In this document: piece by piece, positions 1 to 64,000 of the stretch | Layout: every line of letters begins with the position of its first letter | Position numbering within the stretch: position 1 is the first letter of the stretch | Assembly: GCA_018661775.1 (NCBI GenBank) | Contig: JABJHO010000014.1 | Span: 42,305 to 106,304 of the forward strand | Reading direction: 5' to 3' | Length of the DNA: 64,000 bases | Origin: Candidatus Magasanikiibacteriota bacterium | GTDB lineage: Bacteria; Patescibacteriota; Patescibacteriia; Magasanikbacterales; UBA922 | Notes under the pieces: generated by a model | Told to the model about the DNA's origin: nothing | Database searches by the model: none | Seen by the model: only the letters and a program-made list of their open reading frames with translations | Position numbers and translations under genes: made by a program

Positions 1-1
1 C

Positions 2-64
2 GTTTATAGGGGCCCTGTTACTCACATTGGTGAGTGGATTTACTACGATGTTGCTAGAACGTAA
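2..64 (+). CDS. 3' end of an unidentified CDS running off the left edge
   Basis: Open frame from position 2 ending at TAA 62-64 (..VTHIGEWIYYDVART*). Too short to identify. Confidence 0.25.
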   Translation, partial: VYRGPVTHIGEWIYYDVART

Positions 65-73
65 AGGTCAGAT

Positions 74-763
74 ATGAGAAAAAATATGAAAATTTTGTCT
101 GTTGGTGGGTCAATTATTATTCCAAAAACTGGGTTTAACATTCCTTTTTTAAAGAAGTTTAAAACACTTATTTTGCGTCAGATAAAAAAAGGGGATCGAT
201 TTATTCTCGTTATTGGTGGAGGGGCAACCTGTAGAAAGTATCAAGATGCTGCAAGACAGGTCTCATCTCTTAATGATGAGGATTTGGACTGGATTGGTAT
301 TCACACGACAATATTCAATGCACAGTTTGTGCGGTATATGTTTAAAGATGTTGCCTATAAACATATTATTACTCATCCAAACAAAAAAGTGCAAACCACA
401 AAGCCGGTTATTATTGCGGCCGGTTGGAAGCCTGGATTTTCGACAGATAGGGATGCAGTATTGCTTGCAAAAACGTATGGGGCGAAAGAGTTGTATAATT
501 TGTCCAATATTTCGTATGTGTACGACAAAGATCCAAATATTTACCCAGAGGCAAAAAAACTGAGATATATAGACTGGCAAACACTACGAGATGACATTGT
601 GGGACATACCTGGGAACCAGGAAAAAGCGCACCTTTTGACCCAATTGCCAGTAAAGATGCACAAAAGTTTGGTATGAAAGTGGGTATTCTGGATGGCACA
701 AAGTTGGGGGAAGTTAAAAAAGCAATAGACGGAAAACCCTTTAATGGAACTATAGTAGAGTAA
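74..763 (+). CDS. pyrH: UMP kinase, archaeal-type (amino acid kinase family)
   Basis: 229 aa. Blocks ILSVGGSII, VIGGGATCRKY and DWIGIHTTIFNA resemble archaeal-type uridylate kinases. Confidence 0.7.
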   Translation: MRKNMKILSVGGSIIIPKTGFNIPFLKKFKTLILRQIKKGDRFILVIGGGATCRKYQDAARQVSSLNDEDLDWIGIHTTIFNAQFVRYMFKDVAYKHIITHPNKKVQTTKPVIIAAGWKPGFSTDRDAVLLAKTYGAKELYNLSNISYVYDKDPNIYPEAKKLRYIDWQTLRDDIVGHTWEPGKSAPFDPIASKDAQKFGMKVGILDGTKLGEVKKAIDGKPFNGTIVE

Positions 764-774
764 CTATACAGTAT

Positions 775-802
775 AGAAAAAAGTAACATGTCGCTACTTT
801 TT
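775..802. terminator. Possible bidirectional hairpin between convergent pyrH and tsaE
   Basis: aaaaaagtaac-atgtc-gctacttttt: imperfect 6-bp stem flanked by an A-run and a T-run. Confidence 0.35.
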
Positions 803-1247
803 AGTTTTGGGTTATAGAAACTATTCTTTTGTTGTCTTTTGTGTGTTCTATAGAAATCTCTTTATAGGGTGTATCTTTTATGAGTGGATAGATTTTTTCT
901 GGCCATTCCACAAGAGAGAGTGTTTTTTTGTCAAAAAGAAATTCTTCGATCCCTATATTTCTCAAGGTCTGAACATCTTCTGCACGGTAGGTATCTATGT
1001 GGACTAACTGAGAAATACCTTTTTGTGTAGTATTCACAGGATATACCTGCATGTATGTGAATGTTGGGCTTGTGATAACATCTTGTACACCAAGCCCTTT
1101 TGCTATACCTTTTGCGAGGGTTGTTTTTCCTGCACCAAGATCACCTTTAAGAAGAATAATGTCGCCCCCCATGCATTGTGAAGCTAAAGATTCACCAAAA
1201 TGAAGCATGGCGATCTCTGTGGCTATACTATGTTTTTCAGATTTCAT
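801..1247 (-). CDS. tsaE: tRNA t6A37 biosynthesis ATPase TsaE
   Basis: 148 aa. P-loop GDLGAGKTTLAKGIAKGLG followed by SPTFT, typical of TsaE/YjeE. Confidence 0.85.
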   Translation of the reverse strand: MKSEKHSIATEIAMLHFGESLASQCMGGDIILLKGDLGAGKTTLAKGIAKGLGVQDVITSPTFTYMQVYPVNTTQKGISQLVHIDTYRAEDVQTLRNIGIEEFLFDKKTLSLVEWPEKIYPLIKDTPYKEISIEHTKDNKRIVSITQN

Positions 1248-1256
1248 GAGAATATA

Positions 1257-2513
1257 TTATACGTTTTTTGTTTGGTCAGTATACAGAGGGAAATTTTTTG
1301 TAAGAGCCATAACGTCTTCCTTTATTTCTTTGAGCGTAGCTTCTTCTGTGTGATGAGTAATGGCTCGGTCAATAAGATCTGCAATAATGCCCATTTCTTT
1401 TTCTTTCATACCACGTGTTGTAAGTGCAGGGGTGCCAAGTCGTATACCAGATGGGTTAAATGGAGACCTGGTATCGTCTGGAATCATATTTTTGTTTACG
1501 GTAATACTGGCTTTGTCGAGTGCTTCTTCTGCATCTTTTCCTGTGAGACTTTTTGATGTTACGTCAATAAGGAGTAGGTGATTGTCGGTTCCACCAAAAC
1601 ATAAGTCATACTTCTTGGCTTGAAATGCTTCTTCTAGTATTTTTGTGTTTGCCTTAATCTGTTTGGCATATTGCTTAAACTCTGGCTCAAGTGCTTCTTT
1701 AAATGCGACTGCTTTGGCTGCAATATTATTTTCGTGCGGACCACCTTGTAGTCCAGGAAACACGGCCCTATCTATCTGTTTTGCAAATTCTTTTTTACAC
1801 ATGATCATGCCACCACGTGGCCCACGTAGTGTTTTGTGTGTGGTGGTGGTTACAATATCAAAAATTGGCACAGGATTGTTCATTTCTCCACCAGCAATAA
1901 GCCCGGCAATGTGTGCAATATCGGCCATAGTCATTGCACCAACTTCATTGGCAATATCTTGTATTTTGCTATATGCAATTTCTCTTGAATAGGCTGAATA
2001 GCCAACTAAAATAAGTTTCGGCTTGTGTTCGTGGGCCATTTTTCTGAGATTTTCTAGGTCTATTTGTCCGTTGGCATCAGTTTTGTATCGTTCAAAGTGA
2101 AATACCTGTGTCATGTGCGTTACCGGGTGACCATGTGTGAGATGGCCCCCATGAGACAAGTCCATACCCAGAACCGTGTCACCTGGTTTGAGTACCGCAA
2201 AATACGCAGCAATATTGGCAGGTGCACCAGACAGTGGTTGAACATTGACATGCTCTGCACCAAAAAGTTGTTTTGCACGATCTATTGCAAGTTGCTCAAT
2301 GGTATCCACATGTTCACATCCACCGTAATATCGCTTGCCTGGATACCCTTCGGCATATTTGTTTGTTAATACTGAGCCCAGCGCTTCAAGAACGGCTGGT
2401 GAGACAAAATTTTCTGAAGGAATCATTTCCAACCCAGTTTCTTGTCGGTTGAGTTCTTTGTGTATCGCTGTGTGTGTATCAATATCAAACTGTGCTAGTG
2501 ATATGTTATTCAT
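1257..2513 (-). CDS. glyA: Serine hydroxymethyltransferase
   Basis: 418 aa. Motifs LSHGGHLTHG and the PLP-lysine block TTTTHKTLRGPRGG. Confidence 0.97.
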   Translation of the reverse strand: MNNISLAQFDIDTHTAIHKELNRQETGLEMIPSENFVSPAVLEALGSVLTNKYAEGYPGKRYYGGCEHVDTIEQLAIDRAKQLFGAEHVNVQPLSGAPANIAAYFAVLKPGDTVLGMDLSHGGHLTHGHPVTHMTQVFHFERYKTDANGQIDLENLRKMAHEHKPKLILVGYSAYSREIAYSKIQDIANEVGAMTMADIAHIAGLIAGGEMNNPVPIFDIVTTTTHKTLRGPRGGMIMCKKEFAKQIDRAVFPGLQGGPHENNIAAKAVAFKEALEPEFKQYAKQIKANTKILEEAFQAKKYDLCFGGTDNHLLLIDVTSKSLTGKDAEEALDKASITVNKNMIPDDTRSPFNPSGIRLGTPALTTRGMKEKEMGIIADLIDRAITHHTEEATLKEIKEDVMALTKNFPLYTDQTKNV

Positions 2514-2548
2514 ATGCGTGTGGGTTAATACTGGGTAGATGTATGGTA

Positions 2549-4252
2549 TTATAACTTTTTTATCATATATGTGCCAACTTTTCTGTAACCAAGTTTTCTA
2601 TAATACCCACGAACACCAACACCCGAGATTACCGCACTTTTTTGTATTCCTGCGTTTTGTATTATTTCTTCGGCCACTTTCATGAGTTTTTTACCAAACC
2701 CTTTGTGTTGCGATGCCTGTTGTCTTTTTTCTCCAATTTTTACGAGCTGACCGTACACATGAAGTTCACGAATAAATGCACAGTGTGAAATTTCTGGGAT
2801 GATTTGTACAACATCTTTACAATGCGCTTTACTAAGCCATACATGTTGTTCTTTTTCCTTTTTGCCGATGTTGTGCGGGATACGGAGTCGTAGGAATCCA
2901 TACACAGCTATACGTTTTGGATCCTCAAGCGTAATAAAGTATTCTGTGCCACCTACTGTTGAGTATGTGTCTACAAAGAGCTGTGGTATCGTGTTTTTTG
3001 GTATATTGTCTTGCTGTCTTGAAATCTCTCTGCACCGCAAGCAGACACATCGCGCATTAGTGTTGTGTAGCTCTTTTGTGAGAGATTCTCGTAGGTTGGT
3101 TATACTGTTTCCGTCTCTAATTTCGTTAGATGGGATATCACGAATAAGTCGAGAAATTCTACAGTATCGTGGTGTAGCTTTTTTCATTGCAAGTAGTGCT
3201 GCAAACAATGCTTTTTCTCCGTATGATTTGTATCTTCCTTCCTTAAACCATGCATAGAGTTCAGCGCTTTCAATGACGGTGTTTGGATAAATCTTTACCA
3301 TGTCTGGGCAAAGTGCTGGATCAGAAAATAGTGATTTGTACATGGTTACATCGTGTTCTGGCGTGGTTCCTGGTAGGTCTGGCATAAAATGGAGATCAAC
3401 TTTGAACCCTGCACAGCGAAGCATATACATTGCTTTCCTGAATTCATCCACAGAGTGCCCACGCTTAATCAGTGATAAAATTGCATCATCTGGCGCCTGA
3501 AGACCAAGCTCTATTCTTGTGCATCCCTGTTTTCGCATGTGGTAGAGTGTTTTTGGTGTGATACAGTCTGGTCTTGTTTCAAGTGTAATTCCTATTATCC
3601 TATGTTTTGCATACTCATTGTACCGTTGTTCTTTTTCTATGCGTTGTGTCAACTCCTCAAGTGGCCGCTTTTCCCAGTACAACTCTTTTGTGGGGGGTAT
3701 TTCTTTTCTTCGTGTGAGGTTGTTGCATGCATTAAAAGACTCCATAATATACCAGTATTGGTATTTTAAGGTATAGGCATTCCATGTACCACCTTTTGTG
3801 ATGTATTCAATTTTATCTACCGGATGCCCATTCTTCTCAAGCATTTCAATCCTTTTTTGCATTAGAAGGTATGGGTTGAAATCGAGCTTGAGTGAGCGAG
3901 CTGCAGCAGGTTCTGAAGCAATATAGCTTTTTGGCATGCGTACTTCTGTTGGGCAGTAGACACACTTGCCTGGGCAAGCATATGGTTTTACTAGTGAAGT
4001 GATTACGGCAATCCCTGATGTACTTCGTATACCAGCTTTCATACATAATTGCTCTAATGCTCTATTTTGTACTACTTTCTTGTCTTTTACCAATTTCTTG
4101 TAGACACCAAGTATGGCCCTGTTTGAGGGTTGTGATATGTGAAGTGCACTACACTCCTTTCTTCGTATATCATCAAACTCACCTTTTGTTTTGGGCTTTT
4201 TTTGAATAATGGCATGTATGATCTGTGTAATGTGTTGTGTTGTTTCAGACAT
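2549..4252 (-). CDS. elp3: Elp3-like radical SAM / GNAT tRNA uridine(34) modification enzyme
   Basis: 567 aa. Radical-SAM CPGKCVYCP, GGTWNAY, and C-terminal GNAT block IRELHVYG..QHKGFGKKLM..GVRGYYRKLGY. Confidence 0.85.
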   Translation of the reverse strand: MSETTQHITQIIHAIIQKKPKTKGEFDDIRRKECSALHISQPSNRAILGVYKKLVKDKKVVQNRALEQLCMKAGIRSTSGIAVITSLVKPYACPGKCVYCPTEVRMPKSYIASEPAAARSLKLDFNPYLLMQKRIEMLEKNGHPVDKIEYITKGGTWNAYTLKYQYWYIMESFNACNNLTRRKEIPPTKELYWEKRPLEELTQRIEKEQRYNEYAKHRIIGITLETRPDCITPKTLYHMRKQGCTRIELGLQAPDDAILSLIKRGHSVDEFRKAMYMLRCAGFKVDLHFMPDLPGTTPEHDVTMYKSLFSDPALCPDMVKIYPNTVIESAELYAWFKEGRYKSYGEKALFAALLAMKKATPRYCRISRLIRDIPSNEIRDGNSITNLRESLTKELHNTNARCVCLRCREISRQQDNIPKNTIPQLFVDTYSTVGGTEYFITLEDPKRIAVYGFLRLRIPHNIGKKEKEQHVWLSKAHCKDVVQIIPEISHCAFIRELHVYGQLVKIGEKRQQASQHKGFGKKLMKVAEEIIQNAGIQKSAVISGVGVRGYYRKLGYRKVGTYMIKKL

Positions 4253-4310
4253 AGTACTTGTAATATAATCATGAATGTGCTATCTTAGTCAAGTCAAAAA
4301 GGATTATTTT

Positions 4311-5006
4311 ATGAATGAATATAGGGCAAAACAAATATTAGAGCAAAACCATGCGGTATATAACACCATCGCAGCGGATTTTTCACGAACCCGTGGATTT
4401 TTGTGGGCCGACCTACATCCGCTCAAGGAGTATGCAAAAGATGTGCACACCGTTGTTGATATTGGGTGTGGCAATGGTCGACTATATCAGCTTTTTTCTC
4501 ACATGGATGTGAATTATATCGGTATTGATTTTAGTGAAGAGCTTGTGGCTATTGCAAGGAATCGTTTTCCGGGGGCGCGGTTTTTTGTCTCAAACATGAT
4601 TAAAACTTCCTTACAAGACAGTATGGCCGATGTTATATACTGTATTGCAGCATTTCAGCATCTTCCAAGCAGAGAAATGCGTATCCAAGCACTTCAAGAG
4701 ATGCGCAGAGTGTTAAAGCCTGGTGGATCCATAGTTATGATGAATTGGAATCTTTTTAGTGACTGGGCACGAGAAAAATATGAAAGCGACGGGAGTGGAG
4801 ATTTTTTTGTACCTTGGAAAAATGAGGAAAAAGAGGTTTTGGGGTTGCGATACTACCATGGTTTTTTACTCGAAGAGCTTCATGAATTAGTACAGTCTGT
4901 TGGGCTAAATATAGTTAAACAACATTACTGTAAAAAAGGTGAAGTAAGTAGTCTGGGGCCTGGTGAAAATATACTTACCGTTATGCGAGCTGCCGAAGAT
5001 GTGTAG
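4311..5006 (+). CDS. Trm9/ALKBH8-like class I SAM-dependent methyltransferase
   Basis: ORF-track start is 4275. ATG 4311 is preferred because aaggA lies 7 nt upstream. Blocks VYNTIAADFSRTRGFLW, VVDIGCGNG, FFVPW and LRYYHGFLLEEL. Confidence 0.7.
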   Translation: MNEYRAKQILEQNHAVYNTIAADFSRTRGFLWADLHPLKEYAKDVHTVVDIGCGNGRLYQLFSHMDVNYIGIDFSEELVAIARNRFPGARFFVSNMIKTSLQDSMADVIYCIAAFQHLPSREMRIQALQEMRRVLKPGGSIVMMNWNLFSDWAREKYESDGSGDFFVPWKNEEKEVLGLRYYHGFLLEELHELVQSVGLNIVKQHYCKKGEVSSLGPGENILTVMRAAEDV

Positions 5007-5008
5007 CA

Positions 5009-5893
5009 TTATTTTCCTGAAATAATACAGGTGGTTGGAGTGGTAATACTCCAACCACTTTTTTTTGCTTTTATGAGCCCTGCAACACTTAATGCTTCAT
5101 TTGGTGTCACGGACTCTTGCAATTCATCTTCTAGTATTTTCTGTGCAGCCGCTATGTCTTCGTCGCTCACTATCCAGCCACTTCCCTTTGTTGTGTTCAC
5201 TATTTCTGTCACATTACTTTTTCTGTGTGCAATACGATCTCCGATGCACGTTGCAAGAGATTCTTTGGTTGGGGTAAAGTCATGGTCAAAATGTTTTGCG
5301 ATTGGGTAACATGCTGTGGTTTGTACAACATGTACTTGGGTCGGTAAGGAGTTGTGTGTAATGTATTCTCCGATACCTTGTGCGGTGGTACCAGAAGATG
5401 TGGCGATAAATATGGCACCCATATCGTTGTGTTGAGTAATCTCTCTTGCTAAGGGGTAGTATGATCGCGGCGCTAATCCATCGGTTGATTGTCGGAGATA
5501 TGCTACCCCAGCCTCTTTTCCGGCCATAAAAGCATTTTGTTTTGGCTGATCCACCTGTGTAATTGTAATATTTCTGTCGGTGGCAAGATGTGTGAGTGTG
5601 TCTTTTTTTTGCTGAGGTATTCTTTTACCAATATACACACCAAGCGAAAGCAGGTTATTTGGATGTTTGGTATTATGTTCTTTAATTGCTAAAATAGCTG
5701 CAATAGCAGCATTTCCGGTTGATGATATGGCAAACTTTTTCGTATCGTTTTGTGTATATTCCCGGTGTATCATTTCTGGAATGACCCGTCCTTTGTGTGA
5801 TTGGTATGGGCTAAGATCCTCTCTTTTAAGAAAAAGAGACGGGATGTTGAGTTGTTTTGCTAATTCTGGATGTGAAGATTGTGGAGTATTCAT
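5009..5893 (-). CDS. PLP-dependent enzyme, fold type II (TrpB/CysK/ThrC-like)
   Basis: 294 aa. LFLKREDLSPYQSHKGR (PLP-lysine context) and ISSTGNAAIAAI. Substrate not assignable. Confidence 0.55.
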   Translation of the reverse strand: MNTPQSSHPELAKQLNIPSLFLKREDLSPYQSHKGRVIPEMIHREYTQNDTKKFAISSTGNAAIAAILAIKEHNTKHPNNLLSLGVYIGKRIPQQKKDTLTHLATDRNITITQVDQPKQNAFMAGKEAGVAYLRQSTDGLAPRSYYPLAREITQHNDMGAIFIATSSGTTAQGIGEYITHNSLPTQVHVVQTTACYPIAKHFDHDFTPTKESLATCIGDRIAHRKSNVTEIVNTTKGSGWIVSDEDIAAAQKILEDELQESVTPNEALSVAGLIKAKKSGWSITTPTTCIISGK

Positions 5894-5976
5894 AAAAGTG
5901 GTAACTAGGGTTGGTGTTGAAGATAGGACGGCGTTGTGGTATAGTGTATTATGCTTACTTATTAGTGTATGTGTAT

Positions 5977-6141
5977 ATGAATCTTACCTGTATTGAGTGT
6001 AAAAATCAAGTTGATCTATCATCGTATTCTGACCTTGCTATGGACAGTGTGGTTGAGTGTCAGACGTGTGGCATAACATTGCTTGTGACGAGTATCGACG
6101 ATAACACCGTGTCTGTTGAAATAATGGACGAGGGAAAATAG
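5977..6141 (+). CDS. LysW-like zinc-ribbon protein (possible amino-group carrier)
   Basis: 54 aa from the internal ATG. Two CxxC knuckles (CIECKN..ECQTCG), ITLLV and an acidic tail EIMDEGK. Confidence 0.45.
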   Translation: MNLTCIECKNQVDLSSYSDLAMDSVVECQTCGITLLVTSIDDNTVSVEIMDEGK

Positions 6142-6142
6142 A

Positions 6143-7537
6143 TTAGGTTATTGCTTTGCACACCATTTCTATCATACCCCGAAAACCGTGAGACCCAAGG
6201 AAGACTATTACGTCTTCTTTTTTGGTATGTTCAATAAGGTGTGTCACAAGTTCATTATCGTCTTCTATGTATTTTGTGTTTGGGTGTGTGGTCTCAATCA
6301 TGTCGGATAATGCTTTCCCATCCATGATTTCTGGTGTATTTGGCCCTTGTTTAACCGCGCTTAACCGAGGAATAATAACACTGTCTGCATGTGCAAATGC
6401 ATGAGCGTATTGCGGAACTGCTTCTTTATTTCGGTTTCCGGTGTTTGGTTCGTAAATGGCAATAATCTTGCCTGTATATATAGACCGCAATGTAGCAAGT
6501 GTTGCAGCTGCTTTTTCTGGAGAATGCGCAATATCATCAAACACGGTTATATTGTTTTCACACCGTTTTTCTAGTCGTCGTCTCATGCCCAAAAAAGTGC
6601 GTATGGATTGTGTGATGTTTTGTGGTTGTATACCAAGTTCACTAGCCATAGCAAATGCACCGCAAATATTTTCTACCATATATGTTCCAAGTAGTGGTGA
6701 GGTGATACTGTACGTAGAACTGTTATGGATTATGTCAAAATGAAGGCCATTTTTTGTACTAGTTATGTTGGTGTAGGAATACTCATTTTCTCCATCTTTT
6801 CCATAAAATACTACACGAGATTGAGATTGTTTTGCATATTCTTTTACATTTTTTCCATCTTTGCATGCAACAATAAGGCCATTTTTTGGCACAAGAGAAA
6901 CGAGGTGCTCAAATTGCTTCATGTATAATGCTTCTGTTGGGTACAGGTCTGCGTGGTCCCAAGAAATTGAAGTAAGCAGTAAATGAGTGGGGGAGTACAA
7001 CATAAACTTTGGTCGAGCATCCCATCGAGCTGTTTTATATTCATCTCCTTCAAGAACCGAATATGTACCATCAGTTATTGCTGCTGACGGGAAATTATGT
7101 GTAGCAAGTCCACCAAACATGTAGCTTGGCATATACTCATTTTCTTTGAGTATCCAAGACACTAAGGCAGATGTAGTTGTTTTTCCAAAGTTTCCGGCAC
7201 ACACAATAGAATGTTCTTTAACGAGAAATTCTGCGACAAATTCTGGATACGATTTGTATGCAATGTTGTTTTCTTGTACGTAGAGAAATTCCGGATTGGT
7301 GGAAGACGCGACATTTCCCACAATTACCAGATCAGGATTACCATGTTTGGTCATTTTTTCTACGTGCCAACCAGGGTAGTAGGTAATTCCGGCATTTTTG
7401 AGATGAGTAGAAACAGGCGGGTAAAACCCTTTGTCACTGCCAGTAACGGTATATCCTGTTTTGTGGAGCGCAATGGCTAGGGCGCTCATGGCTACGCCAC
7501 AAATACCTATAAAATGGATATGTTCGGTGTTGTTCAT
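6143..7537 (-). CDS. mpl: Mur ligase, Mpl subtype (UDP-MurNAc:tripeptide ligase-like)
   Basis: 464 aa. The N-terminus HFIGICGVAMSALAIAL..TGSDKGFYPPVSTHL matches the Mpl YPPMST signature. GNFGKTTT P-loop. Confidence 0.7.
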   Translation of the reverse strand: MNNTEHIHFIGICGVAMSALAIALHKTGYTVTGSDKGFYPPVSTHLKNAGITYYPGWHVEKMTKHGNPDLVIVGNVASSTNPEFLYVQENNIAYKSYPEFVAEFLVKEHSIVCAGNFGKTTTSALVSWILKENEYMPSYMFGGLATHNFPSAAITDGTYSVLEGDEYKTARWDARPKFMLYSPTHLLLTSISWDHADLYPTEALYMKQFEHLVSLVPKNGLIVACKDGKNVKEYAKQSQSRVVFYGKDGENEYSYTNITSTKNGLHFDIIHNSSTYSITSPLLGTYMVENICGAFAMASELGIQPQNITQSIRTFLGMRRRLEKRCENNITVFDDIAHSPEKAAATLATLRSIYTGKIIAIYEPNTGNRNKEAVPQYAHAFAHADSVIIPRLSAVKQGPNTPEIMDGKALSDMIETTHPNTKYIEDDNELVTHLIEHTKKEDVIVFLGSHGFRGMIEMVCKAIT

Positions 7538-7540
7538 AAT

Positions 7541-8203
7541 CTATAGTGTATTATCCAGTATATGCTTAAGCTCTTGCAAATCACCACTCCAATTCTTTCC
7601 GTCAAACCACTCGAGCCCGCTAAACTGTAATTTATACGTGTCACTTGGTCTTTGTGCTGAACCTAAATATATATATTTTTTTCCTGTTTCTTTTGCATAT
7701 AGTATGGCTTTGAGCATCATGCCCATACCAATGCTTTTGTTGGGAAAATCTAATGGATAAAAAGGATAGGAATAGTGAAGTATGTCAGTATTTTCATAGC
7801 AGACTGCATACCCAACTACGTCATCACTTTTTGTATACAGAAGGAGCATGGTAAAGTTTGTTTCTTCTGCGTTTGTAAGACATGATTTTACCGCATTGGC
7901 AGAAAATGTCCCTTTGCCAAACTTTTTTTCATAAAAATCTTTTGCACATTTTCCAATAGTCCAGTGGTAATCAGTATACGGAATAGGGTGGCTGGAAAGA
8001 GTAATATCTTCTGTTTTCCGTAAAATTCTTCTGTTTTCGCTTGTTAATACAAACGTATTCAAATCTATTCGTATACTTCGTGTTTGGTCCATTGCGCCTT
8101 TTCCTCGGCGGGTAAACACAAAACCATCGCTATATTTTTGGGTAATATTGTTTGAAACAGTATGTGTAAGTGTTTCTTGTTTCCAGGAAAAATAATCATT
8201 CAT
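7541..8203 (-). CDS. ATE/Bpt-like aminoacyl-tRNA--protein transferase family protein
   Basis: ORF-track start is 8233. ATG 8203 avoids overlap with the mraY stop. GFVFTRRG..RSIRIDLNTFVLTSENRRILRK and KKYIYLGSAQ..YKLQF resemble the ATE_C/Bpt core. The N-terminal Cys motif is absent. Confidence 0.5.
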   Translation of the reverse strand: MNDYFSWKQETLTHTVSNNITQKYSDGFVFTRRGKGAMDQTRSIRIDLNTFVLTSENRRILRKTEDITLSSHPIPYTDYHWTIGKCAKDFYEKKFGKGTFSANAVKSCLTNAEETNFTMLLLYTKSDDVVGYAVCYENTDILHYSYPFYPLDFPNKSIGMGMMLKAILYAKETGKKYIYLGSAQRPSDTYKLQFSGLEWFDGKNWSGDLQELKHILDNTL

Positions 8204-8207
8204 AGAA

Positions 8208-9356
8208 TTATTGTAGTGCAATCCATAGTCCAAGTAATACGACCATTGCGTGGATAATCCAAAAACGCATCACTGTTTTTTCTTCACTCCAACCGCGCAT
8301 TTCAAAATGGTGATGTAGTGGTGCCATTGCAAAAATACGTCTTCCCAATATGTATCGCCCAAAAATTTGTATAATGACACTGGCAAGTTCTACATAAAAA
8401 ATAAAACCAAGCAGCGGAAGAAGTAGCATGTGATTAATGACAATGGTGTTTATGGCAAGAAGTGACCCAAGACCAAGAGAGCCAACATCACCCATTTGGA
8501 ACCGCGCAGGCTTAATATTGAAATACGTGTACGTAAGCAACGCACCGGTTGTGGTCGCATTGAGTATGGCAATTTCTCCATATCCTTCTATCCAGCTTAA
8601 TATTGTGAGAGCAGAAAATGTAATAATGAGTGCTCCTCCTGCCAATCCATCCATACCGTCTGCCATATTTACTGCATTGGCAGTTGCCACGACAAAGAAT
8701 ATAACAAAGGGAATAATAAGCCAGCTAATGTCTATTGTTCCATCAAACGGAATGGCTATGTTTTGCCAATGCTTTCCAAGTTTTGCATAAATCCACCAGG
8801 CAGCAATGCCACCCGCAATACATTCAGTGAGTAATCTTTCGTGAACATGGAGCCCTTTTCCTGGATGTGAACCCAGCCAAAGTGACGTACGTTTAAAAAT
8901 TGACCACGGAAGGGTAATAATAAGCCAGATTCTATACCATATATTTTTGTGTACCTTAATGAGTGTAAAAATCTGCTTCAATTTTCTGTTTCGTCGTTTT
9001 TTCTCATTAAAAATATTGAGCCAGTCATCTACGCCACCAAGGATTGCCGAAAGAATCATAACCCCAACAGGTACCCAGGTAAAACTTCTCTCCCAGTTAA
9101 AGAGTATGGTAATAACCGCAACAGTTATAATGACGAGCAGTCCACCCATAATTGGTACGCCAGCTTTACTTTTTCGTGCGCCCATGGCAAGTGATGCGTC
9201 ATAATCTGGGTTTCTTACAATATTATGTTTATACAAAAAAGCAATCAGGAGTGGAGCCCAAATAAAAGATGCTATTGTGGCAAGTGCGCCAAAACCTATG
9301 GCGGTCTGTAATATGTGTATTGTGTCTGTAGGTATTATCATAATACTGTTCATCAT
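8208..9356 (-). CDS. mraY: Phospho-N-acetylmuramoyl-pentapeptide transferase
   Basis: 382 aa polytopic membrane protein. Motifs GGVDDW, NAVNMADGMDGLAGG and APLHHHFE. Confidence 0.9.
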   Translation of the reverse strand: MMNSIMIIPTDTIHILQTAIGFGALATIASFIWAPLLIAFLYKHNIVRNPDYDASLAMGARKSKAGVPIMGGLLVIITVAVITILFNWERSFTWVPVGVMILSAILGGVDDWLNIFNEKKRRNRKLKQIFTLIKVHKNIWYRIWLIITLPWSIFKRTSLWLGSHPGKGLHVHERLLTECIAGGIAAWWIYAKLGKHWQNIAIPFDGTIDISWLIIPFVIFFVVATANAVNMADGMDGLAGGALIITFSALTILSWIEGYGEIAILNATTTGALLTYTYFNIKPARFQMGDVGSLGLGSLLAINTIVINHMLLLPLLGFIFYVELASVIIQIFGRYILGRRIFAMAPLHHHFEMRGWSEEKTVMRFWIIHAMVVLLGLWIALQ

Positions 9357-9399
9357 AGCATAGAATACATACTATTTCAAGCTATGGGCTAAATATTTT

Positions 9400-10176
9400 T
9401 TATGTTATTAATCTGCGAATTTCTAAGATTTTTGCGCTTTTTGCACGGCCAAATGTTTCATTTGCTTCACCTATTTTTTCATGCTCTTGCCAGGTCTGCT
9501 GTGATAGATCTTTTTTTGTGTCTGTAACGGTAATGTTTCCCTGTCTAATACCATGATTGTATTTTCCATCTGCAAGCCACGCAAGACTGTGTGTATAATG
9601 AATTATTTTCGGTGCACCACCTTCGTAGTCTACTTGGTGCACAATAAGTATATGGTCAAGATCATGTCGTTTTCCTGTATCAAGCATAATAATGCAATCT
9701 CCAGGTTCTATAGTGTTAAGAGAGATCGTTTGGCTGTTTTTGTTGTCTGCCAAAACACGTACATTTGTATTTTCAATGGTGCGGAATTTTCTCACAAGCC
9801 GTCTCAATAGATTGTTGGTTTTTGGAAATGACAAACGTGTGTGCAATGGTTTTGTTGTTTGTGCAATCGTTTGGGCGTTGAGAATGTAATACGCAAGCCC
9901 CGAGCAGTCAATACCAATAGCATGATCTACAAGAAATTTTTTTACCTCTGTCTGAGAAAGTGTCGTAAGGTCAATATGTTTTTTTCTTGCAATAATTTCT
10001 ATTTCTTGCACAATATCTTCTACGGAACCTTTTCCTAAGTGCACACGCAAACCTGCCCGAACCTTTGTCTTTTTATTGTTCATGTACGGGCAAGCAACTG
10101 TGTGTTTTCCAATGGGCATGTGCAGATATGCTTCAATAATATCCATTGCTGGTTTCACTATTTTTTTTGTTGTCAT
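9400..10176 (-). CDS. NlpC/P60-superfamily cysteine peptidase-like protein, no signal peptide
   Basis: 258 aa. Candidate catalytic Cys in GIDCSGLAYYIL and His in DHILIVHQV, with PGDCIIM between them. Confidence 0.4.
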   Translation of the reverse strand: MTTKKIVKPAMDIIEAYLHMPIGKHTVACPYMNNKKTKVRAGLRVHLGKGSVEDIVQEIEIIARKKHIDLTTLSQTEVKKFLVDHAIGIDCSGLAYYILNAQTIAQTTKPLHTRLSFPKTNNLLRRLVRKFRTIENTNVRVLADNKNSQTISLNTIEPGDCIIMLDTGKRHDLDHILIVHQVDYEGGAPKIIHYTHSLAWLADGKYNHGIRQGNITVTDTKKDLSQQTWQEHEKIGEANETFGRAKSAKILEIRRLIT

Positions 10177-11435
10177 AAAGCGTTTTCTATAATGGTTACA
10201 ATCTTTTTTCCGAGTGCATTATATACACCATGTTTTGTCATAATGCTTTCTTTAGACTGAATGCGTAACAGGTCAGACCCTAGTGTGGTGGTTGTGTACG
10301 GGATAACAGAGAGCCCAGCTTGCTCAAGTGCTTTTTTTGTTTGCGTTACGTCTATGTCTTGTGCGTCTTTTGTGAGCCTGAGAACAAGTTGTGCCCCACG
10401 TGTTACAGGAACAAGTTTGTGATCTTTTGTTTCAAGGTTTGCCAGTGCTGCGACATGCGCTTCAAACGTTGTCATGAGATTTTTTACCTGTTTTGCTATG
10501 GATTGTTGCTGTAAGTGTGATTCAAAAATAACAGAAGCTGGTTGCCTTGCATTAATCTCCAAAAGATATACGTTTCCTGTTTCTTCTTCTACGATAATGT
10601 CTATCCCAAAAGCCCCGCGCCATCCATCGTGTTGCATTTTTTTTCCAACTGCATGGGCTATTTCTTTACACTTCGCCTGTTGATCATATGAGAGTATGTC
10701 TTTTGGAAGACCCCAGTCATTGCCGATGGTGGCAAAAGGTTGGTCGGTAAAAGGAGAGAGCCCAGTAATTTGGTAACTCAATGATCCTGTGTGGATCGCA
10801 TCTTTTGAGACAACGCCGTTGCAAGTAAACGTGGGGCCGTTAATATAGGCCGACACTTTTACCGGTCTTTCGGGAAATGTTTTTTGGAGTTCTTGTAGTT
10901 GTATTTCGCTGTCTATTAATACTGTTCCACTTCCGGTGTGTCCCTGGTTAAATTGCAATACAAATGGTTCATAATTCCATGCAATGTTTTTGCATACATC
11001 TATGTGGTGAGGGGGAAGATGTGTAGTCATTGTACCAAGCCACGCAACTTGTGAAATTTTCTCTTCTATGTTGCTTGCTAGGTTGGTAAGCGGGTTAAGT
11101 AGTGGGATATTATGTGTCTTGCAAATCCGCTCTATTTTTTTTGTAGGTTTGTATACCATAATACCACCAAATGCGTTTTCACCACATTCTTTGGTTTTTT
11201 TTGCAATGTACGCGAGTGATTTTGGATGCTCAAGGAGTTGCCAAGAATCCAAAAGTGTAGTAGTGTCAATGAGTACAATGTGTGACCTTTCTTGGGCATA
11301 TGATTTGGCAAACTCGGTCACATTTGAGATAATAGAAAAATCAGAGATAGACATGTCCATCCCCGATGCTCGCTCAAAAGAGCGATTTACATATATAATG
11401 TGGTGATTTTTAAGCCACGTGAGTAATTTTTCCAT
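10173..11435 (-). CDS. ATP-grasp ligase of unknown substrate
   Basis: Start moved to ATG 11435 (MEKLLTW). The track start 11624 overlaps murB. C-terminal block WRGAFGIDIIVEEETGNVYLLEINARQPAS. The stop overlaps the next gene's start by 4 nt. Confidence 0.6.
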   Translation of the reverse strand: MEKLLTWLKNHHIIYVNRSFERASGMDMSISDFSIISNVTEFAKSYAQERSHIVLIDTTTLLDSWQLLEHPKSLAYIAKKTKECGENAFGGIMVYKPTKKIERICKTHNIPLLNPLTNLASNIEEKISQVAWLGTMTTHLPPHHIDVCKNIAWNYEPFVLQFNQGHTGSGTVLIDSEIQLQELQKTFPERPVKVSAYINGPTFTCNGVVSKDAIHTGSLSYQITGLSPFTDQPFATIGNDWGLPKDILSYDQQAKCKEIAHAVGKKMQHDGWRGAFGIDIIVEEETGNVYLLEINARQPASVIFESHLQQQSIAKQVKNLMTTFEAHVAALANLETKDHKLVPVTRGAQLVLRLTKDAQDIDVTQTKKALEQAGLSVIPYTTTTLGSDLLRIQSKESIMTKHGVYNALGKKIVTIIENAL

Positions 11436-11489
11436 ATTTAGGCTTAGTATAGTAAAAAAAGCCGTTTTTTGCAACCTTTGATATATTTT

Positions 11490-12449
11490 ATGGATCCATT
11501 TTATACACAACTCAAAACCTACGGAAAAGTGCGATGTAATGAATCTTTGGCAAAGCATATTACGTATAAGATTGGTGGCCCTGCCAAGTATTTTGTGATT
11601 GTAAAAGATATGTCCCATCTCCAAGCGCTTTTGCAGTTTATTGACGGAGAAGGGGTAAAACGTATTATCTTGGGTGGAGGAAGTAATATATTATTTCCAG
11701 ATGAAGGTTTTGATGGGGTGGTAATACAGATTATTGATAAGACGTTCTCGATTTCTGGTCCCAAGGTGGAGGCAGTTGCAAGTGCACTGATGAAAGATAT
11801 TTCTGAGGCAACTGTTGCCGCAGGTTTGGCGGGTTTTGTTTGGGCAATTGGTGTTCCTGGAACTATAGCAGGTGCGTTGCGAGGTAATGCTGCGTATAAT
11901 GGGGTTGCAATGGGGGATGCTGTGTCCAGTGTGGAGGTGTACAGAGATGGAGAGGTGGTGCTGTTATCAAACCATGATTGTGTGTTTGGTCCAAAAGATT
12001 CAGTGTTTAAGCATAACAATGATGTGATTTTGCGTATTTGGCTTGCATTAAAAAAAGGAGAGAAGCAAAAGATTGCTCAAGAGGCAATGGAGAATATTTC
12101 ATATAGACAACGCACTCAGCCAGAAGGTAAAGGTTCAGCGGGTTGTGTATTTAAGAACATAGTTGTTGAAGAAAAAGATGTGGATAATTTTTTGGCAAAA
12201 TTTAATGATAAAAAAATACAGGAATGTATTACAAAATATCATAAAATTCCTGTTGGCCGTTTAATTGAATTACTTGGACTAAAGGGGACTGTTTCTGGGA
12301 ATGCACAGATTTCTGAGGTGCATGGTAATTTTGTGATTAATTTGGGCGGTGCAAGTGCAAAAGATGTGTGCATCTTAATTGAACTTATACGGGAAAACGT
12401 GTACAATACCTATGGGTTTGAATTAGAGGAGGAAATTCAAATTGTTTAA
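11490..12449 (+). CDS. murB: UDP-N-acetylenolpyruvoylglucosamine reductase
   Basis: ESLAKHITYKIGGPAKYF, ILGGGSNILF and GSAGCVFKN blocks. Confidence 0.85.
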   Translation: MDPFYTQLKTYGKVRCNESLAKHITYKIGGPAKYFVIVKDMSHLQALLQFIDGEGVKRIILGGGSNILFPDEGFDGVVIQIIDKTFSISGPKVEAVASALMKDISEATVAAGLAGFVWAIGVPGTIAGALRGNAAYNGVAMGDAVSSVEVYRDGEVVLLSNHDCVFGPKDSVFKHNNDVILRIWLALKKGEKQKIAQEAMENISYRQRTQPEGKGSAGCVFKNIVVEEKDVDNFLAKFNDKKIQECITKYHKIPVGRLIELLGLKGTVSGNAQISEVHGNFVINLGGASAKDVCILIELIRENVYNTYGFELEEEIQIV

Positions 12450-12469
12450 TTCTTTTAACATAGACGCGT

Positions 12470-12823
12470 ATGATTATTACCATTCAATTTAGTAATATTG
12501 AGCCCACTGATGCTATAAGAGAATATACAGAAGAAAAATTGCAGACTTTGACAAAGTTTTTTGAGAATATTCAAAAAATGGATGTTGACCTTGGTGCACG
12601 AGAACAGCATCACAAAAAAGGAAAGCGGTATTATGCGGAAGTAAATGTTCATATTCCGGGTAAGGTGGTGCGTATAGCAAAAGATACAGAAGAATTATAC
12701 AAAGCCATAGATAAAGTAAAAGACCATCTTAAGGTTGAGTTACAGAAAATAAAAGAGAAGATGAGAAGGCAGGATAGAAAAGTTATTCGTAATCAAAAAG
12801 AGTATCGTGTTGAAGAATTCTAA
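12470..12823 (+). CDS. hpf: Ribosome hibernation promoting factor (short HPF/RaiA)
   Basis: 117 aa. ..IREYTEEKL..L.KFF and ELYKAIDKVKDHLKVELQK, typical of the sigma-54 modulation protein/S30EA family. Confidence 0.85.
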   Translation: MIITIQFSNIEPTDAIREYTEEKLQTLTKFFENIQKMDVDLGAREQHHKKGKRYYAEVNVHIPGKVVRIAKDTEELYKAIDKVKDHLKVELQKIKEKMRRQDRKVIRNQKEYRVEEF

Positions 12824-12835
12824 ATAGTGTGTGGG

Positions 12836-12868
12836 AAAAAAGGCATGAAACGTTTCATGCCTTTTTAA
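12836..12868 (+). terminator. Rho-independent terminator after hpf
   Basis: Perfect 10-bp stem ggcatgaaac/gtttcatgcc (12842-12861) followed by ttttt. Confidence 0.8.
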
Positions 12869-12889
12869 GTTTATGATAAAAATATAGCA

Positions 12890-12918
12890 TGGACAAAAAG
12901 ATAGGAATATGCTAGAAT
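12890..12918 (+). promoter_or_regulatory. Sigma-70-type promoter upstream of secA
   Basis: TGGACA, 17-nt spacer, TAGAAT. Confidence 0.5.
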
Positions 12919-12946
12919 ATCTTCACATTATATAAATACTTTTATT

Positions 12947-15727
12947 ATGATTTCTCTTAAAAAAATGTACGAAACTGTGTTTGGAAGTGCCAACGATGCA
13001 ACCATGAAAAATTTTCAACCATTAGTGAGCACTATTAACGCATTAGAGGTTGAGTACGAGGCGCTGACCGATGAGCAAATTCAAGAAAAAACTACAGTAT
13101 TTAAAAAACAACTAGCGGATGGTAAGAGTCTTAATGAGATATTACCAGAAGCTTTTGCCACGGTAAGAGAGGCAGGTAAGCGCGTTCTTGGAATGCGTCA
13201 TTATGATGTGCAACTTATTGGAGGTATCGCACTCCACAGAGGTATAATTGCAGAAATGAGAACAGGAGAAGGAAAAACGCTTGTGGCAACACTACCGACA
13301 TATTTGAACGCCCTTGAAGGTAAAGGGGTTCATGTGATTACGGTAAATGACTATCTTGCAAAAAGAGACGCGGTTTGGATGGGGCAGATATATGATTTCT
13401 TGGGATTGTCTGTTGGGATAGTACAAGGACAGCGTGTGTCTTTTTTGTATGACACGTCATTTGATGGAAGTGAAGAGGGGGGAGACATTGATGTTGCACG
13501 AGACCAGTTGGGGAGTTTTAAGATTGAAGACCAGTATCTGAGACCGTGTTCTCGAAAAGATGCGTATCGTGCGGATATCACATACGGAACAAACAATGAA
13601 TATGGTTTTGATTATTTGCGAGATAATATGGTGCAAGATGTAGAAGAGATGGTTATGCGTCCTGGGGAAGAAATGCATTACGCGGTGATTGATGAGATTG
13701 ATTCTATTTTAATTGATGAGGCGCGCACACCACTGATTATCTCTGCACCTGCTGAGGCGGCCACAGAGCAGTATTATACGTTTGCAAAAATTGTAAAAAC
13801 ATTAAAAGAGGAAGATCATTATAATGTTGATGAAAAAATGAATAGCGCCACACTTACAGCTGACGGTATTACTGTGTTTGAAAAAACATTGGGAGTGGAA
13901 AATATCTATGCAGAAGGTGGAATGCGTATTGTGCATCATGTTGAGCAAGCGCTTAAGGCCGAGATGTTGTTTAAGCGAGACAAAGAGTATGTGGTAGAAG
14001 AGAATGAAGTGGTAATTATTGATGAGTTTACTGGAAGAAAAATGCCAGGAAGGCGATATTCAGAAGGTTTGCATCAGGCAATAGAAGCAAAGGAAGGTTT
14101 GTCAATTCAACAAGAGAGTAAGACGCTTGCTACGATCACGTTTCAAAATCTTTTTCGTATGTACACCAAGCTTTCGGGTATGACAGGTACGGCAATTACC
14201 GAAGAAGAGGAATTCGGGAGTATTTATCAGTTAGACGTGCTGGTGATCCCTACAAACAAAGAAGACAAGAGAGTAGACAGGACAGATAGGATTTATAAAA
14301 ATGATACCGGCAAAAACAAAGCAATTTTAGAAAAAATAAAAGAATGCAAAGAAAAAGGGCAGCCTATTCTGGTTGGTACTATTTCGGTAGAAAAGAATGA
14401 GGTGCTGAGTCACTATCTTTCTCTTAATAATATTACACATGAGATACTTAATGCCAAGAACCATGAACGAGAAGGGGAGATTGTGGCTAATGCTGGAAAA
14501 ACAAGTGCGGTGACACTTGCCACAAACATGGCGGGCCGTGGTGTGGACATTAAGCTTGGTGGTGCAGATGCTACAAAAGAGGAGGAGCAGCGGGTTATTG
14601 AAGCTGGCGGTCTTTTTGTACTTGGAACAGAGCGGCACGAGTCACGGAGAATAGATAATCAGTTGCGCGGTAGAAGTGCGCGTCAGGGTGACCCCGGTGA
14701 GACGCAATTTTTTGTTTCAACACAAGATGATCTTATGCGTATTTTTGGCGGCGAAAGACTTCAGTCCGTTATGACGCGGTTGAAGGTGCCAGAAGATATG
14801 CCAATTGAGCAAAACATGATTACGAAGATGCTCGAAGGTGCACAAAAAAAAGTAGAGTCCCACCATTATGATACAAGAAAACACTTGTTAGAATATGATG
14901 ATATTCTCAATAAGCAGCGGCATATTATTTACCAAAAGAGGCGAGAAATTCTTGATCTTTCAAAAGAGTCTGAGGTTGATGAGAAAGAAACAGAAGGTGG
15001 TGCTACGTCGCTAAAAGAGGTTGTTATGAATATGATAGAGCAAGAGATTATGTTTGTGGTATCTTTTCATACGAATGTTCGAATGGAAGAAGGAAAGCAG
15101 GATGATGAGTGGAATATTCAGGAAATTTATGAAACAATGCACACGATTTGTACTTTTACAGAAGAAGAAAAGCGAGGGCTTCTTTCTATGGGTAACACCA
15201 AGGAGAGCAAGTTTGATGCAGTGCAAGAGCGGGATCGTATTGTGCAGTTTTTACTTACCAAAGCATCGACTGCATATACTGCTATTGAAGAACATATTGC
15301 TTCTCAGGGTCAGCATATGGATATTGGTGAGGCAGATAAAGTAATGCGTGCGGTAGAAAAACAAATATTATTACGTTCGGTTGATACGCTTTGGGTGGAT
15401 CATTTAGTTGAGATGACATATTTACGAACAGGCATTGGTTTGCGTGGGTATGGCCAGAGAGATCCACTTATTGAGTATAAAAAAGAGTCGTTTGGTATCT
15501 TTAATAGACTGCAAGAAAATATTCAAAAAGAGGTAGTATATTCATTTTTTAAAGTGGGAGTAGGTTTGCAGATTGCTCCGACTATTATGGCTGAAGATAG
15601 TATGATTCTGAAGGGTGCAAAAAAAACCACAGAAAGCGAAGCATTGCAAAATAAAGATGGTGGACCAGGCACAGCAAAAAAGAAAAAAATGAGTAAAAAA
15701 GAACGCAAGAGGAGTAAAAATAAGTAA
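12947..15727 (+). CDS. secA: Preprotein translocase ATPase SecA
   Basis: 926 aa. MRTGEGKTLVATL, DEIDSILIDEARTPLIIS and RGRSARQGDPG. Lys-rich C-terminal tail without the zinc finger. Confidence 0.97.
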   Translation: MISLKKMYETVFGSANDATMKNFQPLVSTINALEVEYEALTDEQIQEKTTVFKKQLADGKSLNEILPEAFATVREAGKRVLGMRHYDVQLIGGIALHRGIIAEMRTGEGKTLVATLPTYLNALEGKGVHVITVNDYLAKRDAVWMGQIYDFLGLSVGIVQGQRVSFLYDTSFDGSEEGGDIDVARDQLGSFKIEDQYLRPCSRKDAYRADITYGTNNEYGFDYLRDNMVQDVEEMVMRPGEEMHYAVIDEIDSILIDEARTPLIISAPAEAATEQYYTFAKIVKTLKEEDHYNVDEKMNSATLTADGITVFEKTLGVENIYAEGGMRIVHHVEQALKAEMLFKRDKEYVVEENEVVIIDEFTGRKMPGRRYSEGLHQAIEAKEGLSIQQESKTLATITFQNLFRMYTKLSGMTGTAITEEEEFGSIYQLDVLVIPTNKEDKRVDRTDRIYKNDTGKNKAILEKIKECKEKGQPILVGTISVEKNEVLSHYLSLNNITHEILNAKNHEREGEIVANAGKTSAVTLATNMAGRGVDIKLGGADATKEEEQRVIEAGGLFVLGTERHESRRIDNQLRGRSARQGDPGETQFFVSTQDDLMRIFGGERLQSVMTRLKVPEDMPIEQNMITKMLEGAQKKVESHHYDTRKHLLEYDDILNKQRHIIYQKRREILDLSKESEVDEKETEGGATSLKEVVMNMIEQEIMFVVSFHTNVRMEEGKQDDEWNIQEIYETMHTICTFTEEEKRGLLSMGNTKESKFDAVQERDRIVQFLLTKASTAYTAIEEHIASQGQHMDIGEADKVMRAVEKQILLRSVDTLWVDHLVEMTYLRTGIGLRGYGQRDPLIEYKKESFGIFNRLQENIQKEVVYSFFKVGVGLQIAPTIMAEDSMILKGAKKTTESEALQNKDGGPGTAKKKKMSKKERKRSKNK

Positions 15728-15753
15728 TTATAACTGCTCTACGCAAAAAAGGG

Positions 15754-15782
15754 TTGACTTTTGCATTCCTGTGTCGTATTAT
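15754..15782 (+). promoter_or_regulatory. Sigma-70-type promoter upstream of secD
   Basis: TTGACT, 17-nt spacer, TATTAT. Confidence 0.5.
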
Positions 15783-15817
15783 ACTTGCACTAATATATAA
15801 GGTACATTACTCTGTTT

Positions 15818-17854
15818 ATGAACAATCAAGAAGGGACAAAGCGCGTAAGAATGCGTTGGGGAATGGTAAGTATTACTATTTGTTTTTTGGCTATGCTCGG
15901 GTTTATATTCCCGAAGTATACAAATGTTGCTATTAACAATATTAATTCTTTGGCATATCTAGGATTACCAAACATATCGGAAGAGTCTTTTCGGTTGGGT
16001 CTAGATTTGCAAGGCGGTGCACATTTAATATATGAGGCAGACGTACAACACGTGGCAATCGAAGATCGTGCAACTGCAGTAGAAGGTGTGCGAGATGCGG
16101 TTGAGCGCCGAGTAAACGGGACGGGAGTTTCTGAACCAAATGTCCAAACAGCGCGTGTGGGTGAGGCATATAGGCTTATTGTTGATCTTCCAGGTATTGA
16201 AAATGTAAATGAAGCAATAAAACTTATAGGGGAGACACCGGTGCTAGAATTTAAGGAAGAAAATGATGTACCATCAAGGGAGCTTAATGAAGAAGAGAGA
16301 GAGTTAATAACACAAACAAATAGTACAGCAAAATCACGTTCAGAGGAGATAGCAGCCCGAGTGGCAGGTGGTGAGTCTTTTGAAGAGCTTGTTTCTGAGC
16401 TTTCTGAAGACACGATCACAAAAAATAATGGAGGGAGTTTGGGAAATGTTGAGGCAGGTCTGAGTATAACAGGCCCACTTTATGATTGGGCGAAGACTCA
16501 TGTGGATGGGGACATTTCTGAAACACCAATAGAAACAGAGCTGGGATATCACGTTGTAAAGCGCGGGAAAGATGGTGAGTCAAAAGAAAAAGTTTCAGCG
16601 AGCCATATACTAATCTGTTATTTTGGTGCACAGGGTTGTGAAGATGAAACATACACAAAAGAGTCGGCACTAGAAAAAGCACAAGAACTTTTTACTCAAG
16701 CAAATGCTGAAAATTTTGCTGATTTAGCAAAAGAATTTTCTACTGGACCAAGTAAGGGTGCGGGTGGGGACCTTGGTTCTTTTGGGCGCGGTATGATGAT
16801 ACCTGCGTTTGAAGAGGTAGTGTTTTCTGCAGAAGTGGGACAAATTGTAGGGCCAGTTGAAACTGATTTTGGGTATCATGTGATTTATAAGACCGATGTG
16901 GAGGAGGTTGCAACGTATGGCCTTGCTCATATTATGAGTAAAAAGCTAACAGAAAGAGAAGTTCTCCCACCGCAGGATTCATGGAAATCAACAGAGCTTT
17001 CCGGAAAACAACTTGAGCGGGCGGACGTTGCTATTGATCCGCAAACAGGTGCCGTACAAGTTTCTCTTGTTTTTGATAAGGAAGGAAAAAAACTATTTGA
17101 AGATATTACACGAAGAAACCTTAATAAACCTGTTGCAATCTTTTTAGATGGCTCTCCTATTAGTATACCAACAGTTCAGGCCGTCATCGGTGGAGGGGAG
17201 GCGGTGATTACTGGATCATTTACCATTCCAGAAGCAAAACTTTTATCTCAAAGACTTAATACGGGTGCATTACCTGTTCCTATTACTCTTGTATCCCAGC
17301 AGGCTATTGGTGCAAGTTTGGGGGCCGAATCACTGGTAAAGAGTTTGCATGCCGGAATAATTGCTATTATATTGGTAATGCTCTTTATGGTTCTGTATTA
17401 TAGATTACCAGGGGTACTGGCAGTTATTTCTTTAAGCATATATATTGTTGCTGCACTTGCTATTTTTAAATTAATAGGCGTGACATTGACACTAGCTGGA
17501 ATTGCTGGATTTATCCTCTCTATTGGTATGGCGGTTGATGCAAATGTACTGATTTTTGAAAGAATGAAGGAGGAGCTGCGCGAAGGGAAGAGTTTGAAAG
17601 TTGCGGTGGAAGAAGGGTTTGTGCGTGCGTGGACATCTATACGAGATGGAAATATTTCAACACTTATTACCTGTGTATTGTTGGTTGGGTTTGGTGCAAG
17701 TTTTGTTCAGGGGTTTGCTGCAACATTGTCAATTGGTATTTTATTGAGCATGTTTTCGGCGATTACCATTACACGATTGTTTTTGCGTGCAATAGTGCCA
17801 CTATTTTCTCGGTACGGCAATAGACTCTTTTTAGGATTTACTGAAAAAAAATAA
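15818..17854 (+). CDS. secD: Protein translocase subunit SecD with an inserted parvulin-type PPIase region
   Basis: 678 aa. SecD blocks LGLDLQGGAHL, VSEPNVQ and the C-terminal 6-TM core, with a PpiC-like segment (residues ~258-360) in the periplasmic P1 domain. Confidence 0.9.
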   Translation: MNNQEGTKRVRMRWGMVSITICFLAMLGFIFPKYTNVAINNINSLAYLGLPNISEESFRLGLDLQGGAHLIYEADVQHVAIEDRATAVEGVRDAVERRVNGTGVSEPNVQTARVGEAYRLIVDLPGIENVNEAIKLIGETPVLEFKEENDVPSRELNEEERELITQTNSTAKSRSEEIAARVAGGESFEELVSELSEDTITKNNGGSLGNVEAGLSITGPLYDWAKTHVDGDISETPIETELGYHVVKRGKDGESKEKVSASHILICYFGAQGCEDETYTKESALEKAQELFTQANAENFADLAKEFSTGPSKGAGGDLGSFGRGMMIPAFEEVVFSAEVGQIVGPVETDFGYHVIYKTDVEEVATYGLAHIMSKKLTEREVLPPQDSWKSTELSGKQLERADVAIDPQTGAVQVSLVFDKEGKKLFEDITRRNLNKPVAIFLDGSPISIPTVQAVIGGGEAVITGSFTIPEAKLLSQRLNTGALPVPITLVSQQAIGASLGAESLVKSLHAGIIAIILVMLFMVLYYRLPGVLAVISLSIYIVAALAIFKLIGVTLTLAGIAGFILSIGMAVDANVLIFERMKEELREGKSLKVAVEEGFVRAWTSIRDGNISTLITCVLLVGFGASFVQGFAATLSIGILLSMFSAITITRLFLRAIVPLFSRYGNRLFLGFTEKK

Positions 17855-17855
17855 T

Positions 17856-18749
17856 ATGATTCCAATAATACAAAAAAAGAACATTTCTTTTACAATTTCC
17901 ACGATTCTCTTTACTTTGAGTCTTATTCTACTTGTTGTTGTAGGTATTAAGCCAGGTATAGATTTTACTGGTGGTACGTTAATACAGTTGCGTTTTGAAG
18001 GAGAGCGCCCAGAACGCGCTGCATTGCAGACTGTGGTGGAGGGTCTTGAGTTAGGCAATGTACTCATACAGCCAGCAGATAACGATTCTCATATCGTGAA
18101 GATGGCATATTTAGAAGAAGAAGATCATCAGCGCCTTTTGTTATCAGTTCGGACAGCATATGAGTCTGAGGAATATAAAGTTGTTGAAGAAAGTGTTGAG
18201 ACTATTGGCCCTTCAATAAGTAGCGATCTTCGTTCAAGATCTATCAAGGCTGGATTTGGTGTGGTTATTGCTATTATTCTTTTTATCGCGTACTCTTTTA
18301 GAAAGGTGTCTAAACCAGTGTCTTCTTGGAAGTTTGGTGTTACGGCGATTATTGCCCTACTTCACGATGTTATTATAACAATGGGTGTTTTTGTACTACT
18401 TGGCCACTTTTTGGGGGTAGAGGTCGGTATTCCGTTTGTTGTGGCAATGCTTACCATTCTTGGGTATTCTGTCAACGATACTATTGTTGTATTTGATAGG
18501 ATTAGGGAAAAAATTATGAGAAAAGAATATAAGAATTTTGCAGAGACGGTTAATGTTGGAGTGAATGAAACTATTCCTCGTTCAATAAATACATCAGTAA
18601 CCACTTTGTTAGTGCTTCTTGGTCTATGTATTTTTGGTGGAGAAAGTGTACGATTCTTCTCACTTTCTTTGGTGATAGGTATTATACTAGGAACATATTC
18701 GTCACTGTTTTTGGCGAGCCCACTGTTAGTTTGGTGGGAGAAAAAATAG
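17856..18749 (+). CDS. secF: Protein translocase subunit SecF
   Basis: 297 aa. GIDFTGGT, LHDVIITMG and YSVNDTIVVFDRIRE. Confidence 0.9.
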   Translation: MIPIIQKKNISFTISTILFTLSLILLVVVGIKPGIDFTGGTLIQLRFEGERPERAALQTVVEGLELGNVLIQPADNDSHIVKMAYLEEEDHQRLLLSVRTAYESEEYKVVEESVETIGPSISSDLRSRSIKAGFGVVIAIILFIAYSFRKVSKPVSSWKFGVTAIIALLHDVIITMGVFVLLGHFLGVEVGIPFVVAMLTILGYSVNDTIVVFDRIREKIMRKEYKNFAETVNVGVNETIPRSINTSVTTLLVLLGLCIFGGESVRFFSLSLVIGIILGTYSSLFLASPLLVWWEKK

Positions 18750-18768
18750 TATTTTGCATCTTCTGTGG

Positions 18769-18796
18769 AAAAACAGCACGTTTGTGCTTTTTTTCT
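18769..18796 (+). terminator. Rho-independent terminator after secF
   Basis: agcac-gttt-gtgct stem, extended by A/T pairs and followed by a T7 run. Confidence 0.6.
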
Positions 18797-18852
18797 TTCT
18801 CTTTTTATTTTAGTGTAATTCTGTTATACTTACTCTATAAATAAATAATCAT

Positions 18853-19014
18853 ATGACAGACAATTTTATTCGTCATCTTATAGCATTTCTTGTGGTGCTT
18901 ATTTGTCTTATTATTTTTAGTGTTGGATATATGTCCGGAATACGAGGTTGGTGGTTTTCTGGCTTTACTCTTTTGTTTGTGTACATAATTATCTACAAAC
19001 TTGTTGATGTGTAA
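18853..19014 (+). CDS. Small two-helix membrane protein (53 aa), not in the ORF track
   Basis: ATG 18853. Translation MTDNFIRHLIAFLVVLICLIIFSVGYMSGIRGWWFSGFTLLFVYIIIYKLVDV*. The TAA stop lies one nucleotide before the next ATG. Confidence 0.45.
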   Translation: MTDNFIRHLIAFLVVLICLIIFSVGYMSGIRGWWFSGFTLLFVYIIIYKLVDV

Positions 19015-19015
19015 T

Positions 19016-20434
19016 ATGGAAGTAGTCCCTTTATTAAACATATCATCTATTCTAGGAGCCATAGGCAGTAATCCTATGGAAGTTTTTGTGTCAATATTTA
19101 TTTTTTTTGGATACGCCATACTATTTTATACTTTGTGCAAGGCAGTGCTTGAACTATATGTAGATTATAGGCAAAAAAAAAATACACAATCTTGGAATTT
19201 TGTTGTTTTGGCAATAGATATTCCTCCAATGAATATTCAAACCCCAAAAGCGGTTGAACAATTGTTTGCGCATTTGGCGGGTATTTTTAGTAAGCCAAAT
19301 ATTGCTGCAAAATTCCGTGGTGGCCATGTACAGAGGTCTTTTAGTTTTGAAATAGTGAGTATTGACGGATATATACAATTTCTTGTGCATACAGAAGAAG
19401 AGTACAGGGAACTTGTTGAGGCTGCGCTCTATGCGCAATACCCTAACGCTGAAATTACACAAGTAGAAGATTATGTGCAGAAGATTCCAGATAGGTATCC
19501 TCATGAAGAATATGATATTTGGGCTACAGATATTGGATTGGCCGAACACAGTGCATATCCAATTCGGATGTATTCTGATTTTGAACACAAAAACTCGGAA
19601 GAAGAGGTGTTAAAAGATCCAATGAGTGCTTTGCTCGAGAGCTTTTCTCGCATAGGGTCTGGTGAACAGATCTGGTTGCAAATAATAGTAGAGCCAATAT
19701 CGAGTAAGTGGAAAGAAGATGTTATCGAAAAAATCAATGAAGTGTTGGGTAATGTTTCGGTTTCCGGGGCTGGGCCAGGTTCACGTTTTTTTTCCTCTAT
19801 TTCAACAATAATAGGGCAGTTGTTTTTTCATATTTTTGGAGGAGAAGAGACTGCCACTTCGGCTGATACCAGGTCAGAGATATCTTCAGGTTTGTCTCCA
19901 GGCGTCTCTAATGCTGTTCAAGGCATGGAAGAAAAAATGACAAAGGTTGGTTTAAAAACTAACATGCGTGCGGTGTATATAGGAAGAAAGGATAACTTTT
20001 CACCTCAGCGTGGTATCAATGCACTTTTAGGGTCTTTGAATCAGTTTAGTATACCCACAGCCAATGCTATTGTTCCTACGTATGGTGTTTCAACATCATA
20101 TTTTAAGGCAGAAAAGCGTAGTAACCAGAAAAAGAATGTATTAATGGAGCATTATAAAAAAAGAAAAATCAGTATTAAAAAAGGACCCAAACCATATATT
20201 TTAAATGTTGAGGAGCTTGCAAGTATTTGGCATTTCCCACTTTCACATGTAAAAACACCGCTATTACAGGTTGTGGCCTCAAAACCTTCTGAACCACCAG
20301 TTGGTTTGCCAATAGAAATGAGCAGTGGTATGGGTGGTTCTTCACAGGGAGTCGATCTTTCTGGTGTTTTTCTCCCTAAGGAGGGTGAACCAGATGCATA
20401 TAGTGGGCCACCGCCAAACCTACCTTTTGGGTAG
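19016..20434 (+). CDS. Membrane-anchored protein of unknown function (472 aa)
   Basis: ATG 19016 is preferred over the TTG at 19001. One N-terminal TM helix, a large soluble body, and a Gly/Pro-rich tail. No family signature I can name with confidence. Confidence 0.6.
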   Translation: MEVVPLLNISSILGAIGSNPMEVFVSIFIFFGYAILFYTLCKAVLELYVDYRQKKNTQSWNFVVLAIDIPPMNIQTPKAVEQLFAHLAGIFSKPNIAAKFRGGHVQRSFSFEIVSIDGYIQFLVHTEEEYRELVEAALYAQYPNAEITQVEDYVQKIPDRYPHEEYDIWATDIGLAEHSAYPIRMYSDFEHKNSEEEVLKDPMSALLESFSRIGSGEQIWLQIIVEPISSKWKEDVIEKINEVLGNVSVSGAGPGSRFFSSISTIIGQLFFHIFGGEETATSADTRSEISSGLSPGVSNAVQGMEEKMTKVGLKTNMRAVYIGRKDNFSPQRGINALLGSLNQFSIPTANAIVPTYGVSTSYFKAEKRSNQKKNVLMEHYKKRKISIKKGPKPYILNVEELASIWHFPLSHVKTPLLQVVASKPSEPPVGLPIEMSSGMGGSSQGVDLSGVFLPKEGEPDAYSGPPPNLPFG

Positions 20435-20502
20435 TGTTTTTCACAGAAGTGTATAGTGTGAAAAGAAAACCTTGATTTTTTCTTTGTTTTACGATATTGT
20501 AG

Positions 20503-21501
20503 GTGGATATGTGGATACATGACATAGTACATAAAAACAAGAAAATCTACGCGCTTTCGCCAATGGCAGACATGACTGATTCTGCTTTTTGTCAAATTGT
20601 TCGCCAAATTGGTGGGGCTGATGTTGTGTTTCGTGAAATGGTGAGTAGTGAGGCTATTGTACGAGATAACGAGAAAACACTCGGTATGACTGATTTTGTA
20701 GAGGTCGAGAGACCTATTGTTCAGCAAATATTTGGTGCTGACCCACTGACTATGGCGCGTGCTGCGGCAAAGGTTATGGAACATGCTAGCCCAGAAGGGA
20801 TAGATATAAATATGGGGTGTCCGGTATATAAAATCACATCAAATTTTAATGGGTGTGCATTAATGAAAGACCCTGGTTTGGCAAAAAAAATAGTAAAAGA
20901 AGTAAAATCAGCGATTGGGGATACGCCACTAAGTGTCAAAATTCGACTCGGTTGGAATGATCCAGATACATATAAAACCTTTATTCCAATAATCGAACAA
21001 GCTGGCGCGCAGCTTATTACTCTTCATGGGAGAACAAAAGCACAGGGATATAGTGGGGTAAGTGATTGGTCTCGTATCGCTGACGCAAAACAGATAGCAA
21101 CAGTACCACTTTTGGCAAATGGTGATATTCATGCACCGCATCAAGTAAAAGAAGTGTTAGGTCAAACTGATGCAGACGGTGTTCTAATCGCTCGTGGGGC
21201 CTTGGGCAATCCTTGGTTCTTTTATTTGGCAAAAGCATATCCAGATGATGTGACAGCGATACAGCGTATTACTACCGAAGAGCGCATAGACGTAATGAGG
21301 GCTCATGCGCAAAAACACGTAGAACAGTATGGAGAAAAAGGTATTATGACATTTAGAAAACATCTTTCTTGGTATGTGAAATCACAGAAAATTGGTGTAA
21401 TCATTCCAGGAATAAAAGAATGGCGTGGTAAGTTAGTTCGAGTTACCTCCCTCAAGGAGTTAGATGTATTATTAGAAGAGTTTAGAGGTTTACTCGCATA
21501 G
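20503..21501 (+). CDS. dus: tRNA-dihydrouridine synthase
   Basis: LSPMADMTDSAFCQIV, INMGCPV and VKIRLGW, typical of the Dus family. Confidence 0.85.
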   Translation: MDMWIHDIVHKNKKIYALSPMADMTDSAFCQIVRQIGGADVVFREMVSSEAIVRDNEKTLGMTDFVEVERPIVQQIFGADPLTMARAAAKVMEHASPEGIDINMGCPVYKITSNFNGCALMKDPGLAKKIVKEVKSAIGDTPLSVKIRLGWNDPDTYKTFIPIIEQAGAQLITLHGRTKAQGYSGVSDWSRIADAKQIATVPLLANGDIHAPHQVKEVLGQTDADGVLIARGALGNPWFFYLAKAYPDDVTAIQRITTEERIDVMRAHAQKHVEQYGEKGIMTFRKHLSWYVKSQKIGVIIPGIKEWRGKLVRVTSLKELDVLLEEFRGLLA

Positions 21502-21556
21502 CCCACATTTGCCTTTGTGCAAGATTTACGGTATTCTGACAATATAATTGAGATCT

Positions 21557-23347
21557 ATGAGTGATACACAAATGATAAAAGATAAACTGGATATTGTTGA
21601 TGTGATAGGGGAGTATGTTCAACTGAAGCCAGCTGGCACAAGCCGTAAAGGTTTGTGTCCATTTCATAATGAAAAATCACCATCTTTTACTGTAAGTCGT
21701 GACAGGCAAGCATGGTATTGTTTCGGATGTGCTACCGGTGGTGATATTTTTTCATTTATTCAGGAAATAGAGGGGATGGAGTTTTTAGAGGCGCTAAAGC
21801 ACTTGGCTAACCAGGCAGGTGTTACACTTTCTACTGGGTACAACAAAGAGGTCGGTGGTAAGCGGGCTCGGATAAAAGAGGTGCTACTTGAGGCAGCAAG
21901 ATTTTTTCACAATTTTCTTTTGGTTATGGATGGGGCACAAGAGGCACGAACCTATATCTCGCAAAGAGGTGTAGATGAAAAAACACTTATAGAGTGGCAT
22001 GTTGGGTATATTCCTGATCAGTGGGATCTTCTCACAAAGTATTTACTGAATAAGGGGTATGGAATAGATGATCTTGTGGATGCTGGGCTTACTGTAAAAA
22101 GAGAGGGTGGTGCGTATACGAGTGGTAAGGGTTTTTATGATCGTTTTCGTGGTCGGATTATGTTTCCTATTCATGGTACACATGGAGAGGTTGTTGGGTT
22201 TACTGGGAGGGTGATAAAAAGTCCGAAAGAGGGTGTTGGGAAGTATCTCAACACTCCACAAACGGCGGTATTTGATAAGTCAGCAGTTATTTTTGGGTTA
22301 CATAAAGCAAAGAAGGCTATTAAAGAGGCGGGTTTGGCTGTGCTGGTTGAGGGGCAGATGGATGTAATTACTGCTCATCAGCATGGCATGTATAATGTGG
22401 TTGCTTCAAGCGGTACGGCACTCACAGCTGAGCAGATTACTTTATTAAAACGGTATACATCAAAAATAGCCATGGCATTTGACTCTGATGAGGCGGGAAA
22501 AAAAGCAGCTAAACGTGGTATAGACTTAGCCATAACTCAAGGTCTTGATGTTCGTATTATTCAAATTCCAGAAGATATGGGTTCTGATCCAGACGACTGT
22601 ATTCGGCGGGATTCTGATGTCTGGAATCAAGTGGTTGTACAGGCAAAAGATGTAATGGATTGGTATTTTTCAGAGGCATTTTTGACAGGTGGCGTAGATA
22701 CTCCAAAAGAACGACAAGCTATAGCAAACTCACTTCTTTGTGAGATTCAGCGAATACCATTTGCCATGGAACGTGATCATTGGATTAATGTGTTGGCTGA
22801 TAAATTAGTCGTAGATCCGAAAATTCTTCGTGAGGATATGAAAAAATATACGAACACTACTGAGTCGGTGTCAAAAACAGTAGAGGTGGTTGAGAAAAAA
22901 GAAGCTATTTTACCAAAATCCTCTCGTATCGATACACTGGTTGAAACACTGCTTTTGCTTGGCATCTTGTATCCCAAGTTGTGGTATAGTCACGTACAAC
23001 CATTTTTTGGTAGTTTTTCTGCTCTTTCTACATACGGCCCCCTTTACGATTCTTTGAATGTTTGCTATAATATATCTAAAATTACAACCACAGATGCACT
23101 TCTGTTGTTAGTTCAAAAACCAGAGATACAAACACAGGTTGACATGCTCCTTATAAAAGGGGAGGTGGATTTTCCTGGGATTACCGAAGTAGATGCATTA
23201 AAGGAAGAAGAGGTCTTCTATAAACAGTTGGTTGTTGCATGTAAAAAGCTCGAGAGAGAGGTATTACAAAAGCAGATAGTTGCAGCAGAACAGAGAGGTG
23301 ATAGTGGGCAGGTAACCGCCCTTATAAAGGATTTTCAAAATATTTAG
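21557..23347 (+). CDS. dnaG: DNA primase
   Basis: Zinc ribbon CPFHNEKSPSFTV..CFGC and Toprim EGQMDV. The ORF track starts at TTG 21548. Confidence 0.9.
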   Translation: MSDTQMIKDKLDIVDVIGEYVQLKPAGTSRKGLCPFHNEKSPSFTVSRDRQAWYCFGCATGGDIFSFIQEIEGMEFLEALKHLANQAGVTLSTGYNKEVGGKRARIKEVLLEAARFFHNFLLVMDGAQEARTYISQRGVDEKTLIEWHVGYIPDQWDLLTKYLLNKGYGIDDLVDAGLTVKREGGAYTSGKGFYDRFRGRIMFPIHGTHGEVVGFTGRVIKSPKEGVGKYLNTPQTAVFDKSAVIFGLHKAKKAIKEAGLAVLVEGQMDVITAHQHGMYNVVASSGTALTAEQITLLKRYTSKIAMAFDSDEAGKKAAKRGIDLAITQGLDVRIIQIPEDMGSDPDDCIRRDSDVWNQVVVQAKDVMDWYFSEAFLTGGVDTPKERQAIANSLLCEIQRIPFAMERDHWINVLADKLVVDPKILREDMKKYTNTTESVSKTVEVVEKKEAILPKSSRIDTLVETLLLLGILYPKLWYSHVQPFFGSFSALSTYGPLYDSLNVCYNISKITTTDALLLLVQKPEIQTQVDMLLIKGEVDFPGITEVDALKEEEVFYKQLVVACKKLEREVLQKQIVAAEQRGDSGQVTALIKDFQNI

Positions 23348-23360
23348 TATAATTTGTTGA

Positions 23361-24668
23361 ATGGCAAAAACAACATCTACAATTAAGAAACGTGTCACAA
23401 AAAAACGTGTCACAAAAAAAAATACAGTAGTTAAAAAAACTACCAAAAAAAGTACCGGTGCTGCAAACAAAAAAATAACAGCACAAAAAACTTCAAAAAA
23501 AAATGTCACTAAGACACCAAAGGGGATAAAAAAAACAGATCAACCAAAATTTAAAGAAAAGATAATGCCACCGTCATTGGAGGATATTACTACACTTATA
23601 AATCGCGGAAGAGGGAGAAACTTTTTAACCGAAAGAGAGATTTTTGTGTGCTTTCCTAGATTAGAAAAATATATCGACATGTTCGAGCTGTTTTTGGATT
23701 TGGTTGACAAAAATAATGTTTCGATAGTAGAGCACCAACAGAGTAATTTATTAGGACATAAAGAAAAAAGAGCAGAGTTGCTTCAAACATTTCACGGACA
23801 GCAACCTGATGTAGAGGCGGGTACTTTTGATTTAGCAAATATTTTTCAAGACAACATACAAATGTATTTACGAGAAATCGGAAAGATTCCACTTCTTTCT
23901 GCTCAAGAAGAAGTATTGTTGGCAAAAAGAAAAGAGCGAGGTGATAAAGCGGCAGAACAAAAAATGATAGAAGCTAATTTGCGTCTTGTTGTATCTATTG
24001 CAAAAAAGTTTGTTGGTAAGCAACTTACACTACTTGATTTAATACAAGAGGGGAACATTGGATTGTTTCGTGCGGTGCGTAAATTTGATTTTAGAAGGGG
24101 GTATAAATTTTCTACCTATGCCACATGGTGGATTCGTCAAGCAATCACAAGAGCTCTTGCAGATCAATCACGGACGATTCGTATTCCGGTACACATGGTT
24201 GAAACAATTAACCGATTTAAACAAGTTCAGAGACGGTTGTTGCAAGATTTAGGGCGCGACCCAACCCCAGAAGAGATGGCAGCAGAAATGGGTGAACAAA
24301 TTCACAAAATACATCATATTATAAAGATTTCTCAAGATACAGTTTCTCTAGAAACATCTGTTGGAGACGAAGATGATGACTCACCCTTGTCTGATTTTAT
24401 TGAAGACGTAAAGAATATAAGCCCTTCACAGGCTGCTGGTATAGAATTGTTGCGTGAGTATATTTCACATGCAATATCACAACTTTTACCACGTGAGCAG
24501 AAGATTTTACAAATGCGCTTTGGTCTTGAGGATGGTATTACACACACCCTAGAGGAGGTGGGGAAGGAGTTTGATGTGACACGTGAAAGAATACGCCAAA
24601 TTGAAGCAAAAGCACTCGAAAAAATAAAACACTTTGATATCATAGAAAAATTACGAGATTTTTCTTAA
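23361..24668 (+). CDS. rpoD: RNA polymerase sigma-70 factor with a Lys-rich N-terminal extension
   Basis: [28 protein letters not shown] and [20 protein letters not shown]. The first ~68 aa are K/T-rich. Confidence 0.95.
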
Positions 24669-24781
24669 CATTACTATGTCCACAGTGTGAAGGTTTGTTA
24701 TAGGTGGTTAGCAAGAAATGTGGTATACTGTGTAAAGAAGAGGTGTGTATTTTATTATTGAATACAGGGTAATAAAAAAAT

Positions 24782-25918
24782 ATGGGGGTTTTTCAAAAAC
24801 AGGAGGCATATCTAGGGGTAGATCTTGGTGCACATGGCATCAAGGTGGTTGAACTTAAAAAAGTAAAAAATAGGCCACACATCTGGACATATGGTTTGTT
24901 AAATAAAAAACTAGATGTGCATGCGCCGCAAAGAAAACACAAAAAAGCTGTGAAGTATTTTGATTATGAACAAAAAGATACCAATCAAGAGGATGAAAAG
25001 GGTGTGGATAAGGTGTTTCAGGATGAGCGTGTTGAAGTCTATGCATCTCTACTAAAGAAGGTGCTAAAAGATGCACGAGTAACAGCCAATCGTGCAACTG
25101 CAAGTCTTCCTGTTTCTGAGATATTTCATACGCTTATTACACTGCCAAAAGTAGACAAGAAGGATTTAAAACACCATGTACACGCAAAAGTAAAAAAACT
25201 CCTTCCACTTCCTATAGATGAGATGCAAATTGTGTTCCAAATATTTCCTGACCCAGAAGAAAAACGAGATTATTTACAAATACTTGTCACGGCGGCACCA
25301 AAATCTCTTGTCATACTGTATAGTAAAATTTTTCAAAAAGCTGGAATTATTCTTGATGAGCTTGAGACGGAAGCATTTGCATTGGAGCGGGCCTTGGTTG
25401 GGCGAGATAGCGCGACTTCTTTGGTTATAGACATGGGGAGTGAAAGATCAAATTTCTTTGTCATAAAAAATAGCCTTCCCATTACACATAGAAGTATTAA
25501 AATAGGAGGAAATAACTTTGATGCGCATCTTGCGCAAGTGTTGGGAGTGTCACAGGATCACGCAGAACAGATAAAAATTGATTTAGCGAGTGGTACTGTG
25601 GATAGGCGTATTGAAAGTTCCTTGTTTAGTGCGCTGCTTGAACCAGTGGTGAAAGAGATACAATATAGTATTGATGTATACAAAAGTCAGGTCCGAGATA
25701 ATTCGACAGATCGTGGGATAGAAAAGATTATATTAACCGGTGGGGTAGCGTTTTTTCCACCATTTATGGATTACTTAAAACAAAAATTTCCATTAACAGT
25801 GTTTATTGGTGACCCATGGGCTCGCGTGGTGTATCAACAGGGTCTAAAGAATGTATTAGATAATTTGGGCCCAAGAATGGCAGTAAGTGTGGGGTTGGCA
25901 ATGCGTAACCTTGTGTAA
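24782..25918 (+). CDS. pilM: Type IV pilus assembly protein PilM (actin-like ATPase fold)
   Basis: 378 aa. LGVDLGAHGIKVVEL, DMGSERSNFF and ILTGGVAFFP. Confidence 0.7.
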   Translation: MGVFQKQEAYLGVDLGAHGIKVVELKKVKNRPHIWTYGLLNKKLDVHAPQRKHKKAVKYFDYEQKDTNQEDEKGVDKVFQDERVEVYASLLKKVLKDARVTANRATASLPVSEIFHTLITLPKVDKKDLKHHVHAKVKKLLPLPIDEMQIVFQIFPDPEEKRDYLQILVTAAPKSLVILYSKIFQKAGIILDELETEAFALERALVGRDSATSLVIDMGSERSNFFVIKNSLPITHRSIKIGGNNFDAHLAQVLGVSQDHAEQIKIDLASGTVDRRIESSLFSALLEPVVKEIQYSIDVYKSQVRDNSTDRGIEKIILTGGVAFFPPFMDYLKQKFPLTVFIGDPWARVVYQQGLKNVLDNLGPRMAVSVGLAMRNLV

Positions 25919-25964
25919 TTTTTGTAATAGTATATACTATATATATAAATGCTAACTTTGTTTT

Positions 25965-26345
25965 ATGGTAGAAAAAAGTATACATATATTGCTTATAGAA
26001 GATGATACGTTTTTAGCAAACATTTACAAAACAAAATTTGAAATGGAAGGTTTTGTGGTAGATGTGGCAGAAAATGGTGAACTAGGACTAAAGGAGGTTC
26101 AAAAAAGGCAGCCAGACCTTGTGTTGCTTGATATTTTACTACCAAAGATGGATGGGTTTACGGTTTTACAACACATGAAAGAAGATGCTGAGTTAAAAAA
26201 CATTCCTGTTATTCTCTTAACCAATCTTGGTCAAAAAGATGATGTAGAAAAAGGTTTGAAGCTTGGTGCTGCAGATTATCTGATTAAAGCACATTTCAAA
26301 CCATCAGAAACAGTTGATAAGGTAAAAAGTGTTTTAGGTATATAG
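25965..26345 (+). CDS. Single-domain response regulator (CheY-like receiver)
   Basis: 126 aa. ILLIEDD, DLVLLDILLPKMDGF and the ADYLIKA lysine. Confidence 0.85.
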   Translation: MVEKSIHILLIEDDTFLANIYKTKFEMEGFVVDVAENGELGLKEVQKRQPDLVLLDILLPKMDGFTVLQHMKEDAELKNIPVILLTNLGQKDDVEKGLKLGAADYLIKAHFKPSETVDKVKSVLGI

Positions 26346-26396
26346 TTACTGTTCTTTTTTGCATATGAATTACACAAGGAGGGGGGTGAGTATGAC

Positions 26397-26825
26397 ATGA
26401 ATAAAAAAGGTTTTACACTTATTGAATTGCTCGTTGTCGTTGCAATTATTGGACTACTTTCAACACTTGCGGTTGTAGCTCTTTCTACAGCAAGAGAGAA
26501 GACGAGAGATTCAAAGCGTTTATCTGATTTGAAAAATATCCAAACAGCCCTAGAATTACATTATACAGGAAGCAACCAGTATCCAGTTGCACAAGTTGCC
26601 GTTGATCTAGGGGCAGGAGATTTTGCCTGTTTAAATGGTGATGGTTTTGGTGCAGTAGGGTGTGCTACTCCGTTCTTAGAAGTAGTTCCATCTGGCCCAA
26701 ATGCGGCTGAGGTATACACATATACATCAGATGACGGTACCGCTTTTGCTGTTGTTGCAACACTAGAAGGAGAGCTTGGTGGTTTGAGTGGAGATGTTAC
26801 AGCATCACAGTCGGGTATCAATTAA
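26397..26825 (+). CDS. Type IV pilin / pseudopilin
   Basis: Prepilin leader MNKKG followed by FTLIELLVVVAIIGLL (class III signal). Strong SD aaggagg upstream. Confidence 0.85.
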   Translation: MNKKGFTLIELLVVVAIIGLLSTLAVVALSTAREKTRDSKRLSDLKNIQTALELHYTGSNQYPVAQVAVDLGAGDFACLNGDGFGAVGCATPFLEVVPSGPNAAEVYTYTSDDGTAFAVVATLEGELGGLSGDVTASQSGIN

Positions 26826-26840
26826 TTTTTTTGAAAAAAT

Positions 26841-26877
26841 AAAAAACAAACACGAGATATTTGTGTTTGTTTTTTTA
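26841..26877. terminator. Bidirectional terminator between the pilin gene and the convergent repeat-protein gene
   Basis: 8-bp stem acaaacac/gtgtttgt (26846-26853 / 26863-26870) flanked by an A-run and a T-run. Confidence 0.7.
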
Positions 26878-26915
26878 ATTCATGCTGAAGTGTGGATATT
26901 TGTGTATAGCTTATT

Positions 26916-28082
26916 TTATTCTTTATACACTATATTTAGGTGTGAATATTTTTGCTCCATAATGACCAAATCTTCTTCTGAAAATTTATTTCTATCAATC
27001 AGTACTTTGCCCGTAACAATATCAGGTAGAACTAGCCCATCTGTTGTCGTGAGACCCAAGAGTATGAGATCGCCATCGATTGTTTTTGGAAAAGTAACAC
27101 CTTCTGCTGATTTAAGTTCCCATGTTACTATACTTCCTATGATGGTTTCAGGTAATAGTATGTTGGTGGCTTTCTCTAGGTTGAAAAGATGTATACTTCC
27201 TATTAAGGTTTTTGGAAATTGCACAGTATGTGCTGTCTTGAGTCGATCCATAGAAATGAGCCCATTAACACCGTCTTGTGGAAATACTACATTATGAACT
27301 GACTCAAGACCAATTAAGTTTAACTTACCATGTACTGTTTTGGGAAATTCTAGTCCATCTATTTCAGTGAGTGAAGACATACAAAGACTACCATTAACAG
27401 TTTCGGGTAGTACTAACTTTTCTGTGGAAAGGAGGTAGAATAGCAGAAGATCGCCATGTATTATTTTTGGGAGCGTAAGTGTTTTTGCAGATGTTACTTG
27501 TAGTTGAAGGTCACCATTTACTATTTCTGGACATGTTATCCTTTTGTCTTCATCAATGCGTTCGGGACTAAGGTTGCCATAGTGGTATTTTATTTTACCT
27601 TTCAAAATGGTATTTTCTAAAAAGTTTTTATTTTTGGTTTCTGTGTAAGAGCTTATCTGATCCTCTGTGAAACCAGTAAGTCGAGATATATCCTCTTTAA
27701 AATTATGGATGTCTATAGGAAAATTACGATATGTAGTATCAAGACTAAACGGACCTTTGCCTTCTTTAAAACCCGTCACACCCCCGCTGTTGTTGTATAT
27801 TATGTGTAAATCATTTATTGGTGTGTCTTTAGTAATTCTATCACCATTAATTTTTTTCTTTATTTCTTGAATACGTTGTGTTTTTTTTGCCACTTTCTCC
27901 CATCTTTTTAGTTTAAGTCGTAAGAATGAAGATGTATTAAATACCTGCTCTATGTTTCTTTTTCGTTCTCGTATATTTTCGATATCACCACCTGATTCAA
28001 TAAGAGTCTTAAATTCTTCTAATTTTAGGTTTTGCATTGCTTTTAGCATTTTTTTTATGTCTCTACACTCTTCTTGAGCCAT
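26916..28082 (-). CDS. Repeat protein: coiled-coil N-terminus plus nine ~21-aa LRR-like repeats
   Basis: 388 aa. The Pro of the (L/F)P(K/E)T(I/V)xGxLxL unit recurs at residues 185, 205, 226, 247, 268, 290, 311, 332 and 353. No signal peptide. Confidence 0.7.
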   Translation of the reverse strand: MAQEECRDIKKMLKAMQNLKLEEFKTLIESGGDIENIRERKRNIEQVFNTSSFLRLKLKRWEKVAKKTQRIQEIKKKINGDRITKDTPINDLHIIYNNSGGVTGFKEGKGPFSLDTTYRNFPIDIHNFKEDISRLTGFTEDQISSYTETKNKNFLENTILKGKIKYHYGNLSPERIDEDKRITCPEIVNGDLQLQVTSAKTLTLPKIIHGDLLLFYLLSTEKLVLPETVNGSLCMSSLTEIDGLEFPKTVHGKLNLIGLESVHNVVFPQDGVNGLISMDRLKTAHTVQFPKTLIGSIHLFNLEKATNILLPETIIGSIVTWELKSAEGVTFPKTIDGDLILLGLTTTDGLVLPDIVTGKVLIDRNKFSEEDLVIMEQKYSHLNIVYKE

Positions 28083-28209
28083 ATATTTTTTGTTATATTA
28101 CAATAGTATATCATTTTTTTTGATCTATTCACACTCTGTTTCTTTGTGGCCATGTTTATTTCTTTTTCTCTATTTTCCTGCTATACTCGATATATACTAC
28201 TCATAATTA

Positions 28210-31013
<2,804 letters not shown>

Positions 31014-31073
31014 TTGTATTTGCTAAATACCCCAAAATACCATACAATATACTTATTCTATATACAAAACAGT

Positions 31074-31373
31074 ATGAGCATTTCAAGGTCCGACGTTGAA
31101 CATGTGGCAAAACTTGCACGAATACACTTGTCAGAAAGTGAAAAAGAATACTATGCAGAACAGCTATCTGCAATTTTTGGATATATTGATCAATTGAATG
31201 AAGTGGATACGACGCAGGTTGAAGGAACAGTACAAGTCACAGGTTTGTCTAATATCGCGCGAGAAGACACGGTGGTGGAGTGTTCGCAAGATGTGGTACA
31301 GGATATACAGAATCAGTTTCCACAAAAATCCTGTGATTTATTACAAGTAAAACAGATACTTTCTGACACATAA
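31074..31373 (+). CDS. gatC: Glu/Asp-tRNA amidotransferase subunit C
   Basis: 99 aa from the internal ATG. VEHVAKLARIHLSESE...L..I..YIDQLNEVDT. Confidence 0.8.
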   Translation: MSISRSDVEHVAKLARIHLSESEKEYYAEQLSAIFGYIDQLNEVDTTQVEGTVQVTGLSNIAREDTVVECSQDVVQDIQNQFPQKSCDLLQVKQILSDT

Positions 31374-31377
31374 GTTT

Positions 31378-32808
31378 ATGGAATTACACACATTATCAAT
31401 TGCCGAAGCAAGAAAAGGTTTGGATGACAAACAGTTTTCTTCTGTTGAGCTGACACAGGCGTGTTTGGAAAGAATTGCACAAAGAAATGATGAGATTAAT
31501 GCATTTATTACGGTTACCGAAGAGTTGGCACTTACAGAAGCACAAAAGGCTGACACAAGAATTGCACAAGGGGAGGTAGAAATGCTTACCGGTATTCCGT
31601 TTGGTGTAAAGGATGCTATTTGTGTGCAGGGGGTTCGTACTACTGGTGCAGCCAAGATTTTGGATAATTATACCGCGCCATATGAGGCAACCGTTATCAC
31701 GAGGATAAGAAAACAAGGTGCGGTACTTTTGGGAAAACAAAATTGTGATGGTTTTAGTCATGGGGCAAGCAATGAAAACTCCATGTATGGTCCGGTAAAA
31801 AATCCAATAGACACCACAAAAGTACCTGGTGGTTCTTCTGGTGGTTCAGCAGCTGCTGTTGCAGACAATCAATGCATATTTTCTATCGGAGGAGACACTG
31901 GCGGGTCCATTCGTCAGCCAGCAAGTTTGTGTGGTGTGGTTGGGATGAGACCAAGTTATGGGAGAAATTCTCGATATGGCATTATGGCTTTGGCAAGTTC
32001 TTTGGATGTAATAGGTCCTCTCACAAAAACGGTAGAAGATGCTGCGTTGCTTATGGAAATTATGGCTGGACATGACCCAAAAGATGCCACAACGGTGGTA
32101 GACCATATTCCTGACTATAGTAAAAAAAGTCAAACAGATGTTGCTGGCTTGAAGATAGGAGTGCCAAAAGAGTATTTTTCACAAGATGGTGTAGACCAAG
32201 AAGTGCAAGAACGTATATACCAAAATATAAAGTCATTAGAAAAGCAGGGGTGTACTGTAGTAGAAGTTTCTCTTCCACACACACGATACGCAATTGCAGC
32301 GTATTATGTTCTTATGTCTTCTGAGGACAGCTCAAATTTAGCACGGCTCGATGGTGTTCGGTATGGTGTGCGAGAGGCGCAAGATACGCTGTATAATACG
32401 TATAGCAACTCAAGAGCCGAAGGGTTTCCAGAAGAGGTAAAGCGTAGGATTATGATGGGAACGTATGTGCTGTCTGCTGGATACTATGAAGCGTATTACA
32501 AAAAAGCACAAAAAGTACGGACACTTATTGCACAGGATTTTGAGACTGTGTTCTCGCAAGTTGATGTACTTATTTCCGCAACCTCGCCATTTACTGCATT
32601 TGGGATTGGGGAAAAGTCACAAGATCCCCTTAGCATGTATCTTGCTGATGTTTTAGTGAGTCCAGCCTCTCTTGCTGGTGTGCCAGCACTATCTGTTCCA
32701 GTGGGTACTGCGAGTAATGGCTTACCGATTGGCTTGCAGGTGATCGGACCACGCCTTGGTGAGAGTTGTGTGTTGCAGGTTGGAAATAGTATTTTTAATA
32801 ACCAATAA
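31378..32808 (+). CDS. gatA: Glu/Asp-tRNA amidotransferase subunit A
   Basis: 476 aa. Amidase signature GGSSGGSAAAVA and GGDTGGSIRQPAS. Confidence 0.95.
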   Translation: MELHTLSIAEARKGLDDKQFSSVELTQACLERIAQRNDEINAFITVTEELALTEAQKADTRIAQGEVEMLTGIPFGVKDAICVQGVRTTGAAKILDNYTAPYEATVITRIRKQGAVLLGKQNCDGFSHGASNENSMYGPVKNPIDTTKVPGGSSGGSAAAVADNQCIFSIGGDTGGSIRQPASLCGVVGMRPSYGRNSRYGIMALASSLDVIGPLTKTVEDAALLMEIMAGHDPKDATTVVDHIPDYSKKSQTDVAGLKIGVPKEYFSQDGVDQEVQERIYQNIKSLEKQGCTVVEVSLPHTRYAIAAYYVLMSSEDSSNLARLDGVRYGVREAQDTLYNTYSNSRAEGFPEEVKRRIMMGTYVLSAGYYEAYYKKAQKVRTLIAQDFETVFSQVDVLISATSPFTAFGIGEKSQDPLSMYLADVLVSPASLAGVPALSVPVGTASNGLPIGLQVIGPRLGESCVLQVGNSIFNNQ

Positions 32809-32818
32809 TAATTATCGT

Positions 32819-34228
32819 ATGAAAAAAGCTGATATACAAAAAATGGAATCACAATCAAGGCAGTCTTTTACGTATGCAACGCATGATATTCAAGATTATC
32901 GACAGTCTTGGCGGATATTTCGTATTATGGCTGAATTTGTCGAAGGCTATTCCTTTCTTTCGACGCTAAAAAATGAAATTACTATTTTTGGATCAGCACG
33001 TTTTTCTCCAGATGATCCGTATTATATTATTGCCAGAGAATTAGGAAAGATGTTGGGAGAAAAAGGGCATACCATTATTACAGGCGGTGGTCCTGGTATT
33101 ATGGAAGCAGCAAATCGTGGGGCGCATGACGCTGGTGCAGAGTCTGTGGGGCTAAACATACAATTACCTTTTGAGCAGATACTCAATGCACATACAACCA
33201 AATCTGCATCATTTAATTATTTTTTTACACGCAAAGTAATGTTAACTTCACCTGCGACAGCATTTGTGTGTTTTCCTGGTGGTTTTGGTACAATGGATGA
33301 ATTTTTTGAGGTGGTAGATTTGTGTGAGCTTGGCATGATGCAGTCCGTGCCAATTGTCTTAGTTGGAAGTTCATACTGGAACCCACTTTTGGAATTTCTT
33401 CGAAAGAGTTGTTGCGCTACAGGTTCTATTACAGAAGAACAAATAGATAAAATACATGTTGTTGACACGGCAGAAGAAGCATATATATTGTTACAGGATG
33501 TTGAAGATCGGCCACATGACCCAAACATGGTATTGCATCAGTTTAGCCAAGATGGCAATATAGAGTGGAAGGTATTTAGGATAATGGCAGAACTGGTAGA
33601 AGGGTTTGAGTTTTTGGTAAACATGAAAGAAGATATTACGGTACTTGGAACAAAACACATACCAAAAGATTCGCATTATTATTCTGATGCAGAAAAACTT
33701 GGTAAACAGCTTGTTGATCACGGTTTTTCTGTGGTTACCGGTGGAAAATACGGTATTGCAGAGGCAGTAAACAAAGGTGCATATGAAGCGGGTGGTGCGT
33801 CATACGGACTTGGTATGGATGTTGGTGGGCATAGGGAGCTTAACCCATATCTTACGCAGTCAATGTTATTTCGTTTTGCGTTTACAAGAAAGCTTATTGT
33901 TACGGCACCATCGAAAGGGTTTGTATTTTTCCCAGGTGGGTTTAGTACGCTTCATCAGTTATTTGAAGTGCTTACACTTATTCAAACAAAGAAAATGGCA
34001 AAACGACCTATTATATTATACGACAGAGAATTTTGGCAACCATTGCATGAGTTTATTAAAACAACTATGGTGCATGACGTTGGGACAGTGTCGGATGAAG
34101 ACGATGAGTTGTATCAAATCGTAGACAGTGTGGAGGCTATACATAAAATACTTGGCGAGGCACCCGAAGAGTCAAAACAGTTTACGATGCATTGGGATGA
34201 CGAAACTGCAGCGCACTATAAGCAGTAA
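32819..34228 (+). CDS. Tandem double-LOG (TIGR00730-like) protein; second domain degenerate
   Basis: Domain 1 has TGGGPGIMEAANRGA and PGGFGTMDEFFEV. Domain 2 has TGGKYGIAEAVNKGA and PGGFSTLHQLFEV. ATG 32819 is preferred over the track start 32756. Confidence 0.8.
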   Translation: MKKADIQKMESQSRQSFTYATHDIQDYRQSWRIFRIMAEFVEGYSFLSTLKNEITIFGSARFSPDDPYYIIARELGKMLGEKGHTIITGGGPGIMEAANRGAHDAGAESVGLNIQLPFEQILNAHTTKSASFNYFFTRKVMLTSPATAFVCFPGGFGTMDEFFEVVDLCELGMMQSVPIVLVGSSYWNPLLEFLRKSCCATGSITEEQIDKIHVVDTAEEAYILLQDVEDRPHDPNMVLHQFSQDGNIEWKVFRIMAELVEGFEFLVNMKEDITVLGTKHIPKDSHYYSDAEKLGKQLVDHGFSVVTGGKYGIAEAVNKGAYEAGGASYGLGMDVGGHRELNPYLTQSMLFRFAFTRKLIVTAPSKGFVFFPGGFSTLHQLFEVLTLIQTKKMAKRPIILYDREFWQPLHEFIKTTMVHDVGTVSDEDDELYQIVDSVEAIHKILGEAPEESKQFTMHWDDETAAHYKQ

Positions 34229-34239
34229 TGAGTATTATT

Positions 34240-34268
34240 TTGACAGTTACATGATATTTTGTTATTGT
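34240..34268 (+). promoter_or_regulatory. Sigma-70-type promoter for the tRNA-Ser pair
   Basis: TTGACA, 17-nt spacer, TATTGT, ending 12 nt before the first tRNA. Confidence 0.5.
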
Positions 34269-34280
34269 GTGACTACTTAT

Positions 34281-34370
34281 GGAGAGATGGCAGAGTGGTC
34301 GAATGCGCAGCCTTGGAAAGGCTGTGTACGAGCAATCGTACCGCGGGTTCGAATCCCGCTCTCTCCGCCA
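34281..34370 (+). tRNA. tRNA-Ser (anticodon GGA), CCA encoded
   Basis: Manual cloverleaf: acceptor GGAGAGA/TCTCTCC, anticodon stem CAGCC/GGCTG with loop TTGGAAA, long variable arm, T-arm GCGGG-TTCGAAT-CCCGC, discriminator G then CCA. Confidence 0.9.
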
Positions 34371-34378
34371 ATATAAAA

Positions 34379-34466
34379 GGAGAGGTGCCGGAGTGGTTGA
34401 ACGGGGCGCTCTCGAAAAGCGTTGTCCGGTTTTCTCGGACCGCGGGTTCGAATCCCGCCCTCTCCG
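34379..34466 (+). tRNA. tRNA-Ser (anticodon CGA), CCA not encoded
   Basis: Acceptor GGAGAGG/CCTCTCC, anticodon stem GCGCT/AGCGT with loop CTCGAAA, long variable arm, identical T-arm. Followed by cga, not cca. Confidence 0.9.
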
Positions 34467-34555
34467 CGAATATACAAGAGGTTATGCGGTTTCGCTTCGT
34501 TTCACCCAAATTTTCACACACAGTGGTAAGTCCTTTTTAATTTTTTTTGGGAAAT

Positions 34556-34592
34556 AAAAAACCGCCTCAACCTTTTTTGGTATGTTGGCGGT
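34556..34592 (-). terminator. Possible terminator of the minus-strand GC-rich cassette
   Basis: On the minus strand: accgcc, 20-nt loop, ggcggt, then ttttt. The large loop keeps confidence low. Confidence 0.3.
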
Positions 34593-34627
34593 AAGTAGTT
34601 GGTTTGCTTAGTTCTAGCCTAGCAAAC

Positions 34628-34825
34628 TTATATGGCGGTAATAGTAATGTCGGCTGACCCTCCAAAATTCTTGGCGGTTTCTGCCGCTACACCTGAAAGA
34701 ACGATGGCAGTGTACCAGAAATCTGGGTAGCCACCGCAGGCCTTTTTGACCTTGTTGCGGTTGGTGTTCCACTCGATTTCGGACTTACTGCTTTTCATCA
34801 GCGCCACAACTTCACGTTGGGTCAC
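34628..34825 (-). CDS. Small protein of unknown function (65 aa)
   Basis: The GTG start overlaps the upstream stop (GTGA). GC-richer than its surroundings. No recognisable family. Confidence 0.5.
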   Translation of the reverse strand: MTQREVVALMKSSKSEIEWNTNRNKVKKACGGYPDFWYTAIVLSGVAAETAKNFGGSADITITAI

Positions 34826-35385
34826 GGTATGCTCCTTTTGACCGCTAAGAAGTGAATGTCTTTTCTGTCAAACGCATCGCTTTCCCAGGTCTCACTCAGG
34901 CTTAGTACCTGCTTACCTTCAGACTTTTGGAGAATCGGGACATTTATGTGTCCGCAATGAGCCTTCCAGTCAGATCCAAGGGCTACCACGTAACTCTCTT
35001 CTAGGTTTGGATACATAACACTTAGTGCCAGTAACTCTTCGAGAGTTGCGGGTCTGAAACCTTGGTCTTCGAGCTGCGCTTTTGGTGGTTTAGAAAAAGG
35101 GGTCATTCTCAGACGAACCATTTCGACCTTAACCTGTTCCGCGTTACAGTCGTTTTCACGGACACCGCGCACCTCATAGGCGTTGTCATCGCTCAAGATT
35201 CCACTGTAGGCAAAACTTACCCAGTCATATTTTCCTGCTTCAATCATGGTCTTGTGTTTGCAGTTGACCATCACTGAGTAATTTGGGTTTGGTTGCTGGT
35301 TATAATTAGAGGTTGGTTCCTCTGGTGCCGAACAACAAGACAGTGTCAAAATGACACAAATAAAGATAAAAGCTTTCTTTTCCAT
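34822..35385 (-). CDS. Lipoprotein of unknown function (187 aa)
   Basis: Signal peptide with lipobox MEKKAFIFICVILTLSC. GC-richer codon usage than neighbouring genes. Confidence 0.6.
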   Translation of the reverse strand: MEKKAFIFICVILTLSCCSAPEEPTSNYNQQPNPNYSVMVNCKHKTMIEAGKYDWVSFAYSGILSDDNAYEVRGVRENDCNAEQVKVEMVRLRMTPFSKPPKAQLEDQGFRPATLEELLALSVMYPNLEESYVVALGSDWKAHCGHINVPILQKSEGKQVLSLSETWESDAFDRKDIHFLAVKRSIP

Positions 35386-35552
35386 GGTTGGTATTTCTCC
35401 TTTGTACCAATGGGTTATCAGTCATAGCAGTTTTAGCCAGGACTCTTTAAATCGCTAGTACTAAACGAGCTAAAAGTCATGGCTAAAAGTATTTAAAAGC
35501 GGTTTTAAAGGAACAGTGCAACTCAGCACTCTCTTAGAGAAGAGGTTGGTGG

Positions 35553-35581
35553 TTGACGGTATTTGAATACTAGCATATAAT
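35553..35581 (+). promoter_or_regulatory. Near-consensus sigma-70 promoter about 190 nt upstream of the next + strand ORF
   Basis: TTGACG, 17-nt spacer, TATAAT. Confidence 0.5.
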
Positions 35582-35775
35582 TATGGTTCTGTCAAGTTTA
35601 AGCACAAGATATAGTAAAGAAAATGCTAAAATTCCTATTTAGGTATGAGTTCCAACAATAATACGACAAACAATAGGCGGTTCGTGATTTGTTCACAAAC
35701 TTACGGTTCATTGGCGTTCTAGTCCCTATTATTACATTATCTTTCGTCGTAGTACTTATAATTAATACAGAATAA

Positions 35776-36489
35776 ATGAAAATCATATTTTTAGCATTTA
35801 TCTTTTGCTTTTTGGTTGAGAAAATTATTCCTGGTTGGGAATTGCCCAAAGTGAAGACCTGGCCATTAAGAGTTTTGGTAATCAATGGAATTCAATTGAT
35901 TGTTGTTGTAATTGGCGGCTTAACTTGGGAAAAATGGTTATCATCCTATTCAATATTTCATTTTGATGTTTTGGAAAACAATTGGATTGGGGCAGGTGTT
36001 GCATATGTTATTGCCACATTCATTTTTTACTGGTGGCATCGCTGGAGACATGAATTTGATGCTTTGTGGTTAGGGTTTCACCAGATTCATCATAGTCCGC
36101 AACGATTGGAGGTTATAACAAGTTTTTATAAGCATCCAGGAGAAATGATAGCTAATTCCATATTAGGGAGTGTTATTGTGTATGTAATTTTAGGGCTTAG
36201 TATAGAAGCAGGAGTAATGTATACGGTGTTTACCGCGCTTGGTGAGTTTTTTTACCACACAAATATTAAGACACCAAGATGGGTAGGGTTTTTCTTTCAG
36301 CGACCAGAAATGCATAGAATTCATCATCAATATAATCGACATAAGAATAATTATGGAGACATTACTTGGTGGGATATGCTTTTTGGAACCTATGAAAATC
36401 CAAAGGAATGGGCACATACCTGTGGATTTGATGATGCAAAAGAGCAAAAATTAATACCTATGTTACAATACAAAGACGTACATAAATGA
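35776..36489 (+). CDS. Fatty acid hydroxylase / sterol desaturase superfamily membrane protein
   Basis: Three His boxes: HRWRH, HQIHH and HRIHH. Polytopic. Confidence 0.7.
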   Translation: MKIIFLAFIFCFLVEKIIPGWELPKVKTWPLRVLVINGIQLIVVVIGGLTWEKWLSSYSIFHFDVLENNWIGAGVAYVIATFIFYWWHRWRHEFDALWLGFHQIHHSPQRLEVITSFYKHPGEMIANSILGSVIVYVILGLSIEAGVMYTVFTALGEFFYHTNIKTPRWVGFFFQRPEMHRIHHQYNRHKNNYGDITWWDMLFGTYENPKEWAHTCGFDDAKEQKLIPMLQYKDVHK

Positions 36490-36575
36490 GACTAAATTTT
36501 TAGAAATATATCACCTAACATTGATTTTTTCTAGGAATTTTAGTATACTCTTGGTACTTAAATAAGAAAATCTAT

Positions 36576-37052
36576 ATGAATTACAACCTCATACTTACAA
36601 CCATAATATGTATTACGTTGTTTGCCGGTTGTGGAAATAGTGAAAAAGACAAAAATAACATGCATGTAGAAAAACAAACAGACACCAAAAGCATTGAAGT
36701 GTCTGGAGGGTTTTCGTATGTACAGCATACTTCTGGGAGTGTTGGACCATATACACAGACAACGCTTCGAAAAGTGTGTTTTGAGCCAGCACAATTAGAG
36801 ACTATAAATAATGGTAATGTGTTTTGTTTTACCAATACACAAGAAGCCTTGCGTGTTTTAGGTGTGACAGATTTAGATGACTCTTGTCAGAGATATTGGG
36901 GGATTGCAACAATACAAATAAAAAACCTTACTGATACGGTTGGTTCCATATCTAAAGGAGATGACTGTGTAAAGCAGGGGAGTTGTTCCACAAACCAGGC
37001 AGAACTTGTTGGTGTAACAGAATATTTTCAAACTGCTACATGTAAAAAATAA
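36576..37052 (+). CDS. Cys-rich lipoprotein of unknown function
   Basis: Lipobox ITLFAGC. 158 aa with several Cys in the mature part. Lies directly upstream of the FTR1 permease. Confidence 0.5.
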   Translation: MNYNLILTTIICITLFAGCGNSEKDKNNMHVEKQTDTKSIEVSGGFSYVQHTSGSVGPYTQTTLRKVCFEPAQLETINNGNVFCFTNTQEALRVLGVTDLDDSCQRYWGIATIQIKNLTDTVGSISKGDDCVKQGSCSTNQAELVGVTEYFQTATCKK

Positions 37053-37114
37053 GAGATTTAGTCCATTATCTTTTTCGGTGAAAACAACATTAATTTACGT
37101 AGGTTATTTTATTT

Positions 37115-37945
37115 ATGGAGCAAACAATACAAGCAATGATTATTTCTTTTCGAGAAGGGTTGGAAGCTTTTTTAATTATTACCATCCTTTTAGAATTTCT
37201 AAATAAAACAAATAATACTCGCCTTAAGCCGGTGGTCTGGCATGGAGCAATTACAGGCATTGCTGTTTCTTTTGTTTTTGGTATTGGGTTATTTTGGATT
37301 GCGTCATATATCGGTGCGGTAGACGCAACGGCTAAATTGTGGGAAAGTGTTATGAGTCTTGCGGCGGTTGGCCTTATTGGTACATTTATTGTTGGTATAA
37401 TTAAGCATGGTCGGCATATTGCCACACATATTAAAAATAAGGCAGCGTTGAATATTTCTAAAAAAGGTATGTTTCTTCTTGCATTATTTTTGGTAGCCAG
37501 AGAAGGGGTCGAAATAGCTATTTTTTCTTTTGCAGGAAAATACACGCTTTTCCCCATTCTTGTTGGGGTTGCTTTATCTCTGTTTGTGGTAATACTGATT
37601 CATTTTGCAATTATTAATATTAGATTACAAACTATTTTTATAATAACGTTGGTGTATCTTATACTCCAATCTGGTTTTTTGTTTGGATACAGTATACACG
37701 AAGGACTTTCTGCTTTAAAAAGTTTACAACTACTGGCAGAGAATAATATATTTTTAACAAAAGCATTTAATCTGTCAGATACCATATTCTCACATAAAGA
37801 TGGTATTATTGGGATGCCATTATATATATTGTTTGGATGGTATTCCAAGCCCGAATGGATACAATTGTTTGCGCAGTATGGATTTACTGCCGCATTTTTT
37901 GCATTTTGGTATAAACAATCGATACCTAAAAAATCACGCTCTTAG
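37115..37945 (+). CDS. FTR1/EfeU-family high-affinity iron permease
   Basis: Two REXXE motifs (REGLEAF and REGVEIA) in a 7-TM protein. Confidence 0.8.
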   Translation: MEQTIQAMIISFREGLEAFLIITILLEFLNKTNNTRLKPVVWHGAITGIAVSFVFGIGLFWIASYIGAVDATAKLWESVMSLAAVGLIGTFIVGIIKHGRHIATHIKNKAALNISKKGMFLLALFLVAREGVEIAIFSFAGKYTLFPILVGVALSLFVVILIHFAIINIRLQTIFIITLVYLILQSGFLFGYSIHEGLSALKSLQLLAENNIFLTKAFNLSDTIFSHKDGIIGMPLYILFGWYSKPEWIQLFAQYGFTAAFFAFWYKQSIPKKSRS

Positions 37946-37971
37946 TAGTGTTAAAGATATATATCCTAAAA

Positions 37972-38006
37972 ACAAAAAAAGACCCTTATTTATACTCGCT
38001 GGGTCT
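37972..38006 (-). terminator. Terminator of the minus-strand gene 38027-38521
   Basis: On the minus strand: agaccc, 15-nt loop, gggtct, followed by a T7 run. Confidence 0.45.
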
Positions 38007-38026
38007 TGGGTGCGAGGGTGAGAGGC

Positions 38027-38521
38027 TTAGGTGTGTGGGTTGTACTTGCCCAAAGGCGCGCGCATTTCTGCTGCTCTATAGAGCGTCACACTGACTTCAA
38101 GCATCTCTTGAAGCGAATCGACCACATAGAGGTTGGAGAGTCGAAGCTTCTTGAGATGCTCTTTGACTAGTGCTCGTGCGCGCAAGCTCTCCTTTCTGGC
38201 AACCGCGTCTTCGAGGTTATCATCAAGTTCTTGTTCGATCATGATGACAAAATCTCGACGATCTTCTAGCCTAATAGCGTTTAGCACGCTAAAGCCAGTT
38301 TCAGCGAGAGAGCCTGTGCCATAGGTTTCTCCTGTTATCGGGAAGAGAACGACTTGGTCGTTCGCTAGGTGCTCCGCTTCGATCACGGCGTCTTCAGGTT
38401 TCCAGTCCTCAACCTGTGGGTTAAAGAACTGAATACCTTCTTGGTTGTAGTGACTCATGAATGGAGTGCGCCATTGAGAGTTTCCACAGGTTCCAAAAAG
38501 ACCAATATATAACGTACCCAT
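38027..38521 (-). CDS. Nucleoside 2-deoxyribosyltransferase-like superfamily protein
   Basis: 164 aa. LYIGLFGTCGNSQWR near the N-terminus and ITGETYGTGSLAETGF (GT..E.G block) fit the NDT-like Rossmannoid fold as I remember it. Strong SD aaggagg. GC-richer than neighbours. Confidence 0.45.
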   Translation of the reverse strand: MGTLYIGLFGTCGNSQWRTPFMSHYNQEGIQFFNPQVEDWKPEDAVIEAEHLANDQVVLFPITGETYGTGSLAETGFSVLNAIRLEDRRDFVIMIEQELDDNLEDAVARKESLRARALVKEHLKKLRLSNLYVVDSLQEMLEVSVTLYRAAEMRAPLGKYNPHT

Positions 38522-38864
38522 AATTACCTCCTTATTGGTAGTGGGTGGTTACGTTTGAGTGTGCACTTTAACACAGTTGTCATTATTTGTCAAGTGTTTT
38601 TCGGGATTTGGGCTAAAATTAGAGGAAAACGTATTGTAAACACTCTTTGGTATTTTTTTTGTTTCTTGGTGCGCTTTTAGGTTGTTTATCTGTGGTTTTG
38701 GTTATAAACTTGTATGTTGGTCTAAAAAGTGCACACACGCTCACTCCTTCTTCGGGTCCACATCCACCACAACAAAATAAGTAATTTTTTCTTTTTGTAT
38801 AATTTGTATAGTATTGATATTTTTGATATACTCAGTATAGCTTTTATTTAATATATATACACAT

Positions 38865-39263
38865 ATGCAACATTTTGTTAATGCACTAAAGAAGTACGCT
38901 GTATTCAGTGGTCGTGCTACACGTTCGGAGTATTGGTACTTTGTCCTTTTTTATAGTATATTTGCTTTTGTGATATCTGTTGTAGAGGGTTTTATACCAG
39001 TATCTTCGGGCTCTGGTAAGTTTATGTGGTTGAGTGTTTTGTATATGTTGGTTATGGTTTTACCTAGTTTTGGGTTGGTCTTTCGACGATTACATGATAC
39101 AGGTCGTTCAGGTTGGTGGTGGCTTATAAATCTTGTTCCGTTTGTGGGTGTGGTTGTTTTTCTTGTCTTTATGTGTTTAGACAGCGCTCCTGGTGAGAAC
39201 CAGTACGGTTCAAGCCCAAAAGGGGTTTCAGCCACCAACCCACCGCAACCAAACATGTCATAG
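38865..39263 (+). CDS. DUF805-family inner membrane protein
   Basis: FSGRATRSEYWYF and RRLHDTGRSGWWWLINLVPFVG. Confidence 0.8.
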   Translation: MQHFVNALKKYAVFSGRATRSEYWYFVLFYSIFAFVISVVEGFIPVSSGSGKFMWLSVLYMLVMVLPSFGLVFRRLHDTGRSGWWWLINLVPFVGVVVFLVFMCLDSAPGENQYGSSPKGVSATNPPQPNMS

Positions 39264-39336
39264 TGTCTTATATCTTTTTACACAAAAGAAAAACCACCAT
39301 CATTGGTGGTTTTTTATAATACACACCAGCAATTAT

Positions 39337-40143
39337 TTACTTAAACAGGTGATACTTTTTTTGCGTAAATACTATACCAATCAAAAACATGCCGATGCTG
39401 AGTATTTGACCCATGGTAAGTGGTCCTAGAATAAAACCAAGATGTGCATCTGGTTCTCTGGTGTATTCAAGAAGAAAGCGGGCCGTGGCGTATCCGAGCA
39501 TGTATATACCAAGGAGTCGTCCTTTTGCCCATATTTTGGATTTTATTGTCCACAGTAGTGCAAATAGAACCAGCCCTTCAAAACAGGCTTCGTAGAGTTG
39601 CGATGGGTGTCGGAGTAATCCGTCACCAAAATTCATGGCAAGTGGGTGAGTGGTAACCCTACCATATAGTTCGCCATTGATAAAGTTACCAATTCTGCCA
39701 AAAAAATACCCCAAAGGAATAGCCGGAATAAACAGATCAATGAGTTTTTGTATGGAGAGTGTTCTTTTTTTGGCAAACCAGAGTCCTGCAACTATTGCGC
39801 CAATGAGTCCACCATGATACGACATGCCAGCAATACCCACAAGTTTTCCGTCTGCAAATGGCCATAGTATTTGGAGTGGGTGAGAGATATAGTACGAGAA
39901 GTTGTAGAACAAGACATATCCCAGTCTTCCGCCAACAAGGAGTCCGGTAATTGCCCAAATTGTTGCGTCATAGACTGTTTCTTTAGAAAATTCCCAGGAT
40001 TCTTTTTTGAGCCTATACAATACAAGGAGTATGGTTGTGGCAAAAGCCAAAATGTACATGGCTCCGTACCAATGAAGCCGAAAAAAACCCGCATCAAAAA
40101 TATATGGTGATATGTGTAGAGGTAATTCTTGGTAGAAGGTCAT
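39337..40143 (-). CDS. lgt: Prolipoprotein diacylglyceryl transferase
   Basis: 268 aa. GGRLGYV, GRIGNFINGELYG and HPSQLYE. Confidence 0.9.
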   Translation of the reverse strand: MTFYQELPLHISPYIFDAGFFRLHWYGAMYILAFATTILLVLYRLKKESWEFSKETVYDATIWAITGLLVGGRLGYVLFYNFSYYISHPLQILWPFADGKLVGIAGMSYHGGLIGAIVAGLWFAKKRTLSIQKLIDLFIPAIPLGYFFGRIGNFINGELYGRVTTHPLAMNFGDGLLRHPSQLYEACFEGLVLFALLWTIKSKIWAKGRLLGIYMLGYATARFLLEYTREPDAHLGFILGPLTMGQILSIGMFLIGIVFTQKKYHLFK

Positions 40144-40155
40144 AAATATATGTTG

Positions 40156-40818
40156 TTACCAGGCTATTTCTTGTAACCCGTGTTTTTTGAGGTATGTATT
40201 TGTTTTACTAAAGTGTTTGCACCCAAAAAATCCACGATGAACCGAAAGAGGTGACGGGTGTACCGCTTCTAGCACAAGGTGTTTTTCACGGTTAATGTGC
40301 ATACCCTTTTTTTGTGCATACGATCCCCAGAGTAAAAACACGATATGTTCTTTTTTTTCTGCAATTGTTTTAATAACGGCATTGGTAAATTCTTCCCATC
40401 CTTTTTTTTGATGTGATGCCGCCTGTCTGGCGCGAACCGACAATGTGGCATTGAGCAACAGCACACCTTGTGTTGCCCAGTGAGTAAGATTGCCAGAGGG
40501 TGGTGGTGTTTTTCCTGTATCGCTCTGAATTTCTTTGTAGACATTTTGTAGTGATGGCGGTGTTTTGACACCGTCTTGTACAGAAAAGCATAAACCATGG
40601 GCCTGGTTTGGTCCGTGGTATGGGTCTTGACCCAGAAGCACTACACGAACCGCATTAAATGGCGTAAGCGCAAAGGCATCAAAAATCTTTTTTGGTGGTG
40701 GATATATGGTTGTGCTAAGATGTTCATTGCGCACAAAATCAGCCAAATCAGTAAAATATGGTTTTGTACATTCTTCTTTTAATTCATCTCTCCAGCTTGG
40801 TTCAAGGTGTGCGTTCAT
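40156..40818 (-). CDS. ung: Uracil-DNA glycosylase, family 1
   Basis: LGQDPYHGPNQAHGLCFSV, GVLLLN and HPSPLS. Confidence 0.95.
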   Translation of the reverse strand: MNAHLEPSWRDELKEECTKPYFTDLADFVRNEHLSTTIYPPPKKIFDAFALTPFNAVRVVLLGQDPYHGPNQAHGLCFSVQDGVKTPPSLQNVYKEIQSDTGKTPPPSGNLTHWATQGVLLLNATLSVRARQAASHQKKGWEEFTNAVIKTIAEKKEHIVFLLWGSYAQKKGMHINREKHLVLEAVHPSPLSVHRGFFGCKHFSKTNTYLKKHGLQEIAW

Positions 40819-40902
40819 GTATACTTATTGTATTAATCTTATACCATACCTACACTCATTTTATCACGGTGGGGTGGGGGAATACAATAACTCATTATAC
40901 AT

Positions 40903-41289
40903 ATGAAAACAATACTTGTTGATGCGGTACACACGTTTGTAATTAAAGGTGAGGGTGTCTTTGAAGAAATGCATGCATTGCTGGAAGAATATAAGAATAG
41001 AAAAATTATTATTACTGGTGCAAACGATGAGCAAGTGAAGCAGTTTGGTTTGGACAAGGCGCCGTATGAAGTATTTACACTAAAACATGACCCAGAAAAA
41101 TCAGATCCAGCGTATTACACCACCATGCTTAAGCATTTTGATTTAGCACCAGAAGACGTGGTGTATGTTGAACATAATGAGGTTGCCGTAGAAAGCGCTC
41201 GGTCGGTAGGAATTACCACATTTCACTATGATGCGTTGAAAAGAGACGTGGGAGACGTGGGTGTTTTTTTAGAAAAGCACATCTTATGA
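40903..41289 (+). CDS. Small HAD-like hydrolase fold protein (degenerate motif I)
   Basis: 128 aa. Motif I reads VDAVHT (second Asp replaced), and the late block is VYVEHN..AVESARSVGI. Confidence 0.4.
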   Translation: MKTILVDAVHTFVIKGEGVFEEMHALLEEYKNRKIIITGANDEQVKQFGLDKAPYEVFTLKHDPEKSDPAYYTTMLKHFDLAPEDVVYVEHNEVAVESARSVGITTFHYDALKRDVGDVGVFLEKHIL

Positions 41290-41324
41290 ATGAGTGTATG
41301 TGTAATTTTTTTTGCACACTAAAG

Positions 41325-41358
41325 AACCCCTACCATTAAAGTGAGGTAAGGGTTTTGT
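41325..41358 (+). terminator. Terminator after the HAD-like gene
   Basis: aacccctacc / ggtaagggtt stem (9 of 10 pairs) followed by tttt. Confidence 0.55.
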
Positions 41359-41403
41359 TACAGAAGTACGGTTGCGCTTATCGTCTATTTTCTTAATATC
41401 CTT

Positions 41404-41432
41404 ACAAAAAACCCCATCACATTGTGACGGGG
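41404..41432 (-). terminator. Terminator of the minus-strand membrane-protein pair
   Basis: On the minus strand: ccccgtcac-aat-gtgatgggg followed by tttttt. Confidence 0.65.
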
Positions 41433-41458
41433 GATAGGAAAAAAAGAGCGATAATTAA

Positions 41459-41722
41459 TTATTCGCCAGCGGCGGCGACTCCAAAGAGTGTCACTGAGGC
41501 CATTGCTCCTGCGAATAGTATGGGTAGTAGTGTGATAGTTGGTGCACCTGCCGCCCCAGCTAGTGTTACCAAGACGGTCGCTATGCCTGTGGCGCCGCCT
41601 GTAGTGGTTGCCAGCGAAAGTGCTTTTTGGCGCCTATGGTGAAGCGGCCCAAAGGCTGTGCGTAGAAGAGATCCAAGGAGAATGGGAGCAAATAAAGCGC
41701 CCAAGATAATAAGGAATTGCAT
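41459..41722 (-). CDS. Gly/Ala-rich small membrane protein (87 aa)
   Basis: Predicted TM helices. The start lies 3 nt after the upstream stop, with aggaagagg as SD inside the upstream gene. GC-richer than neighbours. Confidence 0.55.
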   Translation of the reverse strand: MQFLIILGALFAPILLGSLLRTAFGPLHHRRQKALSLATTTGGATGIATVLVTLAGAAGAPTITLLPILFAGAMASVTLFGVAAAGE

Positions 41723-41725
41723 GTG

Positions 41726-42010
41726 TCACACCCTCTTCCTTTCTAGAAACTTCAGTGTTAAGGCTCCGCCGGCAAACATGCCTAGTCCGGCAGCAAACAG
41801 ATAGGGTATTTCTGGGCCTTGGTACTCTGGGAGTGCCCCAGCTGCCTCTAATGCTCCGCAAAAGATGAGCATGGCACCACCAAGAGTTATCCATGCGCTC
41901 ATAAGAGCACCAAGAATCTTGGAAGTTCCAGTTATGGTAGCTGCTACCATCATTGAAAAAAGTGCTGACACCAAAAAGATGCCAACTAAACTGAATATCG
42001 TTGTTACCAT
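41726..42010 (-). CDS. Gly/Ala-rich small membrane protein (94 aa)
   Basis: Three predicted TM helices and a basic C-terminus LERKRV. First gene of a two-gene cassette. Confidence 0.55.
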   Translation of the reverse strand: MVTTIFSLVGIFLVSALFSMMVAATITGTSKILGALMSAWITLGGAMLIFCGALEAAGALPEYQGPEIPYLFAAGLGMFAGGALTLKFLERKRV

Positions 42011-42185
42011 GTTTTACCTCCATGGGTTTTTAAGGTGTACTCAAAACATATCATAAAATAAGTATTTTGTCAAGTAAGTATGTGTATATTTTATCTTTAA
42101 ATTACGTATATGTAAATGCATACGAATCATATTTTCTATACATAATCCTTGCATGTTTTGTCTATTTTTGCTAAAGTATTCTGTT

Positions 42186-43007
42186 ATGAAACAAAAAAAT
42201 TTCTCAAAAGCACCGATACAACGCTCTCTCCTACGACGTATTCTTGGGCGAGTGTATTTTTGGTGTCGTCGTATATGGTATTGGCACATGAGTGGTCGTG
42301 CATTTGCAACCTCTCGTTCTACAAAGCTTCTTCCGCATAGAGTATTTTCACATAAGACTGTATTGTTGCGAAAATTAAAGGATGTGGATATGTGGATGCA
42401 ACATAATAAGGTTGTTAATCTTAATATTGCTACACAAAAAATAGACGGTCTTGTAATTCGCCCCGGAGAAACCTTTTCGTTTTGGCGGCAGGTTGGTAAC
42501 ACAACCACAAGAAAAGGGTATGTGTCTGGTATGGAACTGTTTAATGGTACTGTACGAAGTGGTGTTGGTGGTGGTTTGTGTCAGTTAAGTAATTTAGTAT
42601 ACTGGATGACCCTTCATACGCCACTTGATGTGGTGGAGCGGTGGCGACACGGGTATGACGTGTTTCCTGATGTGCACCGTACCCAACCTTTTGGGAGTGG
42701 TGCAACCTGCTCGTATCCGAATATTGATTTACAAATACAAAATAACACACCCCATACATTTCAATTATCTACTTGTCTTTCTGACACTCATCTTGTTGGA
42801 AGCTGGCACTGTTCTCGTCACATAAAAGAGCAGTATGAGATTTATGAAAAAGAACATAGTATTGCTCACGAGGTTTGGGGAGGGTATACACGGAGTAATA
42901 CACTGTATCGTAAGGTGGTTGACGTCGACACAAAGCAATTACTCAATGATTATTTTGTCGTAGAAAATAACGCAATTATGATGTATACGCCGTTTCTCAA
43001 AGAGTAA
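42186..43007 (+). CDS. VanW-family protein
   Basis: GVGGGLCQLSNLVYW and ATCSYPNIDLQ. ATG 42186 is preferred over the track start 42153. Confidence 0.7.
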   Translation: MKQKNFSKAPIQRSLLRRILGRVYFWCRRIWYWHMSGRAFATSRSTKLLPHRVFSHKTVLLRKLKDVDMWMQHNKVVNLNIATQKIDGLVIRPGETFSFWRQVGNTTTRKGYVSGMELFNGTVRSGVGGGLCQLSNLVYWMTLHTPLDVVERWRHGYDVFPDVHRTQPFGSGATCSYPNIDLQIQNNTPHTFQLSTCLSDTHLVGSWHCSRHIKEQYEIYEKEHSIAHEVWGGYTRSNTLYRKVVDVDTKQLLNDYFVVENNAIMMYTPFLKE

Positions 43008-43012
43008 CAAAA

Positions 43013-43042
43013 AACACCTTTCTAGGCTTTTGGAAAGGTGTT
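43013..43042. terminator. Hairpin between convergent VanW and phosphatidyltransferase genes
   Basis: 10-bp stem aacacctttc / gaaaggtgtt with a 10-nt loop. Confidence 0.6.
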
Positions 43043-43063
43043 GTGTAAAAAAAGAGCACGAAA

Positions 43064-43636
43064 TTATACTTGCCGCACTTGGTGCGTTAAGCTGAATATA
43101 GCAAATAATAGACTTATTCCCAAAATACTGTTTGCAGTTACCACGCTTACTTCCAGGCTTATGCCACAAAAACTCTTTAGCAGAGGAATGAGCATGAGCA
43201 CACTTATGCCGATTTTTTCGATATTCGTTTTTAGTTTTCCAGATATTGACGCCATTATATTAGGTGTTTCACCCATTTTTTTTCCGTATACTATTTTATA
43301 TACACGAAGCATGGTGAGTGCCAGGCCAATTGATATAATAGGTACACTGATTATCGCGTAGACTTCTGACCAAAAATATAGTAAAAAACTGATGGTAAAT
43401 ACTTTGTCTGCAAGAGGGTCGAGGAATGCTCCGGTGTGCGAACTTTGCCCAAACACTCTTGCAGCCTTGCCGTCAAAATAATCCATTGACCATGCAAAAC
43501 CAAAAAGTATGGAGGAGTGTAGATGCATTTCTTTTTCTTGAAAATGCAAAATGAATGGAATGCATAGCATGCCAAAAAGGGTAAGGGTATTAGGGAGCCA
43601 GCCTTTTATGGCGTCCTTGTATATAAAAGTAAACAA
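43064..43636 (-). CDS. CDP-alcohol phosphatidyltransferase (PgsA-like)
   Basis: DGKAARVFGQSSHTGAFLDPLADK matches the D-G-x2-A-R-x8-G-x3-D-x3-D motif. Confidence 0.75.
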   Translation of the reverse strand: MFTFIYKDAIKGWLPNTLTLFGMLCIPFILHFQEKEMHLHSSILFGFAWSMDYFDGKAARVFGQSSHTGAFLDPLADKVFTISFLLYFWSEVYAIISVPIISIGLALTMLRVYKIVYGKKMGETPNIMASISGKLKTNIEKIGISVLMLIPLLKSFCGISLEVSVVTANSILGISLLFAIFSLTHQVRQV

Positions 43637-43721
43637 TACAAATCCTTTCTGGTAAAAGTTGTACGTTATTTAGACGAACTTTTTATTTTAAGACTATTAC
43701 AGTATAATAAAACCACACTGT

Positions 43722-43749
43722 TTGTCAATATTAAAAAATTTTGTATAAT
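43722..43749 (+). promoter_or_regulatory. Sigma-70-type promoter at the left edge of the pentose-phosphate module
   Basis: TTGTCA, 16-nt spacer, TATAAT. Confidence 0.45.
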
Positions 43750-43786
43750 GTGGGTATATTTACTGGTTCATCTTTTATGAATAAAG

Positions 43787-44202
43787 CCTCAGACACTTTT
43801 TCTATTGGTGGTAGTAAGGTTTTGAAGAAAAGTTCAGAAGACTTAGTTACAGTTATTGGTGCGGGGGTTACTTTGTACGAAGCGCTTAAAGCTTATGATG
43901 CGCTACAAGAGAATAAAATTAATATTAGAGTAATTGATTTATATAGTATTAAACCTCTTGATCAAAGCACTTTAAATAAAGCGGCCAAAGAAACTAAGGC
44001 TGTAATTGTGGCTGAAGATCATTTTGAGGCTGGTGGAATAGGGGAGGCGGTAAAGTCAGCTTTATCTACTTCATCTACTCCTATTTATTCACTCGCCGTT
44101 AAGAAAATGACTAAGAGTGGTAGTCCAGAGCAATTATTAAAATATGAAAATATTGATAGCACAGCTATTGTTAGAAAAGTTAAGCAAATATTAAAAAAAT
44201 AA
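43787..44202 (+). pseudogene. Transketolase C-terminal domain only (truncated remnant or stand-alone fragment)
   Basis: 138 aa. FSIGGSKVLKKSSEDLVTVIGAGVTLYEALKA..IRVIDLYSIKPLD..AVIVAEDHFEAGGIGEAV is the TK_C domain. The thiamine-PP and Pyr domains are missing, and an in-frame stop lies at 43732-43734. Confidence 0.7.
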
Positions 44203-44206
44203 ACTT

Positions 44207-44881
44207 ATGAAAATTTTTATTGATTCTGGATCAATTGACGAAATTAAAAAAGCAGCTGCCTCTGGAGTGATTGATGGCGTGACAACTAATCCTAGTTTAA
44301 TCGCCAAGGAGGGTAAAGATTTTAAAACTGTTATTAAAACTATTGGTGAGTTGTTCGATACCGAGCATAGTGCTCATTGTGAATGTCCGGTTAGTGCTGA
44401 AGTGGTTAGTATTGCTGCCAAAGAAATGATCGTTGAAGCCAAAAAGATTGCCAAGATTCATAAAAAGGTTGTGGTTAAGATTCCGTTAATCCCGGAAGGA
44501 ATCAAGGCAGTAAAAGAATTGTCTGGTTTAGGGATTAAAACTAACGTTACTTTGTGTTTTACGGCCGCCCAGGCATTGCTTGCGGCTAAGGCTGGTGCGA
44601 CCTATGTCAGTCCTTTTATTGGACGGTTAAATGATATTGATCAACGTGGTTTAGATTTAATTAGAGAGATAAAACAAATTTTTACTAATTATGATATCAA
44701 AACGCAAATTTTAGCAGCTAGTATTAGATCACCTCGGCAAGTTGTTGAAATAGCACTGATTGGAGCAGACGTTGTTACAATACCTTATAAAGTTTTTGAA
44801 AAATTATTTAACCATCCGCTTACAGACAAGGGACTAAAACAGTTTTTGGCAGATTGGGATCAATATAAAAAAACACAATAA
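44207..44881 (+). CDS. tal: Transaldolase / fructose-6-phosphate aldolase (short type)
   Basis: 224 aa. [21 protein letters not shown], Schiff-base lysine in VVVKIP, and SPFIGR. Confidence 0.9.
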
Positions 44882-44884
44882 ATT

Positions 44885-47254
44885 ATGAATACATTAAAAA
44901 AAGCTAACATCCCAACAGTTATTGTCGTCTTTGGTGCGACAGGAGATTTGATGGAGAAAAAAATTGCTCCATCTCTTTTGCATTTGTACAAAAATGGTAA
45001 GTTGCCAACTCAGTTTAAGATTGTCGGCGTTGCCAGGAAAAGTAATAGCGATGGTCAGTTTCAGAAATTAGTTGGGGATCATTTAAAAAAACATTCTAAG
45101 CAACATCCATCAAAAGAAAAGTTTAAAAAGTTTTTGGATTATTTTACTTATCAATCAGGCCAGTTTCAAGAACCCAAGACTTATAGCGAGCTTAGTAAAA
45201 AACTTAAGCAGATAGATGATGAGTGGGGAGTATGTACTAATAAGCTTTTTTATCTAGCAGTCCCGCCAAAGTTTTATCAAACTATATTTAATAATTTATC
45301 AGCTTCTGGACTGACTAAGCCTTGTAGTGAGGAAGAGGGTTGGACTAGAGTATTAGTTGAAAAGCCATTTGGCAGTGATTTAAAAACAGCCAAAGAATTA
45401 GAAGAGGTGTTGGGTAAGCTCTTTAGAGAGGAACAGATTTTTAGAATTGATCATTACTTGGCTAAAGAAATGCTGCAAAATATTTTGGCTGTTAGGTTTT
45501 CTAATAATTTATTTGAACAAACTTTTAATAATCGGTTTATTGATAGCATTGAATTATACTTACATGAAAAGAAAGGGGCCGAAGGTCGCGGTAGTTTTTA
45601 TGATAGCGTTGGAACCCTAAAAGATGTTGGCCAAAATCATTTGTTGCAGATGTTGGCTCTTGTCACTATGGATATGCCACAAAGTTATAATGCTAAACAT
45701 ATTCGTGACAAGAGGTATGAATTAATGAAACATTTAATTCCATTGAAAAAATCCGAGATGAGCACCAATACTTTTAGAGCTCAATACGAAGGATATACTC
45801 AGGTAGAGGGCGTTAATGCAAAATCAAAAACAGAAACATTTTTTAAACTGCAGTGCTTCTTAAATCATCCAAGGTGGCGAGATGTACCTATTACTATTGA
45901 AAGTGGTAAGGGTATGGCTGCACCTAAAAAAGGTATTGCTTTGAATTTAAAACACACTATGCCATGTTTGTGCCCTAAAGGCTCAGAGCATTATCGTAAT
46001 AAGATAATTCTTACTATGGAACCAGAAGAGGGTATTACAATTGAATTCTGGGCCAAGAAACCGGGATTTCAGTGGCAGATAGAAAAGAAAGAGTTGAAGT
46101 CTTTTTATCGTAAGAATGCCAAGCAGGCTCAGTATACAGAAGAGTATGAAAAACTTTTATTCGATTGTATTGTCGGGGATCAAACTTTATTTGTTAGCAC
46201 TAAAGAGGTCCTTGCAATGTGGAAGTTTATTGATCCAATTGTTAAAGCCTGGGAAAGTAAAATAGTGTCACTAGAAAAATATAAAAAAGGATCGAAGACT
46301 ATTTCTACTTCTGTAAAGTTTAGTTCAACTAAAGTTAAAGATGCAGGACAAATGCCTTTAGAAATTGGAATTGTTGGTCTTGGTAAAATGGGTGGTGGTC
46401 TTGCTAGGCAGTTATTAGAAAAAGGCTGGAAGATTCATGGTTATAACAGGAGCCCAGAGGAGACACGTAAATTAAAAAAAGATGGATTAATTCCAGAATT
46501 TAGCTTAGAGGATATGGTAAAGAATCTACCATCACCAAAGATTGTTTGGCTAATGGTTCCTTCTGGTAAGCCAGTTGATGAAAATATTAATAAGCTAGCA
46601 AAGCTTTTGGGTAAAGGGGATTATATTATTGATGGGGGTAATTCTTTTTTCCAAAATACTGTCAAACGATCTCGTAAAGTTACGGCTAAGAAAATTAATT
46701 TTATGGATTGTGGTGTGTCTGGAGGTCCCGAGGGAGCGCGCCACGGGGCTTGTTTGATGATTGGTGGTAAAAAAGTTGATTATGATTTCTTAAAGCCTTT
46801 GTATTCTGATTTGGCTATTCATCAAGGCGAAGAATTTTTCCCTGGTTATGGAGCTGGCCATTTTGTAAAGATGGTTCATAATGGTATTGAATATGGCATG
46901 ATGCAGTCTATTGCTGAAGGATTTGCGATTATGAGAAAATCAAAATATAAATTACACTTGCGTAAAATTGCAGAGGTTTATAACCATGGTAGTGTAATTG
47001 AATCTAGTTTGATCAATTGGATGGGAAATGCTTTTGCCTTATTTGGCGATGATTTAAAAGGTGTGTCTGGTAGAGCCTCACATAGTGGCGAAGGGCTTTG
47101 GACAACACAGGTAGCGCATTCTTTGGGAATATCCGATAAGGTTATTCACGAGTCACTAAAAGCTAGAGAGAGAAGCCAGAAAAAACCAAGTTACCAAGGT
47201 AAGATTATTCAGGCTTTAAGAAATCAGTTTGGCGGACATAATTTAAAAAAATAA
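44885..47254 (+). CDS. Fused glucose-6-phosphate dehydrogenase / 6-phosphogluconate dehydrogenase (decarboxylating, short form)
   Basis: 789 aa single ORF. G6PD blocks are GATGDLMEKK, EKPFG and RIDHYLAKE. From about residue 485 come IGIVGLGKMGGGLA, IDGGNS, GVSGGPEGARHG and FVKMVHNGIEYGMMQ (Gnd-like). Confidence 0.85.
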   Translation: MNTLKKANIPTVIVVFGATGDLMEKKIAPSLLHLYKNGKLPTQFKIVGVARKSNSDGQFQKLVGDHLKKHSKQHPSKEKFKKFLDYFTYQSGQFQEPKTYSELSKKLKQIDDEWGVCTNKLFYLAVPPKFYQTIFNNLSASGLTKPCSEEEGWTRVLVEKPFGSDLKTAKELEEVLGKLFREEQIFRIDHYLAKEMLQNILAVRFSNNLFEQTFNNRFIDSIELYLHEKKGAEGRGSFYDSVGTLKDVGQNHLLQMLALVTMDMPQSYNAKHIRDKRYELMKHLIPLKKSEMSTNTFRAQYEGYTQVEGVNAKSKTETFFKLQCFLNHPRWRDVPITIESGKGMAAPKKGIALNLKHTMPCLCPKGSEHYRNKIILTMEPEEGITIEFWAKKPGFQWQIEKKELKSFYRKNAKQAQYTEEYEKLLFDCIVGDQTLFVSTKEVLAMWKFIDPIVKAWESKIVSLEKYKKGSKTISTSVKFSSTKVKDAGQMPLEIGIVGLGKMGGGLARQLLEKGWKIHGYNRSPEETRKLKKDGLIPEFSLEDMVKNLPSPKIVWLMVPSGKPVDENINKLAKLLGKGDYIIDGGNSFFQNTVKRSRKVTAKKINFMDCGVSGGPEGARHGACLMIGGKKVDYDFLKPLYSDLAIHQGEEFFPGYGAGHFVKMVHNGIEYGMMQSIAEGFAIMRKSKYKLHLRKIAEVYNHGSVIESSLINWMGNAFALFGDDLKGVSGRASHSGEGLWTTQVAHSLGISDKVIHESLKARERSQKKPSYQGKIIQALRNQFGGHNLKK

Positions 47255-47256
47255 CT

Positions 47257-48096
47257 ATGTATTTTTCAACAGCTGATGAAATGGAAAAACTTGATGAGCT
47301 TGCCGTAGAACATGGTCTTGAGATTAGACAGATGATGGAACTGGCTGGTTGGCATATGGTAGAAGTTTTTAATAAACTTAGTATTGGTTTATCCGACCAA
47401 ATTGTTATTGTTGTTGGTAAGGGTAATAAAGGTGGCGATGGGTTAAGCGCTGCTAGGCATTTAGTTAACCATGGCTATAAAAACATATCGATCATTTTAG
47501 TTTCTAAAGATATTAAGCCAGACTCACAGCATCACTTAGACTTGTTAGTCAAGATGGATATGCCAATTATGGTTTATTCAGAAAATCAAGACTTGGCAAA
47601 AGAAAAAATAGATTCAGCCGATATTATTATGGATTCATTGATTGGCTATCATTTACAAGGAGAACCTCGTGGAGACTTTGCTGAGTTAATTGAAATAATA
47701 AATAATGCATCAGGAAAAGTAATCTCTTATGATCTGCCCTCTGGGGTAGATGCAACCACAGGGGAGTGTCAGAAGGTTTGTATTAAGGCAGATGCAACTT
47801 TAACTTTAGCTATGCCAAAGAAAATTTTTAATACAAATTCGGGCAAGGAATCCTCTGGACAAGTGTTTGCTCTAGACATTGGTGTTCCAGAATTTTTATA
47901 CAACAAAATAGCATCAGGATCTAGGCCAGAATCAAACCATAGTGTGCGAAAAAATAGCGCCAATGCATCCGCTTCATTTAGGTTAATGTCTGTGTATTTT
48001 TCCACAGTCTCTAGTTGTGTGTCTTGGAACCAGTTTCCGCACATTGTTTCTTTCAGGTCTGACTTCATCCATGCAAATTTTTTATCTTTCACATAA
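47257..48096 (+). CDS. nnrE: NAD(P)H-hydrate epimerase (YjeF_N / NnrE); 3' end reads into the antisense of the neighbouring gene
   Basis: GKGNKGGDGLSAARHL, DSLIGYHLQG, YDLPSGVDATTG and ALDIGVP. Family similarity ends near 47915, and the remaining ~60 codons have no family resemblance. Confidence 0.75.
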   Translation: MYFSTADEMEKLDELAVEHGLEIRQMMELAGWHMVEVFNKLSIGLSDQIVIVVGKGNKGGDGLSAARHLVNHGYKNISIILVSKDIKPDSQHHLDLLVKMDMPIMVYSENQDLAKEKIDSADIIMDSLIGYHLQGEPRGDFAELIEIINNASGKVISYDLPSGVDATTGECQKVCIKADATLTLAMPKKIFNTNSGKESSGQVFALDIGVPEFLYNKIASGSRPESNHSVRKNSANASASFRLMSVYFSTVSSCVSWNQFPHIVSFRSDFIHANFLSFT

Positions 48097-48436
48097 TAGA
48101 TGCCAATTGGCACACAGGCTACCAATGCAACAGAATCATCAATGAGTGTTGGGCAGACAAAATCAATTAATACGTCTTCTTTATCAAGCAGTGCAATAGG
48201 ATTTGGGGCGGGTGTGTCTTGTAGTGCTATGACCTCGTTTTCCCAAAACAGGGGCGTAAACGTGTCCCAAGTAGCATTTAGTATGTCTTTACTCTGCTTG
48301 TCTAAAGTGTTTTTTTTGGTATATCATCTAAAAGAAACAGAAGATCTGTAGGGTCATAAAAATTAAGATCCCCAAACTCTTCTTCAAATTTTTTTGTGAG
48401 TATAGATAATGCTTCTTCCCGGTTTATTTTTGCCAT
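47769..48436 (-). pseudogene. Unknown gene interrupted at an A8 run, with a non-native 3' end
   Basis: ATG 48436 opens a 44-codon frame ending at TAG 48302-48304. The frame one nucleotide back is open from just before the A8 run (48310-48317) down to 47769. Confidence 0.55.
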
Positions 48437-48667
48437 ATTTTTGTACGCTATGTTTTAGTAAGTGAATATGAGTAATATATTGCTTGTAGGCAGTATATCA
48501 TAAAAATAGTATTTTTGTGTACATGGGTTGGATATAATACCTCAAGACATGGGTAAATATGTAATCAACAAAAAAGGGTATTATGTAAAAATACAAAGAA
48601 TTGCATGTTTTGGTTGAATTGTTTCTCGAATTACCCTATACTTGTGGTATATATCATATATTTCTTT

Positions 48668-49636
48668 ATGCCTATATATATTATTATCATCTCTCTTATC
48701 CTTCTTTCGGGTCTTTTTTCTGGCCTTACTTTAGGCTTACTTGGATTGGACGTGGCAGAACTAAAACGAAAAATGTCTTTAGGAAACAAGGACGCGGAAA
48801 AAGTGTATCATATCAGAAAGAGGGGAAATTTATTGCTTTGCACGTTATTGCTCGGCAATGTGTGGGTAAATTCCACATTAGCTATTTTTTTGGGATCTAT
48901 GGCTAGTGGTGCCATGGCTGGTATTATAGCCACTGGCCTTATTGTCATTTTTGGTGAAATTATTCCACAAGCTGCGTTTTCTCGGTATGCATTGCAGGTT
49001 GGTGCAAAAACAGCTGGTTTGGTGCGTTTTTTTATCATCATACTTTTTCCTGTGTGTTGGCCAATAGCATGGGTTCTCGACAAAGTGTTGGGTAGGGAAA
49101 TGCCTCAGGTGTATTCAAAAAAAGAATTAATAAAAATTATTGAAGAGCATGAAGATGCCCAAGAAAGTGGTATTGATGCCGACGAAGAACGTATCGTTAC
49201 TGGCGCATTGACGTATTCAGAAAAAATAGTTGAAGATGTCATGACTCCAAGAAAAGGTGTGTATGCACTTGATAGTGCAACTTCTATCACAGAAGAGATA
49301 ATTGAAGAGATTAAGATAAAAGGGTTTACACGTATTCCGGTGTACACGGGTTCTGTAGATCAGACACTTGGTGTGTTGTATGTAAAAGATTTGTTGAATA
49401 TTCCTCTTGGTACGGCAATACAAGATGTGTTTAAAAAAGAGCGCATGTTGCAGGTGAGTAGAGAAATGAAACTCGACACTTTGCTTGCACAGTTTATTCA
49501 GACACAAATTCATTTGGCAGTAGTAAAGGATATCAGAAACCGACTCGAAGGGGTTATTTCTTTGGAAGATATTATAGAAGTGATTTTGAATCAAGATATT
49601 AACGATGAAACAGATGTTTCAGAGGTGATCTCTTAG
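48668..49636 (+). CDS. CNNM/CorB-type DUF21 + CBS-pair membrane protein (putative Mg2+/Co2+ efflux)
   Basis: SGLFSGLTLGLLGLD, FGEIIPQA and a CBS pair (DVMTPR.., GFTRIPVY). No C-terminal CorC_HlyC domain. Confidence 0.8.
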   Translation: MPIYIIIISLILLSGLFSGLTLGLLGLDVAELKRKMSLGNKDAEKVYHIRKRGNLLLCTLLLGNVWVNSTLAIFLGSMASGAMAGIIATGLIVIFGEIIPQAAFSRYALQVGAKTAGLVRFFIIILFPVCWPIAWVLDKVLGREMPQVYSKKELIKIIEEHEDAQESGIDADEERIVTGALTYSEKIVEDVMTPRKGVYALDSATSITEEIIEEIKIKGFTRIPVYTGSVDQTLGVLYVKDLLNIPLGTAIQDVFKKERMLQVSREMKLDTLLAQFIQTQIHLAVVKDIRNRLEGVISLEDIIEVILNQDINDETDVSEVIS

Positions 49637-49673
49637 TGTATTACGCTATTATTTATGTTAACTTAGTACGTGT

Positions 49674-50066
49674 ATGACTTTTGTATATCCGTATGTGCTG
49701 ACCATAATATGCATGGGACTCCTTGATTTTTTATGGTTTTCTTTCTCGTACCCTTTGTTGTATAAAAAGGGGATAGGTCATCTTATGGCCGATAAAGTTG
49801 CCATGTTTCCGGCGGCGTTATTTTATATTGTATTTGCTTTTGGACTGTATGTGTTTGTCCTAAAACCTGGATTTGCACAGCAGTTTTCAGTTACGCGCGT
49901 TTTGCTCCTTGGTATGCTTTTGGGTTTTTTGGCCTATGCAACGTATAATTTTACTAATCAAGCAACACTCAAAGATTGGCCTGTGCTGGTCACGATTGTA
50001 GATAGTGTCTGGGGGGCGGCGGTGTCTGGTGTGACCGCAACTCTTGTATATGTGTTGACACGATAG
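49674..50066 (+). CDS. Small polytopic membrane protein (DUF2177-like)
   Basis: 130 aa with four hydrophobic segments. The family call is from memory of the LDF.WF / Y.F.N.AT pattern only. Confidence 0.45.
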   Translation: MTFVYPYVLTIICMGLLDFLWFSFSYPLLYKKGIGHLMADKVAMFPAALFYIVFAFGLYVFVLKPGFAQQFSVTRVLLLGMLLGFLAYATYNFTNQATLKDWPVLVTIVDSVWGAAVSGVTATLVYVLTR

Positions 50067-50153
50067 GTTTTTGTGATGACATACTGTGTGTGCTAAAAAA
50101 CCTCAAAAAAGGGTCTATTTTAGCTATTTTCTCAACTCAATAGGGTGCTACTA

Positions 50154-50182
50154 TTGACAAGAAGGGGTTTTTAGTGTATAAT
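50154..50182 (+). promoter_or_regulatory. Consensus sigma-70 promoter with a ~105-nt leader upstream of the RRM gene
   Basis: TTGACA, 17-nt spacer, TATAAT (both hexamers perfect). Confidence 0.6.
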
Positions 50183-50296
50183 AGTCGTATAATTTTTTGT
50201 TTATCTCATGTGTGTAATAGTGCGAATGTGCACAGTTTCATCTATACTACATGATTAGCAAAAGGTTTGGATATTAATCATAAGTATAGATAAATT

Positions 50297-50557
50297 ATGT
50301 CAAAAAAATTATTTGTCGGAAACATCTCTTGGGGAGTTTCAGACGAACAACTTCAAGAATCATTTGCTGCATTTGGTGCAGTAGAAGAAGCAGTTATCAT
50401 CAAAGATAAGTTTTCTGGTCGATCAAAAGGATTTGGTTTTGTAACATATACCAATGACGAAGAAGCAGATAAAGCTATCGCAGAAATGGAAGGAAAAGAA
50501 TTGGACGGAAGAGAATTGGTAGTAAACGAAGCTCGACCACCAAGACCAAGAGAATAA
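50297..50557 (+). CDS. RRM-type RNA-binding protein
   Basis: 86 aa. RNP-2 is LFVGNI and RNP-1 is KGFGFVTY. Confidence 0.9.
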   Translation: MSKKLFVGNISWGVSDEQLQESFAAFGAVEEAVIIKDKFSGRSKGFGFVTYTNDEEADKAIAEMEGKELDGRELVVNEARPPRPRE

Positions 50558-50576
50558 GAATCATAAAATAAAAAAA

Positions 50577-50604
50577 TAGGATGTGTGCAGTCCTATTTTT
50601 TTTT
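50577..50604 (+). terminator. Terminator after the RRM gene
   Basis: tagga-9 nt-tccta followed by a T9 run. The stem is short. Confidence 0.45.
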
Positions 50605-50667
50605 ATACACTTTTTTGTTATTATAGAAGGGGTGTGTTTGTGTTAATATAAATTATATACGTATATT

Positions 50668-51591
50668 ATGAAACTAATGTATAGTATGGGCGTGCTTATG
50701 CTTTTTCTTTTGTCAGGTTTTACTGTCACTTGGTTTATGTTTGATGCACGTTCTGTGGCTAGTTACGGATCACAGTCGTCTACTGGCTTGCTGCCTGTTT
50801 TGGGTGATGATGCGGATGGTGAAAAAAAACGCACACAACAGGCACCTTCACTATTTAGACAGGTCGCCCCAGAACACAACCACATGTTTATTGCTCACGC
50901 ACTTGGGTCGGTAGATGGTGTTGCAGAAACAAACAGTAAAGAGGCATTTGTAGAAACATATCGCAATGGTTTTCGATTATTTGAGGCAGACATGTCTCAA
51001 ACAAAAGATGGAAAGGTTGCTATTTTTCATCACAGGGCTCGGCATCATATTGGTATGAGCGCTGGTATTGACGAGGTAAATCTTGGTGATTTCTTGTCGC
51101 ACAAATCTTTTGAAAAATTTACCTTACTTAGCTTAGAAGATTTACTTGATCTGATGCGTGTGTATCCAGATATGTATCTTGTGACTGATGTAAAGTCAGA
51201 TACCATGTATGCGTTGTCCCAGATTTTGGAAAGTGACGTGGTAAAAGCACAGCCAGAAATAGTACAAAGAATTATTCCACAAATATATCATCCTGAAGAA
51301 TTGGCGACCGTTCTTAGTTTATATCCTTTTTCTGATATTATTTTTACATTATACAAAACACCATTAACAAACGATGAGGTTGTACTATTTGTATCAGAGC
51401 ATCCAGAAATAACAGCAGTGACCATGTCTGCGCAAATGCGTTTTACAGAAAACATCTATAATACATTAAAAAAACTGGGTGTACAAATGTTTGTGCATAC
51501 AATAAATGATGAAAAAAAAATACAAGAATTTATAACAAAGGGAGTTGGTGTGTATACGGACAATACCACGGAAAAAGTACTGCAACGATAA
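50668..51591 (+). CDS. Glycerophosphodiester phosphodiesterase-like (GDPD/PI-PLC-X fold) membrane-anchored protein
   Basis: N-terminal TM helix, FIAHALG..NSKEAF and GFRLFEADMSQTKDGKVAIFHH. The canonical HRG is replaced by HALG. Confidence 0.55.
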   Translation: MKLMYSMGVLMLFLLSGFTVTWFMFDARSVASYGSQSSTGLLPVLGDDADGEKKRTQQAPSLFRQVAPEHNHMFIAHALGSVDGVAETNSKEAFVETYRNGFRLFEADMSQTKDGKVAIFHHRARHHIGMSAGIDEVNLGDFLSHKSFEKFTLLSLEDLLDLMRVYPDMYLVTDVKSDTMYALSQILESDVVKAQPEIVQRIIPQIYHPEELATVLSLYPFSDIIFTLYKTPLTNDEVVLFVSEHPEITAVTMSAQMRFTENIYNTLKKLGVQMFVHTINDEKKIQEFITKGVGVYTDNTTEKVLQR

Positions 51592-51668
51592 GCAAAAGAG
51601 AGTTTTTTTGATTTTGCTTGTGGATAACATGAGTAAAAATATTGTACAGCACGAAAAATTGCGGTACA

Positions 51669-51698
51669 ATGGGAAGAGGTGGGGAAAAGTGGGGATTG
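51669..51698 (+). promoter_or_regulatory. Putative MraZ operator: three direct repeats with 10-bp phasing
   Basis: aTGGGAagag / gTGGGGaaaa / gTGGGGattg at 51669, 51679 and 51689, flanked by two TACAAT -10-like hexamers (51665-51670 and 51701-51706). Lies 37 nt upstream of the mraZ ATG. Confidence 0.6.
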
Positions 51699-51734
51699 AG
51701 TACAATGCTTGTCTACTCATATTTCACTTTTGTT

Positions 51735-52166
51735 ATGTTTGTTGGCGAATATTCTCACAGTTTGGATACAAAAGGCCGTTTAGCCATACCTAAATTATTT
51801 AGGAGTGATCTTTTGGATGGTTTAGTGATAACACGAGGCATAGATGATTGTTTGTTTTTATACACAAAAACAGCATGGTCATCTGTGTCTGATTATATAT
51901 CACAACTTCCATTTTCAAAAGCACACGTTCGGGGTTTTGCCCGACTTATGTTGGCTGGCGCAACAAACCTTACTCTAGATAAACAGGGTAGGGTTTTGTT
52001 GCCCGAATATTTACGCATATATGCTCAGTTAGAAAAAGAGGTGGTGGTCGCAGGTTTGTGCAATCGCATTGAGATATGGAATAAAAAAGATTGGGAAGTT
52101 GCCTTGGACAGTGTGTTAACTGATAAACACAAAATAGCCGAGCAACTTGATACGTTGGGTTTATAA
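51735..52166 (+). CDS. mraZ: Transcriptional regulator MraZ
   Basis: MFVGEYSHSLDTKGRLAIP and a second half with LDKQGRVLLP. The internal ATG is preferred over the track start 51642. Confidence 0.85.
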   Translation: MFVGEYSHSLDTKGRLAIPKLFRSDLLDGLVITRGIDDCLFLYTKTAWSSVSDYISQLPFSKAHVRGFARLMLAGATNLTLDKQGRVLLPEYLRIYAQLEKEVVVAGLCNRIEIWNKKDWEVALDSVLTDKHKIAEQLDTLGL

Positions 52167-52178
52167 TTTTTTTACATT

Positions 52179-53105
52179 ATGAAACATGTTCCAGTTTTGT
52201 TAGATGAAGTGTTGGAAGTATTTGATTTGGACGCCGGACTGTCTGTATTGGATTGCACTCTTGGAGACGCTGGCCATGCCGAGGCAATGCTAGAAAGAAT
52301 TTCTCCTGGCGGTACGCTTGTTGGTATTGATGCTGATCCTGAGGCTGTTGTTCGTGCAAAGCATTTTCTTGAATCGTTTGGTGAGCAGGCTGTTGTTGTT
52401 CGAGATAATTTTTTACACATTGACACCATTATTTCTGGGCTCGGTTTTACGTGTGTTGATCGCATTCTCTTTGACCTTGGGTGGTCCAGTCCACAGTTTG
52501 CAGAAAGGGGGCGCGGGTTTAGTTTTTTACAATCAGATGAACCACTAGACATGCGTTTTTCTTCTGACGTGGGGAACCTTGAGAAACGACCAAACAAAAC
52601 AGCAGGGGAACTTGTAAACAGTGCATCACCTGATGTTCTGGTGCGTATATTTCGTGAATATGGGGAAGAAAAATTGGCCCATGAAATAGCAGGAGCTATT
52701 GTTGTACAAAGGACAAAAGAAGCTATAACTACCGTAAAACAGCTTGTGGAAATTATTTTAGAGGTGTATAGAAAAAAAACACATACCACAAAAGAGGTTC
52801 CATGGATAGGTGGGCTTCATCCGGCAACACGTGTATTTCAGGCATTGCGTATTGCGGTAAACAAAGAGTTAGAAGTGCTTGAGGGGGTGTTACCAAAAGC
52901 ATTGTCGCTACTTTGTCCTGGAGGAAGACTTGCGGTGATTTCTTTTCACTCTTTGGAGGATCGTTTGGTGAAACATTTTTTTAAATCACAAATTGGAAAA
53001 GGGTATCGGGTGCTCACAAAAAAACCCATCGTACCTTCGTCAGAAGAGTGTAAAGTAAATGTGCGCGCTCGATCAGCAAAACTTCGTGTAATTGAAAAAA
53101 TATGA
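52179..53105 (+). CDS. rsmH: 16S rRNA (cytosine1402-N4)-methyltransferase
   Basis: HVPVLLDEV, DCTLGDAGH, FDLGWSSPQF and SFHSLEDR. Confidence 0.95.
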   Translation: MKHVPVLLDEVLEVFDLDAGLSVLDCTLGDAGHAEAMLERISPGGTLVGIDADPEAVVRAKHFLESFGEQAVVVRDNFLHIDTIISGLGFTCVDRILFDLGWSSPQFAERGRGFSFLQSDEPLDMRFSSDVGNLEKRPNKTAGELVNSASPDVLVRIFREYGEEKLAHEIAGAIVVQRTKEAITTVKQLVEIILEVYRKKTHTTKEVPWIGGLHPATRVFQALRIAVNKELEVLEGVLPKALSLLCPGGRLAVISFHSLEDRLVKHFFKSQIGKGYRVLTKKPIVPSSEECKVNVRARSAKLRVIEKI

Positions 53106-53413
53106 CACATGGCGCAACCATAAGAGAAAAAAAAGAGCAGATCAAAAAAATGGTTTTTGGTGCACAGTTTAGGGTTGTCGTGCTCTGTTTAATTGCTTTT
53201 TTTGTTGTTCTTGATGTGGTGCAAACTAGTGCTGTTTCTACAAAAGGGTTTGAAATGCATACACACCAAACAGACATACGTAGACTAGAACAAGAAAACA
53301 GGTACCTTACGTATAAAATAGCAACATATCGCTCTATGGATAGTATACAGAAACGCCTTTCAGTATTAGGTATGGTGCCCGTAGAAAAAAAAGAGTTCCT
53401 TTTTGCAGAATAA
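53102..53413 (+). CDS. FtsL-like bitopic cell-division protein
   Basis: 103 aa. ATGA overlap with rsmH, a single TM helix followed by a coiled-coil-like segment. The position after rsmH is the main argument. Confidence 0.5.
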   Translation: MTHGATIREKKEQIKKMVFGAQFRVVVLCLIAFFVVLDVVQTSAVSTKGFEMHTHQTDIRRLEQENRYLTYKIATYRSMDSIQKRLSVLGMVPVEKKEFLFAE

Positions 53414-53516
53414 CTTCATGGTACAAAGTGCCTGCTTAGCCTCTTCTTATATATTCCCGTAATTGGGTTTTTTTGTTTTTTATGTTATCATACACCATAT
53501 ATATTTACGCACATAT

Positions 53517-53873
53517 ATGTGGATATTAGCCATACAACGCTTGTGTTTTGAGTTTATTTTTGACATACTCTTTTTTCCGTTTTGGTGGTATAGTGCAGGA
53601 CTTCTTCGTGTTGTTATTTGGGCACAGCAAATGATTGCGAGAGTGAATCAACAATTTGCTCCAGGATTGTGGATCAAAAATTTGTTTGTGCCAATGTTTG
53701 GGCAAACAGATAGGCAAGGAAGGTTGATGAGTGTATTTATGCGATTCGCGAATTTTGTTGGTCGATCAATTGCATTATTTATTTGGACTGTGCTTGTGAT
53801 TGGTTTGGTTCTACTATGGGTGATATTGCCAATCCTTTTTGTTTTGGGAGCAATAGACGCGTTGACCATCTAA
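53517..53873 (+). CDS. Membrane protein of unknown function
   Basis: 118 aa from ATG 53517. FFPFWWY motif and two or three TM helices. Its stop is 2 nt before the Clp-like gene. Confidence 0.5.
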   Translation: MWILAIQRLCFEFIFDILFFPFWWYSAGLLRVVIWAQQMIARVNQQFAPGLWIKNLFVPMFGQTDRQGRLMSVFMRFANFVGRSIALFIWTVLVIGLVLLWVILPILFVLGAIDALTI

Positions 53874-53875
53874 CT

Positions 53876-56650
53876 ATGGATTTTCAGAAGAACCCAAACA
53901 TTCCAGTACTTCCGTGTCAGACCTGTCAGATGACTGGTGCGGTTGGTATGAAGGGGTGTCATACGTGCAAGGGGTATATGGTTGCGCGAGCAGCTCGTGA
54001 CAATGTGTATTTTTTTGGTATGGCGCTTACGCGGCACCATCTTGCCTTACAGCGCGCGCGAAGAGGGCTCTACGTGTTCGAAATGATTGGAGCGCTGATT
54101 TTTACCGGGCTTGCGTTTCTTTTTTTCTGGTGGACTACGAGACCCACATTGTCAATGGCTACTGCTATTGATGGCCTACAGTATAGTTCAGGACATGGTT
54201 TTTTTAGTTCATATTTCTGGATTGAGGTGGATCATCCTGGTAAAGCGTTTTTCTTTCTTGGTTTGTTGGGGATTTGTGGCTTGATTTATCGTTACATGCG
54301 CTCCCATACAGCACCAGCAGAAGTAGAAATGAGGCCATATCGTCAAGATGCTGTGAAGGAGAAGGAAAAGGTGCTAGGAGACTGGAAACAAGTGAAAAAT
54401 TTTCCGCACAATAGTCAAATAGATATTGTGAAGGCTTACACGAGTGGGGCGAAACTCTCGATTGAGCGTGCATATGCGTTAGCGGATGCGCAGAATAGTT
54501 CTCAACTGCAGGCAGAGCACGTGTTTGTTGCACTCCTTGAACATATGGATGTAAAGGGTATTTTCATTCGATTGGGTATTCCCGTGAAATTGCTTTCTGC
54601 AAAAATTTCCGAGGGGTTTGTTGCACAAAAAGGGAATCGTGCTCCATTGCCAAATGATGATGTGATTCAGATTCTTTTTCATGCGTATGAACAGGCATAT
54701 GATGCCAGAGAACCCCAAGTCCACGTTACGGAGTTGCTGCTTGCTACGGTGGGGCAATCTTCTCATATTCAGGGCATTCTTTATGATATAGAAGTCGATA
54801 ATGAGAAGCTTTATGGCGTTGTGGAGTGGGTAAGAATTAGAAATAAATTACGCAGACAATATCACGCAACGCTCCGCGCAGGTTCTCACGTTTCTAAACA
54901 TGGCATAGACAAGGCCATGACAGCTGTTGCAACACCATTTTTAAATCATTTTAGTACCGACCTTACGCTTGCATCGATGTACGGCCATCATGAGCCATGT
55001 GTAGCAAGAGACAAAGAGATTGATGAAATATTTCGTATTGTGGAGGCTGGCAGACAAAGTATTGTGCTAGTAGGTGAACATGGTGTAGGGAAGCGGAGTA
55101 TTATAGAAGGTATTGTTGAACGCATGATTCAAGATGTGGTACCAAAGCGCATGCAAGATAAGCGGTTGGTGCAAATATCTACCTCGGCTTTGCTGGCAGG
55201 AACCACCGTTTCTGGGGCGCAAGAACGATTGTTGCATATGGCACAAGAGATTGCAAAAGCAAAAAATATTATTTTGTGTATTCATAATATTAGCGACCTT
55301 ATGGGTGGTTCAGCAGATGCCCCGGGATTAGACGTGGCTGGTACACTTTCTGATTTAATGCGCTCTGGCAACATTCTTGTTTTGGCAACTTCTACGGTAG
55401 ATGGGTTTAATAAACATATCTCCAGGTCTCGACTTGCAAGCGCAATGACACGGGTAAACATAAAAGAAATGGAAACTGACCAAGCCATTCAAGTGCTGCA
55501 GGCAAAGGCTGGGTATATTGAATATACGCATAATGTCTTTTTTTCTTACAATTCTCTTGCCGCGGCAGTAGAATATGCAAAGCGGTTTTTTCATGACCAG
55601 TGTTTGCCACAAAGTGCTATTGAAATTATAAGTGAGGTGGCAAGTTATACAAAAAATACACGCGGCGAACATGTACTGGTAAGTCAGGATGATGTGGCGC
55701 GTGTCACAGGAGAAAAAACAGGTATTCCAACCACGTCTCTTACAGAAAATGAGGCAGACAAGTTGTTGCACCTAGAAGATGAAATGCATAAGCGCGTTGT
55801 TGGGCAGTTTGAGGCGGTTAATAGTGTGGCAAATGCGTTGCGACGAGCAAGAATGCAAGTGCGATCATTAGATCGCCCGATGGCAAACTTTTTATTTTTG
55901 GGGTCAACCGGTGTAGGAAAAACAGAGCTGGCAAAAACAATAGCCGAAGTCTATTTTGGAGGAGAAGAGCAAATGATTCGGGTTGATATGAGTGAATATC
56001 AGAATACAGATAGTATATATAGACTTATTGGTCAGCCAGGGAAACAAGGTACAGGGTTGTTAACAGAAGCGGTAAGACAAAAACCGTTTTCTTTGGTTTT
56101 GCTTGATGAGTTAGAAAAGGCGCATCCCAGAATACTCGATATTTTTTTACAAGTATTTGATGATGGTAGACTTACCGACAGTGTTGGCCGTGTGATTGAT
56201 TTTACCAATACCATTATTATTGCAACGTCAAATGCAGGCACCGCATTTATCCAATCAGCAATTAGAGAACATAAAAACATGGAGGATATTCGCAAAACAT
56301 TGTTTTCACAAGAGCTCAAACAGCATTTTCGACCAGAATTTATTAACAGGTTTGACGGGGTAGTCGTCTTTAAGCCACTGCTTTTGGATGATATTAAACA
56401 TATTGCAGGAATCATGCTTGCTCGGGTAGAAGCAGAATTAGACGAAAAAGGTATGAAGTTTCGTGTCACCGAAGAAGGGTTGTCTACTTTGGCGCAACAT
56501 GGGTATGATCCAGAATATGGCGCAAGACCAATGAGAAGGGCGATTCAAGATCATGTTGAAAATGCTATTGCAGAAATTCTCTTGCGTGGTGAAGCTTCAA
56601 GAGGAGAGACTATTGTGTATGATGGCGAACATGGTGTGTATGTGGAATAG
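53876..56650 (+). CDS. Membrane-anchored ClpA/B-family AAA+ ATPase with an N-terminal CxxC zinc finger
   Basis: 924 aa from ATG 53876. It carries:
- Zinc finger CQTCQMTG..CHTCKG.
- Two TM helices.
- Two Clp_N repeats.
- D1 with GEHGVGKRS but Walker B replaced by ILCIHNISD.
- An intact D2 (GSTGVGKTELAK, LVLLDELEKA).
- No middle domain and no IGF/IGL loop. Confidence 0.85.
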   Translation: MDFQKNPNIPVLPCQTCQMTGAVGMKGCHTCKGYMVARAARDNVYFFGMALTRHHLALQRARRGLYVFEMIGALIFTGLAFLFFWWTTRPTLSMATAIDGLQYSSGHGFFSSYFWIEVDHPGKAFFFLGLLGICGLIYRYMRSHTAPAEVEMRPYRQDAVKEKEKVLGDWKQVKNFPHNSQIDIVKAYTSGAKLSIERAYALADAQNSSQLQAEHVFVALLEHMDVKGIFIRLGIPVKLLSAKISEGFVAQKGNRAPLPNDDVIQILFHAYEQAYDAREPQVHVTELLLATVGQSSHIQGILYDIEVDNEKLYGVVEWVRIRNKLRRQYHATLRAGSHVSKHGIDKAMTAVATPFLNHFSTDLTLASMYGHHEPCVARDKEIDEIFRIVEAGRQSIVLVGEHGVGKRSIIEGIVERMIQDVVPKRMQDKRLVQISTSALLAGTTVSGAQERLLHMAQEIAKAKNIILCIHNISDLMGGSADAPGLDVAGTLSDLMRSGNILVLATSTVDGFNKHISRSRLASAMTRVNIKEMETDQAIQVLQAKAGYIEYTHNVFFSYNSLAAAVEYAKRFFHDQCLPQSAIEIISEVASYTKNTRGEHVLVSQDDVARVTGEKTGIPTTSLTENEADKLLHLEDEMHKRVVGQFEAVNSVANALRRARMQVRSLDRPMANFLFLGSTGVGKTELAKTIAEVYFGGEEQMIRVDMSEYQNTDSIYRLIGQPGKQGTGLLTEAVRQKPFSLVLLDELEKAHPRILDIFLQVFDDGRLTDSVGRVIDFTNTIIIATSNAGTAFIQSAIREHKNMEDIRKTLFSQELKQHFRPEFINRFDGVVVFKPLLLDDIKHIAGIMLARVEAELDEKGMKFRVTEEGLSTLAQHGYDPEYGARPMRRAIQDHVENAIAEILLRGEASRGETIVYDGEHGVYVE

Positions 56651-56671
56651 GTTGTTAAGTGCTACGCTTTT

Positions 56672-57742
56672 ATGATAACACTCTATTTTTTTTCTAGTAT
56701 TGTCGTGTGTGCAGTGCTAACGTTTGTTGTGCGGCGTATCATGGTACGGCAGCATATTTTAGATATTCCACACAAGCAAAAAAGAAAACAGCACAAACGA
56801 GCGACACCACTTGGTGGTGGACTTGCCATATATGTGACGTGTTTGGTGGTATTGTGTGTTGAGCAGGTTGTTGGTGCAATACCAGGTGCGCATATTAGTC
56901 AGCACGTATTGTTTGGGGTTTTTGCCGGTGGTGCAATTCTCATGTTTGGCGGGTTTTTGGATGATAAATACAATCTATCGCCAAAGTATCAGATGATATT
57001 TCCGGTTTTGGCAAGTTGCGTAGCCATGTTTTTTGGACTTGGTGTAGAGAGTGCTGGTATCTCTCCGGAAAGATTTGCATTTTTGCGTTTTGTTGGTACA
57101 GACGTAGGAGACATGTCGCAGTGGGCTGTGGCCGGAAACATTATTGTATTTTTTTGGCTCATGGGTATGATGTATACCACAAAATTTTTGGATGGTTTGG
57201 ATGGGTTGGTGACTGGTATTGTGGCAATTGGTGGTATTATGGTAGCAGTTGTGAGCATGCAACCCCAATGGTTTCAGCCAGAAGTAACGTTTGTGGCCAT
57301 GGTGTTTGTGGGTTCATGTATTGGGTTTTTGTTTTGGAATTTTCATCGTGCAAAAATTTTTCTTGGTGAGGGCGGTAGTTTGTTTACTGGATTTTTTATT
57401 GCAGCACTTGCTATTATTTCTGGAAGTAAAATTGCCACAACGCTCTTGGTGATGGCGGTTCCTATTTTTGACCTTATTCGAGTTATTTTTGTACGTCTAA
57501 AAAAAGGAAAATCTATTTTTTCGGGAGATCGTGAACATTTACATTTTAAAATAGTGCAGGCTGGTTTTAGCCACACCCAAACAGTTATATTTTTTTATGG
57601 CATTGCCGCTCTGTTTGGTGTGAGTGTATTGTTTTTGCAAAGCCACCAAAAACTTCTTGCACTTTGTGTATTGTTTATCCTTATGCTCTTGTTTGGTATG
57701 GTGTATGCAAAAAGACGTAGTAATAATACTAATAAAAAATAA
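56672..57742 (+). CDS. Polyprenyl-phosphate sugar-1-phosphate transferase (WecA/TagO-like, MraY superfamily)
   Basis: 356 aa polytopic. FLDDKYNL, KFLDGLDGL and FLGEGGSLFTGF. Confidence 0.8.
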   Translation: MITLYFFSSIVVCAVLTFVVRRIMVRQHILDIPHKQKRKQHKRATPLGGGLAIYVTCLVVLCVEQVVGAIPGAHISQHVLFGVFAGGAILMFGGFLDDKYNLSPKYQMIFPVLASCVAMFFGLGVESAGISPERFAFLRFVGTDVGDMSQWAVAGNIIVFFWLMGMMYTTKFLDGLDGLVTGIVAIGGIMVAVVSMQPQWFQPEVTFVAMVFVGSCIGFLFWNFHRAKIFLGEGGSLFTGFFIAALAIISGSKIATTLLVMAVPIFDLIRVIFVRLKKGKSIFSGDREHLHFKIVQAGFSHTQTVIFFYGIAALFGVSVLFLQSHQKLLALCVLFILMLLFGMVYAKRRSNNTNKK

Positions 57743-57747
57743 TATAT

Positions 57748-58239
57748 ATGCCAAAGAACAACAAACCAAAAAAACGCATAGGCGCAATATTTAACAGTAT
57801 ATTGCTGGTCGCTTTTGTCGCATGCTTTTTCTTTTTACAGGTATGGGAAAAAAAGGCACCAACCGTACCACTCTCAATTCATGACCAGGTGTTGTATGTA
57901 GAGGTGGCTGATTCGGCAATAAAACAATACACAGGCTTGGGTCAGCGAGAAGTACTAGGAGATAGTGATGGTATGTTGTTTGTTTTTGGAGATGTAGATC
58001 GTCATGGTATTGTTATGAGAGACATGCAGTTTTCTCTAGATATTATTTGGTTACTTAATGGGGAAGTGGTAGATATTGCCGCACATATTGCACCAGAACC
58101 AGGAGTGGCAGAAGCACAACTGATACGATATCTTCCGCGCAAACCAGCAAATATGGTACTAGAGCTTCCTGCGGGAGGGGCCGAGCATTATGCGGTTTCT
58201 CTTGGAGATGTTTTGGGTGGGGTTGGCAACAAACGCTAA
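57748..58239 (+). CDS. DUF192 (COG1430) family protein with an N-terminal anchor
   Basis: LYVEVADS..GLG, DGMLFVF, SLDIIWL and MVLELPAG. Confidence 0.7.
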   Translation: MPKNNKPKKRIGAIFNSILLVAFVACFFFLQVWEKKAPTVPLSIHDQVLYVEVADSAIKQYTGLGQREVLGDSDGMLFVFGDVDRHGIVMRDMQFSLDIIWLLNGEVVDIAAHIAPEPGVAEAQLIRYLPRKPANMVLELPAGGAEHYAVSLGDVLGGVGNKR

Positions 58240-58243
58240 ACAC

Positions 58244-58272
58244 TTGACTTATTTATGGGTTTTGGGTATACT
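58244..58272 (+). promoter_or_regulatory. Sigma-70-type promoter upstream of rplU
   Basis: TTGACT, 17-nt spacer, TATACT. Confidence 0.5.
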
Positions 58273-58338
58273 ATTTTCGTCTGATATGGCATGTTTCCCT
58301 TATACAACCATATTTACCTTATTTTAATAATAAAGATT

Positions 58339-58653
58339 ATGTTTGCTGTTATAGAGACTGGATCTAAACAATATCTGGTACAATCTGATCAAAAACTAGA
58401 GATAGAAAAACTTCCTGCAGAGGCTGGTGCTGAAGTCGTATTTGACAAAGTACTTCTTTTGGCAGACGATGAAGGAAAAAATGTACAAATTGGCACACCA
58501 TATTTGGAAGGTGTGAGTATTGCTGCTACAGTTGAAGAGCAAAAACGAGACAAAAAAATACGTGTGGTCAAGTTCAAGAGAAAAGTACGCTACAAGCGGG
58601 TAAAAGGACACAGACAACACAAAACAAAGGTGACGCTCAAAGAAGTAGTATAA
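58339..58653 (+). CDS. rplU: 50S ribosomal protein L21
   Basis: MFAVIETGSKQYLV and KFKRKVRYKRVKGHRQ. The internal ATG is preferred over the track start 58291. Confidence 0.9.
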   Translation: MFAVIETGSKQYLVQSDQKLEIEKLPAEAGAEVVFDKVLLLADDEGKNVQIGTPYLEGVSIAATVEEQKRDKKIRVVKFKRKVRYKRVKGHRQHKTKVTLKEVV

Positions 58654-58673
58654 TTACCGACACAAAAACAAAG

Positions 58674-58698
58674 AAAAACACCCAAGTGGTGTTTTTTT
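58674..58698 (+). terminator. Rho-independent terminator after rplU
   Basis: aaaaacacc-caagt-ggtgttttt stem-loop followed by further T residues. Confidence 0.7.
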
Positions 58699-58728
58699 GT
58701 GCCCACATGCGTTTTTGGGTGTATGCTG

Positions 58729-58757
58729 TTGACTTTTTGGTGTTTTTTTAGTATAGT
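58729..58757 (+). promoter_or_regulatory. Sigma-70-type promoter of the orphan gene 58804-60174
   Basis: TTGACT, 17-nt spacer, TATAGT. Confidence 0.5.
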
Positions 58758-58803
58758 ACCGGCTCACGAGTTCTTTTTACATATATAACCAAGGAGGATT
58801 GCT

Positions 58804-60174
58804 ATGAGTGAGCATGACCATGGCCCAGAAAATCAGAGCCCTCAAGGGTATGTTGACGAATTATTATCTGGCAAAAAAGAAACAGGCGACCCAACACAAT
58901 TAGCATTATTGGCTCAATTGTCTCAAACAGCACAGCAGATAAAGTTAGTTACTTCCACATGTGCGGAATCACAGCATAAAATTGCCATGATCAAGGATCT
59001 ACAATCTCTTGTTGCTGAGGCATCTAAGCAATTCCCAAACCTTTCTTTTCGTGTAGAAGCATTATCTGAAGAAAAAGTTGCGGAACTACAGTTTAAAATT
59101 GCAGTGATAAGCGATCTGCGATCACGTGTTTTTGATGCGTCTAAGCAGTTTTACGATCTTTCCTTTTCTTCGGTAGAAATTTTGTCTGAGGAGTTGGGTA
59201 TTCTAAACAAGTTTGCGATCGAGGGTGGTGCGTTACCAAGCAATGAGCAGGTAATTAAGTTACCAGATAAAGATGATTTTGAGGATTTGCCAGAAATGGA
59301 AGTGTTTTTTGCAGAAGAAATGGAAGTGTTTTCTGGGGATATGCCAAAAAAAGCACTTGAACTTGTCAATATACAAGAGGATGCGGACGAGTATGTTTTT
59401 GATAGCACAGAAGACACGTTTTCTTTGTACAAAAAAGACACGCCCCATCGTATTCATGGATTTATTGATGCGGTTGCTGGTTTACCCAAGTATGATGGAC
59501 ACGGGGCACCTTCTTTGGAAGAGTGTGGATATTTTACACAAGAGGTGGTGATGGTGTATCTAACACCAGACAAAGAGATTGAGCCGGATGTGCACTTTTT
59601 GACCATCGCACGTATTATTGGGCTTATTGGAGATGGGTTTGTATTTGGTATGACCCAAAAAACACAGTTGTTTCATCTTTTGTCAGCCCTTGCTGCACAG
59701 TTAAAGATATTTGACGCTATAGGTAGTGTGGGTATAAATAAAGATGATTTTGAAAAAATTAAGACGCTGTGTTTTGGTATTGTAGGTGGGGCACAAAGTG
59801 AAACTGCGTGTGGTTATGTGTTTGGATTATGTCGTTCCCATGTGCCAGGAGGTGAAGGTATTATTGGGGATACATGGGAAGAGATTCTCTCATACCATGG
59901 TTCTTATTTGCAAGTGAAAGAACCGGTAGTGGTTGTGCATTTTTCTGATGCTGACCGTGCGTTTCAAGACGCACTTCTTGATGCAGATGATTCGAGCAAC
60001 GCTATTAGAGAATTGTTTAGGGCAGAGCTCAATAGTTCACGGTTTTATACCAAAGCTGGTATTCCACCAACGGTTGGTTTTTTGGCAAAGTCGTATATAC
60101 AACATCTTAGTGGTACAAGTTTTAAGGATTTACGACACGCTGCCAAGACACAAGAGTATATCTTTGAAACATAA
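58804..60174 (+). CDS. Acidic protein of unknown function with internal repeats
   Basis: 456 aa. Strong SD aaggagga. A 39-aa tandem repeat (residues 58-91 vs 97-131) and an EMEVF(F/S) duplication. No family recognised. Confidence 0.65.
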   Translation: MSEHDHGPENQSPQGYVDELLSGKKETGDPTQLALLAQLSQTAQQIKLVTSTCAESQHKIAMIKDLQSLVAEASKQFPNLSFRVEALSEEKVAELQFKIAVISDLRSRVFDASKQFYDLSFSSVEILSEELGILNKFAIEGGALPSNEQVIKLPDKDDFEDLPEMEVFFAEEMEVFSGDMPKKALELVNIQEDADEYVFDSTEDTFSLYKKDTPHRIHGFIDAVAGLPKYDGHGAPSLEECGYFTQEVVMVYLTPDKEIEPDVHFLTIARIIGLIGDGFVFGMTQKTQLFHLLSALAAQLKIFDAIGSVGINKDDFEKIKTLCFGIVGGAQSETACGYVFGLCRSHVPGGEGIIGDTWEEILSYHGSYLQVKEPVVVVHFSDADRAFQDALLDADDSSNAIRELFRAELNSSRFYTKAGIPPTVGFLAKSYIQHLSGTSFKDLRHAAKTQEYIFET

Positions 60175-60200
60175 GAGCGTACTAAGTTTTTGCACAAGTT

Positions 60201-60224
60201 ACAGGGTTTTTTAACCCTGTTTTA
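60201..60224 (+). terminator. Terminator after the orphan gene, abutting the recR stop
   Basis: acagggtt-tttt-aaccctgt perfect 8-bp stem followed by tttt. Confidence 0.65.
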
Positions 60225-60812
60225 TATTCTATGCATAAATGCATTTTGTAACGTTATGTCGTCGGCATATTGCACATCACTTCCCATGGGTAACCCTCTT
60301 GCAAGGCGTGTTACTTTTACGTGTGGATACTCCTTTTTGCACACACGAGCAATATACATCATGGTTGTTTCACCAGATATATCGGGATTGAGCGCAAGAA
60401 TCAGCTCAAGAGGTTCTGTGGTGATTCGCTGAAATAATTCTGTTAATTTAATATGTTGAGATTCAATCGGCGCATCTGTTTGTAAGGTGTCGCGCAAGAC
60501 ATGGTAAGTACCTTTATGTGCCCCAACACGTTCCATAACAACAACGTCTTGTGGGTGTGTGACAACACAAATATGCTGTTGTGATCTTTTGGTGTCTGTA
60601 CACAGTGCACAAGGAGAGGTGTCGGAAAAATTGCAGCATTGCGCACATGTTTTTATAGACTCAATCACATGTTTTAGGGCAAGTGTAAGTTCTGCCACGT
60701 CTTTTTTTCCGGACTTGAGTAAAAAAAATACATAGCGCTCTGCGGTTCTTTTTCCAACACCAGGAAGTTTGGTAAACGCTCGAATAAGTTGTTGAATAGG
60801 TTGGGTATACAT
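60222..60812 (-). CDS. recR: Recombination protein RecR
   Basis: LPGVGKRTAERYVFFLL (HhH), Cys4 finger C..CCN..C.LC, and Toprim VVTHPQDV. ATG 60812 is preferred over 60845. Confidence 0.9.
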   Translation of the reverse strand: MYTQPIQQLIRAFTKLPGVGKRTAERYVFFLLKSGKKDVAELTLALKHVIESIKTCAQCCNFSDTSPCALCTDTKRSQQHICVVTHPQDVVVMERVGAHKGTYHVLRDTLQTDAPIESQHIKLTELFQRITTEPLELILALNPDISGETTMMYIARVCKKEYPHVKVTRLARGLPMGSDVQYADDITLQNAFMHRI

Positions 60813-60866
60813 ACTACAAGGACCAAGAAACTGTGTACATGACACAGTTTTTTTAGTTTATGTGGT

Positions 60867-61169
60867 TTAGCTGAGTCCAGGAATATCCGGGAGGCCGCCC
60901 ATTTCTTTCATTTTCATTGCCATAATGCGTTGCATTTTTTTTGTTGCATCTTCGTGAGCTTTTTTGATTCCTTCTTGCAACTTTTCTTTTTTGTTTGGGC
61001 TGAGTAATTCGTCATCAATAGCTAGTCCTACCATTTTAAGGTTTCCGTCAAGTGTCATAACAACTTTGTCTCCCGCTGCTTTTACGGTAATTGTTTCTTG
61101 TGAAAGTTTGGATTGCAATTCTTTTGCTTGTGAGCGAAGGTCTTTGAACTGTTTAATTTTTGACAGCAT
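60867..61169 (-). CDS. ybaB: Nucleoid-associated protein YbaB/EbfC
   Basis: 100 aa. The pattern ..QAKELQSKL.., ..VVMTLDGN.K..GL.ID and LQEGIKKAHEDA is typical of the family. Confidence 0.85.
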   Translation of the reverse strand: MLSKIKQFKDLRSQAKELQSKLSQETITVKAAGDKVVMTLDGNLKMVGLAIDDELLSPNKKEKLQEGIKKAHEDATKKMQRIMAMKMKEMGGLPDIPGLS

Positions 61170-61237
61170 AGAGTAGGATTTTTATTATATAATTCTCTTG
61201 TGAGATAGTACCATAATTACCCTGCGTTTGCAACTGG

Positions 61238-62716
61238 TTAAAACGTTGGTACTTGTGGTGAGTGGGATGGACTTTGTGTTATTTGTGGTCCGGGTTGTGG
61301 TGTTAGAGGGGCGCTTCCTGGGGCAACAAAATGTTTATCAAGGTTTTGGAAACTTGCTCGAGTTGCGTCAAAAAATAGCTTTACCACACCTGTTGGACCA
61401 TTTCTGTGTTTTGCAATATGTATCTCGGCAATGTTGCGTTCATCTGGGGGAATATCTTCGAGACGGTAGTTTCTGTCGGCGGATTTTCTATAAATAAATA
61501 GTACGACATCGGCATCTTGCTCAATACTTCCCGAATCACGAAGATGAGAGAGTTTTGGAATAGATGGTTTGGTTTGTTCTACTGCACGAGAAAGCTGCGA
61601 GAGCGCAAGGACTGGTACATTGAGTTCACGTGCAATACCTTTGAGATTTCGACTCATTTCTGCTACCTCTTGAACCCGGTTATCCGAATTTCTTTTTGAA
61701 TGAGAATGCATGAGCTGCAAATAGTCAATAACAATTAGTCCTAAATTATGCTCTGCCTTGAGTTTTCTGGCTTTTGCACGGATATGCATAACATTGTTTC
61801 CTGGTGAATCATCAATAAATATTGGTGCATCAGACAAGATACCCATGGCGCGGCCAATTTTTGGAAAATCATCACTATCTGGCCTGTCAGACAAGTTTCC
61901 TGTTCTCATTTTCCATAAATCAACCTGTGCTTCGGCACAGAGCATCCTGTCAACAAGCTGTTCTTTACTCATCTCAAGAGAAAATATTCCCACCGGGAGA
62001 TTAGATTGTATGGCAGCGTTGCGTGCAATATCTAAACAAAAAGATGTTTTTCCAACTGACGGACGTGCGGCAAGAATAACCAAATCAGATTTTTGGAGAC
62101 CAGCCAGAAGACTGTCTAAATCCGAAAAGCCAGTAGGGACCCCACGAAGCTTACCTTTGTCCCTATGGAGTTCGTCAATACGCTCAAATGCATCACTGAG
62201 CACGTGTTGAATCGTGGTAAAGTTAGAGGTAAGGTGTTTTTGTGTTACCTGAGCCAATTCTTTTTGTGCCTCATCAAGAATCTCATCAATATTTTCTGCC
62301 TCCTCACCATACCCAAGCGCAGTGATTTTATCTGCAGCAATCAGGAGTTTTCTGTGCACTGATTTTTTTTGTATAATTTTTGCATACTCCATAACATGAG
62401 ATGCTGTAGGTACGACGGTTGAGAGTTTGGCAATATAGCCATGCCCGCCAACCGCATCGATTTTTTGCAATTCCGAAAGCCGATTACTTACAGTAAGCAC
62501 GTCAATTGATTCATTTTTGCTGTACAATTCTGTGATAATGGTAAATATATCTTTGTGGGCATTTTTGTAGAAATCTTCAGGAGACATAATGTCTATAATC
62601 TTTGCAATTGCCTCTTTGTCTAGCAAAAGAGATCCAAGAAGAGACATTTCGGCTTCAATGTTTTGCGGTGGGATTTTGTGGAGAGATGAGGTAGTCATAG
62701 TAAACATATGATACAC
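61238..62716 (-). CDS. dnaB: Replicative DNA helicase DnaB with a Pro-rich C-terminal tail
   Basis: PPQNIEAEMSLLGSLLLD, Walker A ARPSVGKTS, IVIDYLQLM and SQLSRAVE. The last ~30 aa are P/Q/S-rich. Confidence 0.95.
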   Translation of the reverse strand: MYHMFTMTTSSLHKIPPQNIEAEMSLLGSLLLDKEAIAKIIDIMSPEDFYKNAHKDIFTIITELYSKNESIDVLTVSNRLSELQKIDAVGGHGYIAKLSTVVPTASHVMEYAKIIQKKSVHRKLLIAADKITALGYGEEAENIDEILDEAQKELAQVTQKHLTSNFTTIQHVLSDAFERIDELHRDKGKLRGVPTGFSDLDSLLAGLQKSDLVILAARPSVGKTSFCLDIARNAAIQSNLPVGIFSLEMSKEQLVDRMLCAEAQVDLWKMRTGNLSDRPDSDDFPKIGRAMGILSDAPIFIDDSPGNNVMHIRAKARKLKAEHNLGLIVIDYLQLMHSHSKRNSDNRVQEVAEMSRNLKGIARELNVPVLALSQLSRAVEQTKPSIPKLSHLRDSGSIEQDADVVLFIYRKSADRNYRLEDIPPDERNIAEIHIAKHRNGPTGVVKLFFDATRASFQNLDKHFVAPGSAPLTPQPGPQITQSPSHSPQVPTF

Positions 62717-62751
62717 AAAATAATATGTATTTTCAAGATTCTATATTATAT

Positions 62752-62792
62752 TGTTGTGTATATGTTGTGTATATGTTGTGTATATGTTGTGT
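62752..62792. repeat. 11-bp tandem direct repeat, 3.7 copies
   Basis: tgttgtgtata at 62752, 62763 and 62774, plus the partial tgttgtgt at 62785. A TG-rich tract gtgtgggtgtgtgtgtg follows. Confidence 0.9.
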
Positions 62793-62885
62793 TCTGCCTA
62801 GTGTGGGTGTGTGTGTGATTTCTTGTATTTTTTCTTTACCGTGCTATCATACAGTATGTTAAGGTATGTAAATTACGTAAAAAAC

Positions 62886-64000
62886 ATGAAAGTTTGTGTT
62901 ATTAGTAATATTTACCCACCATTTCATAGGGGTGGTGCCGAGCAGGTGGTAGTAAAGACCGTTGAAGGGCTTGTTCGTGCAGGACACAATGTAATAGTCA
63001 TGACGTCAACACCAGAAAAAAATGGTATCGAAAAAGTGGGTGGAATAACAATATATAGAAAAAAACCATGGAATGTCTTTTTTTATACAGATGCACACAG
63101 GTATCCTGTTTTTTTGCGTGCCGTATGGCATATTCTTAATATGTGGAATATACAAATGGTATTTTGGGTGTGGCGTACGATTAAAAAAGAGCAGATTGAC
63201 ATTGTTCATACACACAATCTTATGGGGGTAAGTTTTTTGTTGCCGGTACTGCTGCGGTTACTTAATGTGGTGCACGTGCATACCGTCCACGATGTGCAAC
63301 TGGTTGAACCAAGTGGTATGGTGTTAAAACAATATGAACAGTCGTGGCGTTATACTGGATTCCCAACAAAGATATATACAAGTATTATGCGGATGCTATT
63401 TGGGTCGCCCGATGCGGTTATTTCTCCTTCAGAATTTTTGTTACGGTTTTATACCTCAAGAGGGTTTTTTCCACAATCAAAAAAGGTGGTTATACGAAAT
63501 CCCATGACGTTTCCGCTGCGTGCCATACAAAAAGAGCATGTTCATTCGCCAATGCGTTTTGTCTATGCCGGACAAATAGAATATCACAAAGGGGTAGAAA
63601 TGCTTATTGACGCCTTTATTGGCCTTGATGCATCTATTGCACAACAGAGTGAATTGCATATTGTTGGAGGAGGTACGCTTCATACTGTGTGTAAGAAAAA
63701 AACAGAAGGACATCCTCATATACACATACACAAAAGAATGGAGCGAGGCGCGCTGTCGTCTTTTCTTGACACTATGGATATGGCGGTAGTACCATCGCTT
63801 TGTTATGAAAATTCGCCTACCATTATTTTTGAAAGTTTTTCTTCGGGTTTACCAGTGCTTGCAAGTAATATTGAAGGTGTGGTTGAGCTGATTAAAGAAG
63901 AGGAAAATGGATTGATGTTTGAGGCAGGAAACATACCGTCATTACAAGAAAAAATAACATGGTGTGTACAACATCCAGATAGTATTCTTCTTATGAGCCA
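62886..64000 (+). CDS. GT-B glycosyltransferase (GT4 / group 1), 3' end beyond the window
   Basis: Not in the ORF track because no stop falls in the window. I translated it by hand from ATG 62886 (MKVCVISNIYPPFHRGGAEQVV..) with no stops. EX7E-type block ENSPTIIFESFSSGLPVLAS. Confidence 0.8.
   Translation, partial: MKVCVISNIYPPFHRGGAEQVVVKTVEGLVRAGHNVIVMTSTPEKNGIEKVGGITIYRKKPWNVFFYTDAHRYPVFLRAVWHILNMWNIQMVFWVWRTIKKEQIDIVHTHNLMGVSFLLPVLLRLLNVVHVHTVHDVQLVEPSGMVLKQYEQSWRYTGFPTKIYTSIMRMLFGSPDAVISPSEFLLRFYTSRGFFPQSKKVVIRNPMTFPLRAIQKEHVHSPMRFVYAGQIEYHKGVEMLIDAFIGLDASIAQQSELHIVGGGTLHTVCKKKTEGHPHIHIHKRMERGALSSFLDTMDMAVVPSLCYENSPTIIFESFSSGLPVLASNIEGVVELIKEEENGLMFEAGNIPSLQEKITWCVQHPDSILLMS

Follow-up and report, generated by a model that had tools for sequence, protein, structure and literature searches.

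A conserved, divergently transcribed pair of Elp3 and Trm9-family methyltransferase genes in Patescibacteria: a probable bacterial mcm5U34 module

The window, by which we mean the whole 64-kb stretch of DNA that was analysed, belongs to a Magasanikbacteria-like member of the Patescibacteria (CPR), and the Elp3/Trm9-type gene pair that it carries is chromosomal. Translation of the window gives one open reading frame on the minus strand at 2549..4252 (567 aa, with an ATG start and a TAA stop) and a second on the plus strand at 4275..5006 (243 aa, or 231 aa if translated from the in-frame ATG at 4311). A sequence-only reading of this DNA had reported both reading frames, and they are indeed found in the divergent, head-to-head layout that it described, with start codons separated by 22 nt (for 4275) or 58 nt (for 4311). 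The motifs that it had quoted are likewise present in the translations: CPGKCVYCP (aa 93-101), IRELHVYG (494-501), QHKGFGKKLM (515-524) and GVRGYYRKLGY (546-556) in the minus-strand product, and HAVYNTIAADFSRTR, VVDIGCGNG, IAAFQHL, FFVPW and LRYYHGF in the methyltransferase. Position 4311 is the likelier methyltransferase start, because a ribosome-binding-like AAGGA occurs 8 nt before this ATG, a database protein 100% identical to the window methyltransferase (P0001) has a length of 231 aa, and the aligned homologues begin at the Met of 4311. The resulting divergent intergenic region (4253..4310, 58 nt, assigned to no strand) is common to both genes, which suggests coordinated expression of Elp3 and the methyltransferase. 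We claim no promoter within it, because a promoter and terminator scan of positions 2300-5300 returned a number of promoter-like sites (10) no better than that expected from shuffled sequence (7.7). The tRNA genes of the window are Ser-GGA and Ser-CGA only, neither of which has U34.

Profile and structure matches identify the minus-strand gene (elp3, 2549..4252) as encoding a full-length Elp3, the predicted radical-SAM/GNAT tRNA wobble-uridine carboxymethyl synthase. The curated NCBIfam model TIGR01211 is passed end to end (483.9 bits against a cutoff of 350), with residues 11-567 aligned to model positions 2-522 of 522, and Pfam recognizes Radical_SAM, Radical_SAM_C and GNAT domains. The top PDB matches are archaeal MinElp3 (6ia8, 5e-102) and the Dehalococcoides Elp3 (5l7j, 3e-97). 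The Elp3 architecture proposed earlier is therefore borne out, with the radical-SAM, zinc and acetyl-CoA motifs all kept. Specifically, the radical-SAM iron-sulfur motif CPGKCVYCP (CX3CX2C, aa 93-101; 3950..3976, minus strand) retains its spacing in 119/120 homologues, and the alignment with MinElp3 has one residue more between the first and second Cys of the triad. Where the radical-SAM domain is joined to the acetyltransferase domain, the linker contains the cysteine cluster CVCLRCRE (aa 402-409; 3026..3049, minus strand), present in 120/120 homologues; zinc-binding cysteines in the interdomain linker are a described feature of prokaryote-type Elp3 (PMC6367351). The C-terminal GNAT/KAT (acetyl-CoA) domain (2570..2773, minus strand) includes IRELHVYG and QHKGFGKKLM and is matched by Pfam Acetyltransf_1, Acetyltransf_10 and Acetyltransf_7 over aa 513-561, while the acetyl-CoA motif Q/RxxGxG (QHKGFGKKL in the window) occurs in all 120 of the 120 close Elp3 homologues. 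An N-terminal extension (aa 1-75; 4028..4252, minus strand) is net basic, with 15 K+R against 7 D+E, and the MinElp3 alignment begins only at residue 38.

For the solved Elp3 homologues, tRNA-dependent activity has been demonstrated (PMC6367351). DmcElp3 (Dehalococcoides mccartyi, 5L7J) resembles the window protein in being a bacterial stand-alone enzyme with radical-SAM and KAT domains and zinc cysteines. The window Elp3 nevertheless scores slightly higher against archaeal MinElp3 than against DmcElp3, and in comparison with the latter the basic N-terminal extension is a feature of the window protein; to our knowledge, DmcElp3 has no such extension. No Trm9 partner for DmcElp3 is discussed in the literature surveyed. 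Whereas DmcElp3 is presented as a rare bacterial case (PMC6367351), Elp3 is common in Patescibacteria. The premise of the sequence-only reading that bacterial Elp3 is sporadic thus fails within this group, where PGAP names Elp3 in many genomes.

The best characterised relative of the divergently transcribed class I SAM methyltransferase (4311..5006, plus strand, 231 aa; open from 4275) is, judged by sequence and family profile, Trm9. Closeness was ranked among solved PDB structures in place of a reciprocal best-hit search of the yeast proteome, and in this ranking Yarrowia Trm9 (YlTrm9, 5cm2_Z) comes first by single sequence, family profile and Foldseek, in agreement with the Trm9-like assignment made earlier from motifs. 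The phmmer search gives E 1.2e-15 and 61 bits (next match 3.3e-10, 43 bits), and the family profile gives 107.8 bits and 3.9e-30 (next match 83.3 bits, 1.2e-22), its alignment covering residues 2-195 of the 205 in the 5cm2_Z chain. Foldseek returns E 1.8e-17 with a TM of 0.83 (target) at 26% identity, and the AF2 model of the methyltransferase (pLDDT 95.7) has Rossmann-type strand/helix order. Overall identity to Trm9 is only 26-29%. Pfam and NCBIfam could not settle the family, because their matches are generic or sub-threshold: Pfam finds Methyltransf_11/25/12/31/23 and a weak Ubie_methyltran, and the best NCBIfam matches (DVU_1556, CpaM, Tam, UbiE and BioC) all fall below cutoff (UbiE 44.5 bits against 216, BioC 42.6 against 185, Tam 46.1 against 297), none of these models being Trm9-specific. 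Among automatic KO-based JGI names, many homologues appear as TRM9 or ALKBH8 and some records as 'UbiE'.

The residues on which yeast Trm9 depends can be followed through the family. The N-terminal helix motif HAVYNTIAADFSRTR (4350..4394, plus strand) contains Y17 and R28, the counterparts of ScTrm9 Y18 and R29; R28 is invariant in the family alignment and Y17 nearly so. In ScTrm9, the R29A substitution reduces activity to ~5%, Y18 makes a modelled contact with the cm5U carboxylate, and D72A abolishes SAM binding (PMC4678810). The equivalent of D72 is D73, located in IGIDFS downstream of SAM motif I, VVDIGCGNG (together 4452..4535, plus strand; Pfam Methyltransf_11/25), and this Asp is conserved in 29/29 family members. 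The substrate-pocket residues H117, W146, W169, R180, Y182 and N220 (4644..4982, plus strand) correspond to ScTrm9 H116, W145, W168, R241, Y243 and N271, respectively, all of which proved essential or strongly impairing upon mutagenesis (PMC4678810); each is invariant in 29/29 members except Y182, which is kept in 23/29. Positions equivalent to R29, D72, H116, W145, W168, R241 and N271 are therefore fixed throughout the 29 members, whereas those equivalent to the mutation-tolerant H115, Q149 and D270 vary across the family. In the 80 loci that were the best of at least 439 matches, the equivalents of R29 (78), H116 (77), W145 (79), W168 (67, plus 11 with F), R241 (73) and N271 (76) are similarly retained, and all seven catalytic positions are kept in 56/80, the remainder showing mostly a conservative W-to-F change. 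As a control, the next-best PDB matches (1ve3, 5wp5 and 3sm3) are without the Trm9 signature residues.

Gene order was compared across the best 80 of at least 439 methyltransferase matches, of which 76 were evaluable, mostly from Patescibacteria, with at most ~20 kb in view for each related genome and 64 kb for the window genome. Conservation of the divergent pairing had been suggested as a check on the original proposal, and the pairing is conserved: Elp3 is on the same locus in 72/76 evaluable genomes encoding the methyltransferase, upstream and divergent in 69/76, and within 400 nt (directly abutting) in 58/76, with a median of ~55 nt between the aligned ends of the two genes. Only the Elp3 and methyltransferase families are conserved around the locus, followed by GlyA (24/81) and a Mur ligase (22/81). 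The adjacency is not due to chance, because it recurs among methyltransferases that are 31-69% identical to the window enzyme while the flanking genes differ. In 4/76 loci the methyltransferase has no Elp3 within 10 kb, yet all catalytic residues are kept. Another 11 loci are split, and there the inserted genes, as read from their sequences, look membrane/permease-type or unrelated. GlyA, beside Elp3 in its 24 loci, was considered as a functional partner and set aside, because the chemistry of Elp3 draws on acetyl-CoA rather than on folate-borne one-carbon units, and because most loci show no such linkage.

Family identity, catalytic residues and the conserved pair together support the coupled Elp3-to-Trm9 pathway that the sequence-only reading had put forward. 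We consider it probable (roughly 0.75) that the two genes form a U34 module of the type found in eukaryotes and some archaea, in which Elp3 would generate cm5U34 and the Trm9-family methyltransferase would convert it to mcm5U34. In the first step, as expected from family membership, Elp3 would act alone, without other Elongator subunits, employing its radical-SAM Fe-S cluster and GNAT-bound acetyl-CoA to install a carboxymethyl group on C5 of U34. In the second, the methyltransferase would use SAM to methyl-esterify the cm5U carboxylate; the Arg/His/Trp/Asn pocket that places cm5U in yeast Trm9 is also present in the window enzyme, and the Trm112 activator of eukaryotic and haloarchaeal Trm9 may be dispensable here. 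Elp3 and Trm9 are themselves known kinds of enzyme, and what appears to be new is the bacterial Elp3-Trm9 pair.

Since the pair recurs in ~90% of the related genomes sampled, Patescibacteria probably make a wobble modification usually deemed non-bacterial; mcm5U-type modification is generally presented as a eukaryotic trait shared by a few archaea. A broader proposal, that Patescibacteria as a whole took over this archaeal/eukaryote-type pathway as a compact and self-sufficient pair, in which stand-alone Elp3 and a Trm112-free Trm9 make mcm5U (perhaps mcm5s2U), possibly replacing MnmE/MnmG, is offered tentatively and at somewhat less than even odds. If the pathway is as proposed, mcm5U chemistry would reach a very large bacterial radiation, and a two-protein mcm5U route would become available for biochemistry and heterologous installation. 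The Patescibacteria pair would also constitute a natural experiment on why Trm9 elsewhere depends on Trm112, and would be relevant to whether CPR and archaea have exchanged genes for translation or inherited them from a common ancestor. Annotation would gain as well, with more exact names for hundreds of genes that these genomes now list as 'UbiE' or 'class I SAM-dependent methyltransferase'. A 2017 review by a group specialised in Trm112 structure reports no bacterial genes resembling Trm112-dependent methyltransferases (PMC5372719), and our search for literature on Elp3, Elongator and Trm9 or MnmE/MnmG in CPR/Patescibacteria, or on their gene neighbourhood, returned nothing relevant.

Three other explanations were weighed against this pathway. 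The enzyme could be a generic small-molecule methyltransferase of the UbiE/SmtA/BioC type that sits beside Elp3 by accident, the outcome that the sequence-only reading had set against its own proposal, and the generic or far sub-cutoff Pfam and NCBIfam matches and the 'UbiE' of some JGI names would suit such an enzyme. Every such model, however, falls 100-300 bits short of its cutoff, Trm9 is the best characterised relative, the Trm9-specific catalytic residues that lie beyond the SAM-binding core do not vary here and are missing from the generic methyltransferases compared, and the adjacency of 72/76 loci compares with 24/81 or fewer for other neighbours, such that synteny and residue data effectively refute an accidental neighbour. 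It is also improbable, if far less so, that the protein is a Trm9-family paralogue acting on another carboxylate or nucleoside, or that the Elp3 product is processed otherwise (e.g. to ncm5U), with the linkage reflecting co-regulation of translation genes. A changed substrate is hard to reconcile with the invariance of the residues modelled to contact the cm5U carboxylate or uracil (equivalents of R29, H116, R241, N271 and W145) while mutation-tolerant positions drift, and the divergent adjacency is kept across lineages whose other neighbours differ. In favour of such a different role stand the low identity to Trm9, the four loci in which the methyltransferase is without a nearby Elp3, and the behaviour of yeast, where some of what Elp3 makes is turned into ncm5U without any need for Trm9 (PMC6367351).

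The remaining alternative keeps the same pathway and makes Trm9 dependent on a small zinc-knuckle protein resembling Trm112, whose gene would lie at another site in the genome; we regard this as the most serious of the three, although still rather unlikely. Eukaryotic Trm9 requires co-expression with Trm112 for solubility and activity, and HvoTrm9 has a validated Trm112 partner (PMC4678810, PMC6144793); orthologues of Trm112, of unassigned function, occur widely among bacteria (PMC5372719). The equivalents of the interface residues V102, F116 and D117 conserve their character, and our view is confined to 64 kb here and ~20 kb or less per relative. Nevertheless, a motif scan and a Pfam PF03966 search found no Trm112 among the ORFs of the 64-kb window that were scanned, no Trm112-like gene or conserved small ORF accompanies the pair in 80-81 related loci, for all the tight linkage of its two genes, and the gaps of the 11 split loci contain no Trm112 signature. 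The absence of an adjacent Trm112-like partner, noted earlier for this locus alone, thus extends across the window and 80 related loci. In YlTrm9, V59 and F78 are buried by Trm112, whereas 27/29 and 29/29 family members, respectively, have a polar or charged residue in their place, and the V59 equivalent is K or R in 61 of the 80 loci that were the best of at least 439 matches. At the other four of the six hydrophobic Trm112-contact positions, hydrophobic residues largely persist or have been replaced only in part. Possibly, then, the methyltransferase is active without Trm112, which is the weakest of the inferences made here. A zinc-ribbon ORF at 5977-6141, the sole zinc ribbon near the pair in the window, was dismissed as a candidate Trm112: its 30.7 bits exceed the cutoff of the LysW zinc-ribbon model (27), and its position beside the methyltransferase is shared by just four close relatives.

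The proposed Elp3-Trm9 module has its nearest counterparts in the fungal Trm9-Trm112 complexes (S. cerevisiae and Y. lipolytica; 5CM2) and the animal ALKBH8-TRMT112 complex, with which it shares a class I SAM methyltransferase. Trm9 and the window enzyme have in common the N-terminal H.VY..IA..FS.TR helix and all essential residues defined by mutagenesis, and the functional coupling of Trm9 to Elp3 is seen here as conserved gene adjacency. Unlike Trm9, the window enzyme is bacterial and of low identity, has no Trm112 nearby, and is polar or charged at two of the six Trm112-contact positions; it also has neither the long, lysine-rich insertion found in ScTrm9 nor the AlkB and RRM domains of ALKBH8. 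An archaeal parallel exists in Haloferax volcanii (HVO_1032) and Sulfolobus solfataricus, where Elp3 without other Elongator subunits occurs with a Trm9 orthologue. Clustering of the Elp3 and Trm9 genes has already been noted in S. solfataricus (PMC6144793, PMC5372719), and convincing archaeal Trm9 orthologues have been reported for Sulfolobales and Halobacteriales alone (PMC5372719). Compared by description, HvoTrm9 partners Trm112, while the Patescibacteria pair spans many lineages in a fixed divergent layout.

Two bacterial systems act at the same nucleotide. MnmE-MnmG (with MnmC) produces cmnm5U/mnm5U34, and thus shares the C5 target on U34 and the presumed decoding role, through unrelated enzymes; MnmE-MnmG comprises a GTPase and an FAD enzyme and uses methylene-THF and glycine. 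The 64-kb window contains none of the genes mnmE, mnmG and mnmA. CmoM, a bacterial class I methyltransferase that converts cmo5U to mcmo5U, likewise esterifies a U34 side-chain carboxyl, but it belongs to the CmoA/CmoB pathway, has no link to Elp3, and its NCBIfam model scores only 23.9 bits on the window methyltransferase against a cutoff of 366.

The elp3 gene (2549..4252, minus strand, 567 aa) and the Trm9-like methyltransferase gene transcribed divergently from it were both found exactly where the sequence-only reading had placed them, and all of the peptide motifs it had quoted occur in the two translations. On the plus strand, the methyltransferase frame is open over 4275..5006 (243 aa), and a further ATG in the same frame at 4311 would give a protein of 231 aa (4311..5006). 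This ATG is probably the better of the two starts, because an AAGGA motif lies 8 nt upstream of it, a 100% identical database protein comprises 231 aa, and aligned homologues start at the methionine encoded there; this choice leaves a 58-nt spacer between the genes. A consensus promoter scan of the pair region performed no better than on shuffled sequence, and therefore no promoter is claimed. Just past the methyltransferase stop codon, a hairpin at 5029-5060 with a 14-bp stem is followed by a T-run (plus strand), and a matching shorter hairpin occurs on the minus strand; since it lies inside the 3′ end of a convergent gene for a PLP-dependent enzyme (5009-5893, minus strand), it may be a terminator lying within a coding region.

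Elp3 gives a full-length match to the curated NCBIfam Elp3 model (483.9 bits; cutoff 350), carries the Pfam domains Radical_SAM, Radical_SAM_C and GNAT, and has as its best solved relatives the archaeal MinElp3 (5e-102), Dehalococcoides Elp3 (3e-97) and eukaryotic Elp3 (~1e-77). Like all 120 of its closest homologues, the window protein carries the cysteine cluster between the two domains and the acetyl-CoA Q/RxxGxG motif; the Fe–S cysteine triad pattern is found in it and in 119 of the 120. This triad (3950-3976, minus strand) has the canonical radical-SAM spacing CX3CX2C in the same 119 Patescibacteria Elp3 proteins; MinElp3 aligns with one extra residue between cysteines 1 and 2 (CPHGKCIFC). 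The N-terminal extension of ~75 residues is net basic; PMC6367351 describes this extension as characteristic of Elp3 from archaea and eukaryotes and as important for tRNA binding by MinElp3. Because PGAP annotation already names Elp3 in many Patescibacteria MAGs, the elp3 gene by itself is not new.

A scan of one genome per species (GTDB representatives) with a 29-member alignment of methyltransferase homologues returned at least 439 loci with a relative, the best 80 of which were taken with 10-kb flanks. By label, 58 belong to named CPR lineages (Magasanik-, Kuenen-, Berkel-, Kerfeld-, Falkow-, Nealson-, Buchanan-, Komeili-, Peregrini-, Peri- and Gracilibacteria, Parcubacteria/Paceibacterota, Saccharibacteria and ‘Patescibacteria group’), 8 are unclassified and 14 are gammaproteobacterial. 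Elp3, sought by tblastn with the window protein, is on the locus in 72 of the 80; excluding four Elp3-free loci with less than 1.8 kb of upstream sequence as not evaluable leaves 76, in 69 of which Elp3 is upstream and divergent. The aligned gene ends are less than 400 nt apart in 58 loci (median ~55 nt) and the pair is divergent but 425-2872 nt apart in 11; three loci show another arrangement, and in 4 of the 76 tblastn found no Elp3 within 10 kb of the methyltransferase. Adjacency of the two genes is thus conserved in related genomes (72 of 76 evaluable loci), at methyltransferase identities down to 31%. When all ORFs within −6/+4.5 kb were clustered across 81 loci including the window, the only families shared near the locus were the methyltransferase (81 of 81) and Elp3 (72), so that the pair stays together while the genes around it change from locus to locus. 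The next real neighbour families were GlyA (24) and Mur ligase (22). GlyA (serine hydroxymethyltransferase; window 1257-2513, minus strand), the most frequent third neighbour, lies beside Elp3 in ~30% of the 81 loci, which probably reflects gene order peculiar to certain lineages and not a functional connection. The loci labelled Gammaproteobacteria, Pseudomonadales or Lysobacteraceae are MAG contigs (L003, L005, L006, L007, L016, L018, L027, L034, L035, L039, L042, L053, L054, L070); their Elp3 and methyltransferase genes fall among those of Patescibacteria, and in L003 and L005 the local gene order is of the Magasanikbacteria type seen in the window. The labels look unreliable, or else the contigs were binned wrongly.

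Curated HMM libraries are uninformative for the family of the methyltransferase: Pfam gives only the generic Methyltransf_11/25/12/31/23, and the NCBIfam models DVU_1556, CpaM, Tam, UbiE, BioC, CmoM and others each fall 100-300 bits under cutoff. Some JGI metagenome homologues bear the automatic KO-based names TRM9 or ALKBH8. Unlike these libraries, solved structures give a specific match pattern. Yarrowia Trm9 (YlTrm9, 5cm2_Z) is best by single-sequence phmmer (E 1.2e-15, 61 bits; next E 3.3e-10), by the 29-member profile (3.9e-30, 107.8 bits, chain residues 2-195 of 205; next 83.3 bits) and by Foldseek with the AF2 model (pLDDT 95.7; E 1.8e-17, TM 0.83 on the target, 26% identity). The next Foldseek match, the uncharacterised archaeal methyltransferase 3sm3 (Methanosarcina mazei Q8PUK2), follows closely (E 9.9e-17). 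From this comparison, the fold was treated as non-discriminating, and residues and gene context were relied on. One homologue, P0042 (375 aa), appears to be a fusion protein, since a NUDIX hydrolase domain (PF00293) is added to the methyltransferase.

In yeast Trm9 (ScTrm9), Létoquart et al. mutated conserved positions close to the methyl group of SAM: R29A, D72A, H116A, W145A, W168A, R241A, Y243A and N271A left the enzyme inactive or strongly impaired, and H24A, K31A, H115A, R122A, E148A, Q149A and D270A were wild-type-like in the in vivo zymocin assay (PMC4678810). With the YlTrm9 chain, rebuilt from the printed alignment, added to the family alignment, the equivalents of R29, D72, H116, W145, W168, R241 and N271 are invariant in all 29 members and that of Y243 is Y in 23; the positions matching H115, Q149 and D270 are variable, the window protein having Q in place of H115. 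Conservation in the family mirrors the mutagenesis. The nearly invariant Y17 corresponds to ScTrm9 Y18, modelled as touching the cm5U carboxylate (PMC4678810). Among the methyltransferase ORFs of the best 80 loci, 56 keep all seven residues, the remainder having mostly W-to-F at W168 or what looks like R-to-L within a gapped stretch, possibly a misalignment. The signature is absent from the next three PDB matches, used as controls: 1ve3 and 5wp5 align over the Rossmann core only, with T or Y at W145, and 3sm3, a useful negative control, aligns full-length with S, F, a gap and F at H116, W145, W168 and R241. This residue test with its control is the strongest evidence for the prediction that the pocket binds the same substrate as Trm9.

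The partner of Trm9 in eukaryotes and Haloferax is Trm112, a small zinc-knuckle protein (PMC6144793, PMC4678810, PMC5372719), whereas no Trm112 was found near the pair in the window or the 80 loci, in keeping with the earlier suggestion that no Trm112-like partner is adjacent. No Trm112 motif emerged from six-frame scans of the 64-kb window or Pfam scans of its small ORFs; the published small-Trm112 signature, applied to all ORFs near the pair (81 loci), returned only a LysW-like zinc ribbon (four close relatives) and one unrelated ORF, and was absent from genes inserted between Elp3 and methyltransferase in split loci. Trm112 buries six hydrophobic positions of YlTrm9 (PMC4678810). At the position of V59, 27 of 29 family members have a polar or charged residue (K or R in 61 of the 80 loci), at that of F78 all 29 have a polar one, and P112 is frequently replaced by Q or E; the counterparts of V102 and F116 are still hydrophobic, and A110 is replaced by P. 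Together with the lack of a nearby Trm112, this interface is consistent with, rather than proof of, a Trm112-independent enzyme; a Trm112 gene could also lie elsewhere in the genome. Absence of the partner as an architectural twist of the pair is plausible but unproven.

The pathway from Elp3 (cm5U) to Trm9 (mcm5U) is textbook knowledge for eukaryotes. It is supported for Haloferax, and Elp3–Trm9 gene clustering was noted in Sulfolobus (PMC6144793, PMC5372719). A stand-alone bacterial Elp3 is known from Dehalococcoides (PMC6367351), and a 2026 paper places Elp3 in ‘numerous bacteria’. A 2017 Trm112 review stated that no bacterial genes resemble Trm112-dependent methyltransferases and that, among archaea, Trm9 occurs only in Sulfolobales and Halobacteriales (PMC5372719); full-text searching turned up no paper tying Elp3, Elongator or Trm9 to CPR/Patescibacteria. 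We consider it likely, at roughly 75%, that the pair forms a functional Elp3-to-Trm9-type module, and rate it as a new, bacterial, phylum-wide member of a known system.

With a G+C content of ~39%, the window is ordinary bacterial chromosomal DNA. Because the closest named relatives of both proteins are Candidatus Magasanikbacteria and other Patescibacteria, the host is a CPR bacterium rather than an archaeon. On one side the pair is flanked by an amino-acid-kinase-family gene, TsaE and GlyA, and on the other by the PLP-dependent enzyme, LysW-like zinc ribbon, Mur ligase and an ORF that we take to be MraY-like; farther genes encode SecA, SecDF, Dus, DnaG, RpoD, PilM, prepilin peptidase, LigA, GatCA, Lgt, RsmH, a ClpB-like ATPase, L21 and DnaB. 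The window holds no U34 tRNA gene, and no mnmE, mnmG, mnmA or Ncs6/TtuA-type gene was detected among the ORFs scanned (these include all of at least ~220 aa, apart from the MraY-like and MurB-like ORFs), although 64 kb says little of the whole genome. ORFs 19001-20434 (plus, 477 aa), 26916-28082 (minus, 388 aa) and 58804-60174 (plus, 456 aa) do not match any Pfam family at E ≤ 0.01. The 54-aa zinc-ribbon ORF (5977-6141, plus strand), 84 nt from the PLP-enzyme gene and divergent from it, passes the LysW model PF21344 (30.7 bits; cutoff 27) and has counterparts in L002 (13842-14006), L003 (12877-13041), L004 (11845-12009) and L005 (5905-6141). Its conserved C-terminal tail, ...(I/V)DEGK, is unlike the canonical LysW tail EDWGE. 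Nearby are Mur-ligase-like, ATE_C-like and ATP-grasp (10173-11624) genes, and together these may constitute an amino-group-carrier-like system in a CPR bacterium. Inserted into the N-terminal periplasmic part of a SecD/SecF-family protein (15818-17854, plus strand), at aa 253-360, is a PPIC-type peptidyl-prolyl isomerase (rotamase) domain, and in a single 789-aa ORF (44885-47254, plus strand) both the N- and the C-terminal domain of glucose-6-phosphate dehydrogenase are fused to 6-phosphogluconate dehydrogenase.

Follow-up and report, generated by a model that had tools for sequence, protein, structure and literature searches.

A peptidoglycan-precursor gene cluster that is deeply conserved in the Patescibacteria, a large group of ultra-small bacteria that are uncultured, spanning the Magasanikbacteria, the Paceibacteria/Parcubacteria, and relatives, surrounds mraY in a stretch of Candidatus Magasanikiibacteriota DNA (64 kb, referred to here as the window). 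An ORF check placed five tightly packed minus-strand genes at 6143–11435. The run opens with an ATP-grasp ligase (10173–11435, 420 aa) from a divergent family without a close characterized relative. Its gene overlaps by 4 nt (10173–10176) that of a cytoplasmic NlpC/P60-fold cysteine amidase/peptidase (9400–10176, 258 aa), and the phospho-MurNAc-pentapeptide translocase MraY follows (8208–9356, 382 aa). An ATE/Bpt-fold aminoacyl-tRNA-dependent transferase (7541–8203, 220 aa) begins 4 nt past MraY, and a Mpl-clade UDP-MurNAc ligase of the MurC/Mpl family (6143–7537, 464 aa) begins 3 nt past the transferase. The gene for the UDP-N-acetylenolpyruvoylglucosamine reductase MurB (11469–12449, plus strand) is divergent from the run. 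The start of the ATP-grasp gene is the ATG at 11435, in agreement with public gene calls; a longer ORF from a TTG, reaching 11624, would overlap murB. A sequence-only reading had described five co-directional minus-strand genes with a divergent murB, and its coordinates, strands, and spacing were confirmed, the peptide motifs it quoted were all found in the five ORFs, and its five enzyme-family calls were upheld by profile, structure-prediction, and fold searches. None of the soluble cluster proteins has a signal peptide, as had been said of the NlpC/P60-like protein, which predicts a cytoplasmic site of action for each.

Synteny was counted over 80 related Patescibacteria loci, all selected for carrying the ATE-like gene. 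MraY precedes that gene in 71/71 loci, and in 66/66 the ligase comes after it; the three genes are adjacent in 100% of loci, usually separated by a few nucleotides or overlapping by 4 nt. The ATP-grasp and NlpC/P60 genes are present in 51 of 59 loci, the ATP-grasp gene lying upstream of mraY, and murB is the divergent neighbor in 42 of 55. Insertions between cluster genes occur, but the order is never broken. Where all five genes are found, order and strand are identical (51/51 loci, at protein identities of 31–77%, with divergence reaching 31–50%), and an arrangement kept across such divergent loci is not due to chance. Conservation of the five-gene order in relatives had been set as a test of the sequence-only reading, and the refutation failed. 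Genes are also joined in frame. An ATE-like::ligase fusion occurs in two loci (L032 and L073, 59% identical to each other), and ATP-grasp::NlpC/P60 fusions occur in several lineages (L052/L054, L068, L069, and L088, 41–47% identical between lineages). The core is embedded in a dcw-type run of ftsI, HAD, murF, mraY, ATE-like, and ligase genes in L057 and L058. Some loci share further, unrelated syntenic genes downstream (Elp3-like in 28, SHMT in 12), and the window also encodes a ClpA/ClpB-like AAA+ protein. A literature search found no publication describing this gene combination, and the sequence-only reading had known of none.

The Mur ligase matches the Pfam Mur_ligase N, M, and C domains, a three-domain architecture like that of MurC. 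It aligns over its full length with E. coli Mpl at 224 bits and 31% identity, versus 114 bits for E. coli MurC, and its top PDB match is Mpl from Psychrobacter arcticus (3HN7). The TIGR models score 272.6 bits for mpl and 272.0 bits for murC, both under cutoff (388.7 bits for TIGR01081, mpl). All 74 orthologs are nearer Mpl than MurC (median 191 versus 123 bits; median difference +70 for Mpl), and IMG labels them Mpl. By scores and top PDB match, the ligase therefore clades with Mpl, as the assignment to the Mpl subtype rather than MurC had proposed. In common with Mpl (E. coli b4233; 3HN7), it has GICG.xM, GSDxxxYPPxS, the Tyr in E(A/G)DEY, and RRRLE (PMC3060825). The Mpl-only Tyr and the Mpl-only insert preceding the DHAD motif are both kept (EGDEYk.arwD..pKF), with the insert diverged to TARWDARPK from the (S/T)AFFDKRSK of Mpl. 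The C-terminal specificity motif, EPNtGnR, is unique, being neither the EPRSNT of Mpl nor the QPHRFTR of MurC, so a function in tripeptide salvage is not readable from the sequence. At the proposed peptide-binding C-terminal residues, EPNtGnR, SHG, and IAHS are found here versus EPRSNT, SNG, and FAHH in Mpl (PMC3060825). Like MurC, the ligase has an Arg aligning with MurC Arg380, the binder of the L-Ala carboxylate (PMC3060825); unlike MurC, it has the Mpl-type insert and is missing the His-Arg pair of QPHR(F/Y)xR.

The genomic setting is different from that of Mpl: the ligase keeps company with mraY, murB, and dcw genes in reduced genomes of the monoderm type, with no recycling genes nearby. 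Its genomic role is like that of MurC, adjoining murB and mraY and, in L057, inside the dcw run. Neither the 64-kb window nor ~1.2 Mb of flanks showed a second MurC-type gene. The Mpl-like enzyme is thus most likely a substitute for MurC and possibly the sole MurC-type ligase in these genomes. In E. coli, mpl overexpression complements a murC(ts) mutant, and L-Ala is weakly accepted by Mpl (PMC3060825). Other Mur ligases are encoded in relatives with the same cluster: MurF, together with FtsI, just upstream of mraY in L057 and L058, MurE in L037, and MurD in six loci. A stepwise pathway thus exists in the group. This weakens the earlier suggestion that the enzymes around mraY take the place of the usual murC-D-E-F run. 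The salvage or remodeling route proposed at that point is only partly supported: the enzyme families stood and the order is conserved, whereas MurD, MurE, and MurF in relatives and a ligase in the MurC position weaken it.

The 220-aa protein has the ATE/Bpt fold, as called, and its family retains the catalytic Tyr-Lys pair common to Ate1 and FemX. It scores far under the cutoffs of the Bpt models (64 bits versus 170), lacks the Cys4 zinc site, and has no match to Pfam ATE_N; an Arg is invariant at position 32 in the motif GFVFTRxGKG. The acceptor of ATE/Bpt enzymes is the alpha-amine of an N-terminal Asp or Glu (PMC9351520). Unlike ATE1/Bpt of N-degron pathways, the ATE-like gene always lies between mraY and the Mur ligase gene, with which it is sometimes fused, and so its acceptor is probably a wall precursor or small peptide rather than a protein N terminus. 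It also differs from FemX/MurM, lying outside the FemABX family with no match to Pfam FemAB. It has a single GNAT domain with an ATE-type N-terminal part and is half the size, and its alignment covers only ~166 residues, compared with 210 for ATE1.

MraY is 30% identical to its E. coli counterpart and has the DD, NxxNxxDGxDGL, and HHH motifs; it matches Glycos_transf_4 and scores 190.5 bits with TIGR00445, just under the cutoff of 192. MurB exceeds its cutoff (TIGR00179, 189 bits versus 144.5) and has MurB_C and FAD_binding_4 domains. The ATP-grasp and NlpC/P60 proteins are more divergent. Pfam ATP-grasp_3 is matched in 25 of 26 ATP-grasp orthologs, a profile search of the PDB gave no match, and an hhalign comparison with E. 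coli DdlB covers only the ATP-grasp core (probability 73%). ATP-grasp ligases are known to build D-amino-acid cross-bridges in peptidoglycan (PMC2922099, citing Bellais 2006). The similarity of the NlpC/P60 protein to YkfC/MepS-type gamma-D-Glu-diamino-acid endopeptidases is subthreshold (E = 0.0024). Unlike those enzymes, it carries at its N terminus a conserved domain of ~85 aa that is unique to its family, and its gene is translationally coupled or fused to the ATP-grasp ligase. The pairing resembles glutathionylspermidine synthetase/amidase, a bifunctional ligase and papain-like amidase, but the domain order differs (here ligase, then amidase), and no sequence relationship was established to that enzyme or to Aslfm-type D-aspartate ligase.

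Two conserved partners overlooked in the sequence-only reading lie beyond the ligase: a 54-aa LysW-like zinc-ribbon protein, a possible carrier (5977–6141, plus strand), and a threonine-synthase-like fold-type II PLP enzyme (5009–5893, minus strand, 294 aa). The first scores 30.8 bits with Pfam Zn_ribbon_LysW (PF21344; cutoff 27). Its gene is found in 61 of 64 loci, every time downstream of the ligase on the opposite strand, and the C terminus is DEGK in 71/71 copies. It shares with LysW the family of small Cys4 zinc-ribbon folds and a short, conserved acidic tail, but the LysW tail is EDWGE rather than the Lys-ending DEGK, and in place of LysZ, LysY, LysJ, or LysK the partner here is the PLP enzyme. 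The DEGK subfamily is small and distinct (33 representatives, nearly all 41–90 aa), and 18 of the 20 inspected end in (D/E)EGK. The PLP enzyme matches Pfam PALP at 92 bits and no NCBIfam subfamily (≤38 bits). Against the PDB, its profile scores best with threonine synthases (59.7 bits), followed by Ser/Thr dehydratases and Ser/Asp racemases. The Lys of its invariant SHKGR motif aligns with that of threonine synthase GSFKDRG, which we take to be the PLP Schiff-base lysine. Of 64 loci, 60 have the PLP gene, which diverges from the LysW-like gene across a median gap of ~77 nt, and the two remain paired when displaced.

In our judgment, there is about an even chance that the cluster encodes a precursor pathway particular to this lineage, in which the stem peptide is tailored by tRNA-dependent and ATP-grasp enzymes. 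The Mpl-like enzyme would act as the MurC equivalent, attaching the first residue to UDP-MurNAc, either L-Ala or a short peptide, and the stem would be completed by MurD, MurE, and MurF encoded nearby or elsewhere. The ATE-like protein would transfer an amino acid from aminoacyl-tRNA to the stem peptide, at one of its free amino groups, a FemX/MurM role filled by a different family of the same fold. The ATP-grasp/amidase pair could install an ATP-dependent amide, as a D-amino-acid side branch or gamma-glutamyl-type link, and then edit or remove it, after which MraY would produce lipid I. The LysW-like protein and PLP enzyme would probably provide the pathway with an amino acid or modify one for it. 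Several features sit poorly with this tailoring scheme. The Mpl likeness, both insert and scores, is unexplained if the ligase adds only L-Ala; the fusion partner of the transferase is the ligase that opens the pathway rather than a late-step enzyme; and ATE/Bpt enzymes act on an acidic N-terminal alpha-amine, not a Lys epsilon-amine (PMC9351520). A separate canonical MurC, Ddl, or FemABX gene may also lie in another part of the genome.

The fusion and the alpha-amine acceptor fit better with a peptide-first route, by salvage or alternative assembly, which sharpens the sequence-only proposal but which we consider unlikely overall. Here, the ATE-like protein would use Ala-tRNA to add L-Ala to a free amine, either on D-Glu itself or on a gamma-D-Glu-diamino-acid peptide. 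The latter would be synthesized by the ATP-grasp ligase or cut by NlpC/P60 from scavenged host muropeptides. The Mpl-like ligase would join this preformed L-Ala-peptide en bloc to UDP-MurNAc, and MurF and MraY would finish the precursor. Placement of the ligase in the Mpl clade and its IMG annotation favor such a route. So do the ATE-like::ligase fusions, which suit consecutive steps because, by chemical logic, the transferase product would bear the new N-terminal amine that a Mur ligase needs. ATE/Bpt acceptors are acidic N termini (PMC9351520), and Arg32 may match the acidic-acceptor Arg80 of Ate1. The Mur ligase directly beside mraY in L057 and L058 is MurF, not MurE or MurD. Nonetheless, MurD and MurE homologs in cluster-bearing relatives mean that the stepwise route is not replaced, the peptide-binding residues of Mpl are not kept while the MurC Arg380 equivalent is (PMC3060825), and the cluster showed no genes for muropeptide uptake or amidases (AmpG, AmpD, or LdcA type).

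The LysW-like protein suggests another scheme, with precedents in LysW/LysX/LysK and CysO/CysM/Mec+, in which it serves as an amino-group-carrier-type scaffold. The ATP-grasp ligase would load it as LysX does, the PLP enzyme would modify the loaded substrate, and the NlpC/P60 amidase would free the product as LysK does, yielding an unusual (diamino or D-) amino acid for the Mur ligases to put into the stem peptide. The near-constant presence of the gene, its invariant tail, its tight pairing with the PLP gene, and its above-cutoff Pfam score agree with this, as does a RimK/LysX-like ATP-grasp gene inserted within the cluster in L037 and L042. We regard it as quite improbable, however: the LysW-like/PLP pair stays by the ligase where the ATP-grasp and NlpC/P60 genes are absent from the neighborhood (L057, L013, and L051), the LysW-like gene is on the opposite strand, known carriers use Glu rather than a terminal Lys, the cluster's own ATP-grasp enzyme belongs to a type other than RimK/LysX, and kinase, reductase, and aminotransferase partners are absent. 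There is similarly little likelihood that the genes merely accompany murB and mraY in compact genomes, with the ATE-like protein an ordinary Bpt-type N-degron transferase and the ATP-grasp/NlpC-P60 pair acting on an unrelated small molecule. Unrelated Elp3-like and SHMT genes are syntenic as well, the ClpA/ClpB-like protein could serve an N-degron pathway, and promoter and terminator scans were uninformative. Against such a loose neighborhood stand the in-frame joining of transferase to Mur ligase in two divergent genomes, the unfailing close adjacency of MraY, ATE-like, and ligase genes, an order that survives insertions, and the low Bpt scores and missing Cys4 site of the transferase.

Returning to stem-peptide tailoring as the preferred reading, the packaging of murB and mraY with an Mpl-like ligase, a tRNA-dependent transferase, and a ligase/peptidase pair points to undescribed wall peptide chemistry in these bacteria.

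The five-gene run around mraY is probably a lineage-specific peptidoglycan-precursor cluster, a general claim that deserves more confidence than the full mechanism discussed below. The genome belongs to the Patescibacteria (CPR), with the closest named homologs coming from Candidatus Magasanikbacteria and identical proteins found on contigs of assemblies GCA_018658985.1 and GCA_018700615.1. All five minus-strand genes lie where the sequence-only reading had placed them (6143-11435), with the spacing it described. In order of transcription they encode an ATP-grasp protein (10173-11435; 420 aa when started at the ATG at 11435, in agreement with public gene calls), a 258-aa NlpC/P60-like protein (9400-10176) whose gene overlaps the preceding one by 4 nt, MraY (8208-9356), a 220-aa protein resembling the ATE/Bpt aminoacyl-tRNA transferases (7541-8203), and a Mur ligase (6143-7537). 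The murB gene (11469-12449) is divergent from the run. Public automated annotation already names parts of the cluster, as "Mpl" and "arginyl-tRNA--protein transferase" at IMG and as "Mur ligase family protein" and "GNAT family" at NCBI.

The arrangement is strongly conserved. A search of GTDB species representatives with an alignment of ATE-like proteins yielded 341 relatives, and 80 loci (designated by L numbers, with coordinates counted within each locus) were fetched from Magasanikbacteria, Paceibacteria/Parcubacteria, Taylorbacteria, and entries assigned to "Patescibacteria group." In counts that are conditional on the ATE-like gene and sufficient flank, mraY is directly upstream of that gene in 71/71 loci, the Mpl-like ligase is downstream in 66/66, the ATP-grasp and NlpC/P60-like genes are upstream in 51/59, and a divergent murB is found in 42/55. 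Comparing gene order across relatives had been proposed as a check on the original description, and in all 51 loci with all five genes the order and strand are the same; protein identities across the related loci are 31-77%. Many cluster-bearing TPA MAG records (L007, L009, L010, L012, and others) are titled "uncultured Gammaproteobacteria bacterium," which is probably a wrong taxonomic label.

The order of the cluster genes is unbroken despite unrelated insertions between members in some loci, which encode a SAM methyltransferase, a RimK-like ATP-grasp protein, a pentapeptide-repeat protein, or a NUDIX hydrolase. In some lineages the ATE-like gene is separated from the ligase by a RimK/LysX-like ATP-grasp gene, a SAM methyltransferase gene, or a pentapeptide-repeat gene; the variable insertions are at L037:8647-9561 and L042:8642-9556; at L013:8787-9476, L081:10711-11403, and L088:9319-10011; and at L081:8677-10698. 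The ligase and a neighboring pyridoxal phosphate (PLP) enzyme flank a NudE-like NUDIX hydrolase in ~25 loci. Downstream of the cluster, an Elp3-like radical-SAM and GNAT protein of 567 aa (window 2549-4252, minus strand) recurs in 28 related loci, and a SAM methyltransferase (4275-5006, plus strand) and SHMT (1257-2513, minus strand) are also syntenic.

Two kinds of natural in-frame fusion, both in divergent genomes, join members of the cluster. The ATE-like protein is fused to the Mpl-like ligase in L032:386-2443 and L073:7998-10040 (680-685 aa), and these two fusions are 59% identical to each other. The ATP-grasp protein is fused to the NlpC/P60-like protein (628-676 aa) in L068:3853-5850, L069:3939-5969, L052:4045-6027, L054:1305-3266, and L088:5122-7008, with 41-47% identity between lineages (L052/L054, L068, L069, and L088). 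The cluster can thus be divided into two modules, module A with the ATP-grasp protein and amidase beside murB, and module B with MraY, the transferase, and the ligase.

The Mur ligase has the complete three-domain architecture of its family, and its scores with the curated mpl and murC models are equal and below the cutoff in both cases (272.6 bits for the Mpl equivalog model, cutoff 388.7, and 272.0 bits for the MurC model TIGR01082, cutoff 335.1). Direct comparison favors the earlier assignment to the Mpl subtype rather than MurC: E. coli Mpl matches over the full length with 224 bits and 31% identity versus 114 bits for E. coli MurC, and Mpl is also the nearer of the two for 74/74 orthologs, by a median of +70 bits. 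The top solved structure is Psychrobacter Mpl (3hn7, 181.6 bits), with the top MurC at 143.8 bits. Das et al. (2011; PMC3060825) list features found only in Mpl, namely the Tyr in EADEY, an (S/T)AFFDKRSK insert, and an SGP motif. The Tyr is kept in this family (EGDEY), the insert is present in diverged form (TARWDARPK, 5/9 residues matching), and SYP stands in place of SGP. Of the C-terminal residues with a proposed role in tripeptide binding by Mpl (RR, FAHH, EPRSNT, and SNG; PMC3060825), RR is kept and the rest are family-specific (IAHS, EPNtGnR, and SHG). The strongly conserved fEPNtGnR motif is particular to the family, and its Arg aligns with the L-Ala-binding Arg380 of MurC; this is the only conserved position among MurC His376, Arg377, and Arg380 (H. 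influenzae numbering), with His-Arg replaced by Asn-Thr. On these comparisons the ligase is placed in the Mpl clade, and sequence alone does not reveal its substrate. For Mpl itself, L-Ala is a weak substrate, and a murC(ts) mutant is complemented by overexpression of mpl (PMC3060825).

The ATE/Bpt-like call for the 220-aa protein holds up as well. It has a Pfam ATE_C GNAT domain (33.6 bits against a gathering score of 25), PF04377 is precomputed on many of its homologs, and the fold match to ATE/Bpt is full length, with the ATE N-terminal part included. The best NCBIfam arginyltransferase score, to a Bpt-type model, is 63.7 bits (cutoff 170), and a PDB search with the family profile found no ATE1 match. 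The family lacks the Cys4 zinc site of ATE_N, and its alignment shows no invariant Cys. An invariant Tyr190-Lys191 pair follows just after the last GNAT strand and, by position, appears to correspond to the essential pairs Y303-K304 of Ate1 and F304-K305 of FemX (PMC9351520). The protein itself is not a FemABX member (PF02388), as it has neither a family profile match nor the tandem GNAT architecture of ~330-420 aa.

In module A, ATP-grasp_3 matches the window's ATP-grasp protein at 24.4 bits (threshold 23.2) and is found in 25/26 orthologs (best E = 4.8e-9), and a PDB profile search returned no solved relative; on these profile matches the protein is assigned to a divergent ATP-grasp family. 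Ddl was rejected as an identity (TIGR01205 15.8 bits, cutoff 245; hhalign to E. coli DdlB at 73% probability, covering the generic core only), as was RimK/LysX, where similarity is again limited to the generic core. The 258-aa protein scores 18.3 bits with NlpC/P60 (PF00877; gathering cutoff 23, E = 0.0024), and one homolog (P0127) carries a precomputed PF00877. Though the score is below cutoff, the NlpC/P60-like call agrees with a papain-like alpha+beta fold that has a conserved Cys at a helix N terminus and a His on a beta-strand. In architecture the ATP-grasp/amidase pair resembles glutathionylspermidine synthetase/amidase, and its proposed role resembles that of D-aspartate ligase (PMC2922099).

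MraY scores 190.5 bits with TIGR00445, just below the cutoff of 192.05, and is 30% identical to the E. coli protein, with conserved motifs aligning. Compared with E. coli MraY, it carries an insertion of ~36 residues following the conserved VDD loop, and the loop that precedes the catalytic His region is shorter. A second GT4 protein (56672-57742) was rejected as the true MraY because it is WecA-like (105 bits to wecA versus 58 to mraY).

The sequence-only reading had placed this gene set where a murC-D-E-F run is usual, and here the related loci argue otherwise. Queries with E. coli MG1655 MurC, MurD, MurE, MurF, Ddl, MurG, FtsW, and FtsI covered the 64-kb window and locus flanks of ±8-10 kb that add up to ~1.2 Mb; phmmer with the window ligase alone was too insensitive for paralogs and missed MurD. 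MurF is found in L057 and L058, MurE in L037, and MurD in six loci, and the canonical pathway has not been replaced. In L057 and L058, ftsI and murF are directly upstream of mraY, giving a dcw-type run of ftsI, a HAD gene, murF, mraY, the ATE-like gene, and the ligase. Across the window and the ~1.2 Mb of flanks, these queries revealed no additional MurC-type gene and no Ddl, MurG, or FtsW. The dcw cluster is split in the window genome. Its head is formed by mraZ and rsmH, and this pair (51642-53105, plus strand) is detached from the mur genes, with no fts or mur genes following. After it come a ClpA/ClpB-like AAA+ protein (53783-56650, plus strand) and the WecA-like GT4 phosphotransferase (plus strand).

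Other plus-strand genes in the window include a fusion of SecD with two PpiC-type rotamase domains (15818-17854), a fusion of glucose-6-phosphate and 6-phosphogluconate dehydrogenases in one 789-aa protein (44885-47254), and a VanW-like protein (42153-43007; vanW-gen 187 bits, cutoff 365) in this reduced genome. The VanW family is linked to glycopeptide-resistance clusters. Three long ORFs of 477, 388, and 456 aa (19001-20434, plus; 26916-28082, minus; 58804-60174, plus) have no match in Pfam/NCBIfam.

A 54-aa LysW-like zinc-ribbon protein, absent from the earlier description, is encoded on the plus strand (5977-6141), immediately next to the stop codon of the ligase gene. It matches the Pfam LysW zinc ribbon (30.8 bits, cutoff 27) and scores 21 bits with NF041070 (cutoff 75). 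Its gene is found in 61/64 loci, on the opposite strand every time, and all 71 copies of the protein end in DEGK. When 1.84 billion representative proteins were scanned in full, only 33 relatives were recovered, nearly all of 41-90 aa, with a (D/E)EGK ending in 18 of the 20 inspected; to judge from these matches, this is a small, distinct subfamily. Divergent from it, with a median gap of ~77 nt, is a gene for a threonine-synthase-like, fold-type II PLP enzyme (5009-5893, minus strand), present in 60/64 loci. By profile, its closest families are the threonine synthases, followed by Ser/Thr dehydratases and Ser/Asp racemases; a PDB search with a single sequence gave no match. The pair adjoins the ligase in ~95% of related loci and remains together where displaced from it (L017 and L020).

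The full mechanism for the precursor cluster stands at about even chances. The Mpl-like enzyme would be the entry ligase, equivalent to MurC, and MurD, MurE, and MurF would complete the stem. The ATE-like enzyme would move an amino acid from aminoacyl-tRNA onto an amine of the precursor, doing the work of FemX/MurM through another family with that fold, and the ATP-grasp/amidase pair would install and edit an ATP-dependent amide. In the main rival, a peptide-first or salvage route, the transferase would add L-Ala to a D-Glu-containing acceptor, and the ligase would then join the whole peptide en bloc. This route would better explain why the ligase is Mpl-like, why the transferase is fused to the ligase of the first step, and the preference of ATE/Bpt for acidic acceptors (PMC9351520). 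However, MurD and MurE are present and the C-terminal motif of the ligase is non-Mpl, and this route is considered unlikely.

A start to the stem peptide that is made or salvaged off the sugar nucleotide is a decidedly unlikely reading. Here the ATE/Bpt-type enzyme would cap the D-Glu-containing acceptor using aminoacyl-tRNA (Ala-tRNA), and the Mpl-type ligase, sometimes fused to it, would join the preformed peptide to UDP-MurNAc; the acceptor would come from the ATP-grasp/NlpC-P60 pair, possibly with the LysW-like carrier and PLP enzyme. If true, a major radiation of bacteria would enter the Mur pathway by a tRNA-dependent step in place of MurC chemistry. A carrier-protein pathway centered on the DEGK protein is very improbable. 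LysW carriers have a C-terminal EDWGE-type Glu tail, whereas the tail here is DEGK, and the LysX/Z/Y/J/K partner genes of LysW systems are absent from this cluster. Equally improbable is a purely syntenic neighborhood of functionally unlinked genes, against which the in-frame fusion of transferase and ligase speaks. A scan for promoters and terminators was uninformative, with the same counts as shuffled controls.

Full-text literature searches turned up no account of the cluster, of Mpl in CPR or of an Mpl-type ligase taking the place of MurC there, of an ATE/Bpt-type enzyme in wall synthesis, of the DEGK protein, or of LysW-like proteins in CPR. The pathway is of a familiar type, and this set of enzymes, linked in this way, is a new variation on it.

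Few bacterial pathways are as conserved or as well studied as peptidoglycan precursor synthesis (MurA-F and MraY), which is also a major target for antibiotics. Across much of the Patescibacteria/CPR, the Mpl-like ligase is, in the regions searched, the only dcw-linked MurC-type enzyme, and it is tied to an ATE/Bpt-type transferase by synteny and sometimes by fusion. The murB gene is tied to the uncharacterized ATP-grasp/NlpC-P60 pair, and the LysW-like mini-protein and PLP enzyme accompany the cluster, from which four enzyme activities are directly testable. The cluster predicts a wall peptide with noncanonical residues or a noncanonical order of assembly. The ATE/Bpt family would gain a role beyond protein degradation, and the system may bear on the supply of D-amino acids and diamino acids in these host-dependent cells.

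What the first reader, a model, noticed from the sequence alone, without database searches (positions are those of the whole stretch)
16265..16990. Parvulin-type PPIase domain(s) inserted into the periplasmic P1 region of SecD
Seen in the sequence:
- SecD is 678 aa. Residues ~1-148 and ~390-678 carry the normal SecD blocks (LGLDLQGGAHL, VSEPNVQ, the C-terminal TM bundle).
- Between them sits a full PpiC/parvulin-like segment at residues 258-360. It reads SASHILI..FADLAKEFSTGPSKGAGGDLGSFGRGMMIPAFEEVVF..GQIVGPVETDFGYHVIYK.
- It is preceded by a second, partial copy at residues ~172-248 (FEELVSELSED..NNGGSLGNV..ISETPIETELGYHVVKR).

Established knowledge:
- The SecDF P1 head is the mobile element proposed to hold emerging preproteins.
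- PrsA, SurA and PpiD are separate parvulin-containing foldases that act at the translocon exit.

Inference: this SecD has a foldase/chaperone module built directly into P1, possibly replacing a free PrsA or PpiD.
Basis: partly seen in the sequence, partly recalled or inferred. Interest (0 to 1): 0.5.

Follow-up and report, generated by a model that had tools for sequence, protein, structure and literature searches.

The report
SecD with built-in nested parvulin foldase
In this candidate-phyla-radiation bacterium and many relatives, the protein-export motor SecD carries two prolyl-isomerase (parvulin) domains, one nested inside the other, within its extracellular arm, so a folding helper appears to be hard-wired to the export channel's exit.

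Summary
The 678-aa SecD (window 15818-17854) is an intact SecD with about 240 extra residues (150-391) between the P1-base strand LEFK and the P1 head. Pfam finds two significant parvulin matches there.

It is not an assembly artefact. At least 120 protein clusters share the architecture. So do 33 of the 80 species-representative genome loci retrieved, from Magasanikbacteria, Uhrbacteria, Falkowbacteria, Peribacteria and other Patescibacteria. At least 61 further clusters carry a single-parvulin version.

The "partial" first copy is a complete, circularly permuted parvulin. Its missing first strand lies after the second copy, at residues 366-377. Covariation and the single-domain relatives show this. 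The layout is therefore P1 > permuted Par1 > canonical Par2, joined by a continuous two-stranded beta-ribbon.

Par2 keeps the catalytic signature: both histidines in 168/170 sequences, Asp/Glu in 141/170, and the Met/Phe pocket. Par1 has lost it in most relatives. The SecD/SecF proton-path residues are intact.

Best reading: a membrane-tethered foldase/holdase riding on the moving P1 head. This is a covalent counterpart of the SurA-, PpiD- and PrsA-type chaperone partnerships with SecDF. Enzymatic activity is not shown, and replacement of free PrsA/PpiD could not be tested. I found no paper describing this.

The parts
12947..15727 (+). secA (926 aa), immediately upstream. Context: the order secA-secD-secF is conserved.
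   Evidence: One search gives the ORF and a SecA-type translation. The same order appears on the contig of homologue P0066.
15818..17854 (+). secD, 678 aa including the stop codon. This is the whole fusion protein.
   Evidence: NCBIfam TIGR01129 secD scores 376 bits against a cut-off of 244. The AF2 model has mean pLDDT 82.7. The best PDB fold matches are SecDF structures 5yhf, 5xap and 3aqp.
15818..16264 (+). Residues 1-149: TM1 and the N-terminal half of the P1 base, ending in the strand LEFKEEN.
   Evidence: Pfam SecD_1st covers 90-149 and Sec_GG covers 58-75. Residues 55-146 align to T. thermophilus SecDF residues 30-116.
16265..16582 (+). Residues 150-255: Par1 core (alpha1 to beta4). This is the outer, circularly permuted parvulin, and it is degenerate in most relatives.
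   Evidence: Rotamase profile positions 12-95 only, E 5.5e-14. The family consensus is Y207 and N245 in place of Asp and His, while the window has S207 and H245.
16583..16912 (+). Residues 256-365: Par2, a canonical complete parvulin nested in Par1 and probably catalytic. It carries a conserved Cys267/Cys274 loop.
   Evidence: The Rotamase profile is matched over positions 1-96. H263 and H354 are both kept in 168/170 sequences, D/E318 in 141/170, and C267+C274 in 160/170. M327 is kept in 63/70 and F331 in 68/70. Foldseek matches the Pin1 PPIase domain 4tns_B with TM 0.82.
16913..16948 (+). Residues 366-377: beta1' (TYGLAHIMSKKL), the displaced first strand of Par1.
   Evidence: AF2 places a strand at 367-375 with pLDDT 84-89. 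The strongest covariation pairs in residues 140-400 link it to Par1: 207-368, 245-371, 250-370, 250-368 and 167-377. The antiparallel register is i+j = 616-622. In single-parvulin relatives the homologous strand is EVRxxHILIRTK with an invariant His.
16949..16990 (+). Residues 378-391: linker into the P1 head.
   Evidence: Residues from 375 onward align to T. thermophilus SecDF from residue 142.
16991..17287 (+). Residues 392-490: P1 head core and the return to the P1 base.
   Evidence: Pfam SecDF_P1_head covers 390-487 at E 5.9e-27. This is one of the best-conserved parts of the protein, at 0.72 mean pairwise identity.
17288..17851 (+). Residues 491-678: TM2-TM6, with the essential TM4 aspartate D574.
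   Evidence: Pfam SecD_SecF_C. D574 aligns to T. thermophilus D340.
17856..18749 (+). secF (297 aa), the partner subunit. It starts 2 nt after the secD stop.
   Evidence: TIGR00966 scores 275.6 bits against a cut-off of 160. D208 and R242 align to T. thermophilus D637 and R671. secF follows secD in all related loci.

Best explanation
**What it is.** This is a functional SecD, working as a proton-driven SecDF motor together with the adjacent SecF. Its extracytoplasmic P1 domain carries a two-domain parvulin module, inserted where the chain passes from the P1 base (strand LEFK) into the P1 head.

**Layout.**
- The module is nested.
- The outer domain, Par1, is a circularly permuted parvulin. It consists of alpha1 to beta4 at residues 150-255, plus its beta1 strand at residues 366-377.
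- The inner domain, Par2 (residues 256-365), is a canonical parvulin inserted between Par1's beta4 and its beta1.
- Two long antiparallel strands run through both domains: 243-266 and 352-377.

**Proposed roles.**
- Par2 keeps the catalytic histidines, the acidic residue and the hydrophobic proline pocket. It is proposed to isomerise prolyl bonds of secretory proteins as they leave SecYEG and are handled by the P1 head.
- Par1, mostly stripped of catalytic residues but still conserved, is proposed to act as scaffold and/or peptide-binding surface. The inactive parvulin domains of SurA and PpiD are the model for this.
- In a cell with no outer membrane to retain soluble chaperones, fusing the foldase to SecD would keep it at the channel exit.

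**Shown:** domain identity, insertion site, nested topology (by covariation), conservation, and lineage-wide distribution.

**Inferred:** enzymatic activity, action on emerging substrates, and the selective reason for the fusion.
For: **Domains and insertion site.**
- Flank alignment to T. thermophilus SecDF shows the insert taking the place of residues 117-141 of that protein.

**The motor is intact.** SecD D574 and SecF D208 and R242 align to the T. thermophilus residues D340, D637 and R671.

**Par2 catalytic set is conserved.**

| Feature | Kept in |
|---|---|
| H263 and H354 together | 168/170 |
| D/E318 | 141/170 |
| F322 | 67/70 |
| M327 | 63/70 |
| F331 | 68/70 |
| T349 | 64/70 |

**Par1 has lost the catalytic set in most relatives.**
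- Position 207 is Tyr in 114/170 sequences.
- The commonest 245/371 combination is Asn/Arg, in 88/170 sequences.

**Nested topology from covariation (170 sequences, Neff 127).**
- Pair 207-368 is the top long-range pair in residues 140-400, and 245-371 ranks fifth.
- Pairs with Z>3 between each beta1-type strand and each domain core:

| Strand | vs Par1 core | vs Par2 core |
|---|---|---|
| beta1' (366-377) | 26 | 8 |
| beta1 (256-266) | 1 | 16 |

- The homologous pairs 260-359 (Z 7.1) and 368-250 (Z 7.2) both score high. The swapped alternatives 260-250 (Z -2.1) and 368-359 (Z 1.2) do not.
- Between strands 243-266 and 352-377, 16 of 18 coupled pairs have i+j = 614-622, as expected for an antiparallel ribbon.
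- The H/H state at 245/371 needs about 6 changes on the SecD tree. The pairings Y-E, F-D and D-K/R at 207/368 recur.

**Single-parvulin SecD relatives show the permutation directly.**
- Their order is alpha1...GYH(beta4), a linker, then xxHILIRTK, with both His essentially invariant.
- Moving that strand to the front restores a full-length Rotamase match over profile positions 1-96.
- AF2 builds both strands with confidence.

**Distribution.**

**Biological plausibility from the literature.**
- AlphaFold models place SurA's two parvulin domains on the SecDF P1 head (PMC9987972).
- PpiD contacts SecD's periplasmic domain (PMC9643414).
- PrsA-like parvulin lipoproteins form an obligate complex with the Sec translocon and crosslink to SecD in Mycoplasma.
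Against: - No activity data exist. Parvulin domains with intact-looking sites can be dispensable or inactive (PpiD's role is questioned).
- About 17% of relatives lack an acidic residue at position 318.
The nested topology rests on covariation from 170 related sequences, which phylogeny can inflate. Position 250 also couples to several Par2 positions.
- pTM is only 0.47, so the placement of the module relative to the P1 head and SecYEG is unknown.
- Un-permuting the window's own Par1 did not extend its Pfam match.
Confidence: 0.7

Rival explanations
1. Non-catalytic capture surface. Both parvulin domains serve only as extra binding surface for unfolded polypeptide, enlarging the P1 head's grip (a holdase or ratchet). 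Prolyl isomerisation is irrelevant, as proposed for PpiD's parvulin domain and SurA's P1 domain.
For: Par1 has lost its catalytic residues but stays conserved, including invariant W224 and G206. The functional importance of PpiD's parvulin domain has been questioned. About 17% of relatives lack Asp/Glu at position 318.
Against: H263 and H354 in Par2 are kept in 168/170 sequences, along with the Met/Phe pocket. Par2 is as conserved as the P1 base, at 0.61 against 0.64 mean identity. In the single-domain variants all catalytic positions are kept: H256 in 60/61, H281 in 61/61 and D/E218 in 52/61.
Confidence: 0.2
2. Different topology. The insert would be two self-contained, circularly permuted units in tandem, each beta4 pairing with the beta1-type strand that follows it, rather than one domain nested in the other.
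For: In the single-parvulin variants the strand after beta4 must belong to the same domain. AF2 shows tight turns at 253-255 and 365-366, which could be read as hairpins.
Against: Covariation favours the crossed pairing. beta1 (256-266) couples to Par2, with 16 against 1 pairs at Z>3. beta1' couples to Par1, with 26 against 8. Pairs 260-250 and 368-359 show no coupling, while 260-359 and 368-250 do. The degenerate positions 245 and 371 change together, whereas 263 and 354 are invariant together. Pfam aligns residues 263-359 as one full-length domain.
Confidence: 0.08
3. Structural spacer or envelope adaptor. The module would merely lengthen or stiffen P1, for example to reach through a wall or S-layer or to bind another envelope component, with no role in substrate folding.
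For: The site appears to tolerate large lineage-specific length differences in other SecDs. E. coli SecD residue 348 and a 993-aa SecDF model position 379 align to query residues 402 and 390.
Against: A spacer would not need a conserved parvulin active site. A free-standing membrane protein combining a P1-head-like domain with the same parvulin subtype exists, arguing for a functional pairing of the two.
Confidence: 0.05
4. Assembly or gene-calling artefact, with a parvulin gene chimerically joined into secD.
For: None found.
Against: The frame is open and continuous. The same architecture occurs in at least 120 clusters and 33 species-level genomes from many independent projects. Covariation links the insert's ends to each other.
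Confidence: 0.01

Closest known systems
Canonical SecDF (Thermus thermophilus, PDB 3AQP, 5YHF, 5XAP)
   Same: The layout of TM1, P1 base, P1 head and TM2-6 is shared. The essential Asp (TM4) and the Asp and Arg of the SecF half are conserved, and secF is adjacent. These are the best sequence and fold matches.
   Different: About 228 residues (147-374) take the place of T. thermophilus residues 117-141. They form two parvulin domains that no solved SecDF has.
SurA (E. coli): chaperone with two tandem parvulin domains, P1 inactive and P2 active
   Same: One degenerate and one catalytic-looking parvulin lie side by side. SurA is the best PDB match covering both copies (1m5y, 250 columns, 27% identity). 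AlphaFold models place SurA's parvulin domains on the SecDF P1 head (PMC9987972).
   Different: There is no SurA N- or C-terminal chaperone core (NCBIfam SurA 52 bits against a cut-off of 394). The attachment to SecD is covalent. The domains are nested with a circular permutation rather than in simple tandem. The host is a Patescibacteria lineage and not a classical diderm.
PpiD/YfgM and PrsA: membrane-anchored parvulin foldases at the Sec exit. Includes the Mycoplasma PrsA-like dome proteins Mpn444 and Mpn436.
   Same: Each is an extracytoplasmic parvulin held at the membrane next to SecYEG and SecDF. PpiD contacts SecD. Mpn444 crosslinks to SecD, and its complex with the translocon is nearly obligate.
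   Different: Those are separate proteins with their own anchor and a PrsA/SurA-type chaperone domain into which the parvulin is inserted. Here the host domain is SecD P1 itself. PrsA models score about 87 bits against cut-offs of 343-361.
Single-parvulin SecD of Falkowbacteria, Buchananbacteria, Uhrbacteria and Parcubacteria (555-630 aa)
   Same: The insertion site is the same, and so is the circularly permuted parvulin with beta1 after beta4.
   Different: They have only one domain, which keeps all catalytic residues. The window's protein has a second, canonical parvulin nested inside, and its outer domain is degenerate in most relatives.

Membership tests
SecD (protein translocase subunit, TIGR01129) | Profile score above the curated cut-off | tested here: met
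   376.4 bits against a cut-off of 244.4, matched in two stretches split by the insert.
SecD (protein translocase subunit, TIGR01129) | Architecture of TM1, P1 (base plus head) and five C-terminal TMs | tested here: met
   Pfam finds SecD_1st, SecDF_P1_head and SecD_SecF_C. AF2 helices and Foldseek matches to SecDF structures agree.
SecD (protein translocase subunit, TIGR01129) | Essential proton-path residues (T. thermophilus D340, D637 and R671) and an adjacent secF | tested here: met
   SecD D574 and SecF D208 and R242 align to them. secF starts 2 nt after secD.
SecD (protein translocase subunit, TIGR01129) | Stimulates protein export using the proton-motive force | not testable with these tools
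   Needs genetics or biochemistry.
Parvulin / PpiC-type PPIase domain (PF00639, PF13616): Par2 | Full-length profile match above the gathering score | tested here: met
   Rotamase 72.9 bits over profile positions 1-96, and Rotamase_3 87.1 bits, against cut-offs of about 22.
Parvulin / PpiC-type PPIase domain (PF00639, PF13616): Par2 | Two active-site histidines, an Asp/Cys before beta2, and a Met/Phe proline pocket | tested here: met
   H263, D318, M327, F331 and H354 are present in the window. Both His are kept in 168/170 sequences and D/E318 in 141/170.
Parvulin / PpiC-type PPIase domain (PF00639, PF13616): Par2 | Measurable cis-trans prolyl isomerase activity | not testable with these tools
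   Requires an enzyme assay.
Parvulin / PpiC-type PPIase domain: Par1 | Profile match above the gathering score | tested here: met
   Rotamase 53.3 bits, E 5.5e-14, but only profile positions 12-95.
Parvulin / PpiC-type PPIase domain: Par1 | Canonical strand order with beta1 first | tested here: not met
   There is no beta1 before alpha1. The beta1-equivalent lies at 366-377, after Par2. The single-domain relatives show the same order.
Parvulin / PpiC-type PPIase domain: Par1 | Catalytic residues | tested here: not met
   The family consensus is Y207, N245 and R371. The window has S207 with H245 and H371, so it has the two His but no Asp/Cys.
PrsA foldase | PrsA profile above cut-off, with an N/C chaperone domain flanking the parvulin and a lipoprotein anchor | tested here: not met
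   The best PrsA models score 85-87 bits against cut-offs of 343-361, matching only the parvulin part.
SurA | SurA profile above cut-off, with an N-terminal chaperone core plus a C-terminal strand | tested here: not met
   51.8 bits against a cut-off of 394. Only the parvulin domains align.

The most novel reading that the evidence does not exclude
The SecD-parvulin fusion is a natural "Rosetta stone". It would show that parvulin chaperones act physically on the SecD P1 head. In these bacteria, proton-driven swinging of the head would be mechanically coupled to capture, prolyl isomerisation and release of the emerging chain, making one polypeptide an integrated translocation-folding motor. It would also be the first described circularly permuted, domain-nested parvulin.
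Probability: 0.35. Interest if true: 0.8.

Novelty: new variant of a known kind. Interest (0 to 1): 0.6.

Why it matters
How extracytoplasmic chaperones are recruited to the Sec exit is an open question, and so is whether SecDF's mobile P1 head hands substrates to them. Current evidence rests on crosslinks, low-resolution EM and AlphaFold docking for SurA, PpiD and PrsA-like proteins.

A lineage-wide covalent fusion of parvulin domains to the P1 head region is independent evolutionary evidence for that partnership. It also offers a compact, single-chain system in which to test it, through P1 constructs, point mutants and chimeras in model organisms.

The finding adds a fold-level curiosity as well: a circularly permuted parvulin hosting a second parvulin. 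And it bears on how ultra-small Patescibacteria, with reduced genomes and no outer membrane, organise protein folding outside the cell.

Tried and rejected
1. **AFDB fold search.** I tried it to find UniProt entries with the same architecture. The library was unavailable.
2. **Origin of the insert.**
   - The best non-SecD hits to the insert are 360-415-aa triple-parvulin proteins. I considered them as the source of an out-of-register gene fragment.
   - Their relatives are named Planctomycetes, Deltaproteobacteria and Myxococcales.
   - Their high rank probably reflects summed domain scores. They say nothing about origin, or about free parvulins in Magasanikbacteria.
3. **Co-occurrence of a free parvulin with the fusion in one genome.**
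   - Source names were absent.
   - Contigs of similar length turned out to be different records.
   - The "replacement" idea therefore stays untested.
4. **Un-permuting the window's own Par1** (beta1' moved to the front). This did not extend the Pfam match (53.1 bits, still profile positions 12-95). The same trick worked for the single-domain relative (profile positions 1-96, up 5 bits).
5. **Tandem self-contained permuted units** as the topology. Rejected on covariation.
6. **Literature searches.** The terms were SecD with parvulin, PPIase, fusion, Patescibacteria or Magasanikbacteria, and circular permutation with parvulin. None returned a description of this architecture.
7. **AF2 coordinates** are not returned by the tool. 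Contacts could not be read from the models, and only secondary structure and confidence were used.
Full report
**1.

The window carries secA (12947-15727), a 678-aa secD (15818-17854) and secF (17856-18749) on the + strand.

Pfam places these domains on SecD:
- SecD_1st at residues 90-149.
- Two PpiC-type rotamase stretches (Rotamase_3 E 5e-38, Rotamase E 4e-34).
- SecDF_P1_head at 390-487, covering profile positions 17-114 of 114.
- SecD_SecF_C at 490-655.

NCBIfam's secD model is passed at 376 bits against a cut-off of 244, in two stretches. PrsA, SurA and PpiC models match only the parvulin part, far below their cut-offs.

Each copy is significant when scanned alone:
- Residues 150-255 score 53 bits (E 5.5e-14) but cover only profile positions 12-95.
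- Residues 259-398 cover positions 1-96 (Rotamase_3 E 1.6e-24).

The finding's coordinates 16265-16990 equal residues 150-391.

**2. It is not an artefact, and it is lineage-wide**

- The 120 best database homologues are 57-96% identical and 636-716 aa long. All carry the same Pfam set. Where named, they are "SecD" of Candidatus Magasanikbacteria or Patescibacteria.
- I searched 1.8 billion cluster representatives with the insert alone, then typed the hits with local HMMs. This found about 16 further 50%-identity clusters with the order SecD_N, Par1, Par2, SecD_C.
- A scan of one genome per GTDB species returned 33 loci with the full architecture among the best 80. secF follows secD in every locus where downstream sequence was available.
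- The record titles include Magasanikbacteria, Uhrbacteria, Falkowbacteria, Parcubacteria group and Peribacteria. Several automatically named MAGs have titles that look unreliable.
- A search with one odd locus (L040) showed that a shorter SecD of 555-630 aa with a single parvulin is also common. It forms 61 clusters, including Falkowbacteria, Buchananbacteria, Uhrbacteria and Parcubacteria.

**3. Where the insert sits**

- Residues 55-146 align to T. thermophilus SecDF residues 30-116. Residues 375-658 align to its residues 142-424.
- About 228 residues therefore take the place of T. thermophilus residues 117-141. That is the point where the chain leaves the P1-base strand (LEFR/LEFK) and enters the P1 head.
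- The head core is retained and highly conserved. The module decorates the head and does not replace it.
- The motor residues are intact. SecD D574 corresponds to D340, and SecF D208 and R242 correspond to D637 and R671.
- P1 is extracytoplasmic in every SecD. That is established knowledge, summarised in PMC5974789. The parvulins therefore face outward.

**4. The "partial" copy is a circularly permuted parvulin that hosts the second copy**

Par1 lacks the first strand of the fold, which in parvulins carries the first active-site histidine (xxHILx).

After Par2 comes a confident extra strand. AF2 places it at 367-375 with pLDDT 84-89. Its sequence is beta1-like: LAHIM in the window and ELSRIL in the consensus.

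The single-parvulin relatives settle its nature:
- Their domain starts at alpha1 directly after LEFKEEN.
- It runs through GG[DE]LG, the Met/Phe helix and FGYH (H256 in 60/61).
- Only then, after a 15-20-residue linker, comes E-V-R-x-x-H-I-L-I-R-T-K (H281 in 61/61).

Moving that strand to the front restores a full-length Rotamase match over profile positions 1-96. AF2 builds the strand at 276-285 with pLDDT 83-87.

For the two-domain proteins I tested which domain each beta1-type strand belongs to. I used covariation (MI with APC correction) on 170 sequences, Neff 127.

- The top long-range pair in residues 140-400 is 207-368. Pair 245-371 ranks fifth. Pairs 250-370, 250-368 and 167-377 are also in the top 20.
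- Pairs with Z>3 between each strand and each domain core:

| Strand | vs Par1 core | vs Par2 core |
|---|---|---|
| beta1' (366-377) | 26 | 8 |
| canonical beta1 (256-266) | 1 | 16 |

- The homologous contacts 260-359 (Z 7.1) and 368-250 (Z 7.2) both score high. The swapped alternatives 260-250 (Z -2.1) and 368-359 (Z 1.2) do not.
- Between the long strands 243-266 and 352-377, 16 of 18 coupled pairs have i+j = 614-622. That band holds 33% of all pairs between the two strands. This is the signature of one continuous antiparallel ribbon running through both domains.
- The couplings are not a single-clade effect. The H245/H371 state needs about 6 changes on a SecD-core tree. The pairings Y207-E368, F207-D368 and D207-K/R368 recur.

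The layout is therefore P1 base, then Par1 (alpha1 to beta4), then Par2 (beta1 to beta4), then Par1 beta1', then the P1 head. I found no paper mentioning a circularly permuted parvulin.

**5. Which domain is likely active**

Par2:
- H263 and H354 are kept together in 168/170 sequences.
- Asp/Glu318 is kept in 141/170.
- F322, M327, F331 and T349 are kept in 63-68 of 70.
- Its mean pairwise identity (0.61) equals that of the P1 base (0.64).
- A Cys267/Cys274 pair in the beta1-alpha1 loop is present in 160/170 sequences. The two residues are lost together, which is consistent with a disulfide in this extracytoplasmic domain. This is an inference.

Par1:
- It is less conserved (0.47).
- In most relatives it has Tyr207, Asn245 and Arg371 at the catalytic positions.
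- It keeps invariant G206 and W224.
- The window's own clade has His at both 245 and 371 but Ser at 207.

**6. Mechanism proposed**

*Shown:* the architecture, topology, conservation and distribution described above.

*Inferred:*
- Par2 is a working PPIase, and Par1 is a scaffold and/or peptide-binding pseudo-enzyme.
- Both ride on the P1 head. According to the SecDF working model, the head captures the emerging precursor in its cavity and swings between the F and I forms (PMC5974789).
- Tethering would keep a foldase at the channel exit in cells that cannot retain soluble periplasmic chaperones.

This mirrors known non-covalent partnerships:
- SurA's two parvulin domains are modelled on the SecDF P1 head (PMC9987972).
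- PpiD contacts SecD (PMC9643414).
- PrsA-like parvulin lipoproteins form a near-obligate complex with the Mycoplasma translocon and crosslink to SecD.

A free-standing 281-297-aa membrane protein supports a functional pairing of the two modules. It combines a P1-head-like domain (37% identity) with a Par2-type parvulin (62% identity, same Cys loop).

**7. What remains open**

- Activity is untested.
- The idea that the fusion replaces free PrsA, PpiD or SurA could not be examined. The 64-kb window has no other parvulin, but no whole genome was accessible.
- The direction of evolution is unresolved: either single permuted form to nested double, or the reverse by deletion. The single domain scores slightly better against the Par1 model than the Par2 model in 46 of 61 cases.
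- The orientation of the module relative to the head and SecYEG is unknown (pTM 0.47).

**8. Novelty**

All parts are known families, and databases already hold the sequences, annotated simply as SecD. No paper in the searchable library describes a SecD-parvulin fusion or a permuted or nested parvulin.

I rate it a new variant of a known kind. It is of moderate-to-good interest to the protein-export field.

Noticed in passing
window 44885-47254 (+): A single 789-aa ORF combines glucose-6-phosphate dehydrogenase (G6PD_N and G6PD_C) with a 6-phosphogluconate-dehydrogenase-type NAD_binding_2 plus 6PGD C-terminal domain. This looks like a fusion of two pentose-phosphate enzymes.
   Followed up: no
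L081 2250-3143 (protein P0202); also P0247: Small proteins of 281-297 aa have an N-terminal TM helix, then a SecDF_P1_head-like domain (37% identical to the window's head), then a Par2-type parvulin (62% identical, same Cys...Cys loop). They amount to a free-standing "P1 head + parvulin" module in the opposite domain order.
   Followed up: partly
L040 2187-3968 and proteins P0377-P0490: SecD variants of 555-630 aa carry one circularly permuted parvulin that keeps all catalytic residues. They are common in Falkowbacteria, Buchananbacteria, Uhrbacteria and Parcubacteria. One fragment is annotated by NCBI as "peptidylprolyl isomerase, partial".
   Followed up: yes
window 19001-20434 (+): The 477-aa ORF right after secF has no hit in our Pfam copy. 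The syntenic 487-aa gene after secF on a related contig carries PF26449 (DUF8128), followed by dnaG as in the window. This is a conserved neighbour of unknown function.
   Followed up: partly
L001, L003, L007, L009-L013, L040 and others (record titles): Many species-representative MAGs carrying this Patescibacteria-type secD are titled "uncultured Gammaproteobacteria", "Candidatus Binatia", "Hyphomicrobiales" or "Lysobacteraceae/Xanthomonadaceae". The record taxonomy looks unreliable.
   Followed up: no
L004 5452-8541; L035 1517-4654: In two relatives, a Magasanikbacteria MAG and a Peribacteria MAG, the parvulin-bearing secD and secF lie in one continuous reading frame of about 1030-1045 aa. 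This would be a SecDF fusion on top of the parvulin insertion.
   Followed up: no
window 32756-34228 (+): A 490-aa ORF has two Lysine_decarbox (LOG-type) stretches plus SLOG-family matches, suggesting a duplicated LOG-like protein.
   Followed up: no
window 34281-34370 and 34379-34467 (+): Two tRNA-Ser genes (anticodons GGA and CGA) lie 8 nt apart.
   Followed up: no
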